In this document: piece after piece, positions 1-64,000 of the stretch | Numbering within the stretch: position 1 is the first letter of the stretch | Layout of the letters: each line of letters opens with the position of its first letter | NCBI GenBank assembly: GCA_026225095.1 | Contig: JAMFSC010000072.1 | Coordinates: 383-64,382 of the forward strand | Direction: 5' to 3' | DNA length: 64,000 bases | Source: a bacterium | Lineage (GTDB): Bacteria; Acidobacteriota; Terriglobia; Terriglobales; Acidobacteriaceae | Translations under genes and position numbers: made by a program | The notes under the pieces: model-generated | Database searches by the model: none | What the model saw: the letters and a program-made list of their open reading frames with translations, nothing else | Told to the model about the DNA's origin: nothing

Positions 1-2
1 CA

Positions 3-1196
3 CGGTTTCACCAGTTCATGACGCATAACCGTGGGAAGCTGGAGAAGTTCATGCCCTTTCTGCAGGCTCCGTTTGAGAGCTGGACGGACCTGATGCGGCC
101 GGGGATGCTGAAGCTGCTGCCGCTGCTGGCGCCGTGGCGGTCGCTGGACTCGGACCTGCGGGTCCACTTCAAGGATGAGCGGATCCGGCTGGGGTTCAGC
201 TTTCAATCGAAGTACCTGGGGATGAGCCCGTTCCGATGTCCGAGCCTGTTTTCGATCCTCTCCTTTCTGGAGTATGAGCATGGGGTGTTTCATCCTACGG
301 GCGGATGCGGTGCGGTGACGCGGGCGATGGCGCGGATCGCAACGGAGATGGGGGTGGAGATTCTGCTGGATGAGCCGGTGGATCGGGTGTTGATCGAGCG
401 CGGCAAGGCCGTGGGTTTGAAGACGGCGCGGCGGACGATGGCTGCGGATGCGGTGGTGGTGAATGCGGACTTTGCAGGGGCGATGCGGCAGATGGTTCCC
501 AATGCGCAGAGAAAGAAATGGACCGATGAGCGGGTGGCGAAGAAGCGGTTCTCCTGCTCGACGTTCATGATGTACCTGGGGATCGACGGGGTCTATGACG
601 AGGTGTCGCACCATACGATCTTCCTGGCGAAGAATTATCGGCAGAACCTGAAGGACATTGAAGAGCTGCACCAGTTGTCGGACGATCCGTCGTTTTATGT
701 GCAGAACGCCTGCGTAACGGACAAGACGCTGGCTCCTGAGGGACAGAGTACGCTGTATGTGCTGCTGCCGGTGACGCATGAGGCGGGCAACGTGGATTGG
801 GCGAAGGAGTGTCCGCGTTTTCGGAGGCTGGCTTTGGAGCAGATGGAGAAGATTGGGTTGAAGGCTGTGGAACGGCGGATCCGCGTGGAAAAGATTGTGA
901 CGCCGGCGGGCTGGGCGGACGACTTTGGGTTGTATAAAGGGGCGACGTTCTCGATGGCTCACTCGCTGGACCAGATGCTTCATCTTCGGCCGCAGAATCG
1001 ATTCGACGATGTGGGGCAGATGTACCTGGTGGGCGGGGGGACGCATCCGGGAAGTGGACTTCCGGTTATCTTTGAGTCAGCGAGGATCACGTCGCGGCTT
1101 TTGCTGGAGGACCTGAAGATGGAACCTCTTTGGTCGATGCGCAGTGGCGCGGATTCAGTGCTGTCACCGGATGGCTTGGTGGGGGCGGCCTTGTGA
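3..1196 (+). CDS. FAD-dependent carotenoid desaturase/oxygenase, CrtI/CrtN/CrtP family (5' end lies outside the window)
   Basis: The frame of ORF 18..1196 stays open to the window edge. It has a CrtI-family C-terminal block (MYLVGGGTHPGSGLPVIFESARI) and sits in a carotenoid-type gene context. Confidence 0.85.
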   Translation, partial: RFHQFMTHNRGKLEKFMPFLQAPFESWTDLMRPGMLKLLPLLAPWRSLDSDLRVHFKDERIRLGFSFQSKYLGMSPFRCPSLFSILSFLEYEHGVFHPTGGCGAVTRAMARIATEMGVEILLDEPVDRVLIERGKAVGLKTARRTMAADAVVVNADFAGAMRQMVPNAQRKKWTDERVAKKRFSCSTFMMYLGIDGVYDEVSHHTIFLAKNYRQNLKDIEELHQLSDDPSFYVQNACVTDKTLAPEGQSTLYVLLPVTHEAGNVDWAKECPRFRRLALEQMEKIGLKAVERRIRVEKIVTPAGWADDFGLYKGATFSMAHSLDQMLHLRPQNRFDDVGQMYLVGGGTHPGSGLPVIFESARITSRLLLEDLKMEPLWSMRSGADSVLSPDGLVGAAL

Positions 1197-2773
1197 TGGA
1201 CTCCACGACGGAGGGCGATCTTCTGCCTGAACAGAGGGCCAGGCCGTGGCCGATCCGCAGTCCGGGATGGCAGCCGAAGGTGCAGCGCGCGTGGGCGGAG
1301 CGGTCGATTGAGGAGCGGCTGAAGGTGCTGCGGCGCTGGCGGCATGGGATGGCGGGGCGCTCGGAGGACTTGTGTGCGGCAATCGGGAGCGCATGGCAGC
1401 CGGGCGAGGGTCGGACGCCGGCGGATGTTCGGATCTCGGAGATTCTGCCGCTGCTGGCGGCTTGTGAGTATCTGGAGAAGAATGCGGCGAAGGTTTTGAG
1501 GACACGCAGCCTTGGTTGGCGGGGGCGGCCGGTGTGGCTCTGGGGCGTGCAAAGCGAGATTCGGCGGGTGGCGCTGGGGCGGGTTCTGGTGATTGGACCG
1601 GCCAACTATCCGTTGTTTCTGCCTGGGGTGCAGGTGCTGCAGGCTTTGGCGGCTGGCAATGCAGTGACGTGGAAGCCGGGACGAGGCGGGCGCGAGGTGG
1701 CGAAGGTGTTTGCCGGGGAGATGGATCGGGCGGGTCTGCCGCGGGAGCTTCTGCATTTGACGGAAGAGACGGACGAGGCGGGGCGGAACGCTGTCAGGGA
1801 GGGGGCGGACAAGGTCTTCTTTACCGGATCGGCGGCGGCGGGGCGGGCGGTGATGCGGGAGCTGGCGGAGACGGCGACGCCAAGCGTGATGGAGCTTTCC
1901 GGATGCGCAGCGGTGGTGGTATTGCCGGGAGCGGAGTTGGGGAGGGTGACGGAGGCGATCGTCTTTGGGATGAGGTTGAATGGGTCGGCGACGTGTATGG
2001 CTCCGCGCCGGGCGCTGGTGATGGGGAGATCTCCGGCACGGCGGGAGGCTCTGCGAAGAAGGCTGGAGAGGGCGCTGAGGAAGATGGAGCCGATGCGGCT
2101 GACGAGCGAAGTTCATGGTCGCTTGTGGGAGATGGTGGATGAGGCGCGGAGGGAAGGGGCGATCGTGCTGGGCGTGCGCGGAGTGCAGGGGGAAGAGGGG
2201 GGGTGGATGCAGTCTGCGGTGTTGCTGACGGAGGTGAAGCCCGCGATGCGGATCGCACAGACGGATCTGTTTGCGCCCGTGCTGAGCATGATCGATGTAA
2301 CGAACAAGGGGGAGATTGCGGCGGCACAGCGTATGTGTCCGTTTGGGTTGTCGGTATCGATCTTCGGGGAGGAGCAGATGGCTCGGCAGCTCGCAGGACG
2401 GATGACGGCTGGGACGGTGGTGATGAACGATGTGATCGTGCCGACGGCGGATCCTCGGATACCGTTTGGTGGACGGAGGGGAAGCGGGTTTGGGGTGACG
2501 CGGGGTGCGGAAGGTCTGCTGGAGATGACAGCCGTGAAGACAGTGTTGACGAGGCGCGGCAATAGCCGCCGGCAGTATGAGGCGACCGGAGAGGCGCACA
2601 ACGGGATGTTCGAGGGACTGATCCTGGCTGGACATGCAGGAACCTGGGGACGGCGTTGGCAGGGGTTGAAGCAGATAGTAATGGCGGCGCGCGGTTTGAA
2701 GCCTTCGGCCGGGAGTGATGAGGACAGAGACGAAGTGGGACAAGAGGTGCGGGAACCATATGACGGGAAGTGA
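1196..2773 (+). CDS. Aldehyde dehydrogenase family protein (candidate carotenoid aldehyde dehydrogenase)
   Basis: ALDH blocks are present: VMELSGCAAVVVL (ELGGK-like), NGSATCMAPRR (catalytic Cys region) and PFGGRRGSGFG. ATG 1196 overlaps the upstream stop (TGATG); GTG 1193 is an alternative start. Confidence 0.85.
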   Translation: MDSTTEGDLLPEQRARPWPIRSPGWQPKVQRAWAERSIEERLKVLRRWRHGMAGRSEDLCAAIGSAWQPGEGRTPADVRISEILPLLAACEYLEKNAAKVLRTRSLGWRGRPVWLWGVQSEIRRVALGRVLVIGPANYPLFLPGVQVLQALAAGNAVTWKPGRGGREVAKVFAGEMDRAGLPRELLHLTEETDEAGRNAVREGADKVFFTGSAAAGRAVMRELAETATPSVMELSGCAAVVVLPGAELGRVTEAIVFGMRLNGSATCMAPRRALVMGRSPARREALRRRLERALRKMEPMRLTSEVHGRLWEMVDEARREGAIVLGVRGVQGEEGGWMQSAVLLTEVKPAMRIAQTDLFAPVLSMIDVTNKGEIAAAQRMCPFGLSVSIFGEEQMARQLAGRMTAGTVVMNDVIVPTADPRIPFGGRRGSGFGVTRGAEGLLEMTAVKTVLTRRGNSRRQYEATGEAHNGMFEGLILAGHAGTWGRRWQGLKQIVMAARGLKPSAGSDEDRDEVGQEVREPYDGK

Positions 2774-2782
2774 GCGGGCAGG

Positions 2783-4324
2783 ATGAAGACCAGCGTGGCC
2801 GTGATCGGGTCTGGGCTGGCCGGACTGGCGGCGGCGTGCACGCTGGCTGCGCGTGGGCATCGGGTGACGGTCTTTGAGAAGAATGCGTGGCTGGGGGGAA
2901 AGGCGGCGCAGCTTTGTGAGCAGGGCTTTCGCTTTGATATGGGACCGACGATCCTGATCCAGCCTGCGGTGCTGCGGAAGATCTTCGAGGAGGCGGGGAG
3001 GCGGCTTGAGGACTATGTAACGATGGTGCGGCTGGACCCGCAGTGGCGCTGCTTCTTCGAGGATAAGACGGTGCTGGATCTGAAGGACGACAAGGCTGCC
3101 ATGGCGGCGACGCTCGAAGAGATCTGGCCCCGGATGGGGGAGGGATATCTGAAGTTCCTGGAGCAGTCGGAGCAACTGCACTCGATCTCGGAGCGGTTCT
3201 TCTTCTGGAGGTCGATCGGGTCGATGCGGGACACGATGGATGTGAAGGGCGCGTTCGACGTGCGGGTGCTACGGGACGTGATGAGGATGCGGCTGGGGAA
3301 GACGGTGTCGAGCGTGATCCGGGAGCATATTCCGGATGCGAATGTGGCGCAGATGCTGGACCACTTTGTGCAGTATGTGGGGTCGTCTCCGGATGCTTCG
3401 CCGGCGATTCTCTGTGCGATCGGGCATATGCAGATGGAGGAGGGGATCTGGTATCCGATGGGTGGGACGCGGGCGATTCCGGAGGCGCTCGTAAAGCTGG
3501 CGACGGAGCTTGGAGTGATCTTCCACACGGAGACGGAGGTGGAGAAGATTGTGACCGATGCGCCCATGTATGGGACGAGCGCGGCGAAGCAGGTGATTGG
3601 GCTGGTGACGGGCAAGGGTGTCGGGTATGCGTTCGATGCGGTGGTTTCGAACTCGGACGCGGTGCGGACGTATCGGGAGCTGCTGGGTGGAGTGGCGGGG
3701 CGGCGGTTCGATGAGAAACGCGGGTATGAGCCGGCCTGCTCGGGTGTGGTGCTCTATCTTGGGTTGAATCGGCGGTATGAGCATCTGGCTCATCATGACT
3801 TTGTGTTCTCGCGGGATCCGCATGAGGAGTTCAAGGCGATCTATGAGGACGGAGAGCCGGCTCCGGACCCGACGTGTTACCTTGCGGCTACGGCGGGCAC
3901 CGATCAGGCCTCGGCTCCGGCGGGGGGTGAGGCGCTGTATGTATTGGTGCATACTCCTTACCTGCGTCCGCATCACGACTGGAAGACGATGTTTCCGGAT
4001 TATCGGCAGGTGATTCTGGATAAGCTGAAGCGGACGGCGGGGATGGAGGATATCGAGGAGCGGATCGTCTTTGAGGCGGCGCTGACTCCGCGGGATATTC
4101 ATGACCGGTACCGGGTGCTGGATGGGGCGATCTATGGGATCTCGAGCCATGGGGTCTTCAACGGAGCGTTCAAGCCGGCGAATCGCGACAAAGAACTGCG
4201 CGGGATGTACCTGGCGGGGGGAGCGGCGCATCCTGGGCCGGGGATGCCCATGGTGATGATGTCGGGGTGGATCGCGGCGGATTCGCTGGATGCGGATATG
4301 CGGGGGGTTCCGGCGTCGGCCTGA
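2783..4324 (+). CDS. FAD-dependent carotenoid desaturase/oxygenase, CrtI/CrtN/CrtP family
   Basis: The N-terminus has a dinucleotide-binding fold (VAVIGSGLAGLAAACTLAARGHRVTVFEKNAWLGGKA). The C-terminus has MYLAGGAAHPGPGMPMV. It is a paralog of the first gene in the window. Confidence 0.9.
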   Translation: MKTSVAVIGSGLAGLAAACTLAARGHRVTVFEKNAWLGGKAAQLCEQGFRFDMGPTILIQPAVLRKIFEEAGRRLEDYVTMVRLDPQWRCFFEDKTVLDLKDDKAAMAATLEEIWPRMGEGYLKFLEQSEQLHSISERFFFWRSIGSMRDTMDVKGAFDVRVLRDVMRMRLGKTVSSVIREHIPDANVAQMLDHFVQYVGSSPDASPAILCAIGHMQMEEGIWYPMGGTRAIPEALVKLATELGVIFHTETEVEKIVTDAPMYGTSAAKQVIGLVTGKGVGYAFDAVVSNSDAVRTYRELLGGVAGRRFDEKRGYEPACSGVVLYLGLNRRYEHLAHHDFVFSRDPHEEFKAIYEDGEPAPDPTCYLAATAGTDQASAPAGGEALYVLVHTPYLRPHHDWKTMFPDYRQVILDKLKRTAGMEDIEERIVFEAALTPRDIHDRYRVLDGAIYGISSHGVFNGAFKPANRDKELRGMYLAGGAAHPGPGMPMVMMSGWIAADSLDADMRGVPASA

Positions 4325-4350
4325 GGTGGGGTAGGCTTGGGACACACTTT

Positions 4351-5133
4351 ATGGCGGACGCGGACGGTGTCCCGGCGATCTCGGGCGCGATGTTGGGGTT
4401 CTTCCGGCGGATTGTGCGGAGGTATCTGCGGCGGGGCTTTCATGGGGTGAGGGTGCGTGGGGGAGAGCGGTTGGCCGGGGTCTCGGGACCGCTGATCGTG
4501 TATGCGAATCATGGATCCTGGTGGGATCCGATGCTGTCGATTCTGCTGGCGGAGGAGATGCTTCCGGGGCGGAGGCACTATGCTCCGATGGATGCGCGGG
4601 CGCTGGCGCGGTATGGGATTCTGAGACGGGTAGGGATGTTTGGGGTGGAGATGGAGTCGGCGCGGGGTGCGGTGCGGTTTCTGCGGACGGGAGCGGCGAT
4701 TGTGGGGGGTGGAGGGGTGCTGTGGGTGACGCCTCAGGGGCGGTTTGTGGATGCGCGGGTGAGGCCGTTGGGGTTTAAGCCGGGGCTGGCGGCGCTGGCG
4801 GCCCGGGTGGGGGAGGGCTGCATGGTGCTGCCGCTGGCGATTGAGTACACCTTCTGGGATGAGCGTACGCCGGAGTGCCTGGCGCAATTTGGGGAGGCCG
4901 TGGTGGTTCGGGAGGGGGAGATGGCAGAGGCGTTGGGAGTGAGGCTGGAGGGAGCGCTGGCCGGTGCGATGGAGGAGCTGAAGGAGAGAGCGGTGGCGCG
5001 GGATCCGGCGGCGTTTGAGACGGTGGTCTGTGGGACGGCTGGGGCGGGGGGATTCTATGCGGTGGGGCAGATGTTGAAGGCCTGGATGCGGGGCGAAAGG
5101 TACAGGGCGGAGCATACGGTGAGGGGGCGATGA
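4351..5133 (+). CDS. Lysophospholipid/glycerol-3-phosphate acyltransferase family protein (PlsC-like)
   Basis: The HxxxxD acyltransferase motif is present (ANHGSWWD), followed by a VTPQGR block. The start is set at the first ATG after the upstream stop; the ORF track begins earlier, at 4267. Confidence 0.75.
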   Translation: MADADGVPAISGAMLGFFRRIVRRYLRRGFHGVRVRGGERLAGVSGPLIVYANHGSWWDPMLSILLAEEMLPGRRHYAPMDARALARYGILRRVGMFGVEMESARGAVRFLRTGAAIVGGGGVLWVTPQGRFVDARVRPLGFKPGLAALAARVGEGCMVLPLAIEYTFWDERTPECLAQFGEAVVVREGEMAEALGVRLEGALAGAMEELKERAVARDPAAFETVVCGTAGAGGFYAVGQMLKAWMRGERYRAEHTVRGR

Positions 5134-6239
5134 TCGCGGCGTTCGCGGTGGGAGCGGTGATGTGTTCGGTTGGGCCGGCAGTGCTCTTCTGCGTGAACCT
5201 GGGGCGGTACCGGGAGCCAGGGGCCAGCGATGGCGGGAGGGTGTCGGTGCTGATTCCGGCGCGGGATGAGGCGGGATCGATTGGGGCGGCGGTGGGGTCG
5301 GTGCTGGCTTCGCGGGGGGTGGAACTGGAGGTGGTGGTGATGGACGATGGGTCCAGCGATGGGACGGCGGGGGTTGTCGAGGAATTGGCGGCTCGGGATA
5401 CACGGGTGCGGCTGGAGCGGGCTCCGGAGCTGCCGGCGGGTTGGAATGGGAAGCAGCATGCCTGCTGGGCGCTGGCAGCGGTGGCTCGGTATGACGTGAT
5501 GTGTTTTGTGGATGCGGATGTTCGGCTGGAGGCGGAGGCGTTGGCTCGGATGGTGGGGTTTCTGGACGGGAATGGACTGGTGAGTGGATTTCCGAGGGAG
5601 GAGACGGAGACGTGGCTGGAGTGGATGCTGCTGCCGCTGATCCACTTTGCGCTTCTGGGGTTTCTGCCGCTGGAAACGATGCGGGCGGGGACGGATCCCG
5701 CGTTTGCGGCAGGGTGTGGGCAGATTCTGATGGTGCGGCGGGAGGCCTACTTTGCTTCGGGTGGTCATGCGGCGATCCGGGCGACGATGCACGATGGGCT
5801 GCTGCTGCCTCGGGCATTTCGGGCGGCGGGGTTCAGGACGGACCTGGCGGATCTGACCGGTTTGGCGACTTGCAGGATGTATCGGTCGGCGGGGGAGGTC
5901 TTGAAGGGGCTGGCCAAGAACGCAACGGAGGGGATTGCGGATCCGGTGCGGATCGGGCCGATTACGGTGGTGCTTCTGCTGGGACAGGTGCTGCCGTTTG
6001 GGCTGGTGTTCTTTGCCGGGTCGGCGGCGCGGTGGGTTCAGGGATGTGTGCTGGTGGGGATGATTGCCGCCTGGACTCCGCGGCTGCTGGGAATCCGGAG
6101 GTTTCGGCAGGACTGGCGTGGGGCGCTGCTGCATCCTCTTGGGATTCTGATCCTGCTGGCGGTGCAGTGGTATGCGCTGGGACGAAAATGGATGGGTGGG
6201 TCGGTGAGTTGGAAGGCTCGCGCTTATACGGGGTCTTAG
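5130..6239 (+). CDS. Family 2 glycosyltransferase with C-terminal membrane segments
   Basis: GT-A blocks are present (VSVLIPARDE, VVVMDDGSSDGT, FVDADV). The C-terminus is hydrophobic. An ATGA overlap joins it to the upstream acyltransferase gene. Confidence 0.85.
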   Translation: MIAAFAVGAVMCSVGPAVLFCVNLGRYREPGASDGGRVSVLIPARDEAGSIGAAVGSVLASRGVELEVVVMDDGSSDGTAGVVEELAARDTRVRLERAPELPAGWNGKQHACWALAAVARYDVMCFVDADVRLEAEALARMVGFLDGNGLVSGFPREETETWLEWMLLPLIHFALLGFLPLETMRAGTDPAFAAGCGQILMVRREAYFASGGHAAIRATMHDGLLLPRAFRAAGFRTDLADLTGLATCRMYRSAGEVLKGLAKNATEGIADPVRIGPITVVLLLGQVLPFGLVFFAGSAARWVQGCVLVGMIAAWTPRLLGIRRFRQDWRGALLHPLGILILLAVQWYALGRKWMGGSVSWKARAYTGS

Positions 6240-6488
6240 TTGGGGACCCCCGGGAGGGGCCTCACGAGGCTCGCTGGCAATGGGCTCATCGGCCTTCCGA
6301 CAACCGCGACTCCTCACCCTGCATCTGTTGTGAAGAGCGAGCTTAGTTCTTCAGGCCACGGCGATACGAGGAGTCGTTCGTCATGGACTTTTCGGCCATG
6401 GAATGTTGCATGGCCTTTTGAAGGTGATCACAGCAGCCACTCTTTCGAAGCGTAATATGCTCCAAGGAAGTCGTGGGTAAGTTGATAT

Positions 6489-8525
6489 ATGAAACCTGTT
6501 GAAGGCCGAAAGAGAGTGGTGGTTGAGCAGGTCTCCCCGAGGGTAGACTGCGGTCGGTATCCGGCACGTAGGGTCCTGGGAGACGTGATAACGGTCTCCG
6601 CGGCGATCTTTGGTGACGGACATGATCATGTGGCGGGGCGACTGCTCTATCGCCACGAATCGGATCGTCGATGGCGCTCTGCGCCGATGTCGGCCCTCGG
6701 CAACGACGTTTGGGCCGCGGAGTTCAAAGCAGATCAGCCTGGGAGCTGGAAGTTTACGGTTCAGGGCTGGGTTGATCACTTTGGGACATGGTGCGCGGAC
6801 CTCACCAAGCGTCTCGCTGCCCAACCCGACCCTCACCGGCCGGACCTGGCGACCATTTCGCAGGACATTCCTCTCGCCCTGCGCACCGGAGCTTTGCTCC
6901 TGGAGGAGATCGCCAGCCGTGCTCGTGGGGCGGACGCGCGACATTTCGCCGAGGTCATCCAGTCGCTGCGATGGTTGGCGGATCAGAACGCCACGTTCTA
7001 CGAGTACCCCATTACCACCGAGATCCTCGAGATCGCTGCGAGGTATCCCGACCTGACGCTCGCCACGCGCTTCGATCAGGAGCTTCCTCTGTGGGTAGAT
7101 CGGGAGCGGGCGCGTTACTCCAGTTGGTACGAACTGTTTCCAAGGTCTACGTCTCCGGACCCTTCGCGCACGGGAACATTTGCCGATGTCGAGCTTCTGC
7201 TCCCCGAGATCGCGGCCATGGGTTTTGACGTTCTGTATCTGCCTCCGATTCATCCCATCGGCACGGCGTTCCGCAAAGGACCGAATAACAACGTGGTCGC
7301 TGAGCCGGGGGATCTTGGAAGTCCCTGGGCGATCGGGGCCGCGCGTACGGCGGGAGTTGAGGGCGGGCACAAATCGATTCATCCCGAACTTGGCACGCTC
7401 GAGAGCTTCGATCATCTCGTCGCGGCCACGCTGGAACATGGGATGGAGATCGCGATGGACATTGCGTTCCAGGCGTCGCCCGACCATCCCTGGGTGATCG
7501 ATCATCCGACGTGGTTCAAGCATCGTCCGGATGGTTCGATTCAATACGCCGAGAACCCTCCGAAGAAGTACCAGGACATCTATCCGCTCGACTTCGAATC
7601 GGTTGATTGGCGGGCTCTGTGGGAGGAGCTCTACTCCGTTTTCAAGTTCTGGGTCGATCGCAACGTGCGTATCTTCCGGGTCGATAATCCCCATACCAAG
7701 GCGCTTCCGTTCTGGGAGTGGGTGATCGAGAGGATTCACGCGGATCATCCGGATGTGATCTTACTGGCCGAAGCCTTCACCCGGCCACACGTCATGTACT
7801 CGCTCGCCAAGGCAGGCTTTACGCAGTCTTATACCTACTTCACCTGGCGCAACACCAAGGCGGAGATTCAGCAGTACTTCGAAGAGATCACGAAGCCGCC
7901 GGTCAGTGATTTCTTCCAACCGAACCTCTGGCCGAATACGCCTGACATCCTTCACGAGTTTCTTCAGAAGGGCGGGCGACCCGCCTTCATGCAGCGTCTC
8001 ATCCTTGCATCGACGCTTGGTGCGAACTACGGCATCTATGGTCCGGCGTATGAGCTGGGAGAGAACACACCGGCGAAGGCGATCAGCGAAGAGTATCTGA
8101 ACAGCGAGAAGTATGAGGCGCGTGCCTGGGACCGGAGGGCGAGCCATACGATCGCGCCGCTGGTGACCAGGGTGAACCAGATTCGGCGAGCGAATCCGGC
8201 CTTGCAGAGCAACGAGTCCCTGCACTTTCATACCGTGGATAATCCCAACCTGCTTTGCTACAGCAAGACGAAAGCAGGCGTGGATGGGCTTGAGAATGTG
8301 ATTCTGGTCGCGATCAACCTCGATCCGTCGCAGGAGCAGTCGGGCTGGATCGATCTTGATCTGAAGCAGCTCGGCATCCCCCACAATCAGAGCTTCGATG
8401 TGGAGGATCTGCTGACCGGTACGCACTACCAGTGGCACGACCGCAGCAACTATGTGGCGCTTCGTCCTGAAGTTCTCCCAGCGCATGTCTTCCGGGTCAC
8501 CCGTTTGCCGGCCAACCCTTCCTGA
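6489..8525 (+). CDS. glgE: Alpha-1,4-glucan:maltose-1-phosphate maltosyltransferase
   Basis: A GlgE-type N-terminal domain is present (VVVEQVSPRVDCGRYPARRVLGD). GH13 catalytic blocks are present (FDVLYLPPIHPIG, FRVDNPHTK, ILLAEAFT). It lies adjacent to treS-pep2. Confidence 0.85.
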   Translation: MKPVEGRKRVVVEQVSPRVDCGRYPARRVLGDVITVSAAIFGDGHDHVAGRLLYRHESDRRWRSAPMSALGNDVWAAEFKADQPGSWKFTVQGWVDHFGTWCADLTKRLAAQPDPHRPDLATISQDIPLALRTGALLLEEIASRARGADARHFAEVIQSLRWLADQNATFYEYPITTEILEIAARYPDLTLATRFDQELPLWVDRERARYSSWYELFPRSTSPDPSRTGTFADVELLLPEIAAMGFDVLYLPPIHPIGTAFRKGPNNNVVAEPGDLGSPWAIGAARTAGVEGGHKSIHPELGTLESFDHLVAATLEHGMEIAMDIAFQASPDHPWVIDHPTWFKHRPDGSIQYAENPPKKYQDIYPLDFESVDWRALWEELYSVFKFWVDRNVRIFRVDNPHTKALPFWEWVIERIHADHPDVILLAEAFTRPHVMYSLAKAGFTQSYTYFTWRNTKAEIQQYFEEITKPPVSDFFQPNLWPNTPDILHEFLQKGGRPAFMQRLILASTLGANYGIYGPAYELGENTPAKAISEEYLNSEKYEARAWDRRASHTIAPLVTRVNQIRRANPALQSNESLHFHTVDNPNLLCYSKTKAGVDGLENVILVAINLDPSQEQSGWIDLDLKQLGIPHNQSFDVEDLLTGTHYQWHDRSNYVALRPEVLPAHVFRVTRLPANPS

Positions 8526-8546
8526 ATCAGTCTGGAGTTTTCGAGC

Positions 8547-12209
<3,663 letters not shown>

Positions 12210-12324
12210 TCTTCCAGTTTTCCAGCCCCCGCATCTCAAAAGGATGCAGGGTTAGTCGGAATCATCCGAACGTTTCATCTACTTCGCCGACACTCGACGA
12301 ACTCATCAAGAAGGCGGCTCAGCG

Positions 12325-13566
12325 ATGGCTACCATCGATACATTCTCCAATCCCGCGCGTGCTGCCGAAACGGGGACAGGAGTTGCGACCGGTGCGGGGG
12401 AAGGCGGGTTGCTGGTCAGTCTGTCTCCGCTCGACCATGAGGGATTGCAGCGGACGCTGAGCAACCTGTCCGCCGCCTTTCCCGGCGAATCGCTTCTGAT
12501 CGCCACTCCGGACGCGGCGCCTGACAGCTCCTCCGCGGAGAACGCCCAGGGCAACATCCGGATGATCTCCTACGCGCCGGCGGCGGCCTCGCGCGACTCC
12601 TGGCTGCTGACGGCTGCGGACTACTTCAATGCCTACAAGATGGCGAAGGATCATGGGGCACGCTCGATCCTGCTGCTTGGATCGGAGTCGGCGAGCCTTG
12701 CTCCGGAGGCACTTGTCAGGATGGTCCATGCCGTCAGCACAGGATCGGATCTCGCCAGCCCGAGCTACGCGCTCGGTCCTCGGGAAGGCCTGGTGAACTC
12801 CGGCATCCTCTATCCCGTGACCCGCTCGCTGTTCGGCACGCGGCCGCATTTTCCCCTCGCGGTCGACCTTGGCCTGTCCCTGCGGATGGCGGAACGCCTC
12901 GCCACGGTTGCACAGCGCTTCACGGCGATCAACCAGATGGACGCGCTGATCTGGCCGGTGGCAGAGGCGGCTGCGGTGGGCTATCCGATCGCTGAAATTA
13001 CTGGCGTTGCCCGGAGTATCCCCCAGCCGGCTACGACGGACCTGAACGCCGTGCTGGCCCGCGTCGCCGGATCGCTCTTCGCCGACGTCGATGCGAAGGC
13101 AGCCATCTGGCAGCGGATTCGCACCACCCAGGCGGGCAACGGTGCAGCCGGGGTTCCGGCGTCGACTCTACGGGAGCCGGCGATGGACATATCGGCGATG
13201 CTCGAGACCTTCCGTATCGCCTATACCAATCTGGCAGAGATCTGGTCGCTGGTGCTTCCGCCGAACTCGCTGCTTGGACTCAAGCGACTGGCGGCGATGC
13301 CGGCTGCGACCTTCCGCATGCCCGATGCCTTGTGGGCGAGGATCGTCTTCGACTTCATCCTGGCGTACCGTTTGAGGACGCTGAATCGAGGGCATCTGCT
13401 GGGTGCACTGACACCGCTCTACCTGGCCTGGGTGGCGTCTCACATCGGGCAAGCGACCGATGCAGCCTCGGCGGAGCAGCACATGGAGTCGGTTGCCGCT
13501 GCGTTCGAGGCGGAAAAGCCTTACCTGGTCTCGCGCTGGAGATGGCCCGACCGCTTCAATCCCTAG
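12325..13566 (+). CDS. Hypothetical protein (possible GT-A-like fold, unverified)
   Basis: This is a 413-aa ORF with GC3-rich codon usage like its neighbours. I recognise no motif with certainty. Confidence 0.6.
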   Translation: MATIDTFSNPARAAETGTGVATGAGEGGLLVSLSPLDHEGLQRTLSNLSAAFPGESLLIATPDAAPDSSSAENAQGNIRMISYAPAAASRDSWLLTAADYFNAYKMAKDHGARSILLLGSESASLAPEALVRMVHAVSTGSDLASPSYALGPREGLVNSGILYPVTRSLFGTRPHFPLAVDLGLSLRMAERLATVAQRFTAINQMDALIWPVAEAAAVGYPIAEITGVARSIPQPATTDLNAVLARVAGSLFADVDAKAAIWQRIRTTQAGNGAAGVPASTLREPAMDISAMLETFRIAYTNLAEIWSLVLPPNSLLGLKRLAAMPAATFRMPDALWARIVFDFILAYRLRTLNRGHLLGALTPLYLAWVASHIGQATDAASAEQHMESVAAAFEAEKPYLVSRWRWPDRFNP

Positions 13567-13662
13567 GCCCGAAGCATCTCGACGTTGCGCAACCTGCAGG
13601 ATCGATTCACCCTTTTGCCGCCGGAAGCCAATTCCGCGTGAGCAGGACACAGGAGAAACCCG

Positions 13663-14478
13663 ATGTATCTGACTCTCCAATCAGCACAGCCCGTTCAGCC
13701 AGTCCAGACCTTCCAGCCGATCTACACCCCATCGATCTGGGAGAACATGGGCGATGCGCTGCACCAATCGGTCACACGTGTGCTCTCGCTGCTGATCAGC
13801 CTGCTGCCTGGGCTGCTGGCGCTTCTGCTGGCGGTCGCGGTGCTGGCGGCGATCGGCATGCTGCTGAGCTACATCGTCCGGCGGATTCTCACTTCGGTAC
13901 GGTTTGACGATCGTCTGGCTGGAAATCAGTCTTCTGGGATCGCCGATTGGTCTCCGTCGCATTCGCCGACGATCCTCGTGGCTCGAACGGTGCTTTGGGC
14001 GTGCGTGTTGCTTGGCCTGGTGATCGGGATCTCGGCGTTCAGCGCGTCGTATTCGGCGGACTCGCAGACACCGTACGTCTTCCTGCCTTACCTGACGCAT
14101 TCGGTGGGGGCGATCCTGCTGCTGTTCGTCGGCAACCTGATCGCGCGGTTTCTGGCGCGTTCGGTGCTGATCGGCGCGGTCAATCAGAAGCTGCAGTATG
14201 CGCGTTTCCTGTCGGTTGGCGTGAAATGGCTTGTGCTGGTGCTGACGGCCGCGATGGTGCTCGATCACCTGCACATCGGCGGAACGATCGTCGGGCTTGC
14301 GTTTGGGATTCTGTTTGGCGGGATTGTTCTGACGCTATCACTGGCGATTGGGCTAGGATCGCGCGATCTGGTCACGCGTTCGATCGAGAAGAGCATCGAT
14401 CGTTCGGACCTGATATCGCGGGACCCTCTGGCCCCTCTGCCGGGCGAAGAGGTCGGGGAGACGTTCCGGCACTTCTGA
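13663..14478 (+). CDS. Multi-pass membrane protein (resembles the conserved TM-helix repeats of MscS-family N-termini)
   Basis: Several hydrophobic helices are present (LLISLLPGLLALLLAVAVLAAIGMLL and others). GGAGA precedes the ATG. Confidence 0.6.
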   Translation: MYLTLQSAQPVQPVQTFQPIYTPSIWENMGDALHQSVTRVLSLLISLLPGLLALLLAVAVLAAIGMLLSYIVRRILTSVRFDDRLAGNQSSGIADWSPSHSPTILVARTVLWACVLLGLVIGISAFSASYSADSQTPYVFLPYLTHSVGAILLLFVGNLIARFLARSVLIGAVNQKLQYARFLSVGVKWLVLVLTAAMVLDHLHIGGTIVGLAFGILFGGIVLTLSLAIGLGSRDLVTRSIEKSIDRSDLISRDPLAPLPGEEVGETFRHF

Positions 14479-14538
14479 CTTGTATTCGATGGCCGGGTGT
14501 CATCGGTCGAGAATTGTTCTATTCTCTTTGATAACCCG

Positions 14539-16932
14539 ATGGCCAAGACCGAAGCACCAAAACCGATACTCGGGACCTCTCCCCTCCGAAAAGAGGGCGT
14601 CGCCAAGGTTCTGGGTGCGACCCGTTATATCGACGACATTGCGCTGGACGGGATGCTGTTTGGCGCGACGGTGCGGGCGTCGATCGCTCGGGGTCGCATC
14701 CTCGATATCCAATTCGAACAGAAGGATGACCTGGGCAATCCGATCGACTGGTCGAAGTTCACGATTGTGACGGCCAATGACATTCCCGGGGAGAACACAA
14801 TCGTCCACCTGACCAAGGATCATCCCTGCCTGGCTGCTGAGTTCATCAACCATCCGGAGGAGCCGATCCTGCTGCTGGCGCACCGCGAGAAGGCGATGCT
14901 TCCGGCTGCGGTTGCGGCGGTGAAGATCACGTACGAGGAGTGGCCTGGGGTCTTCACCATCGAGGACTCGGAGGCGGGGATCGAGCGGGCGAAGGCGGGC
15001 GATGAAACAGGTGTGATCTGGCGCGGGCATGGGCATGGCGGCGGGAACAATACCTTCAAGACCTACTGCATGTTGAAAGACCAAACGGAGATTCCAGAGA
15101 GCGTGTGGGCCGAGGCCGCATACATCGTCGAGGGGGAGTACCGGACGGGGGCGCAGGAGCAGCTTTACATCGAGAACAACGGTGTGATCGCAGAGTGCGT
15201 CGTGGCCGATGAAGCCGTGCAAGAGGTGACGGTGCAGGGCTCGATGCAGTGCCCGTTCTATCTCGTCCACGCGCTGGAGCTTGTGTTCAATTTACCCGCC
15301 GACCGGTGCAGGGTGATCCAGGTGGAGACGGGAGGGGCATTCGGGGGTAAGGAAGACTTTCCTTCCGTGATCGGATCGCACGCGGCGCTGCTGGCGATGA
15401 AGTCTGGGCGGCCTGTGAAGATGACGTACGACCGGGCGGAGGACATGGTCGCGACGACCAAGCGGCATCCCTCTCGAACGCGGCATCGCACGGCGGTGGC
15501 GAAGGATGGCAGGCTGCTGGCGGGGGAGATTGAATTTGTGATCGATGGGGGAGCTTATGCGACGCTGTCTCCGGTGGTGCTTTCGCGCGGGGTGATCCAT
15601 TCTCCGGGGCCCTATGACTGGCCCTATCTGCGCGTGGATGGGAGGGCGGTGGCGACCAACGTTGCTCCGCATGGGGCGTTTCGCGGCTTTGGGGCTCCGC
15701 AGAGCATCTTCGCGGTGGAACGGCATATGGACAAGATCGCCGGGGTAGTGGGAATCACTCCGGAGGAGATGCGGCGGAGGAACTTTCTAAAGTCTGGGGA
15801 GAAGACGGCTACGGGCCAGCATCTTTCGGACCCAGTCGATCTACAGGGGCTACTGACGCGGGCGCTGCGCGAGGCGGACTATCACCGGAAGCGCGAGGAG
15901 TTTGCCCGGACCAACGTGGGGGCGGTCGTGAAGCGTGGGATTGGGTTTGCGAGCTTCTTTCACGGATCTGGATTTACGGGGTCGGGGGAGCGGCGGCTGA
16001 ACTCGCTCGTCGAGATCGAGCTGAACGCGGAGGGGATGCCGAACATCCTGGTTTCCTCGACGGAGTTTGGGCAGGGGACGAACACGATCCTGTGCCAGGT
16101 GGCGGCGCAGACTCTGAAGATTCCCTATGACGATGTGCTGATTGCCCAACCGGATACTTACCGGGTTCCTAACTCGGGACCGACGGTGGCGAGCCGGACG
16201 GCGATGATCGTGGGCAAGCTGGTGGAGCGGGCGGCCGAGCAGCTTTGTGTCACCCTGGTGGGGTCGGGCTTTCTGGCCGAAGGGTATACGGGCGAGGAGT
16301 TCAAGGACGGGGCGAAGCGGTATCTGGCTGCGAACGGGGCGTTGAAGGCGAGCGTGCGGTACCAGGCTCCGGCGGATATCTTCTGGGATGACGAGCAGTA
16401 TCGGGGGGATGCGTACCCGGCGTATGCGTGGGCAGTCTATGTGGCTGAGGTCGCTGTCGATACGCGGACCTACCAGGCGACGGTGACGGACTTTCATGCG
16501 CTGCAGGAGGTGGGCAAGGTCCTGCATCCGAAGCTCGCCGCCGGGCAGATTGAGGGTGGGGTCGCGCAGGGGATCGGGTATGCGCTGTACGAGAAGTGCG
16601 TGTGGCAGAACGGGCGGATGGCCAATAACCAGATGACGAACTACATTATGCCGACGAGTGCGGATCTGCCACCGATTCATGCACATTTCGAAGAGGTGCC
16701 GTCAATCCATGGCCCGGGCGGGGCCAAGGGGATTGGGGAGCTGCCGATGGATGGGCCGGCTCCGGCGATCCTGAATGCGATCGAGCAGGCGACGGGCATT
16801 GCGTTTGGAGAGATTCCGCTGCTGCCGGAGGATATCTTCGCCCGGATGACGGGAACCGACGGGGCGGAGAAACTAAATCCGGACGTGATGGAGCCCGCGA
16901 TTGCCGCGGCGGTGGGCGAGGTGGGGGATTGA
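14539..16932 (+). CDS. Xanthine dehydrogenase/aldehyde oxidase family, molybdopterin-binding large subunit
   Basis: Family blocks are present (LRKEGVAKVLGATRYIDD, GGAFGGKE, GFGAPQ, GQIEGGVAQGIGYAL, PMDGP). The start could instead be GTG 14497. Confidence 0.9.
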   Translation: MAKTEAPKPILGTSPLRKEGVAKVLGATRYIDDIALDGMLFGATVRASIARGRILDIQFEQKDDLGNPIDWSKFTIVTANDIPGENTIVHLTKDHPCLAAEFINHPEEPILLLAHREKAMLPAAVAAVKITYEEWPGVFTIEDSEAGIERAKAGDETGVIWRGHGHGGGNNTFKTYCMLKDQTEIPESVWAEAAYIVEGEYRTGAQEQLYIENNGVIAECVVADEAVQEVTVQGSMQCPFYLVHALELVFNLPADRCRVIQVETGGAFGGKEDFPSVIGSHAALLAMKSGRPVKMTYDRAEDMVATTKRHPSRTRHRTAVAKDGRLLAGEIEFVIDGGAYATLSPVVLSRGVIHSPGPYDWPYLRVDGRAVATNVAPHGAFRGFGAPQSIFAVERHMDKIAGVVGITPEEMRRRNFLKSGEKTATGQHLSDPVDLQGLLTRALREADYHRKREEFARTNVGAVVKRGIGFASFFHGSGFTGSGERRLNSLVEIELNAEGMPNILVSSTEFGQGTNTILCQVAAQTLKIPYDDVLIAQPDTYRVPNSGPTVASRTAMIVGKLVERAAEQLCVTLVGSGFLAEGYTGEEFKDGAKRYLAANGALKASVRYQAPADIFWDDEQYRGDAYPAYAWAVYVAEVAVDTRTYQATVTDFHALQEVGKVLHPKLAAGQIEGGVAQGIGYALYEKCVWQNGRMANNQMTNYIMPTSADLPPIHAHFEEVPSIHGPGGAKGIGELPMDGPAPAILNAIEQATGIAFGEIPLLPEDIFARMTGTDGAEKLNPDVMEPAIAAAVGEVGD

Positions 16933-17408
16933 TGGCGGGCTTAGCTGCGGTGAGGTTTCGGGTGAATGGGGTGGAGCGGACGGTGGAGGCTCCTCCGGTG
17001 AAGAGGCTTCTGGATGTATTGCGCGAAGATCTGCAACTGACCGGAACCAAGGAGGGCTGCGGCGAGGGAGAGTGCGGATCGTGCGCGGTGCTGATGAATG
17101 GGGAGTTGGTGAACAGCTGCCTGGTCCCGGTGCTGCAGGCGGAGGGGGCAGTCGTCTGCACGATTGAGGGTGTCTCCGTCGATGGACGGCTGGCGCCGGT
17201 GCAGCAGTGTTTTCTGGAAGAGGGTGGGGCGCAGTGCGGAATCTGCACGCCGGGGATGATTCTTGCGACGCATCATCTGCTGGAGAAGTATCCGCAACCG
17301 ACCTTGTTACAGATTCAGGAAGGGCTGGCCGGGAATCTGTGCAGGTGTACGGGGTATATGCGGATCTTCGAGGCGGTTCGGCAGGCGAGCGAGCGGGGTA
17401 GAGACTAA
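16932..17408 (+). CDS. (2Fe-2S)-binding small subunit of molybdenum hydroxylase
   Basis: Both cysteine clusters are present (GCGEGECGSCAV and CGICTPGM...CRCTGY). Its start overlaps the stop of the large-subunit gene (TGATG). Confidence 0.9.
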   Translation: MAGLAAVRFRVNGVERTVEAPPVKRLLDVLREDLQLTGTKEGCGEGECGSCAVLMNGELVNSCLVPVLQAEGAVVCTIEGVSVDGRLAPVQQCFLEEGGAQCGICTPGMILATHHLLEKYPQPTLLQIQEGLAGNLCRCTGYMRIFEAVRQASERGRD

Positions 17409-18268
17409 TGCGGTCGAACCCTGCGCACTATGAGATGGTCGCACCTGCGACGCTCGACGATGTCCTGGCTCTGCTTGCGCACGCTCCCGGGGTGCATACG
17501 CCGATGGCGGGTGGGACGGAGTTGATGGTGGCGCTGGGCGCGGGAAGGCTTGCGACGCGGCGGCTGGTCTCGATCAACCATCTGCGGGAGCTGCGGTTTA
17601 TCTCCACGGACGACGGGTTGGTCACGATTGGGTCGGGAACCACCTTCAGCGATGTGCGGCGGAGTGCGGTGATCGCGGCGGAGTTTGGGCTTCTGGCGGA
17701 GGCGGCGAGTTGGACCGGGTCAGTCGCGAATCAGAACCGGGGAACGCTCGGGGGGAATATCGTCAATGCGAGCCCGGCGGCGGATTCGCCACCCGCCCTG
17801 CTGGCGTACGACGCGGAGGTTCGGCTGGTCAGTGTGCGCGGAATGCGGACGCTTCCCTACCGGGAGTTTCACCTGGGATATAAGAAGACGGCGCTGGAGC
17901 CGGATGAGCTGGTGCACTCGATTGTGCTTCCGCGGGTGTACGCGGGATGGGTAGGGTACATCCGCAAAGTTGGAACTCGGAACGCGCAGGCGATCTCGAA
18001 GGTCGCGTTGGCGGGACTGGCGAGGATGGAGGGCGGACGGGTGCGGGATGTGAGGATTGCCGCGGCCAGTCTGCGAGAGATACCGGTGCGGTGTCTGGCG
18101 ACCGAAGCGGCGGTGATAGGGAGGGAGATTACGGCGGAGACGATTCAGGCGGCGCGGGTGGCGATGATGAGGGAGGCTCGACCGATTGACGACATTCGGA
18201 GCTCCGCGAAGTATCGCGCTGCGGTAGCGGGAAACCTGGTGGAGGAGTTCCTGAGGCGACTGCTTTAG
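17408..18268 (+). CDS. FAD-binding medium subunit of molybdenum hydroxylase (CoxM/XdhB-like)
   Basis: FAD-binding PCMH-type blocks are present (AGGTELMV, GTLGGNIVNASPAADS), with a C-terminal SSAKYRAAVAGNL. A TAATG overlap joins it to the upstream gene. Confidence 0.9.
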   Translation: MRSNPAHYEMVAPATLDDVLALLAHAPGVHTPMAGGTELMVALGAGRLATRRLVSINHLRELRFISTDDGLVTIGSGTTFSDVRRSAVIAAEFGLLAEAASWTGSVANQNRGTLGGNIVNASPAADSPPALLAYDAEVRLVSVRGMRTLPYREFHLGYKKTALEPDELVHSIVLPRVYAGWVGYIRKVGTRNAQAISKVALAGLARMEGGRVRDVRIAAASLREIPVRCLATEAAVIGREITAETIQAARVAMMREARPIDDIRSSAKYRAAVAGNLVEEFLRRLL

Positions 18269-18291
18269 AACAGATTGCCTGTTGGCATCAA

Positions 18292-18350
18292 GTCGGGTGC
18301 CCCACCTTCGCGACACGTCTCATCGTCGCTAAGGTGGGTCGGAGCGCCAC
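18292..18350. repeat. REP-like imperfect palindrome, copy 1
   Basis: The sequence is GTCGGGTGCCCCACCTTCGCGACACGTCTCATCGTCGCTAAGGTGGGTCGGAGCGCCAC. The arms CCCACCTTCGCGAC and GTCGCTAAGGTGGG pair with one mismatch. A near-identical inverted copy lies at 23067-23125. Confidence 0.85.
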
Positions 18351-18368
18351 GGTACCCGACCCGGAACC

Positions 18369-18753
18369 CTACACCTTCAGCGAATCCGCTCCTGGAGCTA
18401 TTCTCCATTCGCTGTGGTCTTCAGGACCGAAGGCCCGACATATAAGGAGCGCAACCACACCTCCGGGAGAATTGTTTTAGGAAAGCCCTGATCGAGTCGA
18501 CCATGTTGACCCTCGGACAGAGCCAGGCTGTCCGATAATCGAAGCAAAAACATACCACTTTCCTATTCGCGGTTTCTGTCCAGTTTTTCCAGGCAAAGTA
18601 CCACGTTGTGCGATCAAAAAGTCTCTGGCAAAACATTGGCAAATCAGCAACCGCCGCCCATAACCCCTTTAGAAAACCACGATTACAGCGATGCATCGAA
18701 AATGATGCAAAACAAACCACTTTATTAGAAAAATTCTACCCAGTGGTCCTACC
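18369..18753 (-). repeat. Conserved non-coding element, copy A (candidate structured RNA read on the minus strand)
   Basis: Its reverse complement aligns end to end with 21857-22206 through long identical blocks (see findings). No reading frame is shared between the two copies. Confidence 0.8.
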
Positions 18754-18796
18754 TATAGTTCGGTCCAGGAACTAAACCAAAACACATTCCATTCCT

Positions 18797-19381
18797 TCAA
18801 ACGTCAGAAGTTCCGTAGCTGGATTGGGTCGAGAAGAGGCGGTGCATGGCGGCGAGATCTTCGGGGGTGTCGACGTCGAGGTCGCCATGGGGCAGGGGGA
18901 TCGTGGGCGCGGACTGGAGGAGCGCGCGGGCTCCTGCATCGCCTTTGAGCGCACAAAGCGCAGGGAAAGTTGACGCGGGGAAGAAGGCGGGGACACCTTT
19001 GCAGCCGGCGTAAGCCGAGGCGGTGAGAGTTCCTCCGGCCACGAGTGCTTGAAGATGGCCTGGGGTCACCGTGGGCATGTCGCAGGTGAGGACCAACGTG
19101 GAATCCTTACCGTGGAGTGCGGCAATGGCGAGGCGGAGGCTGGAGGCCATGCCTTCTTGCCAGTCTGGGTTGATCAGAATCTGGGTGTCGGGCAGGGGGC
19201 AAGCCTGCTGGATGCGGGCGGCGTTGGCTCCCAGAACGACGACGATGGGCGCGCAGCCAGCCTCGCGAGCGGTGCGAATGGCTCGGTCGAGTAGGGTTTC
19301 CTGCTGGAGGGAGACGAGTTGTTTGGGGGAGCCGAGACGCGTGGAGGCTCCCGCGGCCAGGATGATTGCGGCAGAGGTCAC
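18797..19381 (-). CDS. MobA/MocA-like molybdenum cofactor nucleotidyltransferase
   Basis: The signature AAIILAAGASTRLGSPKQL is present, with a downstream TCDMP block. A GTG start at 19381 overlaps the xdhC stop (GTGA). The ORF track extends further upstream, into xdhC. Confidence 0.8.
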   Translation of the reverse strand: MTSAAIILAAGASTRLGSPKQLVSLQQETLLDRAIRTAREAGCAPIVVVLGANAARIQQACPLPDTQILINPDWQEGMASSLRLAIAALHGKDSTLVLTCDMPTVTPGHLQALVAGGTLTASAYAGCKGVPAFFPASTFPALCALKGDAGARALLQSAPTIPLPHGDLDVDTPEDLAAMHRLFSTQSSYGTSDV

Positions 19382-20508
19382 GAGGCCCGGTCTATATCGA
19401 ATGCGTCGACTTCGAATGCGGCGGCGCATTGGACCTGGAGATAGCGGCTCGCGCCTCCGCGTTCGATCTGCTGGGCGACGTCCTGCGGTGTGAGCCGGCG
19501 GGAGGCGGGCAGCTTGCCCTGGCACGCGGCCTGGATCTCGGCGGTGATGGCGAGGGCGATGGCCTCGGGGCCGTCGCCTCCGAGATCGAGGCCGATCGGG
19601 GCGTGGATGCGGGCGCAGCAGGCGGCGATGGACTGGCCGCTGAGGGCCGCGGCTTCGGCGACGAGCAGAGCTGTGCGGTGGCGGGCGCCGAGGATTCCGA
19701 GGTAGCGGTTCGATGGAGTGGCGAGCACGGCTGCGAGGCAGTCTCGATCCTGCTCGTAGCTGTGGGTCATGAGAACGATGGCGTCCTTTGGGCCGATTCG
19801 CAGCGTCTGGACGCAGTCCCGGGGTTCACGCAGGGTAAGCACTGTGTGGGCCTCAGGGAAGCGGTCGCGGCGGGCGAGGTTGGCGCGGCCATCCGCGACG
19901 ACGATGTTCCAGCCGAGGAGCGCGGCCATACTTGCGACGGGGCGCGCGTCGTCTCCCGCGCCGAGGAGGATGAGGCGCTGCGGAGCTTCGAGGTGTTCGG
20001 TAAAGATGGTTTCAGCCGGGTGGGGATGGGCTATGGCTTCATGAGGCAGGGATTCGCTGCGAAAGAGGACTTTGCCAGTGGGATCGAGGATGGCTCGGCG
20101 GAGGGGGCGGGTCGGGGTGGGAAGCCAGGTATGGACGACGGACTCAGTGCCGGTGAGGGAGGATTGCATGGCGGCGAGCAGGGCACGGGCTTCCGGGGTG
20201 TCGGTGCGCTCGAGGAGGAGGTCGACGGTACCTCCGCAGCCGAGGCCGTAGGGGATATCGGCGGTGTCGTCGAACATGGTGGAATAGCGCTCGACGATGG
20301 GCCCGTTGCGGACCATCCAGAGGGCCTTTCGCGTGACCTCAGACTCGAGGCAGCCTCCGCTGATGGTTCCGGCGTAGGCGCCGTTGGAGCCGAGGAGGAG
20401 ATGCGCTCCGGGGCGGCGGTAGCTGGATCCTTCGATACGGACGAGCGTGACGAGAACCTGCGCGTGGCCGGTGAGGTCAAGTTCGACGATGCGTCTGCGT
20501 TCCAGCAT
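19378..20508 (-). CDS. XdhC/CoxI family molybdenum hydroxylase maturation factor
   Basis: The XdhC N-domain is present (LVRIEGSSYRRPGAHLLL...GTISGGCLE), as is the Rossmann-like C-domain (LILLGAGDDARPV). The start is set at the MLERRR methionine and is uncertain by a few codons. Confidence 0.85.
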   Translation of the reverse strand: MLERRRIVELDLTGHAQVLVTLVRIEGSSYRRPGAHLLLGSNGAYAGTISGGCLESEVTRKALWMVRNGPIVERYSTMFDDTADIPYGLGCGGTVDLLLERTDTPEARALLAAMQSSLTGTESVVHTWLPTPTRPLRRAILDPTGKVLFRSESLPHEAIAHPHPAETIFTEHLEAPQRLILLGAGDDARPVASMAALLGWNIVVADGRANLARRDRFPEAHTVLTLREPRDCVQTLRIGPKDAIVLMTHSYEQDRDCLAAVLATPSNRYLGILGARHRTALLVAEAAALSGQSIAACCARIHAPIGLDLGGDGPEAIALAITAEIQAACQGKLPASRRLTPQDVAQQIERGGASRYLQVQCAAAFEVDAFDIDRAS

Positions 20509-20680
20509 GACTTTTCCCCTGGGCATGGGATGCAGAATGGGCTTGGCCCGGTTCAGACGGTTGCGCGCAGAACTCCGGGAAGCCTTGGGCGGCTTTCGCC
20601 TCATTTTATCTCTTTGTCTGTCTCCCCTCCGGCGCTCACTCTCCCGCGCCCAAGGGATGGATCGTGGGGAGTGAGCGGAA

Positions 20681-21679
20681 TTATTTGCCTGCGCCTGCTT
20701 TTGTCTTCGACATCAGGGCGTCGACGTTGGTCTGATCGATGAGGGATACTCCAGTATCCACGAACGATGGGAAGGGCGAGAACGGATCGAGTGCGTAGTC
20801 GTGGGAAAGCGGCGTGACGGGGGTGTGGTTGATCTCATCGAGGGCTTTGAGTCCGAGAAAGGCCATGCTGAAGGGCTTCTGGGCGATGGTCGAATCGACG
20901 GTTCCACGCCGGACTAGGTCGAGGGTCGGGTCGTCGGTATCCATGCCGATGAGCACGCGCCCGGTGGACTTCATGCGTTCGAAGATCTCGCCGACGTCCT
21001 TGGCCGCCGAGGCCTCGAGGCAGACGACGGCGTCGATTTTTTCAGCGCCGGTCCGACCAAGATAATCTTTTGTCTTGTCCATGGCGGTGCCGGCGTCGCC
21101 CTTCATGTCGAAGACCTCGACGACCTTGATGCCGGGAAATCCGGCGAAGACGTCCTTGTACCCTTTGAGGCGCTCGTCGAGGTTGGGCTGGCCGGGGTTG
21201 GAGAAGAAGACGACGTTGCCTTTGCCATTGAGTACGGCGGCAAGGCGTTGGCCGCCGAGGCGACCGGCCGCGAGGTTGTTGGTCCCGATGAAGTAGAGGC
21301 GATGACTCTCGGGCGAATCGGAGTCCATCGTGATGACCGGAACTCCGGCGGCAATGGCACTGTCGATCTCGGGCGCCATGAGGGGTGAGTTGCTGACTGA
21401 AACGAGGATTCCGGCGGGCTTGAGGGCGGCTACCTTGTGGAACTCGGCTACTTCGGCCTGCGGATCGAAGGTTTCTGGTCCGACCATTTCGGCGGTGACG
21501 CCGTACTGGTCGGCAGCCTTCGCAAACCCCGCCCGCGCGTTTTGCCAATAGGTCAGTTTGACGTTGGTGGCGACGAGGTAATAATGCTCCGCCTTGCTGT
21601 GGCGGGTGCACCCCGATAGAAGTGGAAGTACGGCGGCAAGGAAGATCCAGGCCATCCGGTCGTTTGCAGTCCTCATCAT
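20681..21679 (-). CDS. Periplasmic sugar-binding lipoprotein (ABC-type, RbsB-like); no permease or ATPase gene is adjacent
   Basis: A lipobox is present (LPLLSGC). The sequence is type-I periplasmic binding protein-like throughout (YYLVATNVKLTYWQ, VFFSNPGQPNLDER). Confidence 0.8.
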   Translation of the reverse strand: MMRTANDRMAWIFLAAVLPLLSGCTRHSKAEHYYLVATNVKLTYWQNARAGFAKAADQYGVTAEMVGPETFDPQAEVAEFHKVAALKPAGILVSVSNSPLMAPEIDSAIAAGVPVITMDSDSPESHRLYFIGTNNLAAGRLGGQRLAAVLNGKGNVVFFSNPGQPNLDERLKGYKDVFAGFPGIKVVEVFDMKGDAGTAMDKTKDYLGRTGAEKIDAVVCLEASAAKDVGEIFERMKSTGRVLIGMDTDDPTLDLVRRGTVDSTIAQKPFSMAFLGLKALDEINHTPVTPLSHDYALDPFSPFPSFVDTGVSLIDQTNVDALMSKTKAGAGK

Positions 21680-21856
21680 CGCTCTCCTGAAAGATTGATC
21701 GTCGCGGATTTGAGTAACTCGCATTCGTTATTCCTGCGAGGGGCCGATGTTACTCCAACCGTGCGAAGGTAGACAATGCCCGCTTTCGCGACCCGATGAT
21801 CGCGGGGAGGTGGCAGCGGACACGGAGAAAAAAGGGGGCGCGTTTCCAGCCTAAAT

Positions 21857-22206
21857 GGTCGGACCTCTTGGCTTTATTCTTCTAATAAAGTGGTATGAAA
21901 TCGCTGCTTTTTCCCAACTTCCCGCATCCATGGTTTTCTAAACGGGTTAGCAGGCAACGATGCGAATTTCCCAATGTTTCACCAGGAGTTTTTTGTGTGC
22001 AGAACATGGGCCGTTGCATGGAAAAACTGGACAGCGGGCGGTGTTTTCGAAAGTGGTATGCTCTCGTGCGTTTATCGCGCAGTTGAAGGCATTCAGCCCG
22101 CGGTCGTTCGCAGGCAAGGAACCCGGGCCTTACCCAGGTCGGGCCTTCGGCCCTGACGGCACGGCGATTGGAGAATCGTTCTAGAGCGGATTTGGTGCTG
22201 GTGTAG
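21857..22206 (+). repeat. Conserved non-coding element, copy B (candidate structured RNA read on the plus strand)
   Basis: It shares blocks with copy A: TTCTAATAAAGTGGT, TGGTTTTCTAAA, TGGAAAAACTGGACAG, GAAAGTGGTATG, GTCGGGCCTTCGG, GAGCGGATT and GGTGTAG. A GGGCC-TTCG-GGCCC hairpin lies at 22141-22154. Confidence 0.8.
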
Positions 22207-22282
22207 AGGAAAACAAACGCAGATTCCCTACGGGAATGACAGACAGAAGGGCAAAGACCACTACAGCAAGGCTGACTTTGCT

Positions 22283-22996
22283 CTAGCTCTTGTGGGAGAA
22301 GGTGTGGATGCCGCACTCGAGCTTGTTGCCTCCCCAGCGTCCGCTGCGGGGATCGGCTCCGGCGGCGGGGATTGCGGTGCAGGGCTCGCAGCCGATGCTG
22401 GTGTAGCCGCGGTCGTAGAGCTCGAGGCGGGGAATCTGGTGCTCTTCGGCGTAGGCGTTGACCTGGGCCATGGTCCAGTCGGCGAGGATGGAGACCTTTT
22501 TCATCTTCTTGCCGGTGGGGGTGGTGTGGTCTTCCACCTTCTTGAGATTGGCTCGGGTTGGGGATTGCTCGCGGCGGAGGCCGGTGAACCACCAGTCGTA
22601 GTGCTCGAGCGAACGCATGAGGGGCTCCACCTTGCGCATCTGGCAGCAGTTGGTGGGTTGAACGATGTGGAGTTTGCCGTACTGGCCCTCGTGCTCTTCG
22701 AGGGAGAGGAGGGGCATGGCGTTGATGAGGTTCAGGTTCCACTCGGCGGTGAGGCGGTCTCGGTAGGCGAGGAGCTCGGGGAAGTGGTAACCGGTCTCGA
22801 GGAAGATGACCGGGACCGTGGGGAACTGCTGGCGCAGGAGATGAAGGACGACCATGTCTTCGGTCTGGAAGCTCGAGGTCAGGCAGATGGGGGCGCCGTC
22901 GGCGTCCGCAAGGACCTGGGCGATGAGGGCCTCGGGGGCGAGGGTTTCGTAGTCGATGGGAGCTAGCCAGTTGGCGACGGTTTCTACGAGGCTCAT
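22283..22996 (-). CDS. cysH: Assimilatory adenylyl-sulfate (APS)/PAPS reductase; the Cys pattern suggests the Fe-S APS reductase type
   Basis: The C-terminal ECGIH motif is present, together with the Cys pair NCCQ and the CEPC motif. These are typical of [4Fe-4S] APS reductases. The start is at the MSLVETV methionine. Confidence 0.9.
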   Translation of the reverse strand: MSLVETVANWLAPIDYETLAPEALIAQVLADADGAPICLTSSFQTEDMVVLHLLRQQFPTVPVIFLETGYHFPELLAYRDRLTAEWNLNLINAMPLLSLEEHEGQYGKLHIVQPTNCCQMRKVEPLMRSLEHYDWWFTGLRREQSPTRANLKKVEDHTTPTGKKMKKVSILADWTMAQVNAYAEEHQIPRLELYDRGYTSIGCEPCTAIPAAGADPRSGRWGGNKLECGIHTFSHKS

Positions 22997-23066
22997 CGTT
23001 GCGCTTCCTTTGCGTTTGTAGACTACTTCAGAAACAGAGCGGATTTGGTGTCTACGGCTGGGTGCT

Positions 23067-23125
23067 GTGGCGCTCCGGCCCACCTTAGCGACGATGAGAC
23101 GTGTCGCGAAGGTGGGGCACCCGAC
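23067..23125. repeat. REP-like imperfect palindrome, copy 2 (inverted relative to copy 1)
   Basis: The sequence is GTGGCGCTCCGGCCCACCTTAGCGACGATGAGACGTGTCGCGAAGGTGGGGCACCCGAC. This is the reverse complement of 18292-18350 with one substitution. Confidence 0.85.
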
Positions 23126-23229
23126 TTTATACCAACGGGCTTTATACCAACGTGCTTTATACCAACGTGCTTTATACCAACGGGCTTTATACCAACGTGT
23201 TCTAAACCAACGTGCTCTAAACCAACGTG
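23125..23229. repeat. Tandem repeat, 7 x 15 bp (CTTTATACCAACGKG; the last two units are TTCTAAACCAACGTG and CTCTAAACCAACGTG)
   Basis: I counted the units directly: 23125, 23140, 23155, 23170, 23185, 23200 and 23215. The array lies between the cysN stop and the cysH start. Confidence 0.95.
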
Positions 23230-23238
23230 CAATCTGGT

Positions 23239-24921
23239 CTAGTTATGGGATTCGCTGGGGGTGGGCACGGATTCACTGAGGCGAAGGACGGATGGCCCGG
23301 CGACGGCGACGGTTGCGGCTTCGGTCTCAGGATCGAGCAGGCGGCTGGTGATGGCGATGACACCGGCGAGTTGGAGGGCTCGAACGACAGCGGGGAGGCT
23401 CGAGTCGGGGATGTCCGGGTGGTCGATCAGGATGGCGCGATCGCCTCCGGCGAGGAAGGCCGCGAGGATACGTTCGGCATCCTGCGGACGGCCGGGGAGG
23501 AGGCAGAGGACGGGTCGGGTGGAGACCTCGGGAGTCGGGGCGTCGGATGTTGAATCAGATTCAGGGACAGTCACGGGGCCGAGAATCATGACAGCGCCCA
23601 CCGTGGCGTTGGTGATGGCGTCGATGAGGATGAGTGAGCCGGTGGCGCGACAGATGGTATAGGGATCGAAGAAGAGAGGGAGGTTGGTCTCGAATTCAAC
23701 CTCGCCGACCTCGTTCATGTTGAGGGTCTCGGCGGCGACGTGGTCGAGGGTGCCGACGTCGACCCGGGAGGTGAGGGCACGGACCGTCGCGCGGACGGTG
23801 CGGGTGGTGTGCTTGGCGATGTAAGTGCGGCCTGGGGCCAGGGGGTCCTCGTGCATCCAGACGACCATGGCGGAGAAGCGGGTGGCGATGGCGGGTTCGG
23901 ACTCGCCGGTGGGGCTGGCGGCTACAAGCATCTCGCCGCGGGAGAGGTCGATCTCGTCTTCGAGCTCGACGGTGATGCTCTGGGGATAGGCGGCGGCCGG
24001 GAGGTCTCCGTCGTAGGTGACGATGCGTTTGACCACGGACTCTTTGCGGGAGGGCAGGGCCATCACACGTTGGCCCGGACGGAGCACTCCGCGAGCGACC
24101 TGTCCGGAGAAGCCTCGGAAGTCGAGGTCGGGGCGCTGGACGAGTTGGACGGGGAAACGGAGGGGCGCGGCGTCTTCCTCGGCGAGGCTGGTGGCGGTGG
24201 CGAGGGGAACGGTCTCGAGGTAGTCGAGCAGCGTGGGGCCGTCGTACCAGGGCATACGCAGGCTGGGGTTGACGACGTTGTCACCCTCCAGTGCGCTGAT
24301 CGGAATCATGCTGACGGACTTGAGATTCAGGCGGGAGGCGAGGGCAAGGAACTCCTGCTCGATCGACCGGAAGGTCTCTTCGGAGTACCCGGCGAGGTCC
24401 ATCTTGTTGACCGCAGCGACGACGTGGGGGATGCCAAGGAGGCTCGCGATGGTCGTGTGACGGCGGGATTGGGGGAGCAGCGTCCCGAGGCGGAGGAAGG
24501 CTCTCGCGTCGATGAGAACGATGGCGACGTCGGCCGTGGAGGCGCCGGTGGCCATGTTGCGGGTGTACTGCTCGTGGCCCGGGGTGTCGGCGATGATGAA
24601 CTTGCGTTTGGCGGTGGAGAAGTAGCGGTAGGCGACGTCGATGGTGATTCCCTGCTCGCGTTCGGCCTTGAGGCCGTCGGTGAGGAGGGAGAAGTCGACG
24701 TGGCCTCCGGAGGCCCGGTTGACGCGGCTGGCAGCGACGGAGGCGAGCTGGTCTTCGTAGATCGACTTGGTGTCGTGGAGGAGGCGTCCGATGAGGGTGG
24801 ACTTGCCGTCGTCGACGGAGCCGGCGGTGGTGAAGCGGAGCATCTCCTGCGAGAGATGGGAGTCCAGAAACTGCTCGAAGGTTGGGGCGACGGGCGCGGG
24901 GGTGATGATGTGGCTGGCCAT
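23239..24921 (-). CDS. cysN: Sulfate adenylyltransferase subunit 1 (GTPase) with a ~110-aa C-terminal extension
   Basis: The G1 motif TTAGSVDDGKSTLIGRL and DTPGHEQYTRNM are present, with EF-Tu-like domains II and III. The gene starts immediately after the cysD stop (TAAATG). Confidence 0.9.
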   Translation of the reverse strand: MASHIITPAPVAPTFEQFLDSHLSQEMLRFTTAGSVDDGKSTLIGRLLHDTKSIYEDQLASVAASRVNRASGGHVDFSLLTDGLKAEREQGITIDVAYRYFSTAKRKFIIADTPGHEQYTRNMATGASTADVAIVLIDARAFLRLGTLLPQSRRHTTIASLLGIPHVVAAVNKMDLAGYSEETFRSIEQEFLALASRLNLKSVSMIPISALEGDNVVNPSLRMPWYDGPTLLDYLETVPLATATSLAEEDAAPLRFPVQLVQRPDLDFRGFSGQVARGVLRPGQRVMALPSRKESVVKRIVTYDGDLPAAAYPQSITVELEDEIDLSRGEMLVAASPTGESEPAIATRFSAMVVWMHEDPLAPGRTYIAKHTTRTVRATVRALTSRVDVGTLDHVAAETLNMNEVGEVEFETNLPLFFDPYTICRATGSLILIDAITNATVGAVMILGPVTVPESDSTSDAPTPEVSTRPVLCLLPGRPQDAERILAAFLAGGDRAILIDHPDIPDSSLPAVVRALQLAGVIAITSRLLDPETEAATVAVAGPSVLRLSESVPTPSESHN

Positions 24922-25854
24922 TTAGAAGTAGCCCTCGCGCTTCTTGACTTCCATGCTTCCCTCTTCGTCGTGATCGATGGCGCGGTTCTCGCGCTCGGAG
25001 CGGCGGAAGGTCATGAGCTCTTCGATGATCTTGGGCAGGGTGTCGGCGTCGGAGCGCATGGCGCCCGTGCAGGGGAGGCAGCCGAGCGAGCGCATGCGAA
25101 CCTTCTGGGTGGTCACCTTTTCGCCGGGGAAGAGCTTGAGGCCATCGTGGTAGAGCGTGGTCTGGCCGCCGCGGTTGATCACTGGGCGGTCCTGCGCGAA
25201 GTACAGGGGCACGATCGGGATCTTCTCCGCGTAGAGGTAGAGCCAGATGTCGAGCTCCGTCCAGTTCGAGAGCGGGAAGACCCGGATGGACTCGCCCTTG
25301 CGGAGACGGGAGTTGTAGAGGCTCCAGAGTTCGGGGCGCTGGTTCTTCGGGTCCCACTGGCCGGCGGAGTCGCGGAAGCTGTAGACGCGCTCCTTGGCGC
25401 GGGACTTCTCTTCGTCGCGGCGGGCTCCACCGAAGGCTGCGTCGTAGCCTCCGGCCTCGAGGGCGTCGAGGAGGGCGCGGGTCTTCAGCAGGCCGCAACA
25501 GTTCTGGGTTCCGAGCTCGTACGGGTTGGCTCCGCCGGCGATGGCCTGCTCGTTGCGGTGGACGACGAGGTCGGCGCCGATCTCTTTGGCGTAGGCGTCG
25601 CGGAAGGCGATCATCTCCGGGAACTTGTAGCTGGTGTCGATGTGAAGGAGGGGAAAGGGGATCTTGCCGGGGTAGAAGGCCTTCTGGGCGAGGCGGAGCA
25701 TGACGCTCGAGTCCTTGCCGATGGAGTAGAGCATGACCGGGCGGGCAAACTCGGCGACGGCCTCGCGGAGGATCGCGATGGACTCGGCCTCGAGCGCCTG
25801 CAGGTGATTGAGGCGGGCGGGGAGGGCCTCTTCGGCGAGATGAGTGGACGCCAT
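24922..25854 (-). CDS. cysD: Sulfate adenylyltransferase subunit 2
   Basis: PAPS-reductase-fold blocks are present ([42 protein letters not shown]). The start is set at the MASTHL methionine. Confidence 0.9.
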
Positions 25855-26192
25855 GATGGGGGATTCGAGCGTCGCGGTGCTTTCGGCAGTCTGGTAGGTC
25901 AACGAACCCTCCTCCTCATCCTGCAAAAAGGAAGGATGGAAGCTGGCTGGAATGTGTGGTCGGGGAGATGCGGCGGATGAACCCGAGATGCTCTAGCGGC
26001 GTCCACAGGGATAGCGTGAGATGTTCGGGGGACCACAACACCCGCAGTCCGTGCAGTGGTTCATCCAGTCGATTATAGCGAATCCGCTGGCCGATCTCCG
26101 GGAGAAGGGGTAGTTCCAAAATGGCAAATGTGTCATGGCGTATGGACTATCGAAGTAGATACCGCCCCGCAGACTGGCGGATTGCCGGCTTC

Positions 26193-26228
26193 CCTCTATG
26201 GATAAGATGACGGCAAGTGCCATAGAGG
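26193..26228 (+). promoter_or_regulatory. Stem-loop able to sequester the Shine-Dalgarno sequence of the downstream OmpA-like gene
   Basis: Arms CCTCTATGG (26193-26201) and CCATAGAGG (26220-26228) form a perfect 9-bp stem. The GAGG in the right arm lies 9 nt before ATG 26238. Confidence 0.3.
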
Positions 26229-26237
26229 ATTCATTCG

Positions 26238-27881
26238 ATGCGCGTTCGACCGGTCAACCTGCTTCGCGCCACCATGTTTGCCGGGCTGCTGGCAGGAGTG
26301 ACGGGTCGGGTAGCCGCGCAGGCGGCAAAGTCGGGTAGCCCGGAGATCGATCCGTCGCGGGTGGATCTCTATGGGGGGTATGCGTATTTTCATCCGCAGG
26401 ACAGCGACGTCAATAACTCCCCCTACACACCGCTCCAGCCCGGGACGGTGGGAAGTGTTTCGGGCTACTTCAACCGGTACCTCGGGATCCAGTTGGAGGG
26501 GACGTTTTTTCCGAAGGGTGATGGGTTTCGCGTTGTGACAGGCCAGACGGGACCGGTGGTGCGCTATCCGTTTGGACGGATTGTTCCCTTTGCCCACTTT
26601 CTGGCGGGCGGCGCGAGGGTGAGCGGGCCGGCGAACCAGAGGGACACGTGGGGCTGGGGGGTGACAGGTGGTGTGGGGGTCGATTACATCCTTCCTTATC
26701 TTGGTGACCATATCGCGGTTCGTCCGCTGCAGGCGGACTTTCACTACTCGCAGGTGGACTATGGGCTTTCCTCCGGGGTGGGCGGGGCCTCGGGTGGATT
26801 TGGTGAGATTGAGGCGTACCGATTGTCGGCTGGCCTCGTTGGTCGATTCGGCGATGCTTCCCCAGGGTATGGGACGATGCTTGGGTGCGCCGCGCGGCCT
26901 ACGAGTGTCTATCCGGGCGATCCGCTGACGGTGAGTGCCAGCACGCTGAATCTGAAGACGAATCGCAGGTATGTCTACCAGTGGACGTTCGCACCATCAC
27001 GGGTTCCGGGAGAGAGTGAGACGGTGCAGATCGACACGGCAGGGCTGGCTCCGGGCGACTACACGGTCAATGGCAGGGTGGTGCGGGAGAAGAGCACGAA
27101 GATCATCGCGACGTGCTCGGCGGTGTTCACGGTGAAGAAGGTGGAGCCTCCGACCATCTCCTGCGCCGCGGACCCTGCGACGGTGCTCCAGGGCGGACAG
27201 GTGACGATCCGGGCGATGGCCGTGAGTCCGCAGAACCGCGCCATGACGTATGCCTACCGGACCACGGCCGGGCAGGTGAGCGGAGGCGGGGCCTCGGCGA
27301 CGTTTTCGCCGGGTATGGCGGATCCGGGACCCGTGGTCGTGACCTGCAATGTGGTCGATGACCTGGGGCACAGTGAGACGGCGACGACGGTGGTGACTAT
27401 CCTGGCGCCGCCGGTGGCGGTGGCTCCGCAGGCACGCCCGCTGTGCTCGCTGCGGTTTGATCGGGATCGCAAGCGACCGGATCGAGTCGACAACGAGGCC
27501 AAGGGCTGTCTGGACGACATCGCCCTGACGCTGAACCGCGAGAGCGGGGCGAAGCTTCTGATCGTGGGCCGTCATGCGCCAGAAGAAACTGATGGCAATG
27601 CGGCGGAGCGGGCGCTGAACGTGCGAGAGTACCTGGTCCAGGAAAAAGGCATCGACGCGAGCCGGATCGAGATGCGGATTGGAGGCGATTCCGGGAGAGC
27701 GGTGGAGAATACGCTGATTCCGGAGGGAGGGTCGTACGATCCGGGGGCCGTTTCGAGCTTCGACGCCTCCAGCGTGCAACGCCGTGGTCAAGCGTATGGC
27801 TCGGGAGGTAACTCGAAGGGAGTGTCTGCGCGCACTGCGAGAAGGCGCCGGACCCCTGTGGTGCAGCCCACGGTACCATAG
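26238..27881 (+). CDS. Outer-membrane protein with an N-terminal beta-barrel-like region, central Ig-like repeats and a C-terminal OmpA-like domain
   Basis: A signal peptide is present ([15 protein letters not shown]), followed by an aromatic-rich barrel-like N-terminus. A C-terminal OmpA-like block is present ([28 protein letters not shown]). Confidence 0.75.
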
Positions 27882-28067
27882 GCACGATGGCTCGGGAGAA
27901 GACCTCCTCGCGATGGTTTCTGCCGGCAGATTTTCTGGTAGACTAGGACAGACGGTGCGGTGGGTCGTCCGGCCAAAGAGCCTGGAGATTCCCGTATATC
28001 TGCGGCTCGGTTCCCTGCCCAGATCATGACCAATCTTGCGCCGTCAAATCCAGTCAACACACAAGTT

Positions 28068-28242
<175 letters not shown>

Positions 28243-28762
28243 TACTACAGCTGTAACTCGTTGACGGGGAGGAGGGAGCCTCGTTTTCGGTAGTGGCAGG
28301 ACTGTGCGAGAAATTGGTGTCGCCTTCGACAATCAGAGGATGTGAGCCTAGAGAGCGCTTCGCTTTTCATCGTCAGTAACACCCTGCCCCCCCAGGCTCA
28401 ACACTTCCATACCGCAGTCAGGTGACCCCAGATTCACATCAGCCCTGCACCCTTGATTGGACCCAAGCGGGAAAGTCAGCTCCGGGCTGAAGTTATTCCA
28501 TTTAGGGATAAAGAAAGTTGCTATCTTACCCAAAGATCGCGTTCGGATGAACTCGCGGGACTACGATCCTCGTATGGGCCAATGTTTTAGACTCATCCAC
28601 TGCTGGAGGGGTCTCATTGATGCCCGTACTAACTGCAAAACGTCTTGTCTTCATAGGGCTTTTGAGTTGCTCCCAACGAGATTTGCCCCTTACTGTAGAG
28701 AGTGCCAACACAAGGCATTGTGCGTTTGCCATCTCGGATGACCATCAGGGTCGGGGTGATGA

Positions 28763-31492
28763 GTGAATCGCAGGTTGTTGATAGCAGCAATTGTTGGGAC
28801 TAGTGTCCTTGCGGCGTTACTCGATCTCTGGACGTCCGCGGCGCTCATCGGATCTATCCTCTTCACTCTTCCGCTGGCCTTATGCGCTATGCAACGCTCC
28901 AAGCGGCTACTGTGGGGCACGGCAGTCGTTGCGGTTCTTCTCGCCGTCGCGGCGGAGTTCTGGGGGTTTCATCGGGGCGAACCCAAGAACCTGTTGGACG
29001 CGTCGGTCAACCGAGGCCTTCTCATTGCAAGCCTTCTCACTCTGACGGCCTTGATTCATCTTTCGATCAATCAAAGCCAAAAGATTGTGCTTGACGCTGC
29101 CAGGATAGAGCGCCAGCGCATCGACCTATCGGTCCAGAATGAGCGGCTGGAAGTCATGGTTGCGTCGACGCTCCGCGACATTGACGTCCGCAAATCAGCA
29201 GAAGAGCGGGCGATCCAGATGGAGGCCCGCTATCGAGGTTTGCTCGAAGCTGCCCCGGACGCCATGGTCGTCGTAGATCGAAGTGCTCAAATCGTTTTAG
29301 TAAATGCTCAGACGGAAAAGCTGTTTGGATATCGGCGTGAAGAACTCTTGAACAAGCCGATTGAAATTTTGATCCCTGAACGTTTTCGCCGCCAGCATCC
29401 CGCATATCGGGATAAATTCATTTCCGATCCTCAAGTGCGCGCGATGGGAGAAGGACTAGCACTGTTCGGGTTGCGAAAAGACGGTAGCGAGTTTCCGGCG
29501 GAAATTATGCTAAGTCCATTGGAAAATGTCGACAGCCTCCTGATGACGGCAGCCATCCGGGACATCTCGTTGCGCCAAGCAGCTGAAGGACATGTGGCGC
29601 AGCTCGAGAAAGGGCGCCAGCTTGGGGAGGAGTCGCTCCGTCAAAGCGAAGAACGGTATCGGATGCTTCTGGATGGCATCCAGAACTATGCGATCTTCAT
29701 GATGGACACGCAGGGCCAGGTCGTAAGTTGGAACGCTGGCGCCGAACGAATCAAAGGTTACAGCTCCGACGAGATTATCGGTCACAACTTTTCCTGTTTT
29801 TTCCCTTCGGAAGATATCAAGCGAGATAGACCGCAGGAGGTGCTCCGTATCACCGCCGAAAGCGGTCGGCACGAAGAACAAGGTGTGCGTGTACGGAAAG
29901 ATGGCTCACGCTTTTTGGCGAATGTAACACTCACAGCATTGCGCGATCCAGCCGGCAATTTACGGGGATTTTCTGAGTTTAGCCACGATCTCAGTGAGAG
30001 CAAAGAGTCGGAAGCGAAATACCGGGGGCTGTTGGAAGCGGCTCCAGATGCAATCGTCGTGGTGAACCAGGACGGAGAAATCGTTCTCTTGAATGTTCAG
30101 GCGGAGAAACAGTTCGGATACTATCGCGACGAGCTTGTAGGACAGCCGGTGAAGAACATCATTCCGGAGGGTTTCTCGGAACGGCTCATCGCTGACGGTA
30201 CAAGAAGCGCGTCTGAGGCACTGGCGCAGCAGATTGGTACGGGTATCGAGCTTTCCGGGCGGCGGAAGGATGGAAGCAGGTTCCCGATTGAGATCATGCT
30301 TAGCCCGTTGGAAAACGCTGAGGGAATCCTGGTGACGGCAGCAGTCCGCGATATCACTGTACGCAAACTTGCCGAAGAGCGCGTGTTGCAGATGGAAGCC
30401 CGCTACCGGGGCTTGATGGAAGCGGCCCCGGATGCAATGGTCATCGTGAATCAGACTGGCGATATCGTCCTGCTCAATCTTCAGGCGGAGATTCAGTTCG
30501 GATACCGGCGCGATGAACTCGTCGGACGCCAAGTTACAAATATCATCCCGGAGGGCTTCGCGGAACGGCTCATCGCCGATGGAACGAGGAGCGCGGCTGA
30601 CGCGCTGGCGCAGCAGATCGGTACAGGGATCGAGTTGACAGGGCTGCGGAAGGATGGCAGCAAGTTCCCGATTGAGATCATGCTGAGTCCGTTGGAAAAT
30701 GCTGAAGGCATCCTTATCACAGCGGCCATCCGGAACATCAGTGTGCGAAAGATATCTGAGGAGCATCTGATCAAGACCGCCGAAGAACTGAAGCGGTCCA
30801 ATATCGAACTGCAGCAATTCAGCTATGTTGCGTCGCACGATCTCCAGGAGCCGTTGCGGATGGTGGCCAGTTATACGCAGCTCCTGGCCAAGCGCTACAG
30901 AGGGCGATTGGACTCCGATGCTGATGAGTTTATCGAATACGCAGTAGATGGCTGCAACCGCATGCAGGGATTGATCCAGGATCTACTCGCCTATTCACGC
31001 TCGGGGACCGACGCTAAGGTGCTTCACGAGATATCCGGCGAAGCCGCATTAAAGGAAGCGCTTACAAACCTGCGAGCGACGATTGAGGAGAGCGGCGCGA
31101 TTGTGACTCATGACGCGCTGCCGACCATCATATCGGACGATACGCAAGTAGCCCTGGTATTTCAGAACCTCATTGGGAACGCCATCAAATACCGAGGTGC
31201 AGAGGCGCCTCGCGTTCACATTTCTGCTGTGAAGAACGGCGGCAATGTATGGATTTTCTCCGTTCGAGACAATGGATTGGGAATCGAGCCTCAGTATTTC
31301 GAGAGGATCTTCATCCTTTTCCAGAGGCTACATGGACGGAACGAGTTCAACGGTACAGGAATTGGATTGGCAATTTGCAAGAAGACTGTAGAGAGGTTGG
31401 GAGGGAAGATATGGGTCGAGTCTCAACCCGAAAAGGGTTCAACCTTTTTCTTTTCCCTGCCAGGAGGTAGTGGTCATGGCGGAATTGGTTGA
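28763..31492 (+). CDS. Membrane-anchored multi-PAS sensor histidine kinase
   Basis: N-terminal TM helices are followed by at least 4 PAS modules, each opening with the [11 protein letters not shown] motif. HisKA ([13 protein letters not shown]) and HATPase ([26 protein letters not shown]) follow. The start is GTG. Confidence 0.9.
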
Positions 31493-31937
31493 AAGAGATA
31501 TGACGGCTTTCGAAGTTCTCTTGGTTGAAGACAGTCCCGGCGATGTCCGACTCACGCGTGAAGCGTTTAAAGACGCGAAGGTGCATATCAACCTGCAGGT
31601 CGCATCGGACGGTGCAGAAGCAATGGCAATTTTGCACCGCGAAGGAAAGCACGCGGACATTCCTCGCCCGGATCTGATCCTGCTCGATCTGAACCTGCCC
31701 AAGAAGAGCGGCCGGGAGGTCCTGGAGGAGATCAAGGAAGATCCTGTTCTTATGAGCATCCCCGTCGTTATCCTGACTACCTCTGCGTCTGAACAGGACA
31801 TCCTGCGTAGCTATTTGCTCCATGCGAACTGTTTCATCACGAAGCCCGTGGACCTGGATGGATTTCTTAAGGTCGTAAAAAGCATCGACAACTTTTGGCT
31901 GTCCATTGTCAAATTGCCCCACGAAGGGCGCTCATGA
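31476..31937 (+). CDS. Single-domain response regulator (CheY-like receiver)
   Basis: Receiver blocks are present ([36 protein letters not shown]). AGGAGG lies 7 nt upstream of the ATG. The gene overlaps the end of the kinase gene. Confidence 0.9.
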
Positions 31938-33454
31938 ACAGGACCGTGCTCCAGATTCTTTTGGTTGAGGATAACGCGGGAGATACTCGCTTACTCCGCG
32001 AGATGTTCAGTCAGGAAAAACCCGGTAGTTTCCACCTGACCTGTGTCTTACGAATGCGTGACGCCGAGATTCAGCTTGCGAAGGGTGGAGTCGACGTCGT
32101 TCTTTTAGACATGGGACTGCCGGATGAGCACGGGCTCGACACCCTCCGGCGGGCACAGGCTGCTGCTCCTGGTGTCCCGGTAATCGTCCTGACCGGCTTG
32201 GACGATGAAGTGCTGGCTGCCGAAGCGATGAAGGAGGGCGCGCAAGACTACCTGATTAAAGGCCAGATCGAGAATCGCGCACTTCCCCGGGCTCTTCGTC
32301 ATGCTATTGAGCGTCGCCGTATGCAGGCTGAGACCGATATAGTCCGTGAACTTCAATCGCAGGCGCGCGTTAATTCTGTGTTGGAGTGCACCTCCGATAG
32401 TGTTGTTGCGATCGGTCATGACTGGACACTTCTCTACGGCAATCGGAGAGCGCTCCAAAGCCTCCCCGATTTCAAACTAGGAGGAAACTACTGGAGTTGT
32501 TTCCCCGATCTAGTTGCAACCCCTGTCGAGCAGCACCTTCGCCGTGCAATGGAAGGACGGTCAGAGATTAAGTTCGAATCTTATTACGCCCCGTATGGAC
32601 GGTGGTCAAGAGTGCACGCTTTTCCAATGGATGACGGCTTGAGCATCTTCTTTAGTGACATAACCGAAGAGAGGAAGATGCAGGACAAATTGAAACTTGA
32701 GCAGTTGCTTAGAGAAAAACGTATCGAAGCGCTGAGTCATATGGCAGGTGGTCTGGCGCACGAAATCAGCAACCCACTTGCGATCATCCATGCAAGAGCA
32801 AGTGACCTGAGACGTCTTGCGGTCAGCGGGGCACCTGTTGCGGCTATCGATGTACTGAAGGAGTGCGATGGCATCGTGCGAACGTCTGATCGGGCCACGA
32901 AGATCCTGCGCGGCCTAAGAGGCTTCGCCCGGGAAGGTAGCCGGGACCCGATGCTGTCGGCGTCTATTAGCGAAATCGCCGAAGAATGCCTCGAGTTACA
33001 ATATGCACGTTTCGAGCGTCATAGCGTCGAGCTGCGGTTGCAGTTCAATGCTGAAGTTCCGGACATTCTGTGCCGCGAAACCCAGATCGGGCAGATCGTA
33101 ACTAACCTGCTCAACAATGCCTTCGATGCAATCGTCCAGTCGGATTCTTCGGAACGTTGGATATCTTTGGCAACGGGCTACGCTGACGGCGAAATATACA
33201 TGGACGTCACCGATAGCGGTCCTGGCATTGAGGACCACTTCAAAGCACATTTAATGGAGCCTTTTTTTACTACGAAGGAGTTCGGTCTGGGAATGGGTGT
33301 GGGGCTCAGTCTTTCCCGTGCGATAGCGCAGGAGCACGGTGGCACGCTGGTTCTGTGTAAAGACACCATACATACCTGCTTCCGGCTGGTTCTTCCCATC
33401 GAGTCGGATGCTTCCGATCAAAAAGAAGATCATCAAGTGGAGGCGACCTACTAA
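31934..33454 (+). CDS. Receiver-PAS-histidine kinase hybrid protein
   Basis: REC blocks are present (ILLVEDNAGD, VVLLDMGLPDEHG, VIVLTG, YLIKG). HisKA (MAGGLAHEISNPL) and HATPase (NLLNNAFDAI, DSGPGI, GLGMGVGLS) follow. An ATGA overlap joins it to the upstream gene. Confidence 0.9.
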   Translation: MNRTVLQILLVEDNAGDTRLLREMFSQEKPGSFHLTCVLRMRDAEIQLAKGGVDVVLLDMGLPDEHGLDTLRRAQAAAPGVPVIVLTGLDDEVLAAEAMKEGAQDYLIKGQIENRALPRALRHAIERRRMQAETDIVRELQSQARVNSVLECTSDSVVAIGHDWTLLYGNRRALQSLPDFKLGGNYWSCFPDLVATPVEQHLRRAMEGRSEIKFESYYAPYGRWSRVHAFPMDDGLSIFFSDITEERKMQDKLKLEQLLREKRIEALSHMAGGLAHEISNPLAIIHARASDLRRLAVSGAPVAAIDVLKECDGIVRTSDRATKILRGLRGFAREGSRDPMLSASISEIAEECLELQYARFERHSVELRLQFNAEVPDILCRETQIGQIVTNLLNNAFDAIVQSDSSERWISLATGYADGEIYMDVTDSGPGIEDHFKAHLMEPFFTTKEFGLGMGVGLSLSRAIAQEHGGTLVLCKDTIHTCFRLVLPIESDASDQKEDHQVEATY

Positions 33455-34166
33455 TCTAAATGAGGCAACAATTCTGTTGGTGGATGATGAACCTGATATC
33501 CTCGAAATCTTTGGGAGGTGGCTTGAATTGACCGGCTGCCGCAACGTGTACGCAGCTAGAGGCGGAGAAGGCGCGCTCGCCATTATCAAGGATCACCCCA
33601 TCGATCTGCTGGTGACCGACGCACGCATGCCCATCATGGATGGCATTACACTTGTTCGCCATATTGCGTGGCTTGGGACTCCAATTCCCAGCATCGTCTT
33701 TGTCAGCGGCTTCGGTGACATCGACCAGAGGGAGATGCACGGTCTTGGGGTCGAGGCCTTTCTTACCAAGCCTCTCTCTCGCGGGCAGCTCATTCAAGTT
33801 GCGGAGAGGGCCCTGCAAGAAAGGTCCACTCTATGGCTTACACCGATGGAGTCCGCGTCGAGACAGTCAATGGACATTAGGATCGAGAAAACCGGCAAAA
33901 CCACGGGGCAAGACTCCATTCGGCTGGGACGGGGTGGATTCAGCGTAGACTACTCTGGTCCGATCGCTACAGGGGAGGTTGCTTTTAAATGCCGTCTTCC
34001 GTCGGAACAACGTGAAATTGCTGGCGATGGCTATGTGCGATGGCGATCAAAGAGTGACAACAAGATCGGGATCGAATTTGCCCTTCTCGACGCAAGCTGT
34101 CGTTCGTGGGTATTAGAGGAGATAGCAGTTACCCACTCTCGAAGCTTTATCCCCAGTCTTCTTTGA
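33408..34166 (+). CDS. Response regulator with a C-terminal PilZ-like domain (motif match is partial)
   Basis: REC blocks are present (ILLVDDEPDILE, DLLVTDARMPIMDG, IVFVSG, FLTKP). The C-terminal segment IRLGRGGFSV...IGIEFALLD resembles the PilZ DxSxxG region, but no clear RxxxR motif is seen. The start is uncertain. Confidence 0.7.
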   Translation: MLPIKKKIIKWRRPTNLNEATILLVDDEPDILEIFGRWLELTGCRNVYAARGGEGALAIIKDHPIDLLVTDARMPIMDGITLVRHIAWLGTPIPSIVFVSGFGDIDQREMHGLGVEAFLTKPLSRGQLIQVAERALQERSTLWLTPMESASRQSMDIRIEKTGKTTGQDSIRLGRGGFSVDYSGPIATGEVAFKCRLPSEQREIAGDGYVRWRSKSDNKIGIEFALLDASCRSWVLEEIAVTHSRSFIPSLL

Positions 34167-34490
34167 AGCGTGCATCGGATCTTCACCAAGACTGGATGTT
34201 TGGCGACAATTGGGACGAGTCGCACAGATATGATCAACCGTGTGGACAAGGAATCATGGAACCATCACCTGTTCTTGCCCATCGAGCCCGTGTTCACGCT
34301 CGAGGATTAATTTTGAGTTGGATTTGCCATTCGTGCGCCTGCCGCGCAGCTGCCGACTACAGTCGGTGAGGGTAGGTTTGTGCTGAAAACGCGCATGGCG
34401 ACCGAAGGTTTCTCTATTTACACAAAATCGCCGATGCACTCAATGACAAGCGATGAGTACCGATGAGCATCCGATGACGAGTGCGGTGCA

Positions 34491-35402
34491 TTGCACTATG
34501 GCCTGCCCAGCCACGACACGTTCAGCCGGTTGTTTCGCAATCTGGACCCGGAGCGGTTCCGCGAGCCGTTTCAGCGGTTCATGGCTCAATTTTCGGAGCA
34601 ATGCCAGGGCGTTGTGGCCATCGATGGGAAGGTCTTGCGCCGCTCGTTCGATCGGGCCAGTGGCAAGTCGACCTTGCACATGGTCAGTGCCTGGGGCTGC
34701 GAGCAGGGCATGGTGCTGGCGCAGATAGCCACCGACGCCAAGTCCAACGAGATCACCGCGGTGCCGAAGCTGTTGTAATTGCTTACGCTGAAGGGCACCA
34801 TCGTGGCCGCCGACGCGCTCAACTGCTAGCGTTCGATCGCGCAGCAGATCGTAGAGCAGGAAGGTGACTACGCGCTGGCGCTGAAGGGTAACCAGGGCAC
34901 GCTGCATGACGATGTGATCTTGCTTTTGGACGATCCAGACTGCAAGGTCGCCGTGGCCGCGCCCGTCGTCGAGGCCGACCACGGACGAATCGAGACCCGC
35001 ACGGCAACGGTTTCCACGGATATCGATTGGCTCCAGAAAGAGCACCAATGGCCGGGCCTGAGGGCGATCGGCAAAGTGATTCGAGTTCGCGAGACGCCAG
35101 AGAAAACAACTACCGAAATGGCCTACTACCTGCTCAGCAAAGCTCTGTCGCCGGAGCGTTTCAACACCGTTGTTCGCCAGCATTGGGGCGTGGAAAACAG
35201 GCTCCAATGGCGACTGGATGTGGTCATGAACGAGGATCAGGACAGAACTCGATTGGGCAACGGTCCCCACAGCCTCGCGGTGCTCAGATACATGGTCCTC
35301 AACGCCGTGAAAAAGAAAGGATCGAAAGGCTCCTTGCGCGGTAAATTCAAACGCTCCGGATGGGACGACGACTTTCTGCTCAGATTATTGGAGCAGTTTT
35401 GA
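34491..35402 (+). pseudogene. ISAs1-family (H-repeat-associated) transposase remnant
   Basis: ISAs1-type blocks are present (GLPSHDTFSRLF, VVAIDGKVLRRS, VSAW, QHWGVENRLQWRLDVVMNEDQ). There are two in-frame stops (TAA 34776-34778 and TAG 34827-34829). About 90 aa of the N-terminus are missing. Confidence 0.85.
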
Positions 35403-35691
35403 AATGCGATTGCCCTGTCACCAAGGCGGTCTGGCCCGATTGGAGCCCACAGATCAATAACTTCAACGGCTACGCTACGTCCCATCGTGCGGTCCGTGAA
35501 ACGCGAGACACCGGCCTACTGCTCCAGTCGAACGCTGCCGTCTCGCATAGCCATCTCTCATGCTATCGGTCGTCGTGCCAATAATCATACTATCTTGTCG
35601 TCTGGGGGTAGACAGAGCGTGGATCCTTAGTCCACTGTCACGGGTCGCCTGCCGGACTGACATCCTTCACCGACCTTGGAGAATGACCATC

Positions 35692-37145
35692 ATGGCTCTG
35701 CAGAATCTGACCATCGGTAGAAAGCTCTTATACAGCTTCTCCGCAGCTCTCGGGGCGTGTTTCGTCTCAGGTATTCTCAGCCTCGCCATGCTGGCCCGGA
35801 TGGACAGCAGCATGGATGAAGTTATTTACAAGACATCCAGAAAGCTGGTCCTGGCCGAGACACTGAACACGAATATAGCTGAGTTGATCTCCCTCAGCCG
35901 TGGATTCGAAATCAGAGCGCTCGCCAAGGACCGTGCAGGACTCGATAAATACCACGAGGAATATCTTACGCAGATCGCCGCCATGACACAGGCGAGAACC
36001 GAACTCTCGACGCTCATCTCCAGCGAGCAAGGGAAGCGTTTGCTTGGTGGCATCGACGAGACCATGAGTGGTCTTACTGGGTTCGGCGACCAAATGTACC
36101 AGAAGGCGGTCGCTGGAGATGTCCAGGGATCCGCCGATATTCAAAAGAACGACTTCCTCCCTTTCGCCGGCAATGTGCGAAAGCAGGTGGCCGCTCTCAC
36201 CGTTTTTCAAACAAACGTCGCGGCCACAGCTACGCAGGCGAACAAATCTGTCGAGACCCAAAGTGCCTGGTTCACGATCTCAATTCTCCTGTTCGCCGCG
36301 GGCGTCGGAGTCATTGTTACGTTTGTTGTACTCCGCATCAACCGGGAACTTCGTGCTTCGGTCAACACGCTCAGAGATGGAGCTGAACAGATTGCTGCAG
36401 CGGCCTCCGAAGTCTCGGCCTCCAGCCAGTCCCTTGCGCAGGGCGCCTCTGAACAGGCCGCGTCCATTGAAGAGACCTCTGCCTCCAGCGAAGAAATCAA
36501 CGCTATGGCTCGGCGCAACACCGAAAACTCGCAAACCACTGCGTCCATGGTCTCCAGTCCAGCATCCAGTTTGAGAAGACCAATCGTGAACTCATCAATA
36601 TGGTTGCGGCCATGGACGGCATCAACGCCTCCAGCGAACAAATAGCCAAGATTATAAAAGTGATCGATCAGATCGCCTTTCAAACCAATATCCTCGCACT
36701 CAACGCAGCCGTCGAGGCTGCCCGCGCGGGAGAGGCTGGGGCCGGATTCGCAGTCGTCGCCGATGAGGTCCGTAATCTCGCGCAGCGCTCCGCACAAGCC
36801 GCCAAGGACACGGCCAGCCTTATCGAGGATTCCATCGCCAAGTCTCAAGCCGGGAAGCTTCAGGTCGACCAGGTGGCCACTGCCATCCGTACTATCACCG
36901 CGGAGGCGTCTAAGATGAAGGTCCTAGTCGACGAAATCAATCTCGGCAGCCACGAACAGTCCAAAGGGATCGGACAGATCTCCAATTCGATCCACCAAAT
37001 GGAAAAGGTGACACAGAGCAACGCCGCTGCCGCCGAGCAGACCGCCTCCGCAGCCCAACAACTCCTCGCCCAGTCCAACTCCGTTAAGGAAGTAGTCGAT
37101 CAGCTCACCTCTATGGTGGGCCGAGACAGCAGGGCTTACGCATAA
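35692..37145 (+). pseudogene. Methyl-accepting chemotaxis protein interrupted by a frameshift near 36550-36560
   Basis: The N-terminal part (4-helix-bundle sensor, TM2, HAMP-like) lies in the frame of ORF 35560..36645. The signalling domain ([37 protein letters not shown]) lies in the frame of ORF 36600..37145. Frame 2 reads sensibly ([16 protein letters not shown]) back to about 36555. Confidence 0.8.
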
Positions 37146-37666
37146 AAGATGAGCATTTCGTCCAACGACCTGCCCCTTTTCGGGCAATGCGTGTCGCGTT
37201 CCTTGCCGGTCACATCGACCGGCTAGGAACTCTGAGGCATATCCTGCTCTGTGTCACCCCTATCAATAGAACGTGGCGCGCTTATGTCGGATTGTGCACA
37301 TTGCGGACACATTGTGGTGCCACAACAAGTCCTATTTTTTCCGATATGAACAACATTTAGGCGCAACTGACAAGTCCGATGGGGTTTACCTCACGGATCG
37401 CCGGTATGCCTTTCTATTGCCGGGAAGCCTCTTTCATTCCTCGACGAACCACAATGCTGATATGAACCGACCGACCTCTCAACTCAGGTGATGAGCGAGG
37501 TTTCCGGCACATGATAGCCCCCTCGGACCCGCCATCGTTTTGTGAGCAAATCCCATACTTGCCAGTGAAGGATACCTGTTGAGTGCCGATATTCAATCTG
37601 AGGTGAATCTGTGGCAAGCAATGTCCGTAAAATGGAAGTCGCAGGCTACGGGACGGCCGTCCAGCA

Positions 37667-40600
37667 ATGACGAGGCCTGCCGCATTGGTTCTGGCGTGGA
37701 TAGGCTTTCAATGTTCTGCAATGGTGGGCCAACACCAGACAGTGGCTGCTCTTCCAATCGCAACGGTCCGGCAGGTCCGTCAACTTACGCCTGAAGACGC
37801 CGCATTGGCTCATCCTGTGCATCTGAGCGGGGTCATCACAGCCTTTTCCGGTTATAGAAATTCTTTTTTTCTACAAGACCAGACTGCGGGTATATCCGTC
37901 GATCGTACCGATTTTGCGGATGCCCATGTAGGAGATCGTGTCGAGGTGACCGGGGTCAGTGGGCCGGGCTTTTTTGCGCCGGTGGTAATTGCCTCAAAGG
38001 TGCTGGTGAAGGGGCGAGCTTCTTTGCCCCGCGCCGTTCCAGTCACTTACTCCGATGTAGTTGGCGGCGCAGAGGATAGCCAAAGAGTCGAATTTCGCGG
38101 TATTGTCCGTTCCGCAAATATTAAGAAGGTTTTCGATCACACGGCTCTCGTGGTCATCCTTGATGTTGGTGGGTCTGCAGTGAAGCTGGTCCTCCAAGCT
38201 TTTGCAGGCGTTCATTACATTCATCTCATCGATGCTGCTGTGCGTGTTCGTGGAGTGTGCGCCACAGAGTTCAACGATCGGCGACAGTTTGTTGGAGTCA
38301 GCCTGATCGTCCCTGCTAGGAAGGATTTCGACGTCCTGCATGCATCAAATGCCGAGCCCTTTGCCGAGCCAGTCGTGTCCGCCCGTGATGCTTTTCGATT
38401 CGGGCAGATGGCACACCGGATCAAAGTATCAGGGACTATTACCTGGATCCTACCGAACAGGGGCTTCTACCTGCAGCAAGGGAATGATGGCATCCGCGTT
38501 CAGACCGCCTCAAGGGAGATCCCCGAGCTAGGCACTGCCATCGAGGCGGTCGGCTTTCCCGCCATGGGAGAGTACGCGCCTGTCCTTGAAGACGCTATCT
38601 TTCGCCCGGCCAGCCGCTCTTCTCCCGTTAAGCCCCAGTTTATCGAGGCGGGGAACGTCATCAATCGCCATGTCTACTTCAACAGGACGAAATATGATGG
38701 CCAGTTGGTTGAGCTGCGGGGCCAGATAGTTAACAGCCGCAGAGGAGGTTCCGAGGATGTCTTCCTCTTGCGTCAGGGCGAGGAACTCTTCGAGGCTCAT
38801 CTAAACCGCTCCAGCGCCGACCCCGTATCCCACATTGCCGATGGGAGCGAGGTGTTGCTCACCGGCATCTGTGTCATATCCTCAGACGCCGATCGCAACC
38901 CGGCGTCTTTTGTTATCCTCCTCCGGTCTCCGTCCGACATTGCTATCCTCAAAGCCGCTTCGTGGTGGACTACTGGACACACCATTCGCGCACTGGAATT
39001 GGCCGTAGCACTTACCTGTTGCGTCTTGTGGTGGGTCTGGTCGCTAAAGAGCCAAGTCCAGAAGCAAACCGAGCAGATACGCTCCCAGCTCAAGGAAGCT
39101 GCCGCACTAAGAGAGTTGGCTGAAGTTGCCACTCGCTCCAAGAGCGAGTTCCTGGCCAACATGAGCCACGAGATCCGAACACCTATGAACGGCGTGCTTG
39201 GCATGGTCCAATTACTTTTGTTGACCGAACTCTCCGAGGAGCAGCGACACTTCAGTGAAGTGGCGCAGAGTAGCGGACGGACCCTGCTCGCGGTGATCGA
39301 CGACGTTCTGGATATATCCAAGATCGAGGCCAGCAAGATCGAGATCGAGTGTCTTGAGTTCAACCTCCGCCTGGCGCTCGAGGAGATCACCGAAGTCTGG
39401 CGCATCCAAGCTGGAACAAAGAATCTGGACTTTCGCTCACGGCTGTCTGCGGACGTGCCGACGATCGTTCGGGGCGACGTCAACCGCCTCCGTCAGGTTT
39501 TGAACAACCTGGCGTCGAACGCCATCAAGTTCACCTCGCGTGGCAAGATCGTGCTCGAAGTGGCCGTCGCCGGGTCAGAGGATGGCAAAACAGCCGTGCG
39601 TTTCGCGGTGACCGACACCGGTATCGGGCTGCGGGCGGACCAGGCAGCGAAGCTATTCTCGCCCTTTGTTCAGGCGGATGCATCGACGACACGCAAATTC
39701 GGAGGCACAGGCCTGGGATTGGCTATCTCGAAGCATCTGACCGAGCTCATGGGAGGCTGCATTGGAATCGAGAGCCGCGAGGGGGAAGGGGCGACTTTCT
39801 GGTTCACCGTCATCTTCGAAACGGTGGCTGCGATGGATTTGGGTGAAGACGAGTTGTTGCTAGGAGACAGAAGCGCTGAAGTACAGCTTCTCGATCAGGT
39901 GTCGGGTGAGTCTGCCGCCCGAGGCACGGTTGTGTTAGCTGCCGGTCCCGCAACAACAGGTCGCGGGGACGAGGCCCGTATCCTCGTCGTAGAGGACAAC
40001 GCGACCAACCGGTTTGTCGTCCTGGCGCAGCTGAGTAAGCTGGGGTATCAGGCGGAGGCAGTCATCCATGGCGCCGAGGCGATCAGAGCCTTGCGCCACA
40101 AAGCCTACGACCTCATATTGATGGACTGTGAGATGCCAGTAATGGACGGGTATGAGGCGACGCGGCGCATACGCGGGTCGGGCGGCCCTCGAATACCCAT
40201 TATCGCCCTGACGGCCCACGCAATGGCAGGAGATAGGGAGCGATGCCTGCGCGAGGGTATGGACGACTTCATCTCCAAGCCCTTGGACATGCAGCACCTT
40301 GCCGATGTACTTGCAAAGTGGAACAAGGCGGCAGTTCCGTTGGTGAAGGCTGAGATCTTGCCGGATGTACCCGCGAAGCCGCCAGCTCCTGTCTTCGATG
40401 GCGAGGCCCTGCTGAACCGACTGATGGGAGACCGCCAGCTCGCCGAGATCGTGCTGGGAGGCTTCATTGGCGATTTCCCTTCTCAGATGGATACCCTACG
40501 TAAGAGATTGTCCGAGAAGGACGGACCGGGTGTTCTCCTTCAGGCTCACTCACTGAAGGGATCAGCAGCCACCGTTTCAGCGGTGAGGCTGAGCGTGGTG

Positions 40601-40723
40601 GCGATGGAGATGGAGACCGCTGCCCACACCGACAAGCTAGACCTTCTCGGAAACCTCATGCCCCGTGTGACGGAAGAGTTCGAGCAGCTGAGGCGTGAAC
40701 TGAAAGTTTCCGGATGGCTATAA
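37667..40723 (+). CDS. Hybrid sensor histidine kinase (periplasmic sensor - HisKA - HATPase - REC - HPt)
   Basis: A signal/TM segment is followed by a ~430-aa extracytoplasmic region and a second TM. HisKA ([18 protein letters not shown]), HATPase ([26 protein letters not shown]), REC ([23 protein letters not shown]) and HPt ([11 protein letters not shown]) follow. Confidence 0.9.
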
Positions 40724-41399
40724 ACCCTTGTTGCTCGCCAATCCGACTGCTTTTTTGGGTGGAAGCTGTGACGAACTGCTTGCGAATAAGCTGCTGCTGT
40801 TGAATCTAGTCCCTCAAGGGTCACGACAGCCGGTACCCATCGAGAGATCTTCGATCTTCGGGACACCTCCGTCTTCGCGATCACTCTTCTAGCGAAGCGC
40901 TCGGATTCCCGATGTTCTACGCGACGAGATCGAGCATCGTATGCTGCCTGAAGAAGGGCTTGACTGACAGTCGAGCTGCGGAAGCAGATCGAATCCTTTA
41001 GCAATGAAGTTGTAGATAGAACACGGGCAGAGAATATCCGCGTTTACGGTAGTAATGGACCAAGAGCCTGGGATGGGTGTTGTTGTCGCCACCTCGACCA
41101 TTGCAGAAGCATGGGGGCCGGGGCACGCACCCATCATATAGATGACATCGCAGGGGAGATCGCCTCGATACTAGATTGACATCATAGTCGACGGAGACAT
41201 ACTAGGATAGCCAAGAGAGGAAAGGAGCGGGGGAACAGCATGGAACACACCCTTCGCCATGATAAAGCTTGCAAACGTAGACGAAATCGTAGCCGTCAAA
41301 ACCTCCGAGAGCAACACGAAGCCACATTTTCAAATCAGCCGGTCATAACTTATTTATTCCAAAGGCATGAACTTCGAGAAACTCCTAAATAGGAAAAAT

Positions 41400-41545
<146 letters not shown>

Positions 41546-41625
41546 CCTCCGGCTTGCTATCCCTGAACATGCGCCTGGCCTTGGCTTCGGACATCCCACT
41601 TGACGCTTCCTCGTCTCGCGTCCGT

Positions 41626-41662
41626 CTGCGCCGGAAGCCATCGGTAATGGCTTCCGGCGCAG
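41626..41662. terminator. Perfect 16-bp stem / 5-nt loop hairpin downstream of the TonB-dependent receptor gene
   Basis: The hairpin is CTGCGCCGGAAGCCAT-CGGTA-ATGGCTTCCGGCGCAG. It lies 59 nt after the stop at 41721. There is no U-tract on either strand, so intrinsic termination is uncertain. Confidence 0.45.
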
Positions 41663-41720
41663 ATGACGTACGCACCGCCTAAAATCTCACCCCACACAAC
41701 GGGCGATTGCAGCCGGGCTA

Positions 41721-44700
41721 TCAGAACTCGATCCGTCCGGATAGCTGCATTCTCCGTGACTGCGTAAGCAGCCCGCTATAGACGCCAACCTGGGTCCCAT
41801 CGGTGGAACCGGTGTCGATCTGGTGCGAATCGAAGCGGACCGAGTTCGTCACGTTGAAGACCTCCCAGGCGAAGTGGAGACGGAACCTTTCTGTGATTGC
41901 CACGTTCTTATGCAGGCCCGCATCTACGTTGAAGTAGCCGTCTCCCACAAGCTTATTGCGCTCTCCGGCCTCTCCCGGATAAGGATCTCTCAAGTTCTTG
42001 AGAGCTGCCGTTGGGTCGTCGAATGCCTGCGGTGACCCGGCTGAGGTAATGTGCTTGCGCATCTTGATCGGCCCGGTCTGTACCTGGTAGCCCTCATACT
42101 CCCAGTTTGTTGACCAGCCGTCTCCATCCGAGATGGCGAATGGCAGGCCACTTGAGGCGCGGGCGATTCCTGAGAAATACCATCCTCCGATGACTGAATT
42201 GGCGAGATGCCCGGCGCCTCCGCCGTACCGCTGCCCGGTTCCCACCGGCAGTCGCAGCACCCAGTCTGCGGTGACCAGATGCTTGGTGTTGAAGTCCGAA
42301 ACGGCATAGTTCTTTCGCGGGTTGAATGCATCCAGGATAAACCCGTAGTTATACAAGCTATTGTTCGTCGGATTGCTTTCCGAATCGGAACCCATGTCGA
42401 GCGACTTGGAATAGGTGTAGCTGATGTCCAGTTGGACGTTGTGCTTCATCGGATGCCGTAGGATGAACTGGCCCGCGTTGTAGGAGGACGAGCCCAGGGA
42501 TGAAGTCACATACAGAGAGGAATATTGCAGCGGCCAGTACCGGCCCGTCTTCCCCCCGCAGCCGGGATCGCATGAGATGTCAAGGTTGTACAGGCCGGCC
42601 GTCTCATTGCCACGCACGTATTGCCAGAGGTTGCTATAGATGTTCTGAGTGGCGGACATCGTCGACGTCTTCGCGTCGGGGAAGAGATCCTCCCAGTAGG
42701 CGATGGCCCCAACATCGGTGCGGCCCTGATCCACGGCCTGCGAGAGCATCGTGCCAGCCGTGTAGTAGTCCATTCCGCCCTTGGGGTCGACAAGGTCCAG
42801 AGGCTGCGCCAGATCTTCCTGCTGCAGAAGGTGCCGGCCCAGACGGCCAACATAATCTGCCTCGAAGGTGAAGCCGCCCGGAAGCTCGCGCTGCCAGGAG
42901 AAGTTGAATACCTCCGAATAGGGCGTCTTGATGTGATCGTCCAGACCCTGCGTGATTGCAAAACCGGTTCCAGTCGGATCATCGGAAGGGGTCTGCGGAT
43001 AGCTGATGCTCGATGGAGCCGAAGGAACGAGGCCGCCCGGAAGATTGTGCAGCCCCGTAAACCGCGGAGAGTTATCGACCGTCTGCACGCTCGCCGGGTT
43101 GGTGATCGAAGAGGACAGCGAGAAGGACCCTGCGCGCGAGTAGTTCGTGACCAGGCCCTGACCGAAGTGGTCGTAGTAGATCCCGAATCCGGCCCGGATG
43201 GAGCTTCTGCCTGCGCCTCCGAAGACCTTGTTCATCCATGTTCCCTCATCCGTAATGGGGGAGAATACGAATGCAAGACGGGGCGCAACATTACCCCAGT
43301 TGATCGGGTAGAGCGGCTTGCCTCCATTCACCTTGCCCGATGGTGCAAACGAGATCTCGGGCTGAACGCTGTTGCCCAGCGCGGCCTGCTGTCCCCGGGT
43401 TTGAAACCACTGGTGAATATCGATCGTCGGCTGGACCTGCTGCCCGTTCGTCTCGTACGGCGTCTGCAGGATGCTGTGGCGGATTCCAGCGGTGATCGTC
43501 AGGTTGCTGATTGGACGCCAGGTATCCTGGATGTAATACTCGGCCTCGTTCGTACGGAACGATCGGCCTACCTTACCGCCTTGTGGAAGCAGATTCCCCG
43601 TCTTTCCGCCAGACAGCGTGTAGTTGAATTGACTTGTCTGCTCATCCACAAGACCTGCCAGCATCGAAGCCGCGAAGTCGTAGTTGCTGGAAAAAGCAGC
43701 CGCAGTGCCCGAGCCGTCTGAGACAGGCGCGTAGCCAAAGGCGGCCGGATCGAGGCTCCCACCAAGCCCGGAGATACCGGCGTTCAACAGCCAGTAGGCG
43801 TTCGAGCTCCCCGAAGAGTAGGAGTTGGCATCCGTCTGGTTCTCATAGGTGAACCGCCGGTAATTCAGCCCTACCTGGATGGTGTGCTTGCCCTTCGTCC
43901 AGGTGTAGTCGTCGATCAGGTTGTGCGTGGGTACGATCGTGGCGGTAGACCGCGTCATCCCCGTCGGGGTGTCGAGTGTCCGAAATGTGACATAGCTTCC
44001 AGACCCCACACCCGTCGTCGCGATGCTCTGCCGGATGAACCCATAGCGCAGGTTGTTGACCGTGTTTGACGTTGGGACCCACGTGTAGTTTCCGGAGATT
44101 CCCTTCGAATCGTCTGTCGACTTTTTGTTCGACGGCAGCCCTGGAAACTGCGGAAGCGCGGTCATAGCCGAGGAGTCGCTATCGTTCTGCATGCTCGCCC
44201 GAACATAAAACCTGTGCTTGTCTGAAGGATTGAAGTCCAACCGCGTGATGTAGACATTTTGAATCACCGGAGCAGGCGCCGCGAACGTATACGACGCTGT
44301 ATTCAAACCGTCGCCGGACAGTGTGCCGTTGGGCAAAGGATAGCTCTTGAACAGCGCAAGCGATGCTGGATTATCTCCGGGGCCGGTTGGACAGGTTCCA
44401 TTCCCGGAACAGTTTGGATCCATCGCAGCGACATCCGATGGCATCAACGTCACCACAGAGCCATCGTTCGTATAGTACTGCAAGTTTCCAGCACGCAGAG
44501 ACGCCGTCGGAACTGTGCGTGTCACCGTGGCCGATTCGTTCTGGCGATTTCCTTCATAGTTTCCGAAGAGAAAGATCTTGTCCTTCCGCAGCGGTCCGCC
44601 CAGCGACACTCCGTAGGTATTCCGCACCAGCTTGCCCGGACGGTTCGCTTCTCCGGACTGAAGCTGTCCGGATTTGTTAAACCAGTCATTCGCGATCCCG

Positions 44701-45473
44701 ATCGAAGACCGGTTGTATTCATACAGCGAGCCATGGACCGTGTTGGTGCCGGATTTTGTGACCAGGTTCACCTGCCCACCTGAAGATCTGCCTGTGTCGG
44801 CGTTGGAGTTCGATGTGGTGACACGAAACTCTTCCGTGGCATCGAGCGTTGTACGCAATACACCTGTAAATGCCGCTGGAGCGATCTGATCATTATTATC
44901 CAGTCCATCGAGCGTGATGTTGGTCTGGTCCGCGCGCGCGCCACTCACCGCACCATTGCGGCTTTCGTTCGAGGTCGTCTTGCCAATGAACAGAACCCCC
45001 GGCTGGAGCGCAAGCAGGGTCTGTGGATTGCGCGCTTCGGATGGCAGCGCCATGATCGTCTCATTGTTGATCGCATTGCCGATCGACGCATCGGTCGTAT
45101 TGATCGTCTCCGCGGTACCCGAGACATCGACAGAGACCGTGTCGGAGCTGACCTGCAGGGTGGCGTTCACCGTCGCCGGCTGCGCGACCAACAGATTCGC
45201 CGATACGGTATACCGCCCAAACCCCGTCGCCGTGGCCGTGATCGTATAAGCTCCGGGGCTTAGTTGTTGGAAGGAGTACACACCTTGCGCGTTCGATGTG
45301 GATGTTGCTTTGAATCCAATCGAGTGATTTTCGATCGTGACCACTGCACCGCGAATCACGGCTCCGCTTGCGTCACTGATGGTTCCGTGCACACTTGTCG
45401 ACGCGTTTTGACCAAACGACAACGCTGCAACGCAGAAAAACAGGCAAAGAGCCGCGGTTCGTAGTAGGTGCAA
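41721..45473 (-). CDS. TonB-dependent receptor with an N-terminal carboxypeptidase-regulatory-like domain
   Basis: A signal peptide is followed by a CarboxypepD_reg-like block (GTISDASGAVIRGAVVTIEN...GVYSFQQLSPGAYTITA). A long beta-barrel follows, with a C-terminal aromatic residue (RIEF). The start is TTG, with GAGG upstream. Confidence 0.9.
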   Translation of the reverse strand: MHLLRTAALCLFFCVAALSFGQNASTSVHGTISDASGAVIRGAVVTIENHSIGFKATSTSNAQGVYSFQQLSPGAYTITATATGFGRYTVSANLLVAQPATVNATLQVSSDTVSVDVSGTAETINTTDASIGNAINNETIMALPSEARNPQTLLALQPGVLFIGKTTSNESRNGAVSGARADQTNITLDGLDNNDQIAPAAFTGVLRTTLDATEEFRVTTSNSNADTGRSSGGQVNLVTKSGTNTVHGSLYEYNRSSIGIANDWFNKSGQLQSGEANRPGKLVRNTYGVSLGGPLRKDKIFLFGNYEGNRQNESATVTRTVPTASLRAGNLQYYTNDGSVVTLMPSDVAAMDPNCSGNGTCPTGPGDNPASLALFKSYPLPNGTLSGDGLNTASYTFAAPAPVIQNVYITRLDFNPSDKHRFYVRASMQNDSDSSAMTALPQFPGLPSNKKSTDDSKGISGNYTWVPTSNTVNNLRYGFIRQSIATTGVGSGSYVTFRTLDTPTGMTRSTATIVPTHNLIDDYTWTKGKHTIQVGLNYRRFTYENQTDANSYSSGSSNAYWLLNAGISGLGGSLDPAAFGYAPVSDGSGTAAAFSSNYDFAASMLAGLVDEQTSQFNYTLSGGKTGNLLPQGGKVGRSFRTNEAEYYIQDTWRPISNLTITAGIRHSILQTPYETNGQQVQPTIDIHQWFQTRGQQAALGNSVQPEISFAPSGKVNGGKPLYPINWGNVAPRLAFVFSPITDEGTWMNKVFGGAGRSSIRAGFGIYYDHFGQGLVTNYSRAGSFSLSSSITNPASVQTVDNSPRFTGLHNLPGGLVPSAPSSISYPQTPSDDPTGTGFAITQGLDDHIKTPYSEVFNFSWQRELPGGFTFEADYVGRLGRHLLQQEDLAQPLDLVDPKGGMDYYTAGTMLSQAVDQGRTDVGAIAYWEDLFPDAKTSTMSATQNIYSNLWQYVRGNETAGLYNLDISCDPGCGGKTGRYWPLQYSSLYVTSSLGSSSYNAGQFILRHPMKHNVQLDISYTYSKSLDMGSDSESNPTNNSLYNYGFILDAFNPRKNYAVSDFNTKHLVTADWVLRLPVGTGQRYGGGAGHLANSVIGGWYFSGIARASSGLPFAISDGDGWSTNWEYEGYQVQTGPIKMRKHITSAGSPQAFDDPTAALKNLRDPYPGEAGERNKLVGDGYFNVDAGLHKNVAITERFRLHFAWEVFNVTNSVRFDSHQIDTGSTDGTQVGVYSGLLTQSRRMQLSGRIEF

Positions 45474-45574
45474 GGGGACCTCTATGCGATGCGATCAGGT
45501 TTTTCGTCCATGCGATTAAAGCTGCGACGCCAACGTGCAGATCCGCAGCTTAGGGGAGGCATAAGCGGTGTTTT

Positions 45575-45627
45575 AATAATTGATAAGTGGATTTTTGCAC
45601 ATCATTTATCTGTCTGCAATGTGCAAA
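45575..45627 (-). promoter_or_regulatory. AT-rich candidate operator region upstream of the receptor gene (Fur-box-like stretch plus 9-bp inverted repeat)
   Basis: AATAATTGATAAG lies at about 45575-45590. TTTGCACAT (45594-45602) and ATGTGCAAA (45619-45627) form a perfect inverted repeat with a 16-nt spacer. The region is 100-150 nt upstream of start 45473. Confidence 0.3.
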
Positions 45628-45772
45628 TCTGAAACGCGTCATCCCCATCAAAAATACTGTGGGCACACCGCCGTGCCGCTTCCAAGGAATTCGCAGGTTG
45701 GATAGGTCTGACTTTGGCGCTCACGGAGAGGGCTATGACGATAGCGTCCATAGCCATATGAACAAACCGCAC

Positions 45773-47104
45773 TCACTGGCCGGTCAGCGTATCTTCGAGT
45801 TCCTTTGCCCAGGCGGCGGCCGTTCCGCGCGCCTCTCGCTTTTCGCGAATCAGGCGAAGATTTCGCGCGGTGGTCTCGGGTTCCCACGGTTCGCGGATGC
45901 AGGGAAGCGCGCAGGAGAGAGCCTTGTAAGCATGGTCGCGATTCTCTTCGAGCACCGCAAGTTCAAGGAGAGTCGCATAGTCCCAGTAGTCGGGCTTAGC
46001 CCTTGCGATCTTGCGCTCGACGCTGTAACGGACGATCGGCAACAGTTCTTTCCTGCGCTCATCCGGCGGGTCCTGTAGCTCCATGAGGGTGACAACATTC
46101 ACCCCGGGGAACGCGTCGCGCCAGTCGGATTCAAATCCACGCAGATAGGTTTCGATCGCTTTGGTCAGATAGCCTGAGGCAAGGGCGGGTTTGCCAGCCT
46201 TGAGGGCGTCCTCCCACAGGTCCTTGTAGACTCTGCCGAGGAGGCCGCAGGTCTCGCTGCTGGGGCCGCGTTCGTCGATGAGCTTCTGCAGGACCGCCTC
46301 CGCTTCTGGTCGACGCTTAAGGCGATTGAGCGCAAACCCGAGCTGCTCCCTCACCATGACCGTATTGGCCAACGGCCTGGAGAAAGCATCCTTGATGAGG
46401 GCGACCATATCCTCCCATGCCGAAACGGCCCGGTACGAGAGCATGAGATCGATTGCGATGCCGGATTCCACCTCGGCGACATCGCCAAGGCCCCGCTGGA
46501 TCGCGCGGACGGCATCCACACCGGCCTTGCGGGCGGCCACGAGTTGTTCCTTGATGTCGGCCGAGTACTCGATCCGGTCGCGAAACACGTCGGTCTTGAG
46601 GTGTTCGATCAAGGGCTCCGGCAGACCGTCGAGGAGCTGGAAGATGGGACTGTCTTTGGACCCTTTGCGCGACTCCTCGATGAAGCGCACGATGATCTCC
46701 TGGGTGGACTTCACGGCGGCAGGATCGAGTGTGCCATCGGGCAGGAGCTTGTACGGAATGGTTCTGAGCATCTGGACGTCAAAGGGCAGCCTGACTCCTT
46801 CGGCCATGATCTGCACCGTGCTCTTGGACTTGAAAGCGTGGCGAACGCCGAGTTCATAGAAGACGTTGGCGTTGGCGGTGGTGAGGTCGGCCACGGCGAA
46901 GGGACAGAGCAGCAGGCGCTCGAACATGGGCTTGTGAATGATGCCGCCCGTGTTCTCCTCGTCCGCGCGGATGGGTTCGAGTTTCGCGTCGCGGATGGCG
47001 GGTGCGATCAGACCCGCGTAAACCTGGTCGAAGTCGATCAGGGTTCCGTCAGCAGAGGCTTTCTTGCCGAACGGCATCAGCACAAAACACAATGGCAACT
47101 TCAC
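45773..47104 (-). CDS. Two-domain protein: Rossmann-like N-terminal head (nucleoside 2-deoxyribosyltransferase/TIR-like by eye) fused to an ASK1/DUF4071-like helical-repeat module
   Basis: The N-terminus reads CFVLMPFGKK...IDFDQVY...CPFAVADLT...NVFYELGVRH. The C-terminal half aligns with the C-terminus of the upstream gene product. The GTG start overlaps the upstream stop (GTGA). Confidence 0.8.
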   Translation of the reverse strand: MKLPLCFVLMPFGKKASADGTLIDFDQVYAGLIAPAIRDAKLEPIRADEENTGGIIHKPMFERLLLCPFAVADLTTANANVFYELGVRHAFKSKSTVQIMAEGVRLPFDVQMLRTIPYKLLPDGTLDPAAVKSTQEIIVRFIEESRKGSKDSPIFQLLDGLPEPLIEHLKTDVFRDRIEYSADIKEQLVAARKAGVDAVRAIQRGLGDVAEVESGIAIDLMLSYRAVSAWEDMVALIKDAFSRPLANTVMVREQLGFALNRLKRRPEAEAVLQKLIDERGPSSETCGLLGRVYKDLWEDALKAGKPALASGYLTKAIETYLRGFESDWRDAFPGVNVVTLMELQDPPDERRKELLPIVRYSVERKIARAKPDYWDYATLLELAVLEENRDHAYKALSCALPCIREPWEPETTARNLRLIREKREARGTAAAWAKELEDTLTGQ

Positions 47105-48531
47105 GAGATGCCTCTTTCATAACAGTCCGCCATGGCCTTCACCTGCGATTCCGGCAGCTTCAGGTAACCGGCGAGTTGGAGTGCCTGCTCCTCCATCGAC
47201 TGGGCCTCCCATGGCTCCAATTGCTGAGCGGCGGCATCCTTGTGATGCTTGAGTCCCTCAGGAATTTGGCCCAGTATGAGCAGCGCATCCCCCTGCGTCG
47301 GCAAAACCCAATGGTTCTTTGCCGGATCCTTGGCGTGTCTGCAGTGATCGAGCACCGCCTCTGCCATCTTTTCTGCCGCGGGTCGATCGCCTGTTCCCAC
47401 CAGCACGAGGTATGCGAGATTGATGCCATGATAGTAGGCTTGATCGTGGTCTGGGCTGGACTTCCCGGTAGCCTGATTGTAGGCAGCTTGATAGAGCTCG
47501 ATGGCCTTGGTCAGATCGTCGCGCTTGCGATTGAACAACCAGCGGCGCTTGAATCGGCCGGCCAGTGTCCCGAGCGCGTCGGTTCCGGAGGGCTTGTGCG
47601 CCAGCAGGAGGCGCATCGCATCTTCGCGGCTGCCGGTCTGCTCGAGAGCGATGGCCAGAAGCACGGCCGCATGGTCGTCCAATCCGTCCGGAGGTGGCGA
47701 ATCCGGGCCATCACGACCGGGCCATAGTTGCCGAATCACATTGCGAAACCTGCCCAATTGAATGGATACATTCGCCGAGCTTTGCACTCCGATTGCGGCC
47801 TTGTCGCCAACGATCGACTGCACGAGGATCTGGACGCAGGAGTCGTTGGGCGACTTCGCGTCGAGCATGGTGATGTGGTTGCCGGGGATCACGCGCTGCG
47901 TCGAGCTTGGGAAATCGGCGAGAGACGAGCCTGGAGGCACAAACTGGTCCATCTCCCCGGCTACCGTCGTGAAGGTAAACTGAGGCACCGTATCAAGCTT
48001 CAACTTGTCCCATGCCGCCCTCAGGCGCGTGATGAAAGCTCCGCCTGCTTCCATGTTCTGGATCTGCCGCTTCCAGAAGAAGAGCGCCCTTGCCTTCACC
48101 AGGCCCTTGCTTGGTGTTCCAAAGAGCACCACATGAGAGGTACGCTTTCTGAGCGCGGCGTCGGTCACCAGGGCTTGCTGGACTACCAGTCCACCCATGC
48201 TGTGGGCGACGAATGCGACGGTCTCATAGTGTTTGATTTCTGGGTGCTCCGCGAGCTTGATTGCGATCTCTTCGAGCTTCGCGTCGGCGCTCCACAGTCC
48301 TACCAGATCAAAAAGCTTGGAGCTGTGGTAGCCGAATCCGCGAAGGTCCCAGTCCTGCAGTGCGTCCATCGGCTTTAGATAGGCGGGGATACTTCGCCAA
48401 GTCGTTCGTACGTCCCCTGTAAACCCGTGGACGAAGATGATGGCGGCCTTGTTTGCCTTGGCCCCAGGCGCAAGCTTCTGCGCGGTGTCTTTATTATTTT
48501 CATCGTTGCGAAAATCTATGAAATCCAGCAT
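47101..48531 (-). CDS. Two-domain protein: alpha/beta-hydrolase (lipase/esterase-like) head fused to an ASK1/DUF4071-like helical-repeat module
   Basis: IIFVHGFTGD is present, as is the nucleophile elbow FVAHSMGGLV. The C-terminal ~230 aa are paralogous to the C-terminus of the downstream gene product. The start is at the MLDFIDF methionine, with GAAGG upstream. Confidence 0.8.
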   Translation of the reverse strand: MLDFIDFRNDENNKDTAQKLAPGAKANKAAIIFVHGFTGDVRTTWRSIPAYLKPMDALQDWDLRGFGYHSSKLFDLVGLWSADAKLEEIAIKLAEHPEIKHYETVAFVAHSMGGLVVQQALVTDAALRKRTSHVVLFGTPSKGLVKARALFFWKRQIQNMEAGGAFITRLRAAWDKLKLDTVPQFTFTTVAGEMDQFVPPGSSLADFPSSTQRVIPGNHITMLDAKSPNDSCVQILVQSIVGDKAAIGVQSSANVSIQLGRFRNVIRQLWPGRDGPDSPPPDGLDDHAAVLLAIALEQTGSREDAMRLLLAHKPSGTDALGTLAGRFKRRWLFNRKRDDLTKAIELYQAAYNQATGKSSPDHDQAYYHGINLAYLVLVGTGDRPAAEKMAEAVLDHCRHAKDPAKNHWVLPTQGDALLILGQIPEGLKHHKDAAAQQLEPWEAQSMEEQALQLAGYLKLPESQVKAMADCYERGIS

Positions 48532-49093
48532 TGCGACACCTTCGATGTGAAGATAGAGACGCCCCCCGGGGGGTACAAGGCGTCGGGCGGAGAGCCCTGT
48601 CCGGACCACGGTAGTGTATAGTCTCCGCCTTGGCCGAGGTAGCATTTATTTGGTTGTTACTTTTCGAAGCTGCCTCTGGGCTGCGTAAGCGTTCTGAAGC
48701 ATGACCCCGCGTAGACATTCGACCAGTACGACCGTAGGGGCACTCGATGCGTTTTTTCAACCATGCACAAAGCATGCTAAAACATGGGCATTGAATAGTC
48801 GGGCTCTCGTCATTCCACGTTAGCCATCTCGCGAGTTGCTGAGCCCGAACTCAGCGCACAACGCCCCGAATCAGGGAGATGCAGGCCGGAGAAAAGCCCT
48901 GCCCGCCGGGTGTCCTCAAGATGCTGAGGGAACAATCGACTAGAAAGGGAGATCGCCCCAGATCGGGCGTGAGTTGGCAGGCGTCTCTCCTCGCCCTCAC
49001 TTTTTTGGCGAACTCATACAATATCTCTCCTTCCGATGCGTTAACACCTACAGAGACCCTAGACCTCCGCAGGGAGACAGAAGAGGATGCAGG

Positions 49094-49663
49094 ATGTCAA
49101 GCCAGGAATGGACGATTGCCGAGCAGGACCAGTTCATCGCCGAAGCATTGCAGCGCGATGAACCGCGTCTGCGAAGTTTCATCGGCAAAAGGGTCTTCGA
49201 TTCCGGCGACGCGGAGGATGTGCTTCAAGATGTGTTCTATGAGCTGATCCAGACCTATCGAATGATGAAGCCGGTAGAGAAGGTGACGGCCTGGCTCTTT
49301 CGAGTTGCGCGGAATCGCATTACCGACCTCTTCCGCAGGCAGCGGCCTGATTCTCTGAATGAGCCGATTGGAGGAGAGGCGGAGTCGGGTGTGCTGCTCG
49401 ATCTGCTGCCGTCAGACGACGATGGGCCGGATGCTGCCTACGCACGCAACCTACTCTTCGAATCACTGGATGAAGCACTCGAAGAGCTTCCCGAAGAGCA
49501 GCGCAATGTGTTCATCGCCCATGAACTGATGGGCAGGAGCTTCAAGGAGATCTCCGCTGAGTCAGGGATCAGTGTCAATACGCTTTTGTCGCGGAAGCGT
49601 TACGCGGTCTTGCACCTTCGAGAGCGCCTCCGCGAGATTCGGGAAGATTTTGTAAAGGAATGA
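49094..49663 (+). CDS. ECF-type RNA polymerase sigma-70 family factor
   Basis: Region 2 is present (DAEDVLQDVFYELI, WLFRVARNRITDLFRR). Region 4 is present (LPEEQRNVFIAHELMGRSFKEISAESGISVNTLLSRKRYA). Confidence 0.9.
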   Translation: MSSQEWTIAEQDQFIAEALQRDEPRLRSFIGKRVFDSGDAEDVLQDVFYELIQTYRMMKPVEKVTAWLFRVARNRITDLFRRQRPDSLNEPIGGEAESGVLLDLLPSDDDGPDAAYARNLLFESLDEALEELPEEQRNVFIAHELMGRSFKEISAESGISVNTLLSRKRYAVLHLRERLREIREDFVKE

Positions 49664-50037
49664 GGGACTCTGTGAGAAGTCATCGTGCACTGAAAACAAT
49701 AAGGGTTCTTGTCATCGTCATCGTCGCGGTTGTTGTCTTCGGCGAGGTTGTAATGCATCTTTGGAATTGGCTGATGCCGGGCATCTTCGGGCTGCGAGCC
49801 ATCACGTTTGTAGAAGCCCTGGGGCTCCTGCTCTTGAGCAAGATCCTGTTCGGGGGTATCCATCGTCACGGCGGCGGACACCGGGGCTGGAAGCGCCATA
49901 TGGAAGACCGCTGGTCCAGGATGACTCCGGAAGAGCGAGAGCGCTTTCGCTCGGGAATGCGCGGCAGGCGTGGCTGCGGGTTTGGCCCATTGAGCCCGGA
50001 GGAGCAACCTCGTACCGAGCAGGTTCCGGCCCGGTGA
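49660..50037 (+). CDS. Small two-TM membrane protein with a His/Gly/Arg-rich tail (candidate sigma-factor partner)
   Basis: An ATGA overlap joins it to the sigma gene. Two hydrophobic helices are followed by HRHGGGHRGWKRHMEDRWSRMTPEERERF. Confidence 0.65.
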   Translation: MRDSVRSHRALKTIRVLVIVIVAVVVFGEVVMHLWNWLMPGIFGLRAITFVEALGLLLLSKILFGGIHRHGGGHRGWKRHMEDRWSRMTPEERERFRSGMRGRRGCGFGPLSPEEQPRTEQVPAR

Positions 50038-50069
50038 CGGCGGTCGGTGCGTACTGGCAGGTGGAGACC

Positions 50070-50255
50070 ATGATGCCTTTGAATCATTCGCAAACTTTGA
50101 ATTCTTCGACGCCGGAACAGTTTGATGCTTCACTCGGCGAACTTGTGGCCGAGTTGCAGCGGGAGAACATGCACCTGCAGCGTCTTGTCTCCGAGCTTTT
50201 GCTCAAGAACCAACAACTTCGCAGCGAAGAGCGCCTGCGCAAGGCTACGATGTAA
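50070..50255 (+). CDS. Small (61 aa) predicted coiled-coil protein
   Basis: The ATG is preceded by GGAG at 50063-50066. A heptad-like segment is present (LGELVAELQRENMHLQRLVSELLLKNQQLRSEE). There is no family assignment. Confidence 0.4.
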   Translation: MMPLNHSQTLNSSTPEQFDASLGELVAELQRENMHLQRLVSELLLKNQQLRSEERLRKATM

Positions 50256-50299
50256 TCTTGTTTGGGCGTTGGGTGCGTCGTCGGGGCATGGAGCTCGGC

Positions 50300-53200
50300 T
50301 CAGACCCTGACGATCGGGGTATCGCGCATCAGGCCAAGACGGGCCTGGCAGAAGTATTCGAAACGGATGCCAAAGGTGCGGCGTGTCTGACTCCAGTAGC
50401 GCTGGAAACGTGGACTGCGCGCCCAGCGCATAAACATGATCGCCCAGCCACGATTATCCGGATGTTCCCAGAAGTCATCAAGCCGAAGGTCCATGAAGAC
50501 ATCTTCCATGAGTTGGGTGAGCTCTAGCGCCATGCACAGTTCTTCGCTGGCCTGATGTGGGTTGCCGGCGCTCGGCGGTACGACCGCGATCGGTGGATGG
50601 ATGTGCATGAGCTCATCGACAAAGCCATGCAGTGCGGGTGACTTACGGAACTGCTCCCACATTCGTTCGAGCGTTTGGGTATGCCTCAGAAAGGCCTCGC
50701 CGGTCGTGCGCGCCGGAGCAATCACATCCGCCAGCTTCACCGCCACGTCGACCGCGGAGCTACCCGGCTGGTTGCCACGCAGTGAGTGCCGAACGACGTG
50801 CTGGCCAAGCTTCCGATAGCTTTCGAACTGATCTTCCGAGAAGAACTGGTTCGCAGTCGTCTCATGCGGGAAGGTGGGGTGAACGGAGCGATACTGCGCG
50901 ACGCCTACATCCTCGTCTCCGGAGACCGACGCCTTGAGATAGATGAGGTAGCCGATGCTGCCATTGCTGTACTTGATGGTGCCTACAGCGCAGTGCGCGA
51001 GGCTGAAACCATCCTTCTGGTCACGAATGCTCTTCACGTCGATGTCGATAACTGCACCGAAGTCCGTTGCACAGATTCGCACAAGATTGCCCAAACCCCC
51101 AAATTGCAGGAGCTCGTCACACTCCGCGTCGCATGCGATGATGACCTTGCAGCGGCGGCGGATGAGTTCGTACACTCCGAGGTTTTCGAAGTGGCCGCCG
51201 TCAGAGACATTGAGGAACATCCGCGTCTCGTCTGCGGTTCCGAGCAGCTCCTTGGTCAGATAGTAAAGGCTAAAGCTCAGGCCGCTCTTGTTCCACGCGC
51301 GCTTGTGTCCTGGGTTCGGGAACCACCAGCCGAGGCGCACGTTGAACATGGTCAGCAGGAAAGCGACCAGCGGGTTGGTGTTGTAGCCCATGTTGGGGCT
51401 GGCCGCAGCGCCCGATATGGCTACTGCCTGGCCCAGCTTGACGCCCCCGGCGAAGCTCGCCTTGGCTGTGCGCGGTGTGGGGCCGCCGGTCGGTGCGAAG
51501 CCCACCTTTGCGCGGTCGGCTCCGCAGTGCAAGGGGGTCAAGGTGAAGGATGCACTGTGCCGGCTGTGGAGTACAAGATCCGAACTTCCGGCGAGATTCA
51601 AGGTGCAATTGAAGATCGGAAACGGGCCGCGGTACTGATATCTGAGACTGCTGAGTGGAAGGTCGTCGTTGAAGTCGAACTTGGTAAAGGGATGCGGCTT
51701 GCGCAGACCTGGAGCCCAACGGGTCGCCCCCAGATAGCAGCGCACCAAACGATTGCGGTAGAACTGGCTAAGGCCGAAGATGTTAATCTCGAAGAACCAC
51801 GAGAACAACAGTCCAACCGCGATGACGACGACGCAGGTGCCGAGGAACTTCAGGCGGTCCATATCGTTCAGCGTCGTCCAGTACTCCGCGTCAGGCGAAT
51901 CACTAGTGGCGAAGTAAAGCAGGAAAAAATGGAGAGCGGAGGCCGCACCAATGACCGCTCCAAGGATGAACAGCAGGCCACCGACCCGCGCAAGAATCTC
52001 GAGTCCAAGCTTCTTGCCGGGCGATCCATCCCCCGCGGTTTTGCTGCTATTGCCGGCGAAGAGCCCGGCAACGACCGTGCCCATCCACGTAGCGATGGAG
52101 CCCCATCTTACGGTCGAGTACTCCATGGAAAAGAGATAGGTCGTCAGCATCGGACCGAAGATTGCTACGGCCGTAAGCACGAGGCCGAGCGCACAGTAGA
52201 TCATCAGCCATGCCCCGAATCTCGTCCACCACTCGCGTTGGGCTTCGTTGGAATTACGGCCAGATAGACCGATGAAGATGACCACACTCACAATGAAGGC
52301 GCCGAGCACAAGCGCCGGCCCAAAGACGAACGCATACGATCCATAGCGGCCAGGGTCGGGGCTCACCCAGTGGAGGAAGAGGTAGAGGATGGCGCAAACC
52401 AGAAGATAGAGGACCGCGAGGCAGAGGGTGCCGATCCAGAGGGCTCGCAAGAGGCGTTCACCGTAAGGATGGGCTCTGACGGTGGCCAATCTGACGCGAT
52501 TGAGGAATCGGTCGGCCAGGCTCATGTGACATGGCTTGCTCCACTCCGCAGCCTGCGTGGCGGCTGCGACCTGTTCTCTCAAGGCCTCCAGTTGGGCGAC
52601 CCCTTCAAGCGTTACCCTTGGGCCTGCAGCCTCCGCCTTCGAGAGTTCTTTCGCCAGCTTCTTCGCAGCCTTCGCCTTTGCGTCTGCATCGAGCGCAGCG
52701 TAGAGTTTCTTTTCCAGATTCTTCGCAGGCTCGATGTAGGCAGGTGGCAGATGCGGCTTCAGAGCGAACCACCCGATCAGCAACATCCCTCCGAGATGGA
52801 GGGCCAGCAGTGGCAACATGGTCGAAGCGGCCTTCTGGAGGACGTAGGAGAATGCGTGATATTGCTCAGGCGGCCCCCCGCTCCAGACCGGACCCCGCGC
52901 ATCATGCCAAAGCATACTCGCGATGATGAAGGAACCGATCCAGGATGGAAGCACGGCCAGCCAGCGGATCAGGCTCGCCTGGGGCGAAGCCTTCCCGGTC
53001 TCCACGCGGTTGCCGATGAAGTTGTAGATCAACGTGATCAACACCAGCAATGACATGGCAAAAGCAATCAGCCCAACCCAGGGATGGCTTGCCTGCCGAG
53101 ACAAGGCAAGGAAGACCATTTGGCCGACGAGCGCAGACAGAAGCAGCGCGAAAAGCCAGATGAGCCCCGTGAGTTGAATAAGAAAGGTATTGCGGATCCA

Positions 53201-54898
53201 GCTTGCACCGAGCGTCCAGGTATCGGCGCTCAGTAGCCCGGTGATGGGTGCGAGGTAGCTGGCGTAGGAGCGGAGATGCGCGATCGATTCATCCCAGCAG
53301 GTTGCTCGGCCAAGCCAGTGACGGGTTCGAAGGACATTGGCCACAAGCCACGAGCCGATGAAGCCGCCACCTGAAACGGTCGAAAGGTAGTCCACCTGGC
53401 GAAGCAGGTCGAACTCTTGCAGCCCCTGCAGGACACCGAGATTGAACGTGGCGCTCCGGATGCCGCCACCCGAAAAGGCAAGGCCGATGCGGTTGTGCGG
53501 CTGCCTCCCCGTGATGATGCGCTCGCTCCAACCGAGGAACGGAGACCGGCCCGTCGGCGAATCGCTCGAATCTTCCGGAAAAGCAGTCACGGTATAGTTC
53601 CGCAATGATCGCTGCCGATCAATCTCGCGCAACTCCTTGTCGAAGACGGACCTCCAACGTTCGTTCGAACGCGGCACTTTCTTCTCATCCGGATATTGTT
53701 GCCGGTTGCATGCGTAGTGCTCGCGCTCGTCACTCACCTCGACTGCATTTTGCACCAGATCGCACACAAAGTCGAAGACCGAGCGCAGCACCTCTTCGCA
53801 CCGCTTGAGCCGTTCCTCGCGAACGTTCATTCCCTCCAGCGTTGCGCGAAAGCGCAGCAGGTGGATCCACGACACGCGTGCATAGTTCACCGATGCATTC
53901 GCCGACACCTCCGCGCGTAGCACCCGAGCGATCCAGTAGATCTCCGCGAGGGCAAAACGCGCTACGACTGGATTTGTAATCATCTCGTCTCCGCCAGGCT
54001 TCAGCGTGACAGGCTCATCGCATGAGCCGCTTTCGGAGACCATGCGCTGCTGAAGCCGGAGGTAGAACTCAGCGTGCGCGTCGACCCACGCGACCAACTG
54101 CTCGCTGACGCGTTCGAACCGCGCGTTCTGCATCTGGGCCTTGGCCCGCGACTGGACACGCGCCTCTTCCTGGATCCGCAACTCGGTTGGGTCAACCGTT
54201 GGAATCGGGTCCGGATTCATGTCCGTCCGGTCGACCGGAAGAAGGCGGCGCAGCCAGAGCTCGTACTGGGTCGTCTCATCGAGATCGTTCTGGAGGGAAA
54301 CTTCCGGTTGCCGAGGATCGTTGTGGAACCCGTCAAGGAAGCCCAACGCCTCTTCCCAGTCCAGCCTGGACTGCATCTCGAGAAACCTTGCGTAGTCCTC
54401 CTCGCGGCATCTGCCCGGACCATCCGGGGGAGGTGGGACGGCAATCGGAAACCAGCGTCGATTCGGCAGTTCGCCGACGCGATCGCATGGCAGAGGACTG
54501 GTCTCCCAATCCATCGGGAAATAGCGTCCTGCCAGCATTCGAACGCCAAAGTAAAGATATGCGTTGGCATAGCGGAGAAAGGCCTCGGAATTCGCCACTA
54601 GGGCACCCAGGCCAGGCGTCCGCACCGCCTGCAGTTCAATATCCGTCAACACCCCTACCTGGTGGCCAATCTCGAGCAGCGTAAGCGCTTCCAGAGCCTC
54701 GTCGAGTCGCAAACGAGTCTGCACGATAAGATCGCCGCGGGTCAGCGTGAACGCTGCGTCGTCGTGTGGACGCAGGAGCGCACGAAGGTCCTCCTCCTTG
54801 ACCTCGGGGCGAGTGAGATCGTCGAAGATCTTCCAAAGATCGTCTCCGTTCCGGTTGCGCCCGGCAATCAGGCGCTCTTTCGCACCCGGATCACTCAT
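50300..54898 (-). CDS. Giant (1532 aa) membrane-embedded patatin/cPLA2-like phospholipase
   Basis: The oxyanion motif AFSGGGIRS lies at about aa 475-481. The nucleophile-elbow-like STVSGGGFIGSW has its Ser at about aa 509. About ten hydrophobic helices and a Lys/Ala-rich coiled coil follow. The catalytic Asp motif NVSDGGHFENLG lies at about aa 1233. The N-terminal ~470 aa and C-terminal ~200 aa are unassigned. Confidence 0.85.
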   Translation of the reverse strand: MSDPGAKERLIAGRNRNGDDLWKIFDDLTRPEVKEEDLRALLRPHDDAAFTLTRGDLIVQTRLRLDEALEALTLLEIGHQVGVLTDIELQAVRTPGLGALVANSEAFLRYANAYLYFGVRMLAGRYFPMDWETSPLPCDRVGELPNRRWFPIAVPPPPDGPGRCREEDYARFLEMQSRLDWEEALGFLDGFHNDPRQPEVSLQNDLDETTQYELWLRRLLPVDRTDMNPDPIPTVDPTELRIQEEARVQSRAKAQMQNARFERVSEQLVAWVDAHAEFYLRLQQRMVSESGSCDEPVTLKPGGDEMITNPVVARFALAEIYWIARVLRAEVSANASVNYARVSWIHLLRFRATLEGMNVREERLKRCEEVLRSVFDFVCDLVQNAVEVSDEREHYACNRQQYPDEKKVPRSNERWRSVFDKELREIDRQRSLRNYTVTAFPEDSSDSPTGRSPFLGWSERIITGRQPHNRIGLAFSGGGIRSATFNLGVLQGLQEFDLLRQVDYLSTVSGGGFIGSWLVANVLRTRHWLGRATCWDESIAHLRSYASYLAPITGLLSADTWTLGASWIRNTFLIQLTGLIWLFALLLSALVGQMVFLALSRQASHPWVGLIAFAMSLLVLITLIYNFIGNRVETGKASPQASLIRWLAVLPSWIGSFIIASMLWHDARGPVWSGGPPEQYHAFSYVLQKAASTMLPLLALHLGGMLLIGWFALKPHLPPAYIEPAKNLEKKLYAALDADAKAKAAKKLAKELSKAEAAGPRVTLEGVAQLEALREQVAAATQAAEWSKPCHMSLADRFLNRVRLATVRAHPYGERLLRALWIGTLCLAVLYLLVCAILYLFLHWVSPDPGRYGSYAFVFGPALVLGAFIVSVVIFIGLSGRNSNEAQREWWTRFGAWLMIYCALGLVLTAVAIFGPMLTTYLFSMEYSTVRWGSIATWMGTVVAGLFAGNSSKTAGDGSPGKKLGLEILARVGGLLFILGAVIGAASALHFFLLYFATSDSPDAEYWTTLNDMDRLKFLGTCVVVIAVGLLFSWFFEINIFGLSQFYRNRLVRCYLGATRWAPGLRKPHPFTKFDFNDDLPLSSLRYQYRGPFPIFNCTLNLAGSSDLVLHSRHSASFTLTPLHCGADRAKVGFAPTGGPTPRTAKASFAGGVKLGQAVAISGAAASPNMGYNTNPLVAFLLTMFNVRLGWWFPNPGHKRAWNKSGLSFSLYYLTKELLGTADETRMFLNVSDGGHFENLGVYELIRRRCKVIIACDAECDELLQFGGLGNLVRICATDFGAVIDIDVKSIRDQKDGFSLAHCAVGTIKYSNGSIGYLIYLKASVSGDEDVGVAQYRSVHPTFPHETTANQFFSEDQFESYRKLGQHVVRHSLRGNQPGSSAVDVAVKLADVIAPARTTGEAFLRHTQTLERMWEQFRKSPALHGFVDELMHIHPPIAVVPPSAGNPHQASEELCMALELTQLMEDVFMDLRLDDFWEHPDNRGWAIMFMRWARSPRFQRYWSQTRRTFGIRFEYFCQARLGLMRDTPIVRV

Positions 54899-55241
54899 GG
54901 CTTCATCCCTGCGTCGGAGGCTTTCAAGAAGCCACCCTAAGAATGTGAGTTCTCTTTTCCATGCGCCGACTCCTTAGGCGGAGGTGCACCAACAGAATTC
55001 GATCTTGCGTGCCAGCTATTCGGCCACTCATCATGCCAGATGTCCGACGGAAAGACAACACCGTGACTTGAGGCAAACAAAGTGCGATCCTTCTCTCGAA
55101 GAGGGCAATGAGCGATCATATAGATGACGGCTCCGCTCGTCATTCGGATTCTCTAGATCGACCAGGATGACATGACATATTCGTTCGATCGAAGATATCG
55201 AGCGAGCGGTCGCGCTGTATCATCGGCGGCAATCCCCGGAG

Positions 55242-55769
55242 TTAGTCGCCGGAGTAGACTCTTGGAACTCCCAGACTGCCCTTCCCCGGAAGATGCCGGA
55301 TGAAGACCACCATCTGCCACATCTCCTCGTCCGAGAACTCGCCCTTCGATGGCGGCATGCCAGAGGGATAGATGCCATTGTCGATGATCCACTTGAGCTG
55401 TCCGTCCGTGTAATCCTGAACCTCAGCGCTCGCCAGCGAAGGGACCGCGGGCGACATCGACGAGGCGAACGGCACTCCAGTATTCTGGCCATCCAGACCA
55501 TGACACACCGAGCAGTAGGAACCGAACGCCTGTTGCCCGGAGGAGATGGATTCCTGCGACACGCTCAGCGGATTTCGATCCTTCCTGCCTCCCACCGTGA
55601 TGCGGTGCTTGGCCCACTTCACAACCCGCGCCTCCACCGGCCCACGGGGTGTGGCACGGCAGCCACCCGCCGCCAACGTCAGGATGGCCAACAGAAGACG
55701 AAGCTTGCCAATCTTGCGGCTTTGCGTCGTGACGCGATTCCGCCCGAGTATGGTCTGGAAGACTGCCAT
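55242..55769 (-). CDS. c-type cytochrome lipoprotein
   Basis: The heme-binding motif CSVCH is present, with a distal Met region (GMPPS) and a lipobox-like LAAGGC. The start is uncertain; the ORF track extends to 55847. Confidence 0.75.
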   Translation of the reverse strand: MAVFQTILGRNRVTTQSRKIGKLRLLLAILTLAAGGCRATPRGPVEARVVKWAKHRITVGGRKDRNPLSVSQESISSGQQAFGSYCSVCHGLDGQNTGVPFASSMSPAVPSLASAEVQDYTDGQLKWIIDNGIYPSGMPPSKGEFSDEEMWQMVVFIRHLPGKGSLGVPRVYSGD

Positions 55770-55858
55770 GGCTCCATCATGCCGCATCGCTGCACGAATT
55801 GCATCTTGGGCTTGCGCAATCATTTGAGGACGTCGTGCAGGGCACACTCCGCGGAGCT

Positions 55859-57043
55859 TCAGACCGCATGCAGGGCTTGCCTGCGCGCTTCCTCAAGGCT
55901 GTCGGCCTTCGGCAGTCGCAACCCCACCAGCAGAAGCCCCAGCGCGCCAGCCACAAGCACCAGCAGCCCCGCCCTTAAGGAGTGAAGATACTCCGACAAC
56001 ACACCCGTCAGCCATGGCATGACCGCAGAGGTAGCGCCACACAGAAAGAAGATTGACCCAGTCTGACGACGGCCAAGCACGCGAGTCAAGAGACTGGGAT
56101 AAAGAGGTCCCAGGCCAAACCCGATCGCGAAGGAACAGGTCAGCAACACGAGGCCATTCGGAATCAGCAAGGCCGAAGCACCGCCTGCAACAAGCGTCAG
56201 CAGCCACTTAAAAGACCACTGCAGTCTCCTCTCGGAAGTCGGCAGGGAGCCCAGGAGTCGGCTCGATAACAACCCAGCCCACAGGCACGTCGGCGCAGCG
56301 ACGACCATCGCCACACCATGCCGCGATCGCTCCGCGTAGGTGGCGAGCCAGGCGCCGCTCGCCGCCTCCACACCCGTTGAGAGCATCGTCGCCACGATGA
56401 GTGGCAGTGGAATACCTGCCAGGCCAAATCGCGAGTCCCACACCCCCCGGATGCCCACGAGGAAACCCACCCGGTCGAGGGCTCTGGGGCGCAAGGCAAG
56501 GGGCCTCATCAGGGCCACGGCAATTGCCAGGAGCACAAATCCAGTGGCGAACGCCATCAGCACGCCGCGCGGAGAACTGGTACGTAGACCATGGGTCACC
56601 AGCAGCGGGCATAGCATCGCGCCGACGGCCCAAAACAGATTGAGTCGAACGTTCTCCGCGATGCGGTCTCCATCTGGACGCTGCCGCATCAGGCTGACGC
56701 TGGTCATCGTCATGCCCAGACCAAGCCCCCACAGCGATCCCGTCATCGTCACCCACACCGAGACATGCGCCCACGTCCAGGCCGCCATAGCAAGCAGCAC
56801 TAGTCCAAACGTCAGAGAGGTTCGAAGTTGTCGCAACAGCAACAACGATCCGATCGCCGAACCAGCCGTAATGCTAAAGAACAACCATCCAGCGCCGCCG
56901 TCCTGCATGTGCCAGGCGGAGAGCATCGCCGGCAACAAAGCTCCCGGCAGAGCGCACCCCGCGCCCGCACCGACGAAGCTGCTATAGAGCAGAATGGTCG
57001 ACAAGCGAGCATGCCGAGACTCGGCTTCACTCTCCATCGTCAC
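55859..57043 (-). CDS. MFS transporter
   Basis: About 12 hydrophobic segments are spread across the protein. Its start overlaps the stop of the upstream GH144-like gene. Confidence 0.8.
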   Translation of the reverse strand: MTMESEAESRHARLSTILLYSSFVGAGAGCALPGALLPAMLSAWHMQDGGAGWLFFSITAGSAIGSLLLLRQLRTSLTFGLVLLAMAAWTWAHVSVWVTMTGSLWGLGLGMTMTSVSLMRQRPDGDRIAENVRLNLFWAVGAMLCPLLVTHGLRTSSPRGVLMAFATGFVLLAIAVALMRPLALRPRALDRVGFLVGIRGVWDSRFGLAGIPLPLIVATMLSTGVEAASGAWLATYAERSRHGVAMVVAAPTCLWAGLLSSRLLGSLPTSERRLQWSFKWLLTLVAGGASALLIPNGLVLLTCSFAIGFGLGPLYPSLLTRVLGRRQTGSIFFLCGATSAVMPWLTGVLSEYLHSLRAGLLVLVAGALGLLLVGLRLPKADSLEEARRQALHAV

Positions 57044-58380
57044 CTGCGCGCCGCATGACTCTTGTCGCGCCGGAAGCCGGCCTTCTTCATCGCGATGCCG
57101 ACCTCGCGGTTCCGCGCAAACGTCTCCCAGACAAACCCCGAACGCAGGTTCTCCGCCATCAAGAGTCCGATGCCAAGATCAATACCGAGCACGTCTGCAT
57201 CGTACCAGTTGTTCTGCGGATGCAATGCATCGCAGAAGCCATACCGACCCCAGCAGCGGTCTCCGTATCCGTCCTTCAGCGCTCGCAGCACCTTCAGGCA
57301 GTCGGCGGGCAAAAAGGGCAGAGATCCCGCTGTTGCGCACGGAACCACGCTCCCATCAACCTTCCCAATCAAAGGAGGCCCACCCCATGCCTGGTAGCCA
57401 CCCTCCGAGTCTGAAGCCGTGATGCCCCAATGGGTCTCCTTGTAAGGCAGCGCGGAATCCTTCTCCGCAAGATCCATGCAGAACGCCTTATGCGCGCGCG
57501 TCGCCGTCACGGAGTTTTCGAAGTAGTTGGCGTATGCGTCGCGCCGGTTGCGAAAATCGAAGAAGGCATGGCTGTACTGGTGGATGAACAGCGGGTCGCC
57601 GCCGCCGATGTAGGTTAAGCCGTCATAGCTGATCGTGGGGCGCGACCACGCCGTCCATGCAGTCGCATCAACCGGGTAGGTCGGCGAACCCATCGCGAGC
57701 AGAGGGATCATCATCAACTCGCAGTAGTGATTCCAGGTTGCGGAGAGAAAGCCCTTGCCCGGATTCCAACCCATCGAGAACTGCGGTCCGCCATTCATCA
57801 TCCAGGGCCAGTCCACACGCTCATAGATCGTGGTCGCCAAGCGAACGATCTCCGGGTCTGATGCAAAGTGTGCCCGCGCGGTCAGCACGCCGCACAGCAG
57901 AAGCGATGTGTCGATCGACGATACCTCGCTCCAACTCATCGGCTCACCCGTGTCGACGTCGTTGAAGTGAAAGAAGAACCCATGCTCATGCCGCAACTCG
58001 CTCGCATGGAATCGCAGCGTCCTCAGCACCTGCTCCTTCAACGCCGTCTTCTCACCATAGCCACGCTGGTCCGCGATACACAAGCCGGCCAGGCCGAAAC
58101 CGGTCGCTGCGATGCTCGCATTCGTGCGCGGATCGCGCCGGCCATCGGTATTCGCCGCCGCCGCGCGATCCAGTACCTGCCCGGTCTTCGCACCCGTCTG
58201 CTCCGTGAAGAACAGGCAAGCCCGCCGCTCCATCTCTCCAAGGAAAGCATCGTCCGCGCGAGTCAGCCTTGTTGCGTGGCCCTGAGCGAGCAATCCCAGC
58301 GGCAGAGCAGCCGCGGCCACTCCGCCAAACAGCATGCCAAGCACATCACGTCGAGTTGGTTCGATCGCTTCCTCGCTCAT
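57040..58380 (-). CDS. Glucoamylase-like / GH144-type (beta-1,2-glucanase-like, DUF3131-type) glycoside hydrolase with a Tat-like signal
   Basis: A twin-arginine-like N-terminus is present (TRRDVLGMLFGGVAAAA). The blocks IAATGFGLAGLCIA, FFFHFNDVDTG and SIDTSLLLCGVL match my recollection of this (alpha/alpha)6 family. An ATGA overlap joins it to the GH39 gene. Confidence 0.65.
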   Translation of the reverse strand: MSEEAIEPTRRDVLGMLFGGVAAAALPLGLLAQGHATRLTRADDAFLGEMERRACLFFTEQTGAKTGQVLDRAAAANTDGRRDPRTNASIAATGFGLAGLCIADQRGYGEKTALKEQVLRTLRFHASELRHEHGFFFHFNDVDTGEPMSWSEVSSIDTSLLLCGVLTARAHFASDPEIVRLATTIYERVDWPWMMNGGPQFSMGWNPGKGFLSATWNHYCELMMIPLLAMGSPTYPVDATAWTAWSRPTISYDGLTYIGGGDPLFIHQYSHAFFDFRNRRDAYANYFENSVTATRAHKAFCMDLAEKDSALPYKETHWGITASDSEGGYQAWGGPPLIGKVDGSVVPCATAGSLPFLPADCLKVLRALKDGYGDRCWGRYGFCDALHPQNNWYDADVLGIDLGIGLLMAENLRSGFVWETFARNREVGIAMKKAGFRRDKSHAARR

Positions 58381-59960
58381 CGGCCAGACACCACAATCAG
58401 CGCCAGGCCATGCTCCGGCACGCTGATCTGCAGGCCGCCACCCTTCAGCCGAAGATGCTCCGCAGGAGCCATCGCCCCCGCTACCTGTAGGCTGCGAATC
58501 TGTTCCTGCGTCAAGCTCCCCGGAGGCCGACCCATCGCATCGAACGCCTTCAACGAGTTCCCATGCATCTCATCCACACGATACACCTCGACCGTCGCGT
58601 TCGCCGGAACATGGTCGAAGCGAAGATCGAAGCTCTTCTTGGCGCCCATCGCGCCGGATGGCATCGTGTAGGTCGCTCCCTCCCCGGTGGGCGGAGCGTA
58701 GTTCCACAACGCAGTGACGACCGACCCATCCGCCCCCAACGTCGCCAGCGCACTCTCCGACGTCAGAGCGATTCGCTTGTCCCCTAGTCGGTGAAGCACC
58801 GCAAAAGCATTGAATGATGGCTTTGGAATGGAGTCCGCCGCGATGATTCCGAAGCCGCCGTAGAAGGGCGAATGCACCACTCCCTGCTCTTCAAAGACAT
58901 CTGAAAACGCCCAGTAGGCCATCGTATCCGTCAGCCCGTCGCACAGGCGAATGGTGTTCGCGAGCCATGGCCCCATGTAGGTACTGTCGGTCACATTTGG
59001 CTCATTCGCATAGCTCGCTCCATACTCGGAAACGATGAGGGGAATCGTCGGATATGCTGACTTCACAATCTGCTCATGCACCATCTTCACGGCGCGCCAC
59101 ACCATGAACTCGCGCGGAACATTCTCGTTCGTCTTCAACACATTATCCGCTGTATCGTTTGCATAAACGTGCGTGGAGACGAAGTCGACCGGAACGCTCT
59201 GGGCCTTCGTATGTGCCAGAAAATCCCCCACCCACGCTGCCTGGGCCGTCGACGGACCACCGACCTGCAGCCTTGATGATACCGCCTTCAAAGTCCGCGC
59301 CGTGTGGTCGTACAGCTCCCAGTAGGTGGCCTGCTTGGGCGTTCCAGCCCAGAAGTCCAGGTTCGGTTCATTCCACACTTCGAACTTCCATGTGGCGACC
59401 TCTCTGATGCCATAGCGTTCGATCAGGTGCACCGCAAAAGCCCGCAGCATGTCGTCCCACAACGCATAGTCCTTGGGTGGCGATACGATGGGGTGGTACC
59501 AGAACGGATGCACCACCGCGGGGTCGGCCGCCATCTTCCTGGGCATGAAGCTCAACTCCACATAAGGCTTCACCCCATTCGCCAACAGACCATCGTAGAT
59601 CTGATCGATGTAGGAGAAGTTATAAGTTGATGCGTCATGCACCCTCTCCGCCGCCAAACCGGGATTCTTCACCACGCGATCGGGATCATACAGCCCTACT
59701 TCATCCATCAGGATGCCATGAAACCGAATCGATTCGAAGTTCGTCGCCTTCTTCACAGTCCGAAGATCGTTCCGATAGCTCTCACGGAGCGACAGGATAG
59801 CGCGGCCTGAACCGAACGTCTTCTCCCAGAAGTGCGGGAATGGCGTAGTTGCCGCCTTCGCACTAATGCGAATCTGTTCCTGCGCTCGAGCGGTTTCTCC
59901 GTAAAACGAGAAAAAGAACAACAATAAGCACATGAGTTTGTTACATGAATAGCGCATCAA
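58377..59960 (-). CDS. Glycoside hydrolase family 39-like (beta-xylosidase-like)
   Basis: A signal peptide is present. FPHFWEKTFGSGRA, IRFHGILMDEV and WKFEVWNEPNLDFW (catalytic acid/base NEP) are present. Confidence 0.8.
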   Translation of the reverse strand: MMRYSCNKLMCLLLFFFSFYGETARAQEQIRISAKAATTPFPHFWEKTFGSGRAILSLRESYRNDLRTVKKATNFESIRFHGILMDEVGLYDPDRVVKNPGLAAERVHDASTYNFSYIDQIYDGLLANGVKPYVELSFMPRKMAADPAVVHPFWYHPIVSPPKDYALWDDMLRAFAVHLIERYGIREVATWKFEVWNEPNLDFWAGTPKQATYWELYDHTARTLKAVSSRLQVGGPSTAQAAWVGDFLAHTKAQSVPVDFVSTHVYANDTADNVLKTNENVPREFMVWRAVKMVHEQIVKSAYPTIPLIVSEYGASYANEPNVTDSTYMGPWLANTIRLCDGLTDTMAYWAFSDVFEEQGVVHSPFYGGFGIIAADSIPKPSFNAFAVLHRLGDKRIALTSESALATLGADGSVVTALWNYAPPTGEGATYTMPSGAMGAKKSFDLRFDHVPANATVEVYRVDEMHGNSLKAFDAMGRPPGSLTQEQIRSLQVAGAMAPAEHLRLKGGGLQISVPEHGLALIVVSGR

Positions 59961-60094
59961 ATCTCGTCTCCACGTTCAACGGTCCTGGTGAGGGACACAG
60001 CCACGCGAACTGCGTTGCCAAAGACTTCGAGAAAGAGAAGAGGGTGCTCCCGAAGGCGCACCCTCCACATCCATTGCTGGCCGATGCATCTCCG

Positions 60095-63000
60095 CTAGAA
60101 GCTGAACCGCGCCTGCAGATTGACCGTCCTTCCGGTCAGCGCAGACTGTGCCTGCCCGAAGTTCTGGGACAGTACATTGTTGATGATCGATCCAGGATTC
60201 AGGTTGATCTGGTTGAACAGATTGAAGGCGTCCGCGCGAATCTCCATCTTTGCCCCTTCGCCCAGTATGCGAGCGTGGGGAAACCCGAACGACTTCGCCA
60301 CCGTCGCATCCAGATCCTGATACCCCGGTCCATTGAATGAGTTACGCTCCACGCCCGGAAGCTGCGGCAGCGCATACGCCGTGCCCGAGGTCGGAATACC
60401 TGTAGCTGGCAGTGCGAAGTACGGAGTCGAGGTGCCGCTCGCCGCGATGTTTGGGAAGTTCAGGTTCGGCTTACCATTCTCGAATGCGTCGTTGCTCCGA
60501 ATGCGCTTTGCTCCACCCAGGTACGCCGCGGGCCGAAGCGAGTTATATCCGCTGGAACCGTAGTAGAGATTGTTGCCTGTGTTGTACACCGGAGTGAAGG
60601 GGAATCCGCCGTGGATGTTGTAGATGCCACTGAACGAGAAGCCGTCGGCGATCTTCGACAATAGACTGTTGTTGTGGAAGAAGACCGGCTGCCACATCGC
60701 GTACAGCTTGAACGCCTTGCCATAGTTGTAGTCCGACCGTCCATAGGCCAGGTCCGGCCGGAATGGATACGGGTCCTCATAGTAAGGCGACGAGCCTGTG
60801 TCCATCGACTTCGCGTAGTTGAACTCCGCGTCGAACATGATGCCGTGAGACATCTGCTTCTTCAGTCCCACCAGGAGAGAGTTGTTGTTCGAGTGACCGG
60901 TATTAGCGAAGTAATCCACGTTCTGGACCAGAGGATTCTGTGCGTAGCCCAGGGCCAGCGCGGTGATATACAACTGATTCTGCACGATCACGTGGCGACC
61001 CAGGCTGCCTTGGTATCCGATCGATGCCACCAGCTGATGTCCCAGGTCCATCTGCGTATCCAGCGAGTAGTGCTCAGTGTATGGAGTCGGCTGATTGGCC
61101 TGAAACGCCGTGACGGTGGCTCCTCCGGATGTTGGTAGGTTCGCCGCGTTGAATCCGCCGATTGCGTTCGGATTCGCAGGGTAGCCGAACAGCGACGTCG
61201 TACTGGCCGCGACCGCATAGACAATCCTTGGATCGATGCTCGCCACTCCATTCTGGATCGTGCTATTGCTGAAGTTGGCGTTCAGAATGTACGGCGGATT
61301 GCTTCCCGCATTGCCTGTGATCGCGATCTCCGTCTGGTTGAAGTTCAGTCCGAAGCCGCCGCGAACGACCAGCTTACGGTCAAACTGGCTGGGGTTGTAG
61401 GCGAAGCCGAACTGCGGTCCGAAGTTGCCCTTCTGCGAATTGGTCAGGTTGCCGCCCTGACGCACGCTCAGCCCGGTAAACGTCGACGAACCGGTCCCGA
61501 ACTGCACTACACCCAGGTTGTTCTGTTTTGAGGACAGCGGCCCAAAGTAGGAGTAGCGCAGCCCCATGTTCAACGTCAGGTTGGATCGCGCCTTCCAGTC
61601 GTCATGGACAAAGAAGCCGTACAGGTCTTCGCGATTGTCCTGCCGGTTGGTCGTAGGAGTTCCGGTCACGGGGTTGAAGCTCCCGCTCTCCGAGCGCGGA
61701 GCATCATTCAGGAAGTCCCAGATGTTGAAGAAGTTGTAGCCGGGACGGGCCGAATAGGTCGGATTGTTCAGGTAATACAGCCGCGTGACGTCGCCGCCGA
61801 ACTTGATGTTGTGGTTGCCCTGCACCTTGGTGGCAACATCTTTGTAGGTGTACGTGTGCTGGTTGAAGTTGCTCGGTCCGGGTGCTCCGAAGAAGGCGAG
61901 CTGCGTGCCTCCCGTCAGGTTGCCGATGCCGTCGACCTGTGCCTGCGGCAGGCCGAAGGGCTCCTGCGGGTTCGTCTCAACCTCGTTCCAACGCCATCCC
62001 GCATCGTTCACGCGTGCCTCGTTCAGGAACGTGGGTGAGAAGACATGGTTCCAGATCGCGGAGTAAGCATCATTGATCTGCGAATGATGGAAGAGGTTGT
62101 AGGCGCGAACCGTACCCTGGTAGCTGGTGGTCGTCAACGGAACCCAGTAGATTGCAAAGGCGAGATGGTCTTTCTTGGTAGCGTCAGCATCCAGCCGCCC
62201 GTTGTACTGCGCGCCCACCTGCGCCGTGGGGTTTGCCAGCGTGTAAAAGGATATGTCGGCGGTGCTGCTCAGACCGCTCCCGACGCCCGGGTTGGTACTG
62301 TTCTGCCAGGTAAGATCCTGCTTTCCAAGACCAGACGTGAGCGGCGAACCAAGATTGAGACCTTGACCGGCGATCGTGCGGCAGTTAACCCCTTCAATAA
62401 AGCCGACATTGGCGCACGGTATATCCGAGCGTCCAATTGCATTGGGGGCCGCACCGGCAAAACTGAGGTACTTTGATGCAATGCTGCCGGCAGGGGCCAA
62501 AGCCCGGAAAGCTGCCGTCTCGTACCATCCCGTGGTCTGCGTGCTCGCGTTGTTGCGCTGCGTCTCGTAGGCGAAGAACGCAAAAAGCTTATCGTGCAGA
62601 ATCGGCCCGCCAACGCTGCCACCGTACTGGTTCGAGCGGGTCGTGTCGCGCAGCAGTCCACGGTCGCTCGGCGATCCGGTATTGAAGGTATTGGCCCCGT
62701 TATAGCGCTGATAAGCATTAAGGCCCGGTCGGTTCGCCCGGAAGAACAGGCTACCGTGGAACTGGTTCGTCCCGGTCTTCGAGGTCACTTGGATCTGCGC
62801 GCCGCTGAAACGTCCGTTCTCTGCGTCATACCCGTTTGAGAGCACCTTCACGCTGCCTACTGAATCCTCGGTAGGCGTGATCACCGACGTACCGCCCCAC
62901 ACCGCGCTCACCGTGCTGATGCCGTCGATCTGGATACCATTGGTCTGGGTCTGCCCCCCATTCGCGCTCGCCTGAGGTCCGTTCTCCGTCTTGAAGATCC

Positions 63001-63610
63001 CGCTGCTGTTGCTGCCCGCACCTGGCGAGGAGCTGCCCGGAAGATTGTTGCCGCCGCCGGAACTCTGCGATCCGTCGCCAAAGACGCCCGGCGCCAGCTG
63101 CACAAGCTGGAACACATCCCGTGCCGCTGAAGGCATATGCTCGATCTGGTTCGAATCCACCGTGCCGCTGATAGAAGCTGTCGCCGTCTCGATCGCCGGT
63201 CGCTCATCGCCCGAAACTGTGACGGTTGTGCTGGCATCACCAAGCAACAACTTCACATCCACCCCGTTCTGCTGCTCCGGAATAATGGTGATGTTGTTCA
63301 GCACCTGTTGCTTGAAACCCGGGGCCGCCGCCGTCAGCTTGAAGTGGTCTGGCGGCAGCGCATTGAAGTTGTAAACGCCACTCGCATTCGACGTTGCCGT
63401 CGTCGTGTGATTGTTTTCCATGTCGGTCAGCGTAAGGGTGGCGCCAGCCACGACTGCCCCGTCGGGGTCCGTCACAGTGCCCTGGATCGACGCCCGAAAC
63501 TGTGCATGGGCGACGCTGCCGCAGGCCAGGACCCCGGCGAGCATCGTCAGACCAAGCAGGGCCTGACGCGTACGCTCTTGGATCTTTGCGAGTTTTGATA
63601 GATCAAACAT
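60095..63610 (-). CDS. TonB-dependent receptor with an N-terminal carboxypeptidase-regulatory-like domain
   Basis: A signal peptide is followed by GTVTDPDGAVVAGATLTLTD...GVYNFNALPPDHFKLTA. The C-terminus ends ARFSF. The start is ATG 63610 with AGGAGG upstream; the ORF track extends to 63679. Confidence 0.9.
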   Translation of the reverse strand: MFDLSKLAKIQERTRQALLGLTMLAGVLACGSVAHAQFRASIQGTVTDPDGAVVAGATLTLTDMENNHTTTATSNASGVYNFNALPPDHFKLTAAAPGFKQQVLNNITIIPEQQNGVDVKLLLGDASTTVTVSGDERPAIETATASISGTVDSNQIEHMPSAARDVFQLVQLAPGVFGDGSQSSGGGNNLPGSSSPGAGSNSSGIFKTENGPQASANGGQTQTNGIQIDGISTVSAVWGGTSVITPTEDSVGSVKVLSNGYDAENGRFSGAQIQVTSKTGTNQFHGSLFFRANRPGLNAYQRYNGANTFNTGSPSDRGLLRDTTRSNQYGGSVGGPILHDKLFAFFAYETQRNNASTQTTGWYETAAFRALAPAGSIASKYLSFAGAAPNAIGRSDIPCANVGFIEGVNCRTIAGQGLNLGSPLTSGLGKQDLTWQNSTNPGVGSGLSSTADISFYTLANPTAQVGAQYNGRLDADATKKDHLAFAIYWVPLTTTSYQGTVRAYNLFHHSQINDAYSAIWNHVFSPTFLNEARVNDAGWRWNEVETNPQEPFGLPQAQVDGIGNLTGGTQLAFFGAPGPSNFNQHTYTYKDVATKVQGNHNIKFGGDVTRLYYLNNPTYSARPGYNFFNIWDFLNDAPRSESGSFNPVTGTPTTNRQDNREDLYGFFVHDDWKARSNLTLNMGLRYSYFGPLSSKQNNLGVVQFGTGSSTFTGLSVRQGGNLTNSQKGNFGPQFGFAYNPSQFDRKLVVRGGFGLNFNQTEIAITGNAGSNPPYILNANFSNSTIQNGVASIDPRIVYAVAASTTSLFGYPANPNAIGGFNAANLPTSGGATVTAFQANQPTPYTEHYSLDTQMDLGHQLVASIGYQGSLGRHVIVQNQLYITALALGYAQNPLVQNVDYFANTGHSNNNSLLVGLKKQMSHGIMFDAEFNYAKSMDTGSSPYYEDPYPFRPDLAYGRSDYNYGKAFKLYAMWQPVFFHNNSLLSKIADGFSFSGIYNIHGGFPFTPVYNTGNNLYYGSSGYNSLRPAAYLGGAKRIRSNDAFENGKPNLNFPNIAASGTSTPYFALPATGIPTSGTAYALPQLPGVERNSFNGPGYQDLDATVAKSFGFPHARILGEGAKMEIRADAFNLFNQINLNPGSIINNVLSQNFGQAQSALTGRTVNLQARFSF

Positions 63611-63676
63611 GAAGCCTCCTGTCAATCGTTTGCCTAAAGGATCTTCATGGCCAAGCGAAGGAGATCGACGATTAGG

Positions 63677-63686
63677 CAATCGATTG
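63677..63686. promoter_or_regulatory. Perfect 10-bp palindrome CAATCGATTG, a candidate LacI-family operator
   Basis: It lies in the divergent intergenic region between the receptor gene (start 63610) and the LacI-type regulator (start about 63765). It has the central CG typical of LacI/GalR operators. Confidence 0.35.
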
Positions 63687-63764
63687 ATCGAAAGTCATAC
63701 TGCACTTCCACCCACGCCATTGTCAACACCCCAAAGCCTGGAAGATCTATGGCACACTCATCAT

Positions 63765-64000
63765 GTGACGCAACCCACAAAAGACCGCGTCGAGCCAGAC
63801 CAAACTCGTCCTGCCGGAAAATCCGACGCTGCTCCCTCGCTAGCCACCCTGGCCGCCCACCTTGGCCTGTCCCCCGCCGCCATCTCGCGCGTGCTCAACC
63901 AATCCCCCGCCGCGCGATCCATCCCTGCGGTCACGCAGGAGCGCATCTTCGCCGCCGCCCGGCAGTTCAACTATCGTCCCAACGTCCTCGCGCGCTCCCT
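63765..64000 (+). CDS. LacI/GalR family transcriptional regulator (3' end lies outside the window)
   Basis: My own translation of this frame gives LATLAAHLGLSPAAISRVLNQSPAARSIPAVTQERIFAAARQFNYRPNVLARS. This is a canonical LacI HTH. The GTG start at 63765 is tentative. Confidence 0.75.
   Translation, partial: MTQPTKDRVEPDQTRPAGKSDAAPSLATLAAHLGLSPAAISRVLNQSPAARSIPAVTQERIFAAARQFNYRPNVLARS

Follow-up and report, generated by a model that had tools for sequence, protein, structure and literature searches.

The described systems closest to the repeats reported here are the BIMEs of E. coli and the RIMEs of rhizobia. These elements are extragenic, non-coding and present at high copy number in variable combinations of modules, and they are often located between convergent genes. 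They carry palindromic REP-type units beside non-palindromic motifs and have neither terminal inverted repeats (TIRs) nor target-site duplications (TSDs). Also relevant are the BOX elements of Streptococcus pneumoniae (boxA-boxB-boxC) and the bcr elements of the Bacillus cereus group. These are 100-400 nt in length, modular, intergenic, lineage-restricted and non-coding, and they occur in tens to ~100 copies in which modules can be present, absent or repeated. BOX and bcr1 have a stable predicted fold and are MITE-like, and TIRs and TSDs are found in some families.

GTAG-tagged REPs and TIR repeats are tied to Y1 transposases (RAYTs and TIRYTs), which include an acidobacterial TIRYT group (PMC3733652). 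The same study also covers mosaic intergenic regions (PMC3733652).

We analyzed a contiguous stretch of 64,000 nucleotides (64 kb; hereafter the window) from a bacterial genome of the Acidobacteriaceae, in which two related stretches, termed copies A and B, are inverted relative to each other. The two probably belong to one family of interspersed, non-coding mosaic repeats in this genome that is specific to its lineage. The family is not known to have been described, and the kind of feature is ordinary. It is best filed as a new lineage-specific family within the known class of bacterial interspersed mosaic repeats.

Like BIMEs and RIMEs, copies A and B are extragenic, high-copy, non-coding and modular, have REP-type palindromes alongside, and lack TIRs and TSDs. 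In contrast, the main module of these copies (M1) is ~230 nt long, largely non-palindromic and much larger than BIME linker motifs. BIMEs and RIMEs have no sequence similarity to M1, and no RAYT or TIRYT partner was found here. The copies share with BOX and bcr elements a modular, intergenic, lineage-restricted, non-coding and multi-copy character, but neither a stable fold nor TIRs or TSDs are seen. The resemblance to GTAG-tagged REPs and TIRYT repeats is that the composite element ends in GGTGTAG near palindromes, and that both are TSD-less and clustered with other repeats. However, the GTAG is 7-19 nt away from the nearest palindrome rather than adjacent to it, M1 forms no 20-40-bp stem-loop, and no transposase gene lies beside the modules within the window. 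The imperfect palindrome of 20-40 bp that defines a REP basic unit, and that bears a GTAG or CGTC tag in many families, is not found in M1; only a hairpin repeat at 18277-18357 and the core of a further module, M3, are palindromic.

An inverted pair between xdh and cys genes

Genes near the two copies were assigned with Pfam. The region is organized as follows, with positions numbered in the window:

14497-18268, plus strand: molybdopterin dehydrogenase genes (large, 2Fe-2S and FAD subunits)
18277-18357, no strand assigned: palindromic REP-like hairpin repeat of ~81 nt abutting copy A; inverted partner at 23060-23140, arms 93% complementary
18369-18753, minus strand: copy A of the composite element, aligned end to end with copy B at 76% identity
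18797-~19383, minus strand: MobA-like
19378-~20510, minus strand: XdhC
20681-~21680 (also given as 20681-21724), minus strand: periplasmic binding protein (PBP), Peripla_BP_4
21857-22206, plus strand: copy B of the composite element, found by repeat arms, alignment, blastn and nhmmer
22283-23083, minus strand: CysH
23239-24921, minus strand: CysN
24922-25926, minus strand: CysD

Copy A is located between the convergent ends of the FAD-subunit and MobA genes and is preceded by the palindromic repeat, and copy B separates the start of the binding-protein gene from the end of cysH. The 5' ends of both copies face the pbp-xdhC-mobA block. Both intergenic regions have a G+C content of 43-50%, compared with ~64% for the genome.

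Alignment of the reverse complement of 18340-18800 with 21820-22260 (MAFFT) gives a mean column identity of 76%. The similarity starts abruptly at GGT(A/C)GGACC (18753 and 21857) and stops at GGTGTAG (18369 and 22206), beyond which the flanks are unrelated. A repeat search of the window recovered the inverted arms as I2, I3, I7, I8 and I9. The two best pieces shared by the copies have E values of 1e-14 and 8e-11 by blastn within the 64-kb window, and copy A matches a two-copy profile with E=1e-120 (nhmmer). No third copy of the element was found in the 64 kb by window-wide blastn and nhmmer searches.

Several blocks are shared exactly. The block TGGAAAAACTGGACAG is identical in both copies (22019-22034 in B, 18576-18591 in A) and absent elsewhere from the window, and GTCGGGCCTTCGGNCCTGA is likewise exact and confined to the two copies. 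The motif AAAGTGGTATG occurs twice per copy, with one mismatch in copy A, and nowhere else in the window. Shuffled sequence is expected to hold 0.02-0.4 occurrences of these three blocks, and the observed numbers are far above this expectation.

A preliminary description of this DNA had reported an inverted pair that aligns end to end, and the alignment bears this out. All of the conserved blocks it listed are present in both copies, as are the spacer of equal length (36 nt) and the submotif found twice per element, which is AAAGTGGTATG. The two hairpins it singled out are also in place, CGGACAG-CCTGGCT-CTGTCCG at 18515-18535 in copy A and GGGCC-UUCG-GGCCC at 22141-22154 in copy B.

The same description found no ORF common to both copies, and we agree. 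Open frames are offset by a 1-nt indel, and a search in six frames found no protein relative. A coding function was considered as a candidate, since both copies contain several open frames on the T/G-rich strand. It was rejected because the indel shifts these frames relative to each other and no homologues were found. Neither the 99-aa frame nor all 12 frames joined gave a protein relative among 5.8 billion sequences.

Copy number and modular composition

The sole public run that contains the locus is a root-nodule DNA metagenome, coded X1. Contigs of this run were matched to both regions at ≥80% identity, and 188-210 contigs match each copy and 378-454 contigs match each 700-nt region. Flanking genes have a flat summed contig depth of 16-18. 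The parts of the two copies and their depths in this run are:

21857-22088, plus strand: module M1 in copy B, ~230 nt, the main body of the element; depth 400-5100 versus a baseline of 16-18; 210 contigs
~18520-18753, minus strand: module M1 in copy A; depth 350-1860 versus a baseline of ~20
22008-22034, plus strand: most abundant M1 core, which contains TGGAAAAACTGGACAG; depth 4258-5129, roughly 130-300 genome equivalents
21887-21897, plus strand: left AAAGTGGTATG in M1 of copy B, direct motif
22050-22060, plus strand: right AAAGTGGTATG in M1 of copy B, direct motif
18713-18723 and 18551-18561, minus strand: AAAGTGGTATG in copy A, direct motif
22089-22132, plus strand: single-copy spacer in copy B; depth 18, equal to baseline
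~18475-18519, minus strand: counterpart of the spacer in copy A, including most of the 18515-18535 hairpin; depth 20.7 at 18475-18489
22133-22180, plus strand: low-copy module M2 with the UUCG hairpin (22141-22154); depth 37-84, ~2-5 copies
~18392-18444, minus strand: counterpart of M2 in copy A
22181-22285, plus strand: module M3, a separate high-copy family; depth 568-7369

The depth of M1 is 25-300 times baseline with at least 20 distinct flanks, and these depth-based copy numbers could be raised up to ~2-fold by contig overlap and further by co-occurring strains. Because overlap may inflate depth to this extent, the safe statement is that M1 is present in tens to a few hundred copies per genome. 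The preliminary description called the element present twice. This is correct inside the window but not for the genome, in which most of the element occurs at tens to hundreds of copies.

Individual modules are also found on their own. A stand-alone M1 copy that matches 21853-22080 is located on one 5.7-kb contig of run X1, and internal M1 copies matching ~18518-18701 are present on contigs of 4.4-5.3 kb. Stand-alone units of M3 match 22180-22284, 22184-22254 and 22191-22285 on contigs of 1.3-12 kb. The left edge of M3 at 22184-22206 (GAGCGGATT..GGTGTAG) is the last block of the element, and copy A has only this edge (18369-18391). By depth, the layout of copy A matches that of copy B. The two AAAGTGGTATG motifs of M1 are spaced by 163 nt in copy B and by 162 nt in copy A. 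Positions 18430-18474 of copy A, a stretch of ~45 nt, have a depth of 235-322, which is roughly 12-18 times baseline. This stretch may be another small repeat module, with no counterpart in copy B.

The edges of the modules were located from the points at which contigs depart from the two copies; family variation, orientation bias and exact ends are all read from aggregated contig data of one metagenome. Exactly at 21856, 20 contigs leave copy B for unrelated flanks, with a flank consensus agreement of only 0.55. Therefore, at least 20 separate loci have the same 5' edge. At the 5' edge of copy A, 15 contigs diverge at 18754. On the 3' side of M1 in copy B, 10 contigs diverge at 22080 and 6 at 22088, and a 5'-truncated subfamily of M1 begins at 21997 (10 contigs).

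Modules are joined in other combinations and orders elsewhere in the genome, and the arrangement is extragenic, high-copy and variable in order, as is characteristic of BIME-type repeats. On five other contigs, 22037 is joined straight to 22180-22200. Further joints on other contigs connect 22088 to 22181 and 18391 to 18522, and joints that go back place M3 or the hairpin repeat ahead of M1. Because the modules differ in depth, edges and joints, the 350-385-nt unit is a patchwork of at least three independently repeated modules and not one element. Within the family, copies A and B both represent the "long form" and resemble each other fairly closely.

Orthologous sites and a proposed route of spread

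A collection of 185,579 species genomes contains no close representative of this genome. In this collection, the closest orthologues of the binding protein and the FAD subunit come from Acidobacteriaceae (Edaphobacter, Granulicella, Tunturiibacter) and have only 56-73% amino acid identity. M1 was found at 0 of 160 loci of relatives (blastn, nhmmer). Patterns made from pairs of conserved blocks gave no match among the 185,579 species genomes for blocks 4+5 or for blocks 1+2, and the 24 matches for blocks 3+4 were all due to chance. One scan of metagenome contigs returned three chance matches on low-GC contigs, and M1 was not found in plasmid and phage collections.

The gene order around the copies recurs in relatives as XDH L-S-M (plus strand) followed by MobA, XdhC, CysH and CysN (all minus strand). 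A comparison anchored on the FAD-subunit gene (XDH_M) reveals that the gap between this gene and MobA has a median of ~1 nt in 47 related genomes versus 528 nt here, where the hairpin repeat and copy A take up this space. In 18 relatives, XdhC lies next to CysH with a median gap of 32 nt versus 1771 nt here, where the gap contains the binding-protein gene, copy B and M3. Thus, both copies occupy sites that are essentially empty in relatives. Orthologues of the binding-protein gene are not syntenic in 80 relatives and are located elsewhere, without any of these neighbors. From its position, the binding-protein gene next to copy B looks like a lineage-specific relocation.

The family combines high copy number, sharp edges and modular recombination with absence from relatives and empty orthologous sites, and from this distribution of copies we infer that the modules are mobile. 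Each copy combines the ~230-nt M1, a spacer unique to that copy, the few-copy UUCG module and the edge of a second high-copy family. Each copy adjoins an additional REP-like palindromic repeat. The copies were inserted into short gaps, one at the convergent end of xdh and mobA-xdhC and the other beside the newly acquired binding-protein gene, and their inverted orientation around three genes is incidental. In the mechanism that we propose, the modules may spread as non-autonomous selfish DNA that is moved in trans by an enzyme encoded elsewhere. Any effects at the RNA level, such as hairpins that act as terminators or stabilizers, would be a by-product and not the reason for conservation.

The absence of TIRs and TSDs points away from cut-and-paste transposition by a DDE enzyme and toward a route that is either REP/BIME-like or single-strand (HUH/Y1-type), in which modules presumably recombined to build the mosaics. 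Such a route would be likelier than a DDE enzyme because TIRs and TSDs are absent, REP-like palindromes adjoin the copies, and Y1 TIRYTs are known in Acidobacteria (PMC3733652). The absence of TIRs and TSDs also fits HUH/Y1 elements derived from IS200/IS605. A hairpin is located 14-16 nt from the 5' end in both copies, with different pairing partners in each, and the flank consensus from 15-20 contigs contains no conserved target tetranucleotide. Since M1 has no recognizable TIR or TSD, it is a reasonable subject for studying how such repeats move in Acidobacteria, where Y1 "TIRYT" enzymes are known.

Competing explanations and neighboring repeats

One alternative is that M1 or the whole 350-385-nt unit is a multi-copy gene for a structured small RNA, encoded on the strand favored by the preliminary description (plus for copy B, minus for copy A), and that its sequence is kept for RNA structure. 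We consider this unlikely. The two-copy RNAalifold consensus has a predicted energy of -46.8 kcal/mol on the proposed strand versus -25.2 on the opposite strand, and it includes 11 pairs with double changes on the proposed strand, a count that comes from two sequences only. In this predicted fold, pairing joins conserved blocks 2, 3 and 4. These predictions favor a structured RNA, but the minimum free energies of the individual copies are ordinary. On the proposed strand, copy B has an MFE z-score of +0.67 and copy A one of -1.16; the opposite strand gives -0.76 for copy B and -2.29 for copy A. A folding energy clearly below that of shuffled sequence was not found for either copy.

Searches with Rfam 15 also argue against a known structured RNA. 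At the gathering threshold, no match was found at either copy in a search of the whole window, and three nested sub-regions examined at E≤10 likewise yielded no family at threshold. These searches covered Acido-Lenti-1 (RF01687), which the preliminary description had put forward for comparison. This RNA comes from the same phylum and has a weak match in both copies on the proposed strand. However, its scores of 15 and 12.6 bits are below the gathering score of 37, only a generic GCC-UUCG-GGC hairpin is aligned, and model positions 1-20 (the 5' portion) have no base-for-base alignment to the copies. Membership in this family was rejected because the match is sub-threshold and involves the terminal tetraloop hairpin alone.

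Variation within the family provides another view of the predicted fold. Up to column 210 of the copy-B alignment, window positions were obtained by adding 21856 to the column number. In run X1, eight of the positions that lie in predicted helices are variable at ≥7% of the family depth. At four of these, the variant breaks a predicted pair with the partner unchanged: 21935 T>G (67%), 21943 C>A (50%), 21998 T>C (77%) and 21964 G>A (90%). Variants at the other four (21929 C>T, 21930 A>G, 22005 C>T and 22006 A>G) remain pairable via wobble or transition only. The majority variants 22005 C>T and 22006 A>G keep their pairs as G-U on the proposed strand only, which is what an RNA on that strand would predict, but this strand is G+T-rich and this in itself favors G-U pairing. 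In the aggregated contig data, no compensatory double change is visible at the eight positions. Family variation, taken as aggregated data and not as per-copy sequences, does not support a conserved structure.

The preliminary description had also drawn a strand argument from the UUCG hairpin, which still pairs after a change from G-C to G-U. The retained pairing speaks for an RNA, but the hairpin belongs to a module of only ~2-5 copies that lacks informative variation; no base variation is listed among these few copies in the contigs of run X1. In addition, neither a sigma-70-like promoter nor a consistent terminator was found, the copies are absent from the orthologous loci of relatives, and copy numbers differ widely among the parts of the mosaic unit.

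The earlier interpretation offered a structured RNA or a repeat family that carries one, and only the repeat-family part of it stands. With no Rfam family, ordinary folding energies, four of eight variable pairs broken and a mosaic unit, the structured-RNA half is left without support. The repeat-family half is stronger than could be known from one window, since the element is dispersed at high copy number, has a sharp 5' edge and fills gene gaps that are empty in relatives. Read from one window alone, the feature looks like a conserved, paired RNA gene; with its copy number across the genome and the empty sites in relatives taken into account, it turns out to be repeat DNA of an ordinary kind.

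Some RNA-level constraint may still act on the family, as suggested by the four retained pairs, all kept as G-U wobble on the proposed strand, and by the stronger predicted consensus fold on that strand. An extension of this idea, which we judge to be improbable, is that M1 is an undescribed non-autonomous element without TIRs or TSDs whose core is kept as RNA on the G/T-rich strand. If true, the core could guide, or act as a scaffold for, a recombinase of an RNA-guided or single-strand type whose gene lies elsewhere in the genome; alternatively, it could be a regulatory small RNA present in many copies. In that case, the restriction of tolerated changes to wobble and the direct AAAGTGGTMTG motifs close to either end of M1 would serve as functional signals.

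These motifs were also considered as candidate promoters, since TGGTATGYT has the look of an extended -10 box. The right-hand motif in copies like B reads TCTG through 22058 A>C (86% of depth), and 18715 A>G (93% of depth) has the same effect on the left-hand motif in copies like A. Because family variants turn the motif into AAAGTGGTMTG, they argue against a -10 promoter box. The candidate was rejected on this basis and because a consensus scan gave no sigma-70 site.

A classical MITE, which is a deletion derivative of an insertion sequence with a DDE transposase, bears TIRs and TSDs and moves by cut-and-paste, is a very unlikely explanation for the two copies. M1 does resemble a MITE in being small, non-coding, multi-copy and dispersed, and it is intergenic with a sharp 5' edge. 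The bases just outside this edge are A/T-rich at both copies in the window (AAAT| and TATA|). However, its two ends do not form inverted repeats. The 5' end reads GGTCGGACCTCTTGG, unlike the reverse complements of the 3' ends, which are CTGCGCGATAAACG (M1) and CTACACCAGCACC (composite). Inspection by eye and the repeat search revealed no TIRs between the termini of M1 or of the composite, and the motif that recurs close to the two ends of M1 does so in direct, not inverted, orientation. No duplicated flank is present at either copy; direct repeats common to the two flanks were absent at each candidate boundary of copies A and B. No target motif emerges from the flank consensus of 15-20 contigs, and no transposase is found beside the modules within the window. 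Since TIRs and TSDs are absent, the copies are not the plain MITE that the preliminary description had defined by these features.

It is most improbable that the inverted copies act together, whether they bound a composite mobile unit of ~3.9 kb or an invertible pbp-xdhC-mobA segment. Their 5' ends do point toward the three-gene block, and none of the relatives examined has the binding-protein gene at this position. However, MobA and XdhC are placed and oriented with respect to XDH and CysH as in 18-47 relatives, which is the ancestral arrangement, and therefore the block was not brought in as a unit by the copies. In addition, the arms are just 76% identical and broken by copy-specific inserts, the same modules occur at many other loci, and no contig joint in run X1 has the inverted arrangement.

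The favored reading, a mosaic repeat family, places the two copies in an acidobacterial genome that is packed with several interspersed repeat families and apparently has no public species-genome representative. By depth, M1 and M3 each amount to hundreds of equivalents and the REP-like hairpin to more than 1000. Repeats of this kind break short-read assemblies, mislead the prediction of non-coding RNAs and genes, and can supply terminators or recombination substrates. The short-read contigs of run X1 do break at these repeats.

The REP-like hairpin repeat next to copy A is a compound palindrome with the sequence GTCGGGTGCCCCACCTTCGCGAC...GTCGCTAAGGTGGG...ACCCGAC. Its depth in run X1 reaches ~23,500 versus a baseline of 16, which suggests more than 1000 genome equivalents, to which other strains may contribute. 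The core of M3 is CAGATTCCCTACGGGAATGACAGACAGAAGGGCAAAG. On the minus strand, M3 is predicted to form a terminator-like hairpin followed by a T-run at 22232-22218, directly after cysH, and from its sequence this hairpin looks like a terminator. M3 and the hairpin repeat, unlike M1, have weak relatives in other Acidobacteriaceae, and a search of a plasmid collection found a 43-nt match to the M3 core with 88% identity on a Granulicella tundricola plasmid.

Two other features of the window were recorded. A tRNA gene at 28068-28141 on the plus strand (67 bits) is the sole Rfam match at the gathering threshold in the 64 kb. Between cysN and cysH, a 15-nt tandem repeat, CTTTATACCAACGTG, extends over 23125-23230 in 7.1 copies with 92% matches, and it directly adjoins the second copy of the hairpin repeat (23060-23140).

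Follow-up and report, generated by a model that had tools for sequence, protein, structure and literature searches.

Two genes, A and B, lie on the minus strand of the window, by which is meant the whole 64-kb stretch of DNA that was analysed, and the stop codon of A overlaps the start codon of B within the four nucleotides GTGA (Table 1). The original prediction had described two overlapping reading frames at these positions, and both are present together with every peptide that it quoted (IIFVHGFTGD, AHSMGG, CFVLMPFGKK, NVFYELGVRH, GTLAGRFKRRW/GLLGRVYKDLW and the rest). Gene A starts with the ATG at 48531, which agrees with the start of its homologues, and stops with the TGA at 47101-47103; its reading frame could extend to 48645. 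Gene B starts with the GTG at 47102-47104. Four related loci have a stop/start overlap too, GTGA in L001 and L094, ATGA in L092 and TGATG in L002, and this conservation suggests that A and B are expressed as one unit. The two proteins are predicted to be co-translated and to form a heteromer. A scan for promoters and terminators gave no signal above shuffled controls.

Table 1. Positions of the features of the A-B locus within the window.
Feature	Position	Strand	Details
Gene A	47101..48531	-	476 aa, alpha/beta-hydrolase + TPR-S; ORF, Pfam, homologues
A head, lipase-like alpha/beta-hydrolase domain	47797..48459	-	about aa 25-245; profile and Foldseek matches
A oxyanion-hole HG (H35-G36)	48424-48429	-	codons checked
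A Ser111 (AHSMGG)	48199-48201	-	catalytic triad; codons checked
A Asp195	47947-47949	-	catalytic triad; codons checked
A His219	47875-47877	-	catalytic triad; codons checked
A sensor module, TPR-S helical repeats	47197..47685	-	about aa 283-445; Pfam, hhalign, motifs
Shine-Dalgarno-like AAGAGG	47111-47116	-	inside last codons of A, 6 nt upstream of the GTG of B
A/B stop/start overlap GTGA	47101..47104	-	codon check; same kind in L001, L002, L092, L094
Gene B	45773..47104	-	443 aa, DRHyd + TPR-S, ThsI/BcTpr-family homologue; ORF, Pfam, BLASTP
B head, nucleoside 2-deoxyribosyltransferase/DNPH1-like (DRHyd) N-glycosidase domain	46655..47104	-	about aa 1-150
B Asn78	46871-46873	-	invariant
B Asn80	46865-46867	-	invariant
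B Glu84	46853-46855	-	invariant, predicted catalytic
B sensor module, ASK1-like TPR-S/MAP3K_TRAF_bd helical repeats	45821..46582	-	about aa 175-428; K294, W297, N336
tRNA-Pro (only tRNA)	28068-28144		17 kb from the A-B pair, followed by histidine kinases

The head of A is an alpha/beta-hydrolase, as had been predicted. Residues 31-178 match the Pfam families Abhydrolase_6 (28.2 bits, cutoff 26.3), DUF676 (25.2 bits, cutoff 20.3) and PGAP1, and profile search with the head finds the putative lipase 7x2p at 8e-8 and the phospholipase PlaB at 3e-3. Foldseek matched the AF2 model of A to CALB lipases, PlaB and the serine hydrolase YDR428C. The catalytic triad is intact, with S111 in a GxSxG nucleophile elbow, and S111, D195 and H219, together with H35 and G36, are invariant in an alignment with 29 homologues. 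Judged by these residues, A looks like an active Ser-Asp-His hydrolase of the lipase/esterase kind. No PADLOC model matches A.

For the head of B either a deoxyribosyltransferase-like or a TIR-like fold had been proposed, and of these the former stands. When the profile of this head was compared with the PDB, 12 of the 13 matches were to Rcl/DNPH1 (E 0.0026-0.04), with the YELG catalytic motif aligned, while a classical TIR domain was rejected, PF13676, PF08937 and PF01582 all being unmatched at E<=1. The Pfam family Nuc_deoxyrib_tr (PF05014) also gave no match to B at E<=1, and the kinship is visible only at the level of profiles against the DNPH1/Rcl structures. A match of residues 50-116 to the PADLOC model 'Effector TIR' at 3e-6 is in keeping with the established relationship between TIR and DRHyd domains. 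Residues N78, N80, Y83, E84, D73, R46 and D48 do not vary within the B family or in ThsI. The N-x-N...E motif of B matches N82 and E86 of BcTpr, both essential residues whose mutation abolishes NADase activity and defence (10.1101/2023.05.26.542521).

The C-terminal regions of the two proteins had been predicted to share a module of about 230 aa. BLASTP of one protein against the other gave no significant match (E 0.38), so profile methods were needed, and hhalign aligned the two families with 92% probability and an E of 5.3e-7 (A 291-443, B 254-409). Both proteins also match the Pfam family TPR-S (PF20308, gathering threshold 27.6), A at 1e-16 with 61.7 bits over residues 283-375 and B at 2e-23 with 83.3 bits. 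Given these matches and the hhalign result, the common module is real and its two copies are homologous, but its length is about 150 aa rather than 230. A, B, ThsI and a trypsin-TPR-S protein all carry the motifs G..G..K..W, Y.G.N.A, W..AT and PWE; in A they take the form GxLAGRxKRRW (K328, W331), YYHGINLAY (N371), W..AT and PWE. The further proposal that both C-termini resemble DUF4071 applies in full to B, which matches PF13281 (MAP3K_TRAF_bd) at 8e-44 with 150.6 bits over residues 81-428 (gathering threshold 24.1), but not to A, for which PF13281 gave no match at E<=1. The TPR-S region of B is modelled by AF2 with pLDDT above 90, and its profile finds human ASK1 in the PDB (8qgy at 1.2e-12, 5ulm at 7.5e-12), which is also the best PDB match of the B model by Foldseek (8qgy, 3e-9; 5ulm, 3e-7, TM 0.56). 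TPR-S corresponds in bacteria to the regulatory region of ASK1 and, by analogy with its relatives, would bind a signal derived from NAD.

B shares 27% identity with the experimentally verified ThsI of Pseudomonas (L067:2748-3986) over residues 2-411 (BLASTP, E 2e-35), and both proteins have the same two Pfam families, so that B is a full-length homologue of a proven anti-phage effector. Its ligand specificity may differ, since the identity is only 27%. NCBI names the homologues of B 'TRAFs-binding domain-containing protein'; the family is known as ThsI/BcTpr of type VIII Thoeris (10.64898/2025.12.03.692087, 10.1101/2023.05.26.542521), and for B the description of the pair as an uncharacterised effector system therefore does not hold. 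As the former study (Yirmiya et al., Sorek lab) describes it, type VIII Thoeris consists of the ThsB TIR and the 'CMP hydrolase and TPR' effector ThsI; cADPR kills cells that express ThsI, and the TPR of ThsI is proposed as the receptor (10.64898/2025.12.03.692087).

The overlapping A-B cassette recurs in Acidobacteriota-like contigs with unrelated flanks, which include isoprenoid/PFOR genes, T6SS genes, a TIR-WD40 gene and, in L094, a trp gene cluster in which the pair sits between trp genes. The cassette thus behaves like a mobile unit whose flanks vary. Each gene also occurs alone, A without B in L004, L005, L090 and L091 and B without A in L093 and L095, and the pairing is therefore frequent without being obligatory. 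The expectations that the two genes would recur as neighbours and would lie outside any conserved metabolic operon are both borne out by these loci. Within the window the flanks encode an outer-membrane barrel protein, an ECF sigma factor, histidine kinases and glycosidases, and no defence-island neighbours were seen. The idea that the window itself holds a mobile island was rejected, as there is no integrase and the sole tRNA gene is distant (Table 1).

Unlike most related systems, which include a TIR protein as third component, the A-B locus has none. Profiles for ThsB-like and for TIR_2-like TIR domains, both built from related loci, were run against six-frame ORFs and gave no matches in the 64-kb window or in L001, L002, L004, L005, L090 and L091, and a 10-kb radius around the pair holds no TIR gene in L001, L002 or L094. 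The Thoeris signal generator is thus absent locally, and in Acidobacteriota-like contigs the A-B cassette is usually without a TIR gene. The source contig is only about 65 kb long, and a TIR gene may lie in another part of the genome. A TIR is found near relatives in L003, L007, L011, L092 and L096, and directly next door to relatives of the pair in L092, L003 and L011. Homologues of B at 55-60% identity are borne on plasmids; on Rhizobium plasmids (55% identity) their neighbours are three TIR genes and a DUF4231 gene of the SLATT type. On a Pseudomonas plasmid a ThsI-like gene is directly followed by a TIR gene. No plasmid-borne homologue of A was found at E<=1e-10.

A search for homologues of A found 728. 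A belongs to a distinct family, with 292 clusters at 50% identity and E<=1e-30. In other phyla, ThsB_TIR or TIR_2 genes adjoin A homologues (L006-L011). One such operon (L007) runs in the order ABH-TPR-S, true ThsI (phmmer 2.8e-118) and ThsB, while in L008-L010 the A homologues are accompanied by ThsB genes without a ThsI-like gene. The ThsBs of L008 and L010 have type VIII TIRs as their best match among eight Thoeris TIR sequences taken from Table S1 of 10.64898/2025.12.03.692087. Direct fusions also occur, of the form ABH-TPR-S-TIR_2 (L009, P0308, P0313 and P0352) and TIR-nSTAND1-ABH-TPR-S (P0292), and AAA_15/21 fusions are among the architectures of the family. By its adjoining TIR genes and fusions, A belongs to TIR signalling.

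Most likely, then, the A-B pair represents an atypical version of an already known immune system of bacteria. The preferred explanation, to which a probability of roughly 60% is assigned, is that translational coupling joins A and B in a module with two effectors, of the TPR-S ('core Tpr')/type VIII Thoeris kind. The TPR-S of both proteins would sense an NAD+-derived nucleotide, as in relatives (canonical cADPR has been shown for ThsI), and the bound ligand would release or assemble the N-terminal enzyme. The DRHyd N-glycosidase of B would then cleave NAD+ or nucleotides, the Ser-Asp-His lipase/esterase of A would most likely attack a membrane lipid, and together they would arrest or kill the infected cell, giving the locus a putative anti-phage role. 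Given that the window encodes no TIR (ThsB), the signal would have one of two sources, a TIR whose gene lies elsewhere in the genome or the DRHyd head of B itself, as has been claimed for BcTpr.

The latter source raises the possibility of a self-contained, TIR-independent immune or stress module, in which the DRHyd head of B makes a cADPR-type messenger, both TPR-S modules read it and A is the lipase effector. The signal maker in relatives is disputed. A cADPR isomer is reportedly made by the N-terminal glycosidase domain of BcTpr, not by BcTir, and BcTpr then binds cADPR with a Kd of 1.9 uM (10.1101/2023.05.26.542521), whereas 10.64898/2025.12.03.692087 reports that on infection the ThsB TIR alone makes cADPR and ThsI is the responder. 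That 'core Tpr alone' is the commonest configuration in an operon survey (29/78; 10.1101/2023.05.26.542521), that the pair has no TIR nearby in the window, L001, L002 or L094, and that the conserved overlap suggests a single expression unit are all consistent with independence from a TIR. However, this scenario is rather unlikely, for a TIR next door is kept in three related loci and the sensing of infection would still need some component.

A more doubtful proposal is that A replaces the TIR partner as a regulator or trigger, being a sensor whose hydrolase makes, unmasks or destroys the ligand, or which holds B inactive in a TPR-S heteromer. BcTir offers a precedent, as it is catalytically dead and regulates by complexing with BcTpr (10.1101/2023.05.26.542521); A takes the neighbour place of the type VIII TIR beside ThsI, though upstream rather than downstream, and translational coupling fits a stoichiometric complex. 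Against this, the Ser-Asp-His triad is perfect in 29/29 aligned A homologues, A homologues accompany ThsB without any ThsI-like gene, the direct fusions of A to TIR or STAND modules are effector-like, and no esterase-sensitive ADPR-derived signal is known in such systems.

It is very improbable that the pair is a physiological, non-immune stress module resembling the ASK1 pathway, in which an endogenous NAD+-derived messenger adjusts lipid and nucleotide metabolism. The locus does lie among ordinary chromosomal genes and outside a defence island, the stress kinase ASK1 is the closest solved structural relative of B, and fly work connects cADPR with Ask1/JNK signalling; but the closest characterised bacterial relatives are anti-phage systems, the A family has conflict-system fusions (TIR, nSTAND1, AAA_15/21) and the distribution is patchy and cassette-like, with variable flanks. 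Finally, a housekeeping role, with a BioH-like pimeloyl-ACP methyl ester carboxylesterase beside a nucleoside deoxyribosyltransferase for nucleotide salvage, is barely credible and had rightly been set aside in the original prediction: JGI names many A homologues 'pimeloyl-ACP methyl ester carboxylesterase' and the head of B resembles DNPH1/Rcl, but no BioH model matched A, no NCBIfam equivalog reached its cutoff in a search of A and B (the best matches fall far below), both proteins carry a TPR-S sensor of roughly 200 aa that metabolic enzymes are without, no metabolic operon is conserved around the pair, which in L094 even stands between trp genes, and associations with TIR genes as well as TIR fusions are common.

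If the role proposed for A is confirmed, the alpha/beta-hydrolase-TPR-S protein would join the effectors of TIR/cADPR-type bacterial immunity, and one sensor module would be seen reused on N-glycosidase, lipase and trypsin-like protease heads. Should the head of B prove to make the messenger independently of a TIR, cADPR or a related molecule would for the first time be seen to gate a lipase-type effector, A, and the pair would be a minimal bacterial model for cADPR sensing by the homologous ASK1 regulatory region. The coupled pairs with no TIR nearby, seen in several contigs, are relevant to two questions: is the signal made by the TIR or by the DRHyd head, and can effectors respond to a generator whose gene lies elsewhere? 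In flies, a study of 2026 suggests, cADPR may be received by Ask1 itself, and bacterial TPR-S proteins that are small and soluble, like A and B, could be tractable models of the proposed binding site.

Other defence systems have lipid-hydrolase effectors gated by nucleotide signals, among them the patatin phospholipases of CBASS. A likewise couples a lipase/phospholipase-like head to a predicted ligand-sensor domain, but differs in having an alpha/beta-hydrolase fold and a TPR-S sensor, not patatin or SAVED/STING/SLOG; the closest solved phospholipase fold to its head is Legionella PlaB. The match of B to ASK1 (MAP3K5; 8qgy, 5ulm) sets in at the end of the DRHyd-like domain and takes in the TPR region, in both sequence profile and fold, whereas A matches in the TPR-S core only and not in PF13281. 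Unlike ASK1, B has neither a kinase nor a PH domain, and the catalytic Glu (FYELG) of B stands where ASK1 has His (FYHLG), so that the head of B looks active and that of ASK1 does not. 'Core Tpr' (TPR-S) systems were reportedly predicted by Burroughs & Aravind in 2020, and both solo and variably partnered configurations are known. B has the same core as BcTpr of the Bacillus cereus BcTir/BcTpr system, a MilB-like N-glycosidase plus TPR with the essential Asn and Glu kept. The core Tpr partners surveyed are TIR, YpsA, patatin, LSDAT, calcineurin and caspase (10.1101/2023.05.26.542521), without the alpha/beta-hydrolase-TPR-S partner seen here. Nor does such an effector occur in the available text of 10.64898/2025.12.03.692087 or among the table rows listed there. 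With ThsI of type VIII Thoeris, B shares the DRHyd head, the TPR-S and the catalytic N-x-N...E motif; relatives of both A and B adjoin ThsB/TIR genes, and L007 unites an A homologue, ThsI and ThsB in one operon. The A-B locus differs in that the ThsB TIR present there has no counterpart in the window, and in that B is preceded by a coupled gene for another TPR-S protein, whose head is an alpha/beta-hydrolase. In summary, earlier work has described the sensor domain, the general logic and the family of B, and the A-B pair is thus an extension of a known system rather than a system of a new kind.

The two overlapping minus-strand genes described in the original prediction were both recovered as open frames: gene A, encoding an alpha/beta-hydrolase head with a TPR-S tail (ABH-TPR-S), and gene B, encoding a DRHyd head with a TPR-S tail (DRHyd-TPR-S). 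All peptides it quoted were located in their products. The start of A was placed at the ATG at 48531 because homologues begin there in a 29-sequence alignment, and the GTG start of B overlaps the TGA stop of A as GTGA, with AAGAGG 6 nt upstream. The Tyr-Glu-Gly at the C-terminus of A is conserved and is encoded by TATGAGGG, in the window and at the A/B junctions of the related contigs L001, L092 and L094; as this stretch is also the Shine-Dalgarno sequence for B, the conservation may partly reflect the ribosome-binding site. The two genes are conserved as neighbours, the overlapping pair being found again in four other contigs, with GTGA, ATGA or TGATG at the junctions of the pair-bearing contigs. 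Solo copies of A occur in L004 (adjoining an IS element), L005, L090 (adjoining an integrative element) and L091, and a solo B in L095. A further solo B homologue, in L093, lies where, from the domains encoded, another set of heads and predicted ADPR-processing enzymes is gathered around the same TPR-S sensor.

The proposed alpha/beta-hydrolase head of A was borne out by Pfam matches at residues 31-178 to Abhydrolase_6 and DUF676 (weak yet over threshold, with PGAP1 nearby), by profile matches to the putative lipase 7x2p (8e-8) and the Legionella phospholipase PlaB, and by an AF2 model (pLDDT 82) that resembles CALB-type lipases, PlaB and a yeast serine hydrolase. Across 29 homologues there is no variation at Ser111 (AHSMGG), Asp195 (GExDQFVPP) or His219 (PGNH), nor in the His35-Gly36 oxyanion motif, and by this conservation the head looks catalytically competent. 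A word-indexed search returned 728 homologues of A, and 292 clusters matched at E<=1e-30 among 1.84 billion representatives clustered at 50% identity, full-length relatives coming from Terriglobia, Acidobacteriaceae, Roseiarcus, Planctomycetaceae, Desulfuromonadales, Sphingomonas, Dehalococcoidia and Chlorobium. Judged by its homologues and their neighbourhoods, A comes from a separate family with ties to TIR signalling. Longer ABH-TPR-S proteins carry a C-terminal TIR_2 (P0308, P0313 and P0352), an N-terminal TIR_2-nSTAND1 (P0292) or nSTAND1 (P0249), a RyR domain ahead of the hydrolase (P0290) or a C-terminal AAA_15/21 ATPase (P0338), fusions that are, by domain content, typical conflict-system architectures. 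Ryanodine receptors are the classical target of cADPR in animals, which makes the RyR-domain fusion a curious one. When the ThsB proteins (the TIR signal makers of type VIII Thoeris) encoded beside A homologues were compared with eight Thoeris TIR sequences drawn from Table S1 of a Sorek-lab preprint (10.64898/2025.12.03.692087), type VIII TIRs were the best match among the eight for those of L008 and L010, a result that lends weak support to a cADPR-like signal. Short SLOG-like ORFs overlap the starts of the A homologues of L007 and L008, and may represent an additional conserved nucleotide-binding component.

The head of B had been predicted to be deoxyribosyltransferase-like or TIR-like. 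The first kinship stood in that Rcl/DNPH1 N-hydrolases made up 12 of 13 PDB matches to the B-head profile (best E 0.0026, catalytic YELG aligned); a Pfam search gave no direct match to TIR families or PF05014, and PADLOC returned a weak 'Effector TIR' match (3e-6). Across the first ~170 residues of the B family and ThsI proteins, R46, D48, D73, N78, N80, Y83, E84, G86, R88 and H89 are invariant. Type VIII Thoeris was described in December 2025 as a ThsB TIR with ThsI, a 'CMP hydrolase and TPR' protein; its TIR makes canonical cADPR upon infection, added cADPR halts the growth of cells carrying the system, and the TPR was proposed as the cADPR receptor, citing a prediction of Burroughs & Aravind 2020 (10.64898/2025.12.03.692087). 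The verified Pseudomonas operon was recovered from a JGI metagenome (L067), and residues 2-411 of B align with its ThsI at 27% identity (E 2e-35), both proteins carrying the identical two Pfam families. In Bacillus cereus, BcTpr joins a MilB-like N-glycosidase head to a TPR tail, binds cADPR with a Kd of 1.9 uM, is itself credited with production of a cADPR isomer, and requires N82 and E86 for both NADase activity and defence (10.1101/2023.05.26.542521); these two residues correspond to N80 and E84 of B. B thus belongs to a characterised family and can no longer be called uncharacterised. Homologues 55-60% identical to B, annotated 'TRAFs-binding domain-containing protein', lie on megaplasmids of cultured Rhizobium, Paraburkholderia, Agrobacterium and Aliarcobacter, the Rhizobium one amid three TIR genes and one DUF4231 (SLATT-type) gene, and a small Pseudomonas plasmid has a TIR gene immediately after a ThsI-like gene. 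A TIR protein of L007 with a tRNA-guanine transglycosylase-like region resembles the L096 TIR protein, and the two loci together hint at a 7-deazaguanine-linked TIR module.

The two proteins were said to share a C-terminal module of ~230 residues. Pairwise BLASTP of A against B gave no significant similarity; alignment of the two families by hhalign established the homology (92% probability, E 5.3e-7) over a shorter extent of ~150 residues (A 291-443, B 254-409). Nor is DUF4071 common to both tails: B matches PF13281 at residues 81-428 (8e-44) together with TPR-S (2e-23), whereas A matches TPR-S, PF20308, instead (residues 283-375, 1e-16). A cross-family alignment, which spans six phyla for the A homologues and takes in the B family, true ThsI proteins and one trypsin-TPR-S protein, has the motifs G..(G/A)..K(R).W, A...Y, Y.G.N.A, W..AT and PWE throughout, a pattern that points to TPR-S as one conserved putative binding site borne by different enzymatic heads. 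The likeness to ASK1 held: the PDB structures that best match the B model (pLDDT 82.6 overall and over 90 across its helical half) are those of ASK1 (8qgy, 3e-9; 5ulm, 3e-7, TM 0.56), and the B-family profile matches ASK1 at 1.2e-12. At the catalytic Glu of B (FYELG), ASK1 has a His (FYHLG), in a region where the phmmer alignment of B itself to ASK1 is weak and non-significant.

Features of the window and of related loci
Sequence	Feature	Position	Strand	Remarks
Window	Gene A	47101-48531	-	476 aa; open frame 47101-48645
Window	Gene B	45773-47104	-	443 aa; GTG start 47102-47104
Window	TATGAGGG	47105-47116
Window	ECF sigma gene	48974-49663		divergent; between A and patatin-domain gene
Window	Patatin phospholipase-domain gene	50300-54898	-	1532 aa, multi-transmembrane; 1.7 kb upstream of A
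Window	tRNA-Pro (CGG)	28068-28144	+
L001	A-B pair			flanks: isoprenoid and PFOR genes
L001	Second ThsI-like gene	16340-17293		two ORFs, 5 kb from pair; N-terminal part matches ThsI, 4.9e-37; may be pseudogene or frameshift error
L002	A-B pair			flanks: PadR/MacB and type VI secretion genes
L092	A-B pair			then convergent TIR_2-WD40 gene
L094	A-B pair			within trp gene cluster, trpB on one side, trpA on other
L003	A homologue			divergent B-like gene, ABH-TPR-S, TIR_2 gene, further TIR-bearing ORF
L006	A homologue			CHAT-TIR, ABH-TPR-S, DRHyd-TPR
L007	A homologue			SLOG-like ORF, ABH-TPR-S, true ThsI (phmmer 2.8e-118 to ThsI), ThsB_TIR; TIR-TGT gene upstream
L007	SLOG-like ORF	5360-5962		~200 aa; weak YpsA/YAcAr match, E 0.18
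L008	A homologue			ThsB_TIR, SLOG-like ORF, ABH-TPR-S
L008	SLOG-like ORF	3971-4543		~200 aa; weak YpsA/YAcAr match, E 0.02
L009	A homologue			fused C-terminal TIR_2; three ThsB_TIR genes
L010	A homologue			two ThsB_TIR genes downstream
L011	A homologue			TIR-FGE, ABH-TPR-S, B homologue (59% identity)
L067	ThsI	2748-3986
L067	ThsB	3989-4393
L067	Genes after ThsI-ThsB	4510-6837		adenosine deaminase, Ham1/ITPase-like, SIR2_2
L067	ORF beyond SIR2_2 stretch	6973-7818		DRHyd-like similarity to B, 1.3e-16
L093	Solo B homologue and neighbours	2767-9010		TPR-S protein with Trypsin_2, calcineurin-like phosphoesterase (Metallophos), Macro-domain gene
L096 (Rhizobium sophoriradicis plasmid pCC511_4)	B homologue, 54.5% identity			TIR, QueC-like, HhH-GPD glycosylase, 467-aa TIR protein, DUF4231 (SLATT-type), TIR

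The identified domains, the intact catalytic residues, the homology to a verified ThsI, the shared sensor, the conserved coupling and the TIR association best support a reading in which A and B form a two-effector, TPR-S-gated module of the type VIII Thoeris or 'core Tpr' (BcTpr-like) kind, for which an anti-phage role is inferred. Both proteins would sense an NAD+-derived nucleotide through TPR-S, probably cADPR or a close relative; the DRHyd head of B would then cleave NAD+ or nucleotides, and the Ser-Asp-His head of A would hydrolyse an ester, most plausibly of a membrane lipid. No TIR gene is present in the window, which covers 64 kb of a source contig of ~65 kb, and the signal could come from a TIR encoded elsewhere or from the head of B itself, as claimed for BcTpr. 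That A, its catalytic residues intact, is instead a regulator taking the place of the TIR is unlikely, and that the pair, with its TIR-associated relatives, is a non-immune stress module is more improbable still. A housekeeping role, already disfavoured in the original prediction, is effectively excluded: one pair sits within a trp cluster, and the flanks differ among contigs.

Within the window there is no integrase and no recognisable defence neighbour. The tRNA-Pro gene coincides with a fall in G+C from ~0.63 to ~0.54 (28-42 kb) and is followed by PAS histidine kinase and response regulator genes; with no integrase after it, this is no clear island. Patatin, found here upstream of A, is among the partners listed for 'core Tpr', a list in which ABH-TPR-S has no entry (10.1101/2023.05.26.542521). 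ABH-TPR-S as a partner or effector was likewise not found in the available text or tables of the type VIII preprint (10.64898/2025.12.03.692087), Burroughs & Aravind 2020 lying outside this comparison; nor was a description found of a ThsI-like gene translationally coupled to it, an arrangement of which most examined copies have no TIR gene within reach. TPR-S itself is already a curated Pfam family with an earlier predicted sensor role, the DRHyd-TPR-S protein is experimentally validated as ThsI/BcTpr, and the link to ASK1 was drawn earlier. In summary, A-B offers a solid lead to research on Thoeris and cADPR and to the question about ASK1 that a 2026 fly study posed; it falls within a known category of system and is not a new one.

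Follow-up and report, generated by a model that had tools for sequence, protein, structure and literature searches.

One gene in the window (the whole 64,000-nucleotide stretch of DNA analysed here) encodes a protein in which the motifs of a patatin-like phospholipase lie on either side of a series of membrane helices. This raises the question of whether the separated motifs belong to one catalytic domain and, if so, what such an enzyme does in the cell. The gene is a single intact, ATG-initiated open reading frame, and full-length homologues share 50-81% identity with its 1532-aa product. We assigned the following features to it:

50300..54898, minus strand: whole gene, patatin/cPLA2-like integral-membrane protein of 1532 aa (ORF list and translation; stop codon 50300-50302)
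53504..54898, minus strand: N-terminal all-helical domain, residues 1-465 (AF2, all alpha)
53228..53503, minus strand: catalytic half 1, residues 466-557 (Patatin profile 1-47, cPLA2 delta match, AF2 strands)
53453..53473, minus strand: oxyanion-hole / phosphate-binding motif SGGGIRS, residues 476-482, Arg481 (coordinates verified; invariant in the family)
53363..53383, minus strand: nucleophile elbow STVSGGG, residues 506-512, Ser509 (coordinates verified; invariant across phyla)
51722..53227, minus strand: membrane module, residues 558-1059, ten long helices (hydropathy, AF2, 326-sequence conservation map)
52463..52753, minus strand: Lys/Ala-rich helical extension in the TM4-TM5 loop, residues 716-812 (alignment gaps)
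50765..51721, minus strand: catalytic half 2, residues 1060-1378 (AF2 strands, Foldseek, strong conservation)
51176..51205, minus strand: catalytic Asp motif SDGGHFENLG, residues 1232-1241, Asp1233 (coordinates verified; D-G-G-H-F-E-N invariant)
50303..50764, minus strand: C-terminal helical domain, residues 1379-1532 (AF2 helices)

The metagenome origin of the window, and the annotation of a Hymenobacter plasmid homologue as two CDSs, could point to an assembly error, to separate genes run together or to a pseudogene in decay. However, the same unbroken architecture recurs in hundreds of genomes of independent origin, some of them complete genomes of isolates, and the catalytic residues are invariant. 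The architecture of the homologues effectively refutes this reading, to which we attach a negligible probability.

Catalytic motifs and fold of the proposed divided domain

All of the motifs quoted in the earlier note are present, namely AFSGGGIRS at residues 474-482, STVSGGGFIGSW at 506-517 (Ser509) and NVSDGGHFENLG at 1230-1241 (Asp1233). The three vary little or not at all among 76 close homologues and among ~70 distant homologues from other phyla, in which the stretch from Ser to Asp always holds 7-11 hydrophobic peaks. The G-G-G-x-[RK] oxyanion loop corresponds to the invariant SGGGIRS (476-482), which lies inside the Pfam Patatin match. The G-x-S-x-G elbow reads T-V-S-G-G, its first Gly being replaced by Thr (occasionally Ser) throughout the family; Ser509 and the Gly residues that follow are invariant, and the elbow aligns to GISGS of cPLA2 delta. 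The D-G-[GA] motif is found as the invariant FLNVS-D1233-GG, directly after an AF2 strand at 1228-1232.

Half 1 shows the order strand, Gly-rich loop, helix, strand, nucleophile elbow and two helices, with AF2 strands at 471-476 and 504-508. Its Pfam Patatin match is above the gathering score (E 2.9e-7) and spans only residues 473-521, equivalent to profile positions 1-47 of 191. The best PDB sequence match of the family profile is cPLA2 delta, in the GGGxR..GxSG region (cPLA2 delta residues 323-377). Half 2 holds the remaining core beta strands, located by AF2 between 1095 and 1322, together with the Asp motif and the C-terminal segment FPHETTxxQFFxExQFExYRxLG, which appears to resemble F-P-x-x-[ST]-T...Q-F...F..Y..LG in cPLA2. 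Sequence profiles do not extend into this half: taken alone from six diverse homologues, it matched nothing in Pfam even at E<=10, and with the insert excised in silico the Patatin HMM still covered only positions 1-47 up to 1-93, leaving the DGG motif unreached. A phmmer search of the PDB with the spliced core gave no useful match. Pfam PLA2_B (PF01735; cut-off 23 bits) scored the full protein at 8.5 bits, below its gathering score, and gave 11.4-21.1 bits or no match with the spliced cores of the window protein, Crenothrix, a Chlorobiaceae MAG and a Thermoanaerobaculia MAG, with matches reaching only profile positions 1-64.

Structure prediction and covariation speak in favour of a connection between the two halves. 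An AF2 model of residues 440-1532, based on a 76-sequence alignment, reached a pLDDT of 80 and a pTM of 0.70; the membrane bundle is its most confident part, core strands flank the insert on both sides, and confidence falls to 41-60 in parts of half 2. The top Foldseek matches in the PDB were human cPLA2 alpha (1cjy, prob 1.00) and cPLA2 delta (5iz5, prob 0.99), with alignments of 386-546 columns at E about 5e-3 that may cover mainly half 2, while the alignment to 1oxw, the patatin Pat17, spanned only 90-99 columns. Mean-field DCA (325 sequences, Neff 184) placed couplings of residues 525/533/535/536 with 1061/1063/1064 within the top 120 pairs, where ~0.06 would be expected by chance, and the points at which the insert enters and leaves the core are therefore likely to be in contact. 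The claim of a patatin/cPLA2-type Ser-Asp enzyme with a split dyad is supported by the cPLA2 matches, the pTM, motif invariance and inter-half covariation, and the two motif regions probably belong to one such domain, its dyad separated by a polytopic membrane module.

Membrane module, terminal domains and orientation

The insert begins just past the nucleophile-elbow helices, roughly where soluble patatins and cPLA2 carry a helical lid or cap. Ser509 and Asp1233 are 724 residues apart; the proposal that a polytopic insert of ~700 residues divides them was right as to its nature, but the module itself measures ~500 residues (558-1059), and the ~170 residues between its end and Asp1233 are ordinary core. 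About ten hydrophobic helices had been predicted, in agreement with 9-10 strong hydropathy segments between 568 and 1044 and with ten long AF2 helices, each with a pLDDT of about 90 or more. The Lys/Ala-rich coiled coil described between the motifs does exist, as a helix in the TM4-TM5 loop, but is lineage-specific, being found in just 6/117 close homologues (residues 726-800 show 92-94% gaps in the 117-sequence alignment). The module has no match in Pfam, nothing above prob 0.16 among PDB folds, transporters included (Foldseek), and no internal duplication or inverted repeat detectable by hhalign (prob 0.3-2%).

A 326-sequence conservation map identified motifs on the cytoplasmic face of the bundle: WxRN..Q (567-575), REWWxRxG (888-895), AGxSxK (948-953) and NxF..QFYRNRLVRCYLGA (1039-1059). 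In the same map, no conserved polar residues within the membrane helices mark a specific intramembrane binding site. A Walker-A-like GxxxxGKS, seen in the family consensus at the end of TM8, was rejected; Asn replaces the Lys in the window protein, and such a motif sits at the end of a membrane helix.

Both terminal regions had been described as matching nothing recognisable, and this description holds. The N-terminal ~470 aa form a confidently modelled, all-alpha domain (pLDDT 87.7, pTM 0.89) with no match among PDB folds (best prob 0.18) or in Pfam, NCBIfam or PADLOC. This domain is specific to the acidobacterial clade, and only its last helix (about 410-435) is common to distant homologues, whose alignments start at query residues ~382-472 and run up to ~1523. 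Pfam has no match for the C-terminal region either, a conserved helical domain that carries the conserved DDFWEHPDNRGW...GIRFEYFC and is kept in most of the family, being absent in L027, L041, L043, L044, L085 and an 837-aa Rhizobium form. One betaproteobacterial homologue has an N-terminal extension with sub-threshold matches to peptidoglycan-binding domains.

The proposed cytoplasmic loops contain 15 K+R per 109 residues, compared to 5 per 71 in the outer loops, and neither the query nor its homologues have a signal peptide or an N-terminal hydrophobic segment. Since the number of helices is even and a signal peptide is lacking, all soluble parts are predicted to be cytoplasmic, and the N-terminal domain, both catalytic halves and the C-terminal domain would accordingly face the same compartment. 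Many bacterial patatins are secreted toxins, and one might envisage a periplasm-facing or exported toxin or virulence lipase similar to ExoU, VipD or PlpD, with other cells or the outer membrane as its target, an idea to which the extension of the betaproteobacterial homologue lends some colour. However, ten membrane helices hold the protein in the inner membrane, the query and its homologues alike lack a signal peptide and a membrane segment at the N-terminus, the positive-inside bias puts the catalytic halves in the cytoplasm, and surveys of the neighbourhoods revealed no linked secretion-system, chaperone or POTRA/barrel genes. We therefore regard export as very improbable.

Distribution, neighbouring genes and defence

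The architecture had been called atypical, which is true in comparison with characterised enzymes; otherwise it belongs to a very large conserved family of thousands of bacterial proteins. We recovered at least 6,782 clusters (50% identity) at E<=1e-30 and relatives in at least 599 species genomes from many phyla. The family is abundant in Acidobacteriota and equally present in Proteobacteria, Verrucomicrobiota, Bacteroidota and on rhizobial plasmids; 38 plasmid records hold a relative, carriage extends to both plasmids and chromids, and culturable carriers include Granulicella, Luteimonas, Methylobacterium and Rhizobium. No homologue was found in 50,697 phage records. In the literature searched, we found neither a patatin described as having a membrane insert within its domain nor a characterised housekeeping lipase family with the same insert.

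All-against-all clustering of flanking ORFs from 87 loci revealed no conserved partner gene. The most recurrent cluster, TonB-type barrels, occurs in no more than 7/87 loci, and synteny is almost absent among 15 gammaproteobacterial loci, mostly from Lysobacteraceae. The genes immediately beside the lipase gene vary widely between loci, with serine hydrolases and lipases slightly over-represented. In the window, proximity to a hydrolase/'TIR-like' pair and an ECF sigma module had been considered suggestive, but none of these neighbours recurs across the 87 loci and the proximity carries no functional meaning; since no neighbour is conserved, neither the TPR-S pair nor the ECF sigma factor has a connection with the lipase gene. 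Instead of a TIR model, the supposed TIR-like protein matches the Pfam models MAP3K_TRAF_bd and TPR-S. The sigma/anti-sigma pair is convergent to the lipase gene, which appears to be monocistronic. A 177-aa ORF at 49600-50133 on the minus strand was discarded as a downstream partner, being the shadow of a plus-strand pair encoding the sigma factor and a small membrane protein.

Patatin effectors kill cells in CBASS, and a defence role had been suggested by analogy with CBASS and other abortive-infection systems. The PADLOC results do not bear out this analogy: no family matched the protein even at E<=1, and the 137 immediate neighbours gave almost nothing, with 11 models matched by one neighbour each. 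These models belong to three systems (PDC-M03B, mads and PDC-S33), so that only a handful of neighbours are involved. The protein could nonetheless be sensor and effector in one, serving abortive infection or stress suicide, akin to CapV but with no separate signalling partner, in which the terminal helical domains sense phage or damage and release a pre-positioned lipase on the cell's own inner membrane. The scattered occurrence in many phyla, the scarcity of synteny even among Lysobacteraceae, the plasmid and chromid carriage, the N-terminal domains that differ between clades, the C-terminal domains or extensions that only some members have, and conflict-type genes beside some loci (TPR-S in the window, CHAT and a C11 peptidase in Granulicella, PLD and MZB at L003) are all consistent with such a role. 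However, besides the PADLOC outcome for the protein and its neighbours, the lack of phage homologues and of a conserved immunity or partner gene, and the location of other loci among housekeeping genes (YchF, HAD, ABC transport), argue against it, and we judge it unlikely.

Relation to known lipases and proposed function

The closest known relatives in structure are cPLA2 IVA and IVD (1cjy, 5iz5), the latter also the best PDB sequence match for half 1. GGGxR with its Arg and the Ser-Asp dyad are common to them and the window protein, and in both an insertion capping the active site places Ser and Asp far apart in the sequence. However, this cap is soluble and amphipathic in cPLA2, whereas the window protein carries a ten-helix integral membrane bundle; residues 1-470 contain no C2 or other Pfam domain, and cPLA2 is recruited by Ca2+, whereas the bacterial protein is predicted to reside permanently in the membrane. 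Pat17 and the bacterial patatins (PF01734) resemble it in the Patatin model on half 1, GGGxR/K, the nucleophile Ser and the DGG Asp motif, but only the first 47 profile positions match, the elbow is T-V-S-G-G, and in Pat17 Ser and Asp are about 140 residues apart.

Among lipases with known roles, CapV is likewise a patatin-type lipase acting, as we read the window protein to act, on the producer's inner membrane from the cytoplasmic side. Unlike the integral window protein, CapV is small, soluble and activated by a cyclic dinucleotide, with its gene beside a CD-NTase; no cyclase neighbour was found at the 87 loci or among the 137 immediate neighbours. ExoU and VipD also combine a Ser-Asp patatin core with a C-terminal helical domain, and half 1 weakly matches VipD, but both are soluble, secreted and activated by host cofactors, whereas the window protein has neither a secretion signal nor linked secretion genes. 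PNPLA6/NTE, a large eukaryotic patatin-domain enzyme anchored in the membrane, carries regulatory domains and has its active site on the cytosolic side, an orientation also predicted for the window protein. However, the catalytic domain of NTE is uninterrupted, with the single N-terminal anchor and the cNMP-binding domains lying outside it, whereas here the membrane module lies inside the catalytic domain and Pfam detected no cNMP domain.

Based on this evidence, we propose, as the probable reading, that the gene product works alone as an acyl hydrolase of the patatin/cPLA2 superfamily, embedded in the inner membrane, facing the cytoplasm and acting on lipids of its own membrane. The two catalytic halves would fold back together beneath the membrane, and the conserved interfacial segments on either side of the insert (541-575 and 1039-1059), with the conserved cytoplasmic loops containing REWWxRxG and AGxSxK, may form a junction leading to the dyad. 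An inner-leaflet glycerolipid, the substrate that we infer, could pass through this junction to be deacylated or transacylated at the Ser-Asp dyad, with the clade-variable terminal domains probably regulating activity.

A different chemistry or substrate is also conceivable. PNPLA and cPLA2 enzymes show transacylase and lysophospholipase activities, and the protein might transfer acyl groups, as an acyltransferase or transacylase, or hydrolyse a membrane substrate other than phospholipids, for example the acyl chains of lipoproteins, ornithine- or hopanoid-linked lipids, or lipids that span the membrane; the bundle would bind this substrate. In favour of this are those known activities, the large, confidently modelled bundle with its conserved cytoplasmic-face motifs, the neighbouring serine hydrolases and lipases, and the abundance of the family in Acidobacteriota, whose membrane lipids are unusual. 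However, the family is equally present in the other lineages and on rhizobial plasmids, where phospholipids are ordinary, the membrane helices lack conserved polar residues of a binding site, and no linked lipid-biosynthesis genes were found in the neighbourhood surveys, which makes this alternative quite unlikely.

For the proposed hydrolase of its own membrane, the physiological role is the weakest step: it may be an accessory, horizontally mobile enzyme of membrane-lipid turnover or remodelling, not a component of a defence system made up of several genes. The scattered occurrence without synteny, the carriage on plasmids and the exchangeable terminal domains are equally compatible with a conflict or stress effector. 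A bolder and speculative version, to which we assign a low probability, is a new class of integral-membrane lipase in which the ten-helix bundle replaces the lid of a cPLA2-like domain and serves as an intramembrane substrate gate. Such a protein would be a widespread single-component sensor of membrane integrity and executioner, its terminal domains sensing phage or envelope stress and opening the gate so that the cell's own inner leaflet is hydrolysed.

To our knowledge, the patatin/cPLA2 enzymes studied structurally are all soluble or peripherally recruited, and for cPLA2, ExoU, CapV and the PNPLAs alike a central question is how they take a lipid out of the bilayer. A very large family whose catalytic domain is hard-wired into a ten-helix module would lend itself naturally to studying how substrates enter laterally, and would add a new lipase architecture. 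It also exposes an annotation gap, with Pfam covering just a quarter of the catalytic domain and no models for the membrane module or the N- and C-terminal domains. If these proteins are regulated lipases of their own membrane, they would bear on bacterial lipid homeostasis or programmed cell death.

Anatomy of the probable divided catalytic domain

The patatin gene is a single ORF of 1532 codons with an ATG start (ORF list and translation), and every motif quoted for it in the earlier note was recovered at verified window coordinates.

50300-54898 (-): patatin gene, 1532 aa
Residues 474-482 (-): AFSGGGIRS
Residues 506-517 (-): STVSGGGFIGSW, includes Ser509
Residues 1230-1241 (-): NVSDGGHFENLG, includes Asp1233

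Pfam sees just the first quarter of the Patatin domain (residues 473-521, profile positions 1-47 of 191, E 2.9e-7, over the gathering score), and neither the NCBIfam nor the PADLOC scan of the protein returned a match. Unlike members of the cPLA2/PLB family, the protein scored under the PLA2_B threshold on this same stretch and lacks a C2 domain; on its motifs, it is assigned to the broader patatin/cPLA2 superfamily, with an unusual nucleophile elbow (T-x-S-G-G). An AlphaFold2 model of residues 440-1532, built with the family alignment (mean pLDDT 80, pTM 0.70), is organised as follows, the pTM implying a defined mutual arrangement of the predicted parts.

Half 1: strand 471-476, Gly loop and helix, strand 504-508, Ser509, helix 511-524, helix 536-546
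Membrane module: ten long helices, 558-1035, then amphipathic helix 1041-1059
Half 2: residual core strands 1095-1322, with strand 1228-1232 directly before Asp1233
C-terminal domain: 1382-1521, all-helical

The membrane module is the best-supported part of the model (block pLDDT mostly 86-97), and its ten helices, like the 9-10 strongly hydrophobic segments in a Kyte-Doolittle profile (residues 568-1044), bear out the earlier count of about ten between Ser and Asp. The insert had been put at ~700 residues; based on the modelled helix and strand boundaries, the insert proper is ~500 residues (558-1059), and the other ~170 up to Asp1233 are predicted to be ordinary core. The Lys/Ala-rich sequence described as a coiled coil is present, but as an added stretch in the cytoplasmic TM4-TM5 loop, shared by just 6 of 117 close homologues.

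We propose that both halves likely reassemble into one catalytic domain. When the PDB was searched by Foldseek with the 1,093-residue model, the top matches were human cPLA2 alpha (1cjy, probability 1.00, 386-408 columns) and cPLA2 delta (5iz5, probability 0.99, up to 546 columns), both of which may mostly cover half 2, and only 90-99 columns aligned with plant patatin. The best PDB sequence match of the family profile was the GGGxR...GxSG stretch of cPLA2 delta. In a mean-field DCA of 325 sequences (Neff 184), the 120 highest-ranked pairs included four couplings between the halves that adjoin one another (533-1061, 536-1063, 535-1064 and 525-1064), against a chance expectation of ~0.06 for such a patch; this indicates that the exit and re-entry points of the chain in the catalytic domain would touch, as in a domain insertion. 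Reassembly around the insert, an AlphaFold check proposed earlier, is therefore favoured by the pTM, the cPLA2 folds and the coupling patch, but no HMM bridges the halves: Pfam found no match on half 2 alone, and with the insert excised in silico the Patatin match still lacked the DGG motif.

Conservation and distribution of the family

A word-indexed protein search returned >1,400 relatives with only generic database labels. The best 120 of these are nearly all 1,350-1,570 aa long (four are shorter, 1,131-1,346 aa), and the named ones are 'patatin-like phospholipase family protein' from Acidobacteriota (Granulicella sibirica, Terracidiphilus, Sulfotelmatobacter). With residues 440-1532 as query, HMMER was run exhaustively over 1.84 billion cluster representatives; 6,782 clusters matched at E<=1e-30 (12,027 at the looser E<=1e-10), and at least 599 GTDB species genomes carry a homologue. 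The matches listed in the GTDB scan include Acidobacteriota (Terriglobia, Bryobacterales, Vicinamibacterales, Thermoanaerobaculia), Gamma- and Betaproteobacteria (Luteimonas, Lysobacteraceae, Tahibacter, Crenothrix, Methylococcaceae, Burkholderiaceae), Verrucomicrobiota, Gemmatimonadota, Methylomirabilota and others.

S476, G477-G479, R481, S506, V508, S509, G510-G512 and D1233-G-G-H-F-E-N are invariant in a 76-sequence alignment, and ~70 distant homologues retain [FL]SGGGIRS, STVSGGG[FY] and SDGGHFENL[GA] essentially unchanged, Ser and Asp being separated by 7-11 hydrophobic peaks in every case. This architecture is thus real and conserved, and an assembly artefact would be extremely improbable. 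That Ser, Asp and the Gly/Arg loop do not vary from phylum to phylum speaks for a functional dyad and is a further point in favour of a single catalytic domain.

In a conservation map of 326 diverse members, the membrane helices vary widely and have no invariant polar residue within the membrane; the strongly conserved parts of the module lie on its cytoplasmic face.

541-575: LRxYxxYLxP...WxRN..Q
877-895: GxGR...REWWxRxG
948-953: AGxSxK
1039-1059: NxF..QFYRNRLVRCYLGA

No internal repeat was detectable in the membrane bundle, nor did the Foldseek search of the model against the PDB match it to a transporter fold.

The terminal regions vary. The N-terminal 474 residues form a confidently modelled all-alpha domain (pLDDT 87.7, pTM 0.89) with no PDB counterpart (best Foldseek probability 0.18), in line with the unmatched helical region described earlier. 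This domain is restricted to the acidobacterial clade; distant homologues align from query residue ~382-472 onward, and many have different N-terminal extensions or 170-200 added residues past the conserved C-terminal domain, which a minority lack entirely. One betaproteobacterial MAG homologue (L047:5164-9579) has sub-threshold PG_binding_1 and PG_binding_2 matches (E ~1e-3) in its N-terminal extension, upstream of a lipase predicted to be cytoplasmic; this extension could be a ligand-sensing module.

Relatives occur on 38 plasmid or chromid records (Rhizobium, Sinorhizobium, Methylobacterium, Burkholderia, Hymenobacter), and none was found in the phage records searched. The minimal form, an 837-aa Rhizobium plasmid protein, consists of half 1, about eight membrane helices and half 2, without terminal domains. 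A homologue on Hymenobacter volaticus plasmid NZ_CP095064.1 (L089:3104-6735) is annotated as two CDSs (782 and 392 aa) with a break near TM9/TM10 that would put Ser and Asp in separate proteins; the break reflects either a frameshift or gene decay, or a natural division of the protein.

Genomic context

The surroundings of the patatin gene are as follows.

Upstream of the patatin gene across a 343-nt gap (-): c-type cytochrome gene
48974-49663 (+): ECF sigma factor gene, convergent, downstream of the patatin gene
49660-50037 (+): small two-helix membrane protein ORF, 125 aa, ATG overlapping the sigma stop codon; probably an anti-sigma factor
47101-48645 (-): alpha/beta-hydrolase (DUF676-like) with C-terminal TPR-S, 514 aa
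45773-47104 (-): MAP3K_TRAF_bd (PF13281, E 8e-44) with TPR-S, 443 aa

The 343-nt gap holds a weak promoter-like site. A 177-aa ORF at 49600-50133 (-) was rejected as a gene, being probably a spurious shadow ORF opposite the sigma/membrane-protein pair. The hydrolase and MAP3K_TRAF_bd genes overlap by 4 nt and look like a two-gene conflict-type module; the latter had been called TIR-like, a label its domains do not support. Two CarboxypepD_reg + OMP_b-brl_4 barrels of ~1,200 aa each (41721-45473 and 60095-63679, both -) bracket the region, with an MFS transporter, a glucoamylase-like gene and a GH39 gene (55859-59960, -) also between them, resembling a carbohydrate-uptake locus. According to its sequencing run, the window comes from a root-nodule metagenome. 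Window G+C runs at ~0.60-0.66 through most of the initial 28 kb, dipping to 0.58-0.60 between 6 and 10 kb, then falls to ~0.54-0.56 at 28-38 kb and is mostly 0.56-0.61 afterwards; GC skew is unusually strong over 1-6 kb (+0.3 to +0.4) and +0.16 to +0.24 over 14-28 kb.

The earlier note had pointed out that the patatin gene lies near the hydrolase pair and the ECF module. Across 87 loci, the pair does not recur beside the gene and no flanking ORF family is found in more than seven, the seven-locus family being TonB-type barrels. Synteny is almost absent across 15 gammaproteobacterial loci, mostly Lysobacteraceae, and five inspected contexts range from housekeeping to conflict-like genes. By Pfam, the 137 immediate neighbours (L001-L087) are of many kinds, with serine hydrolases and lipases mildly over-represented (Abhydrolase_1 6, Beta-lactamase-family 5, Lipase_3 3, canonical Patatin 2); the alpha/beta-hydrolase gene of the window lies 1.65 kb from the patatin gene. 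Given the lack of recurrent neighbours, the little synteny and the heterogeneity of the neighbours, the patatin gene is stand-alone and the neighbours cited earlier are coincidental. Its patchy, non-syntenic, partly plasmid-borne distribution marks it as an accessory gene.

The only non-trivial neighbour common to any of the first seven loci is an unannotated 560-700 aa protein without a Pfam match, directly upstream in Granulicella sibirica (L001:5751-7859) and two genes upstream in another acidobacterial genome (L003:4270-5961; 26% identity over 615 aa, E 5e-31).

Topology and proposed function

Neither the query nor its homologues have a signal peptide or hydrophobic segment ahead of half 1, and the ~70 distant homologues show no hydrophobic peak before the first motif. 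An even number of helices (ten) would put both halves on the same side of the membrane, and K+R residues number 15 per 109 in the predicted cytoplasmic loops, with another 18 in the long TM4-TM5 loop, whereas the opposite loops have 5 per 71. On these three grounds, a cytoplasmic location is most likely for the catalytic domain and both terminal domains, and the active site would be directed at the inner leaflet; an exported toxin is very unlikely.

We consider the protein to be probably a self-sufficient integral inner-membrane acyl hydrolase of cPLA2/patatin fold with a cytoplasm-facing active site. The ten-helix module would occupy the lid or cap position of the catalytic domain and, with the conserved interfacial segments, would hold the active site against the membrane and probably let inner-leaflet glycerolipids reach it laterally; the variable terminal domains are probably regulatory. 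Fold and predicted working are similar to those of cPLA2, where a capping insertion also creates a long Ser-to-Asp spacing, whereas CapV, ExoU/VipD and NTE are organised differently. A full-text literature search found no description of a patatin with an intradomain membrane module, and a 2026 review of patatin-domain lipases nowhere mentions transmembrane segments.

A suicide effector, for which the conflict-like genes in some contexts might speak, is a less likely reading: PADLOC matched only 11 models among the same 137 neighbours, each by one neighbour. Since all direct tests of defence association were negative, we prefer a role in the regulated turnover or remodelling of lipids to one in defence. 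Other chemistry or another substrate appears a little less likely still than the suicide effector. The observation of the earlier note is upheld, and its interpretation is borne out in part. Under the preferred reading as an acyl hydrolase, the enzyme class is already familiar and the function is open to testing; what is striking is the structure, a membrane module set inside a cPLA2-like catalytic domain, in a family that is both large and unstudied.
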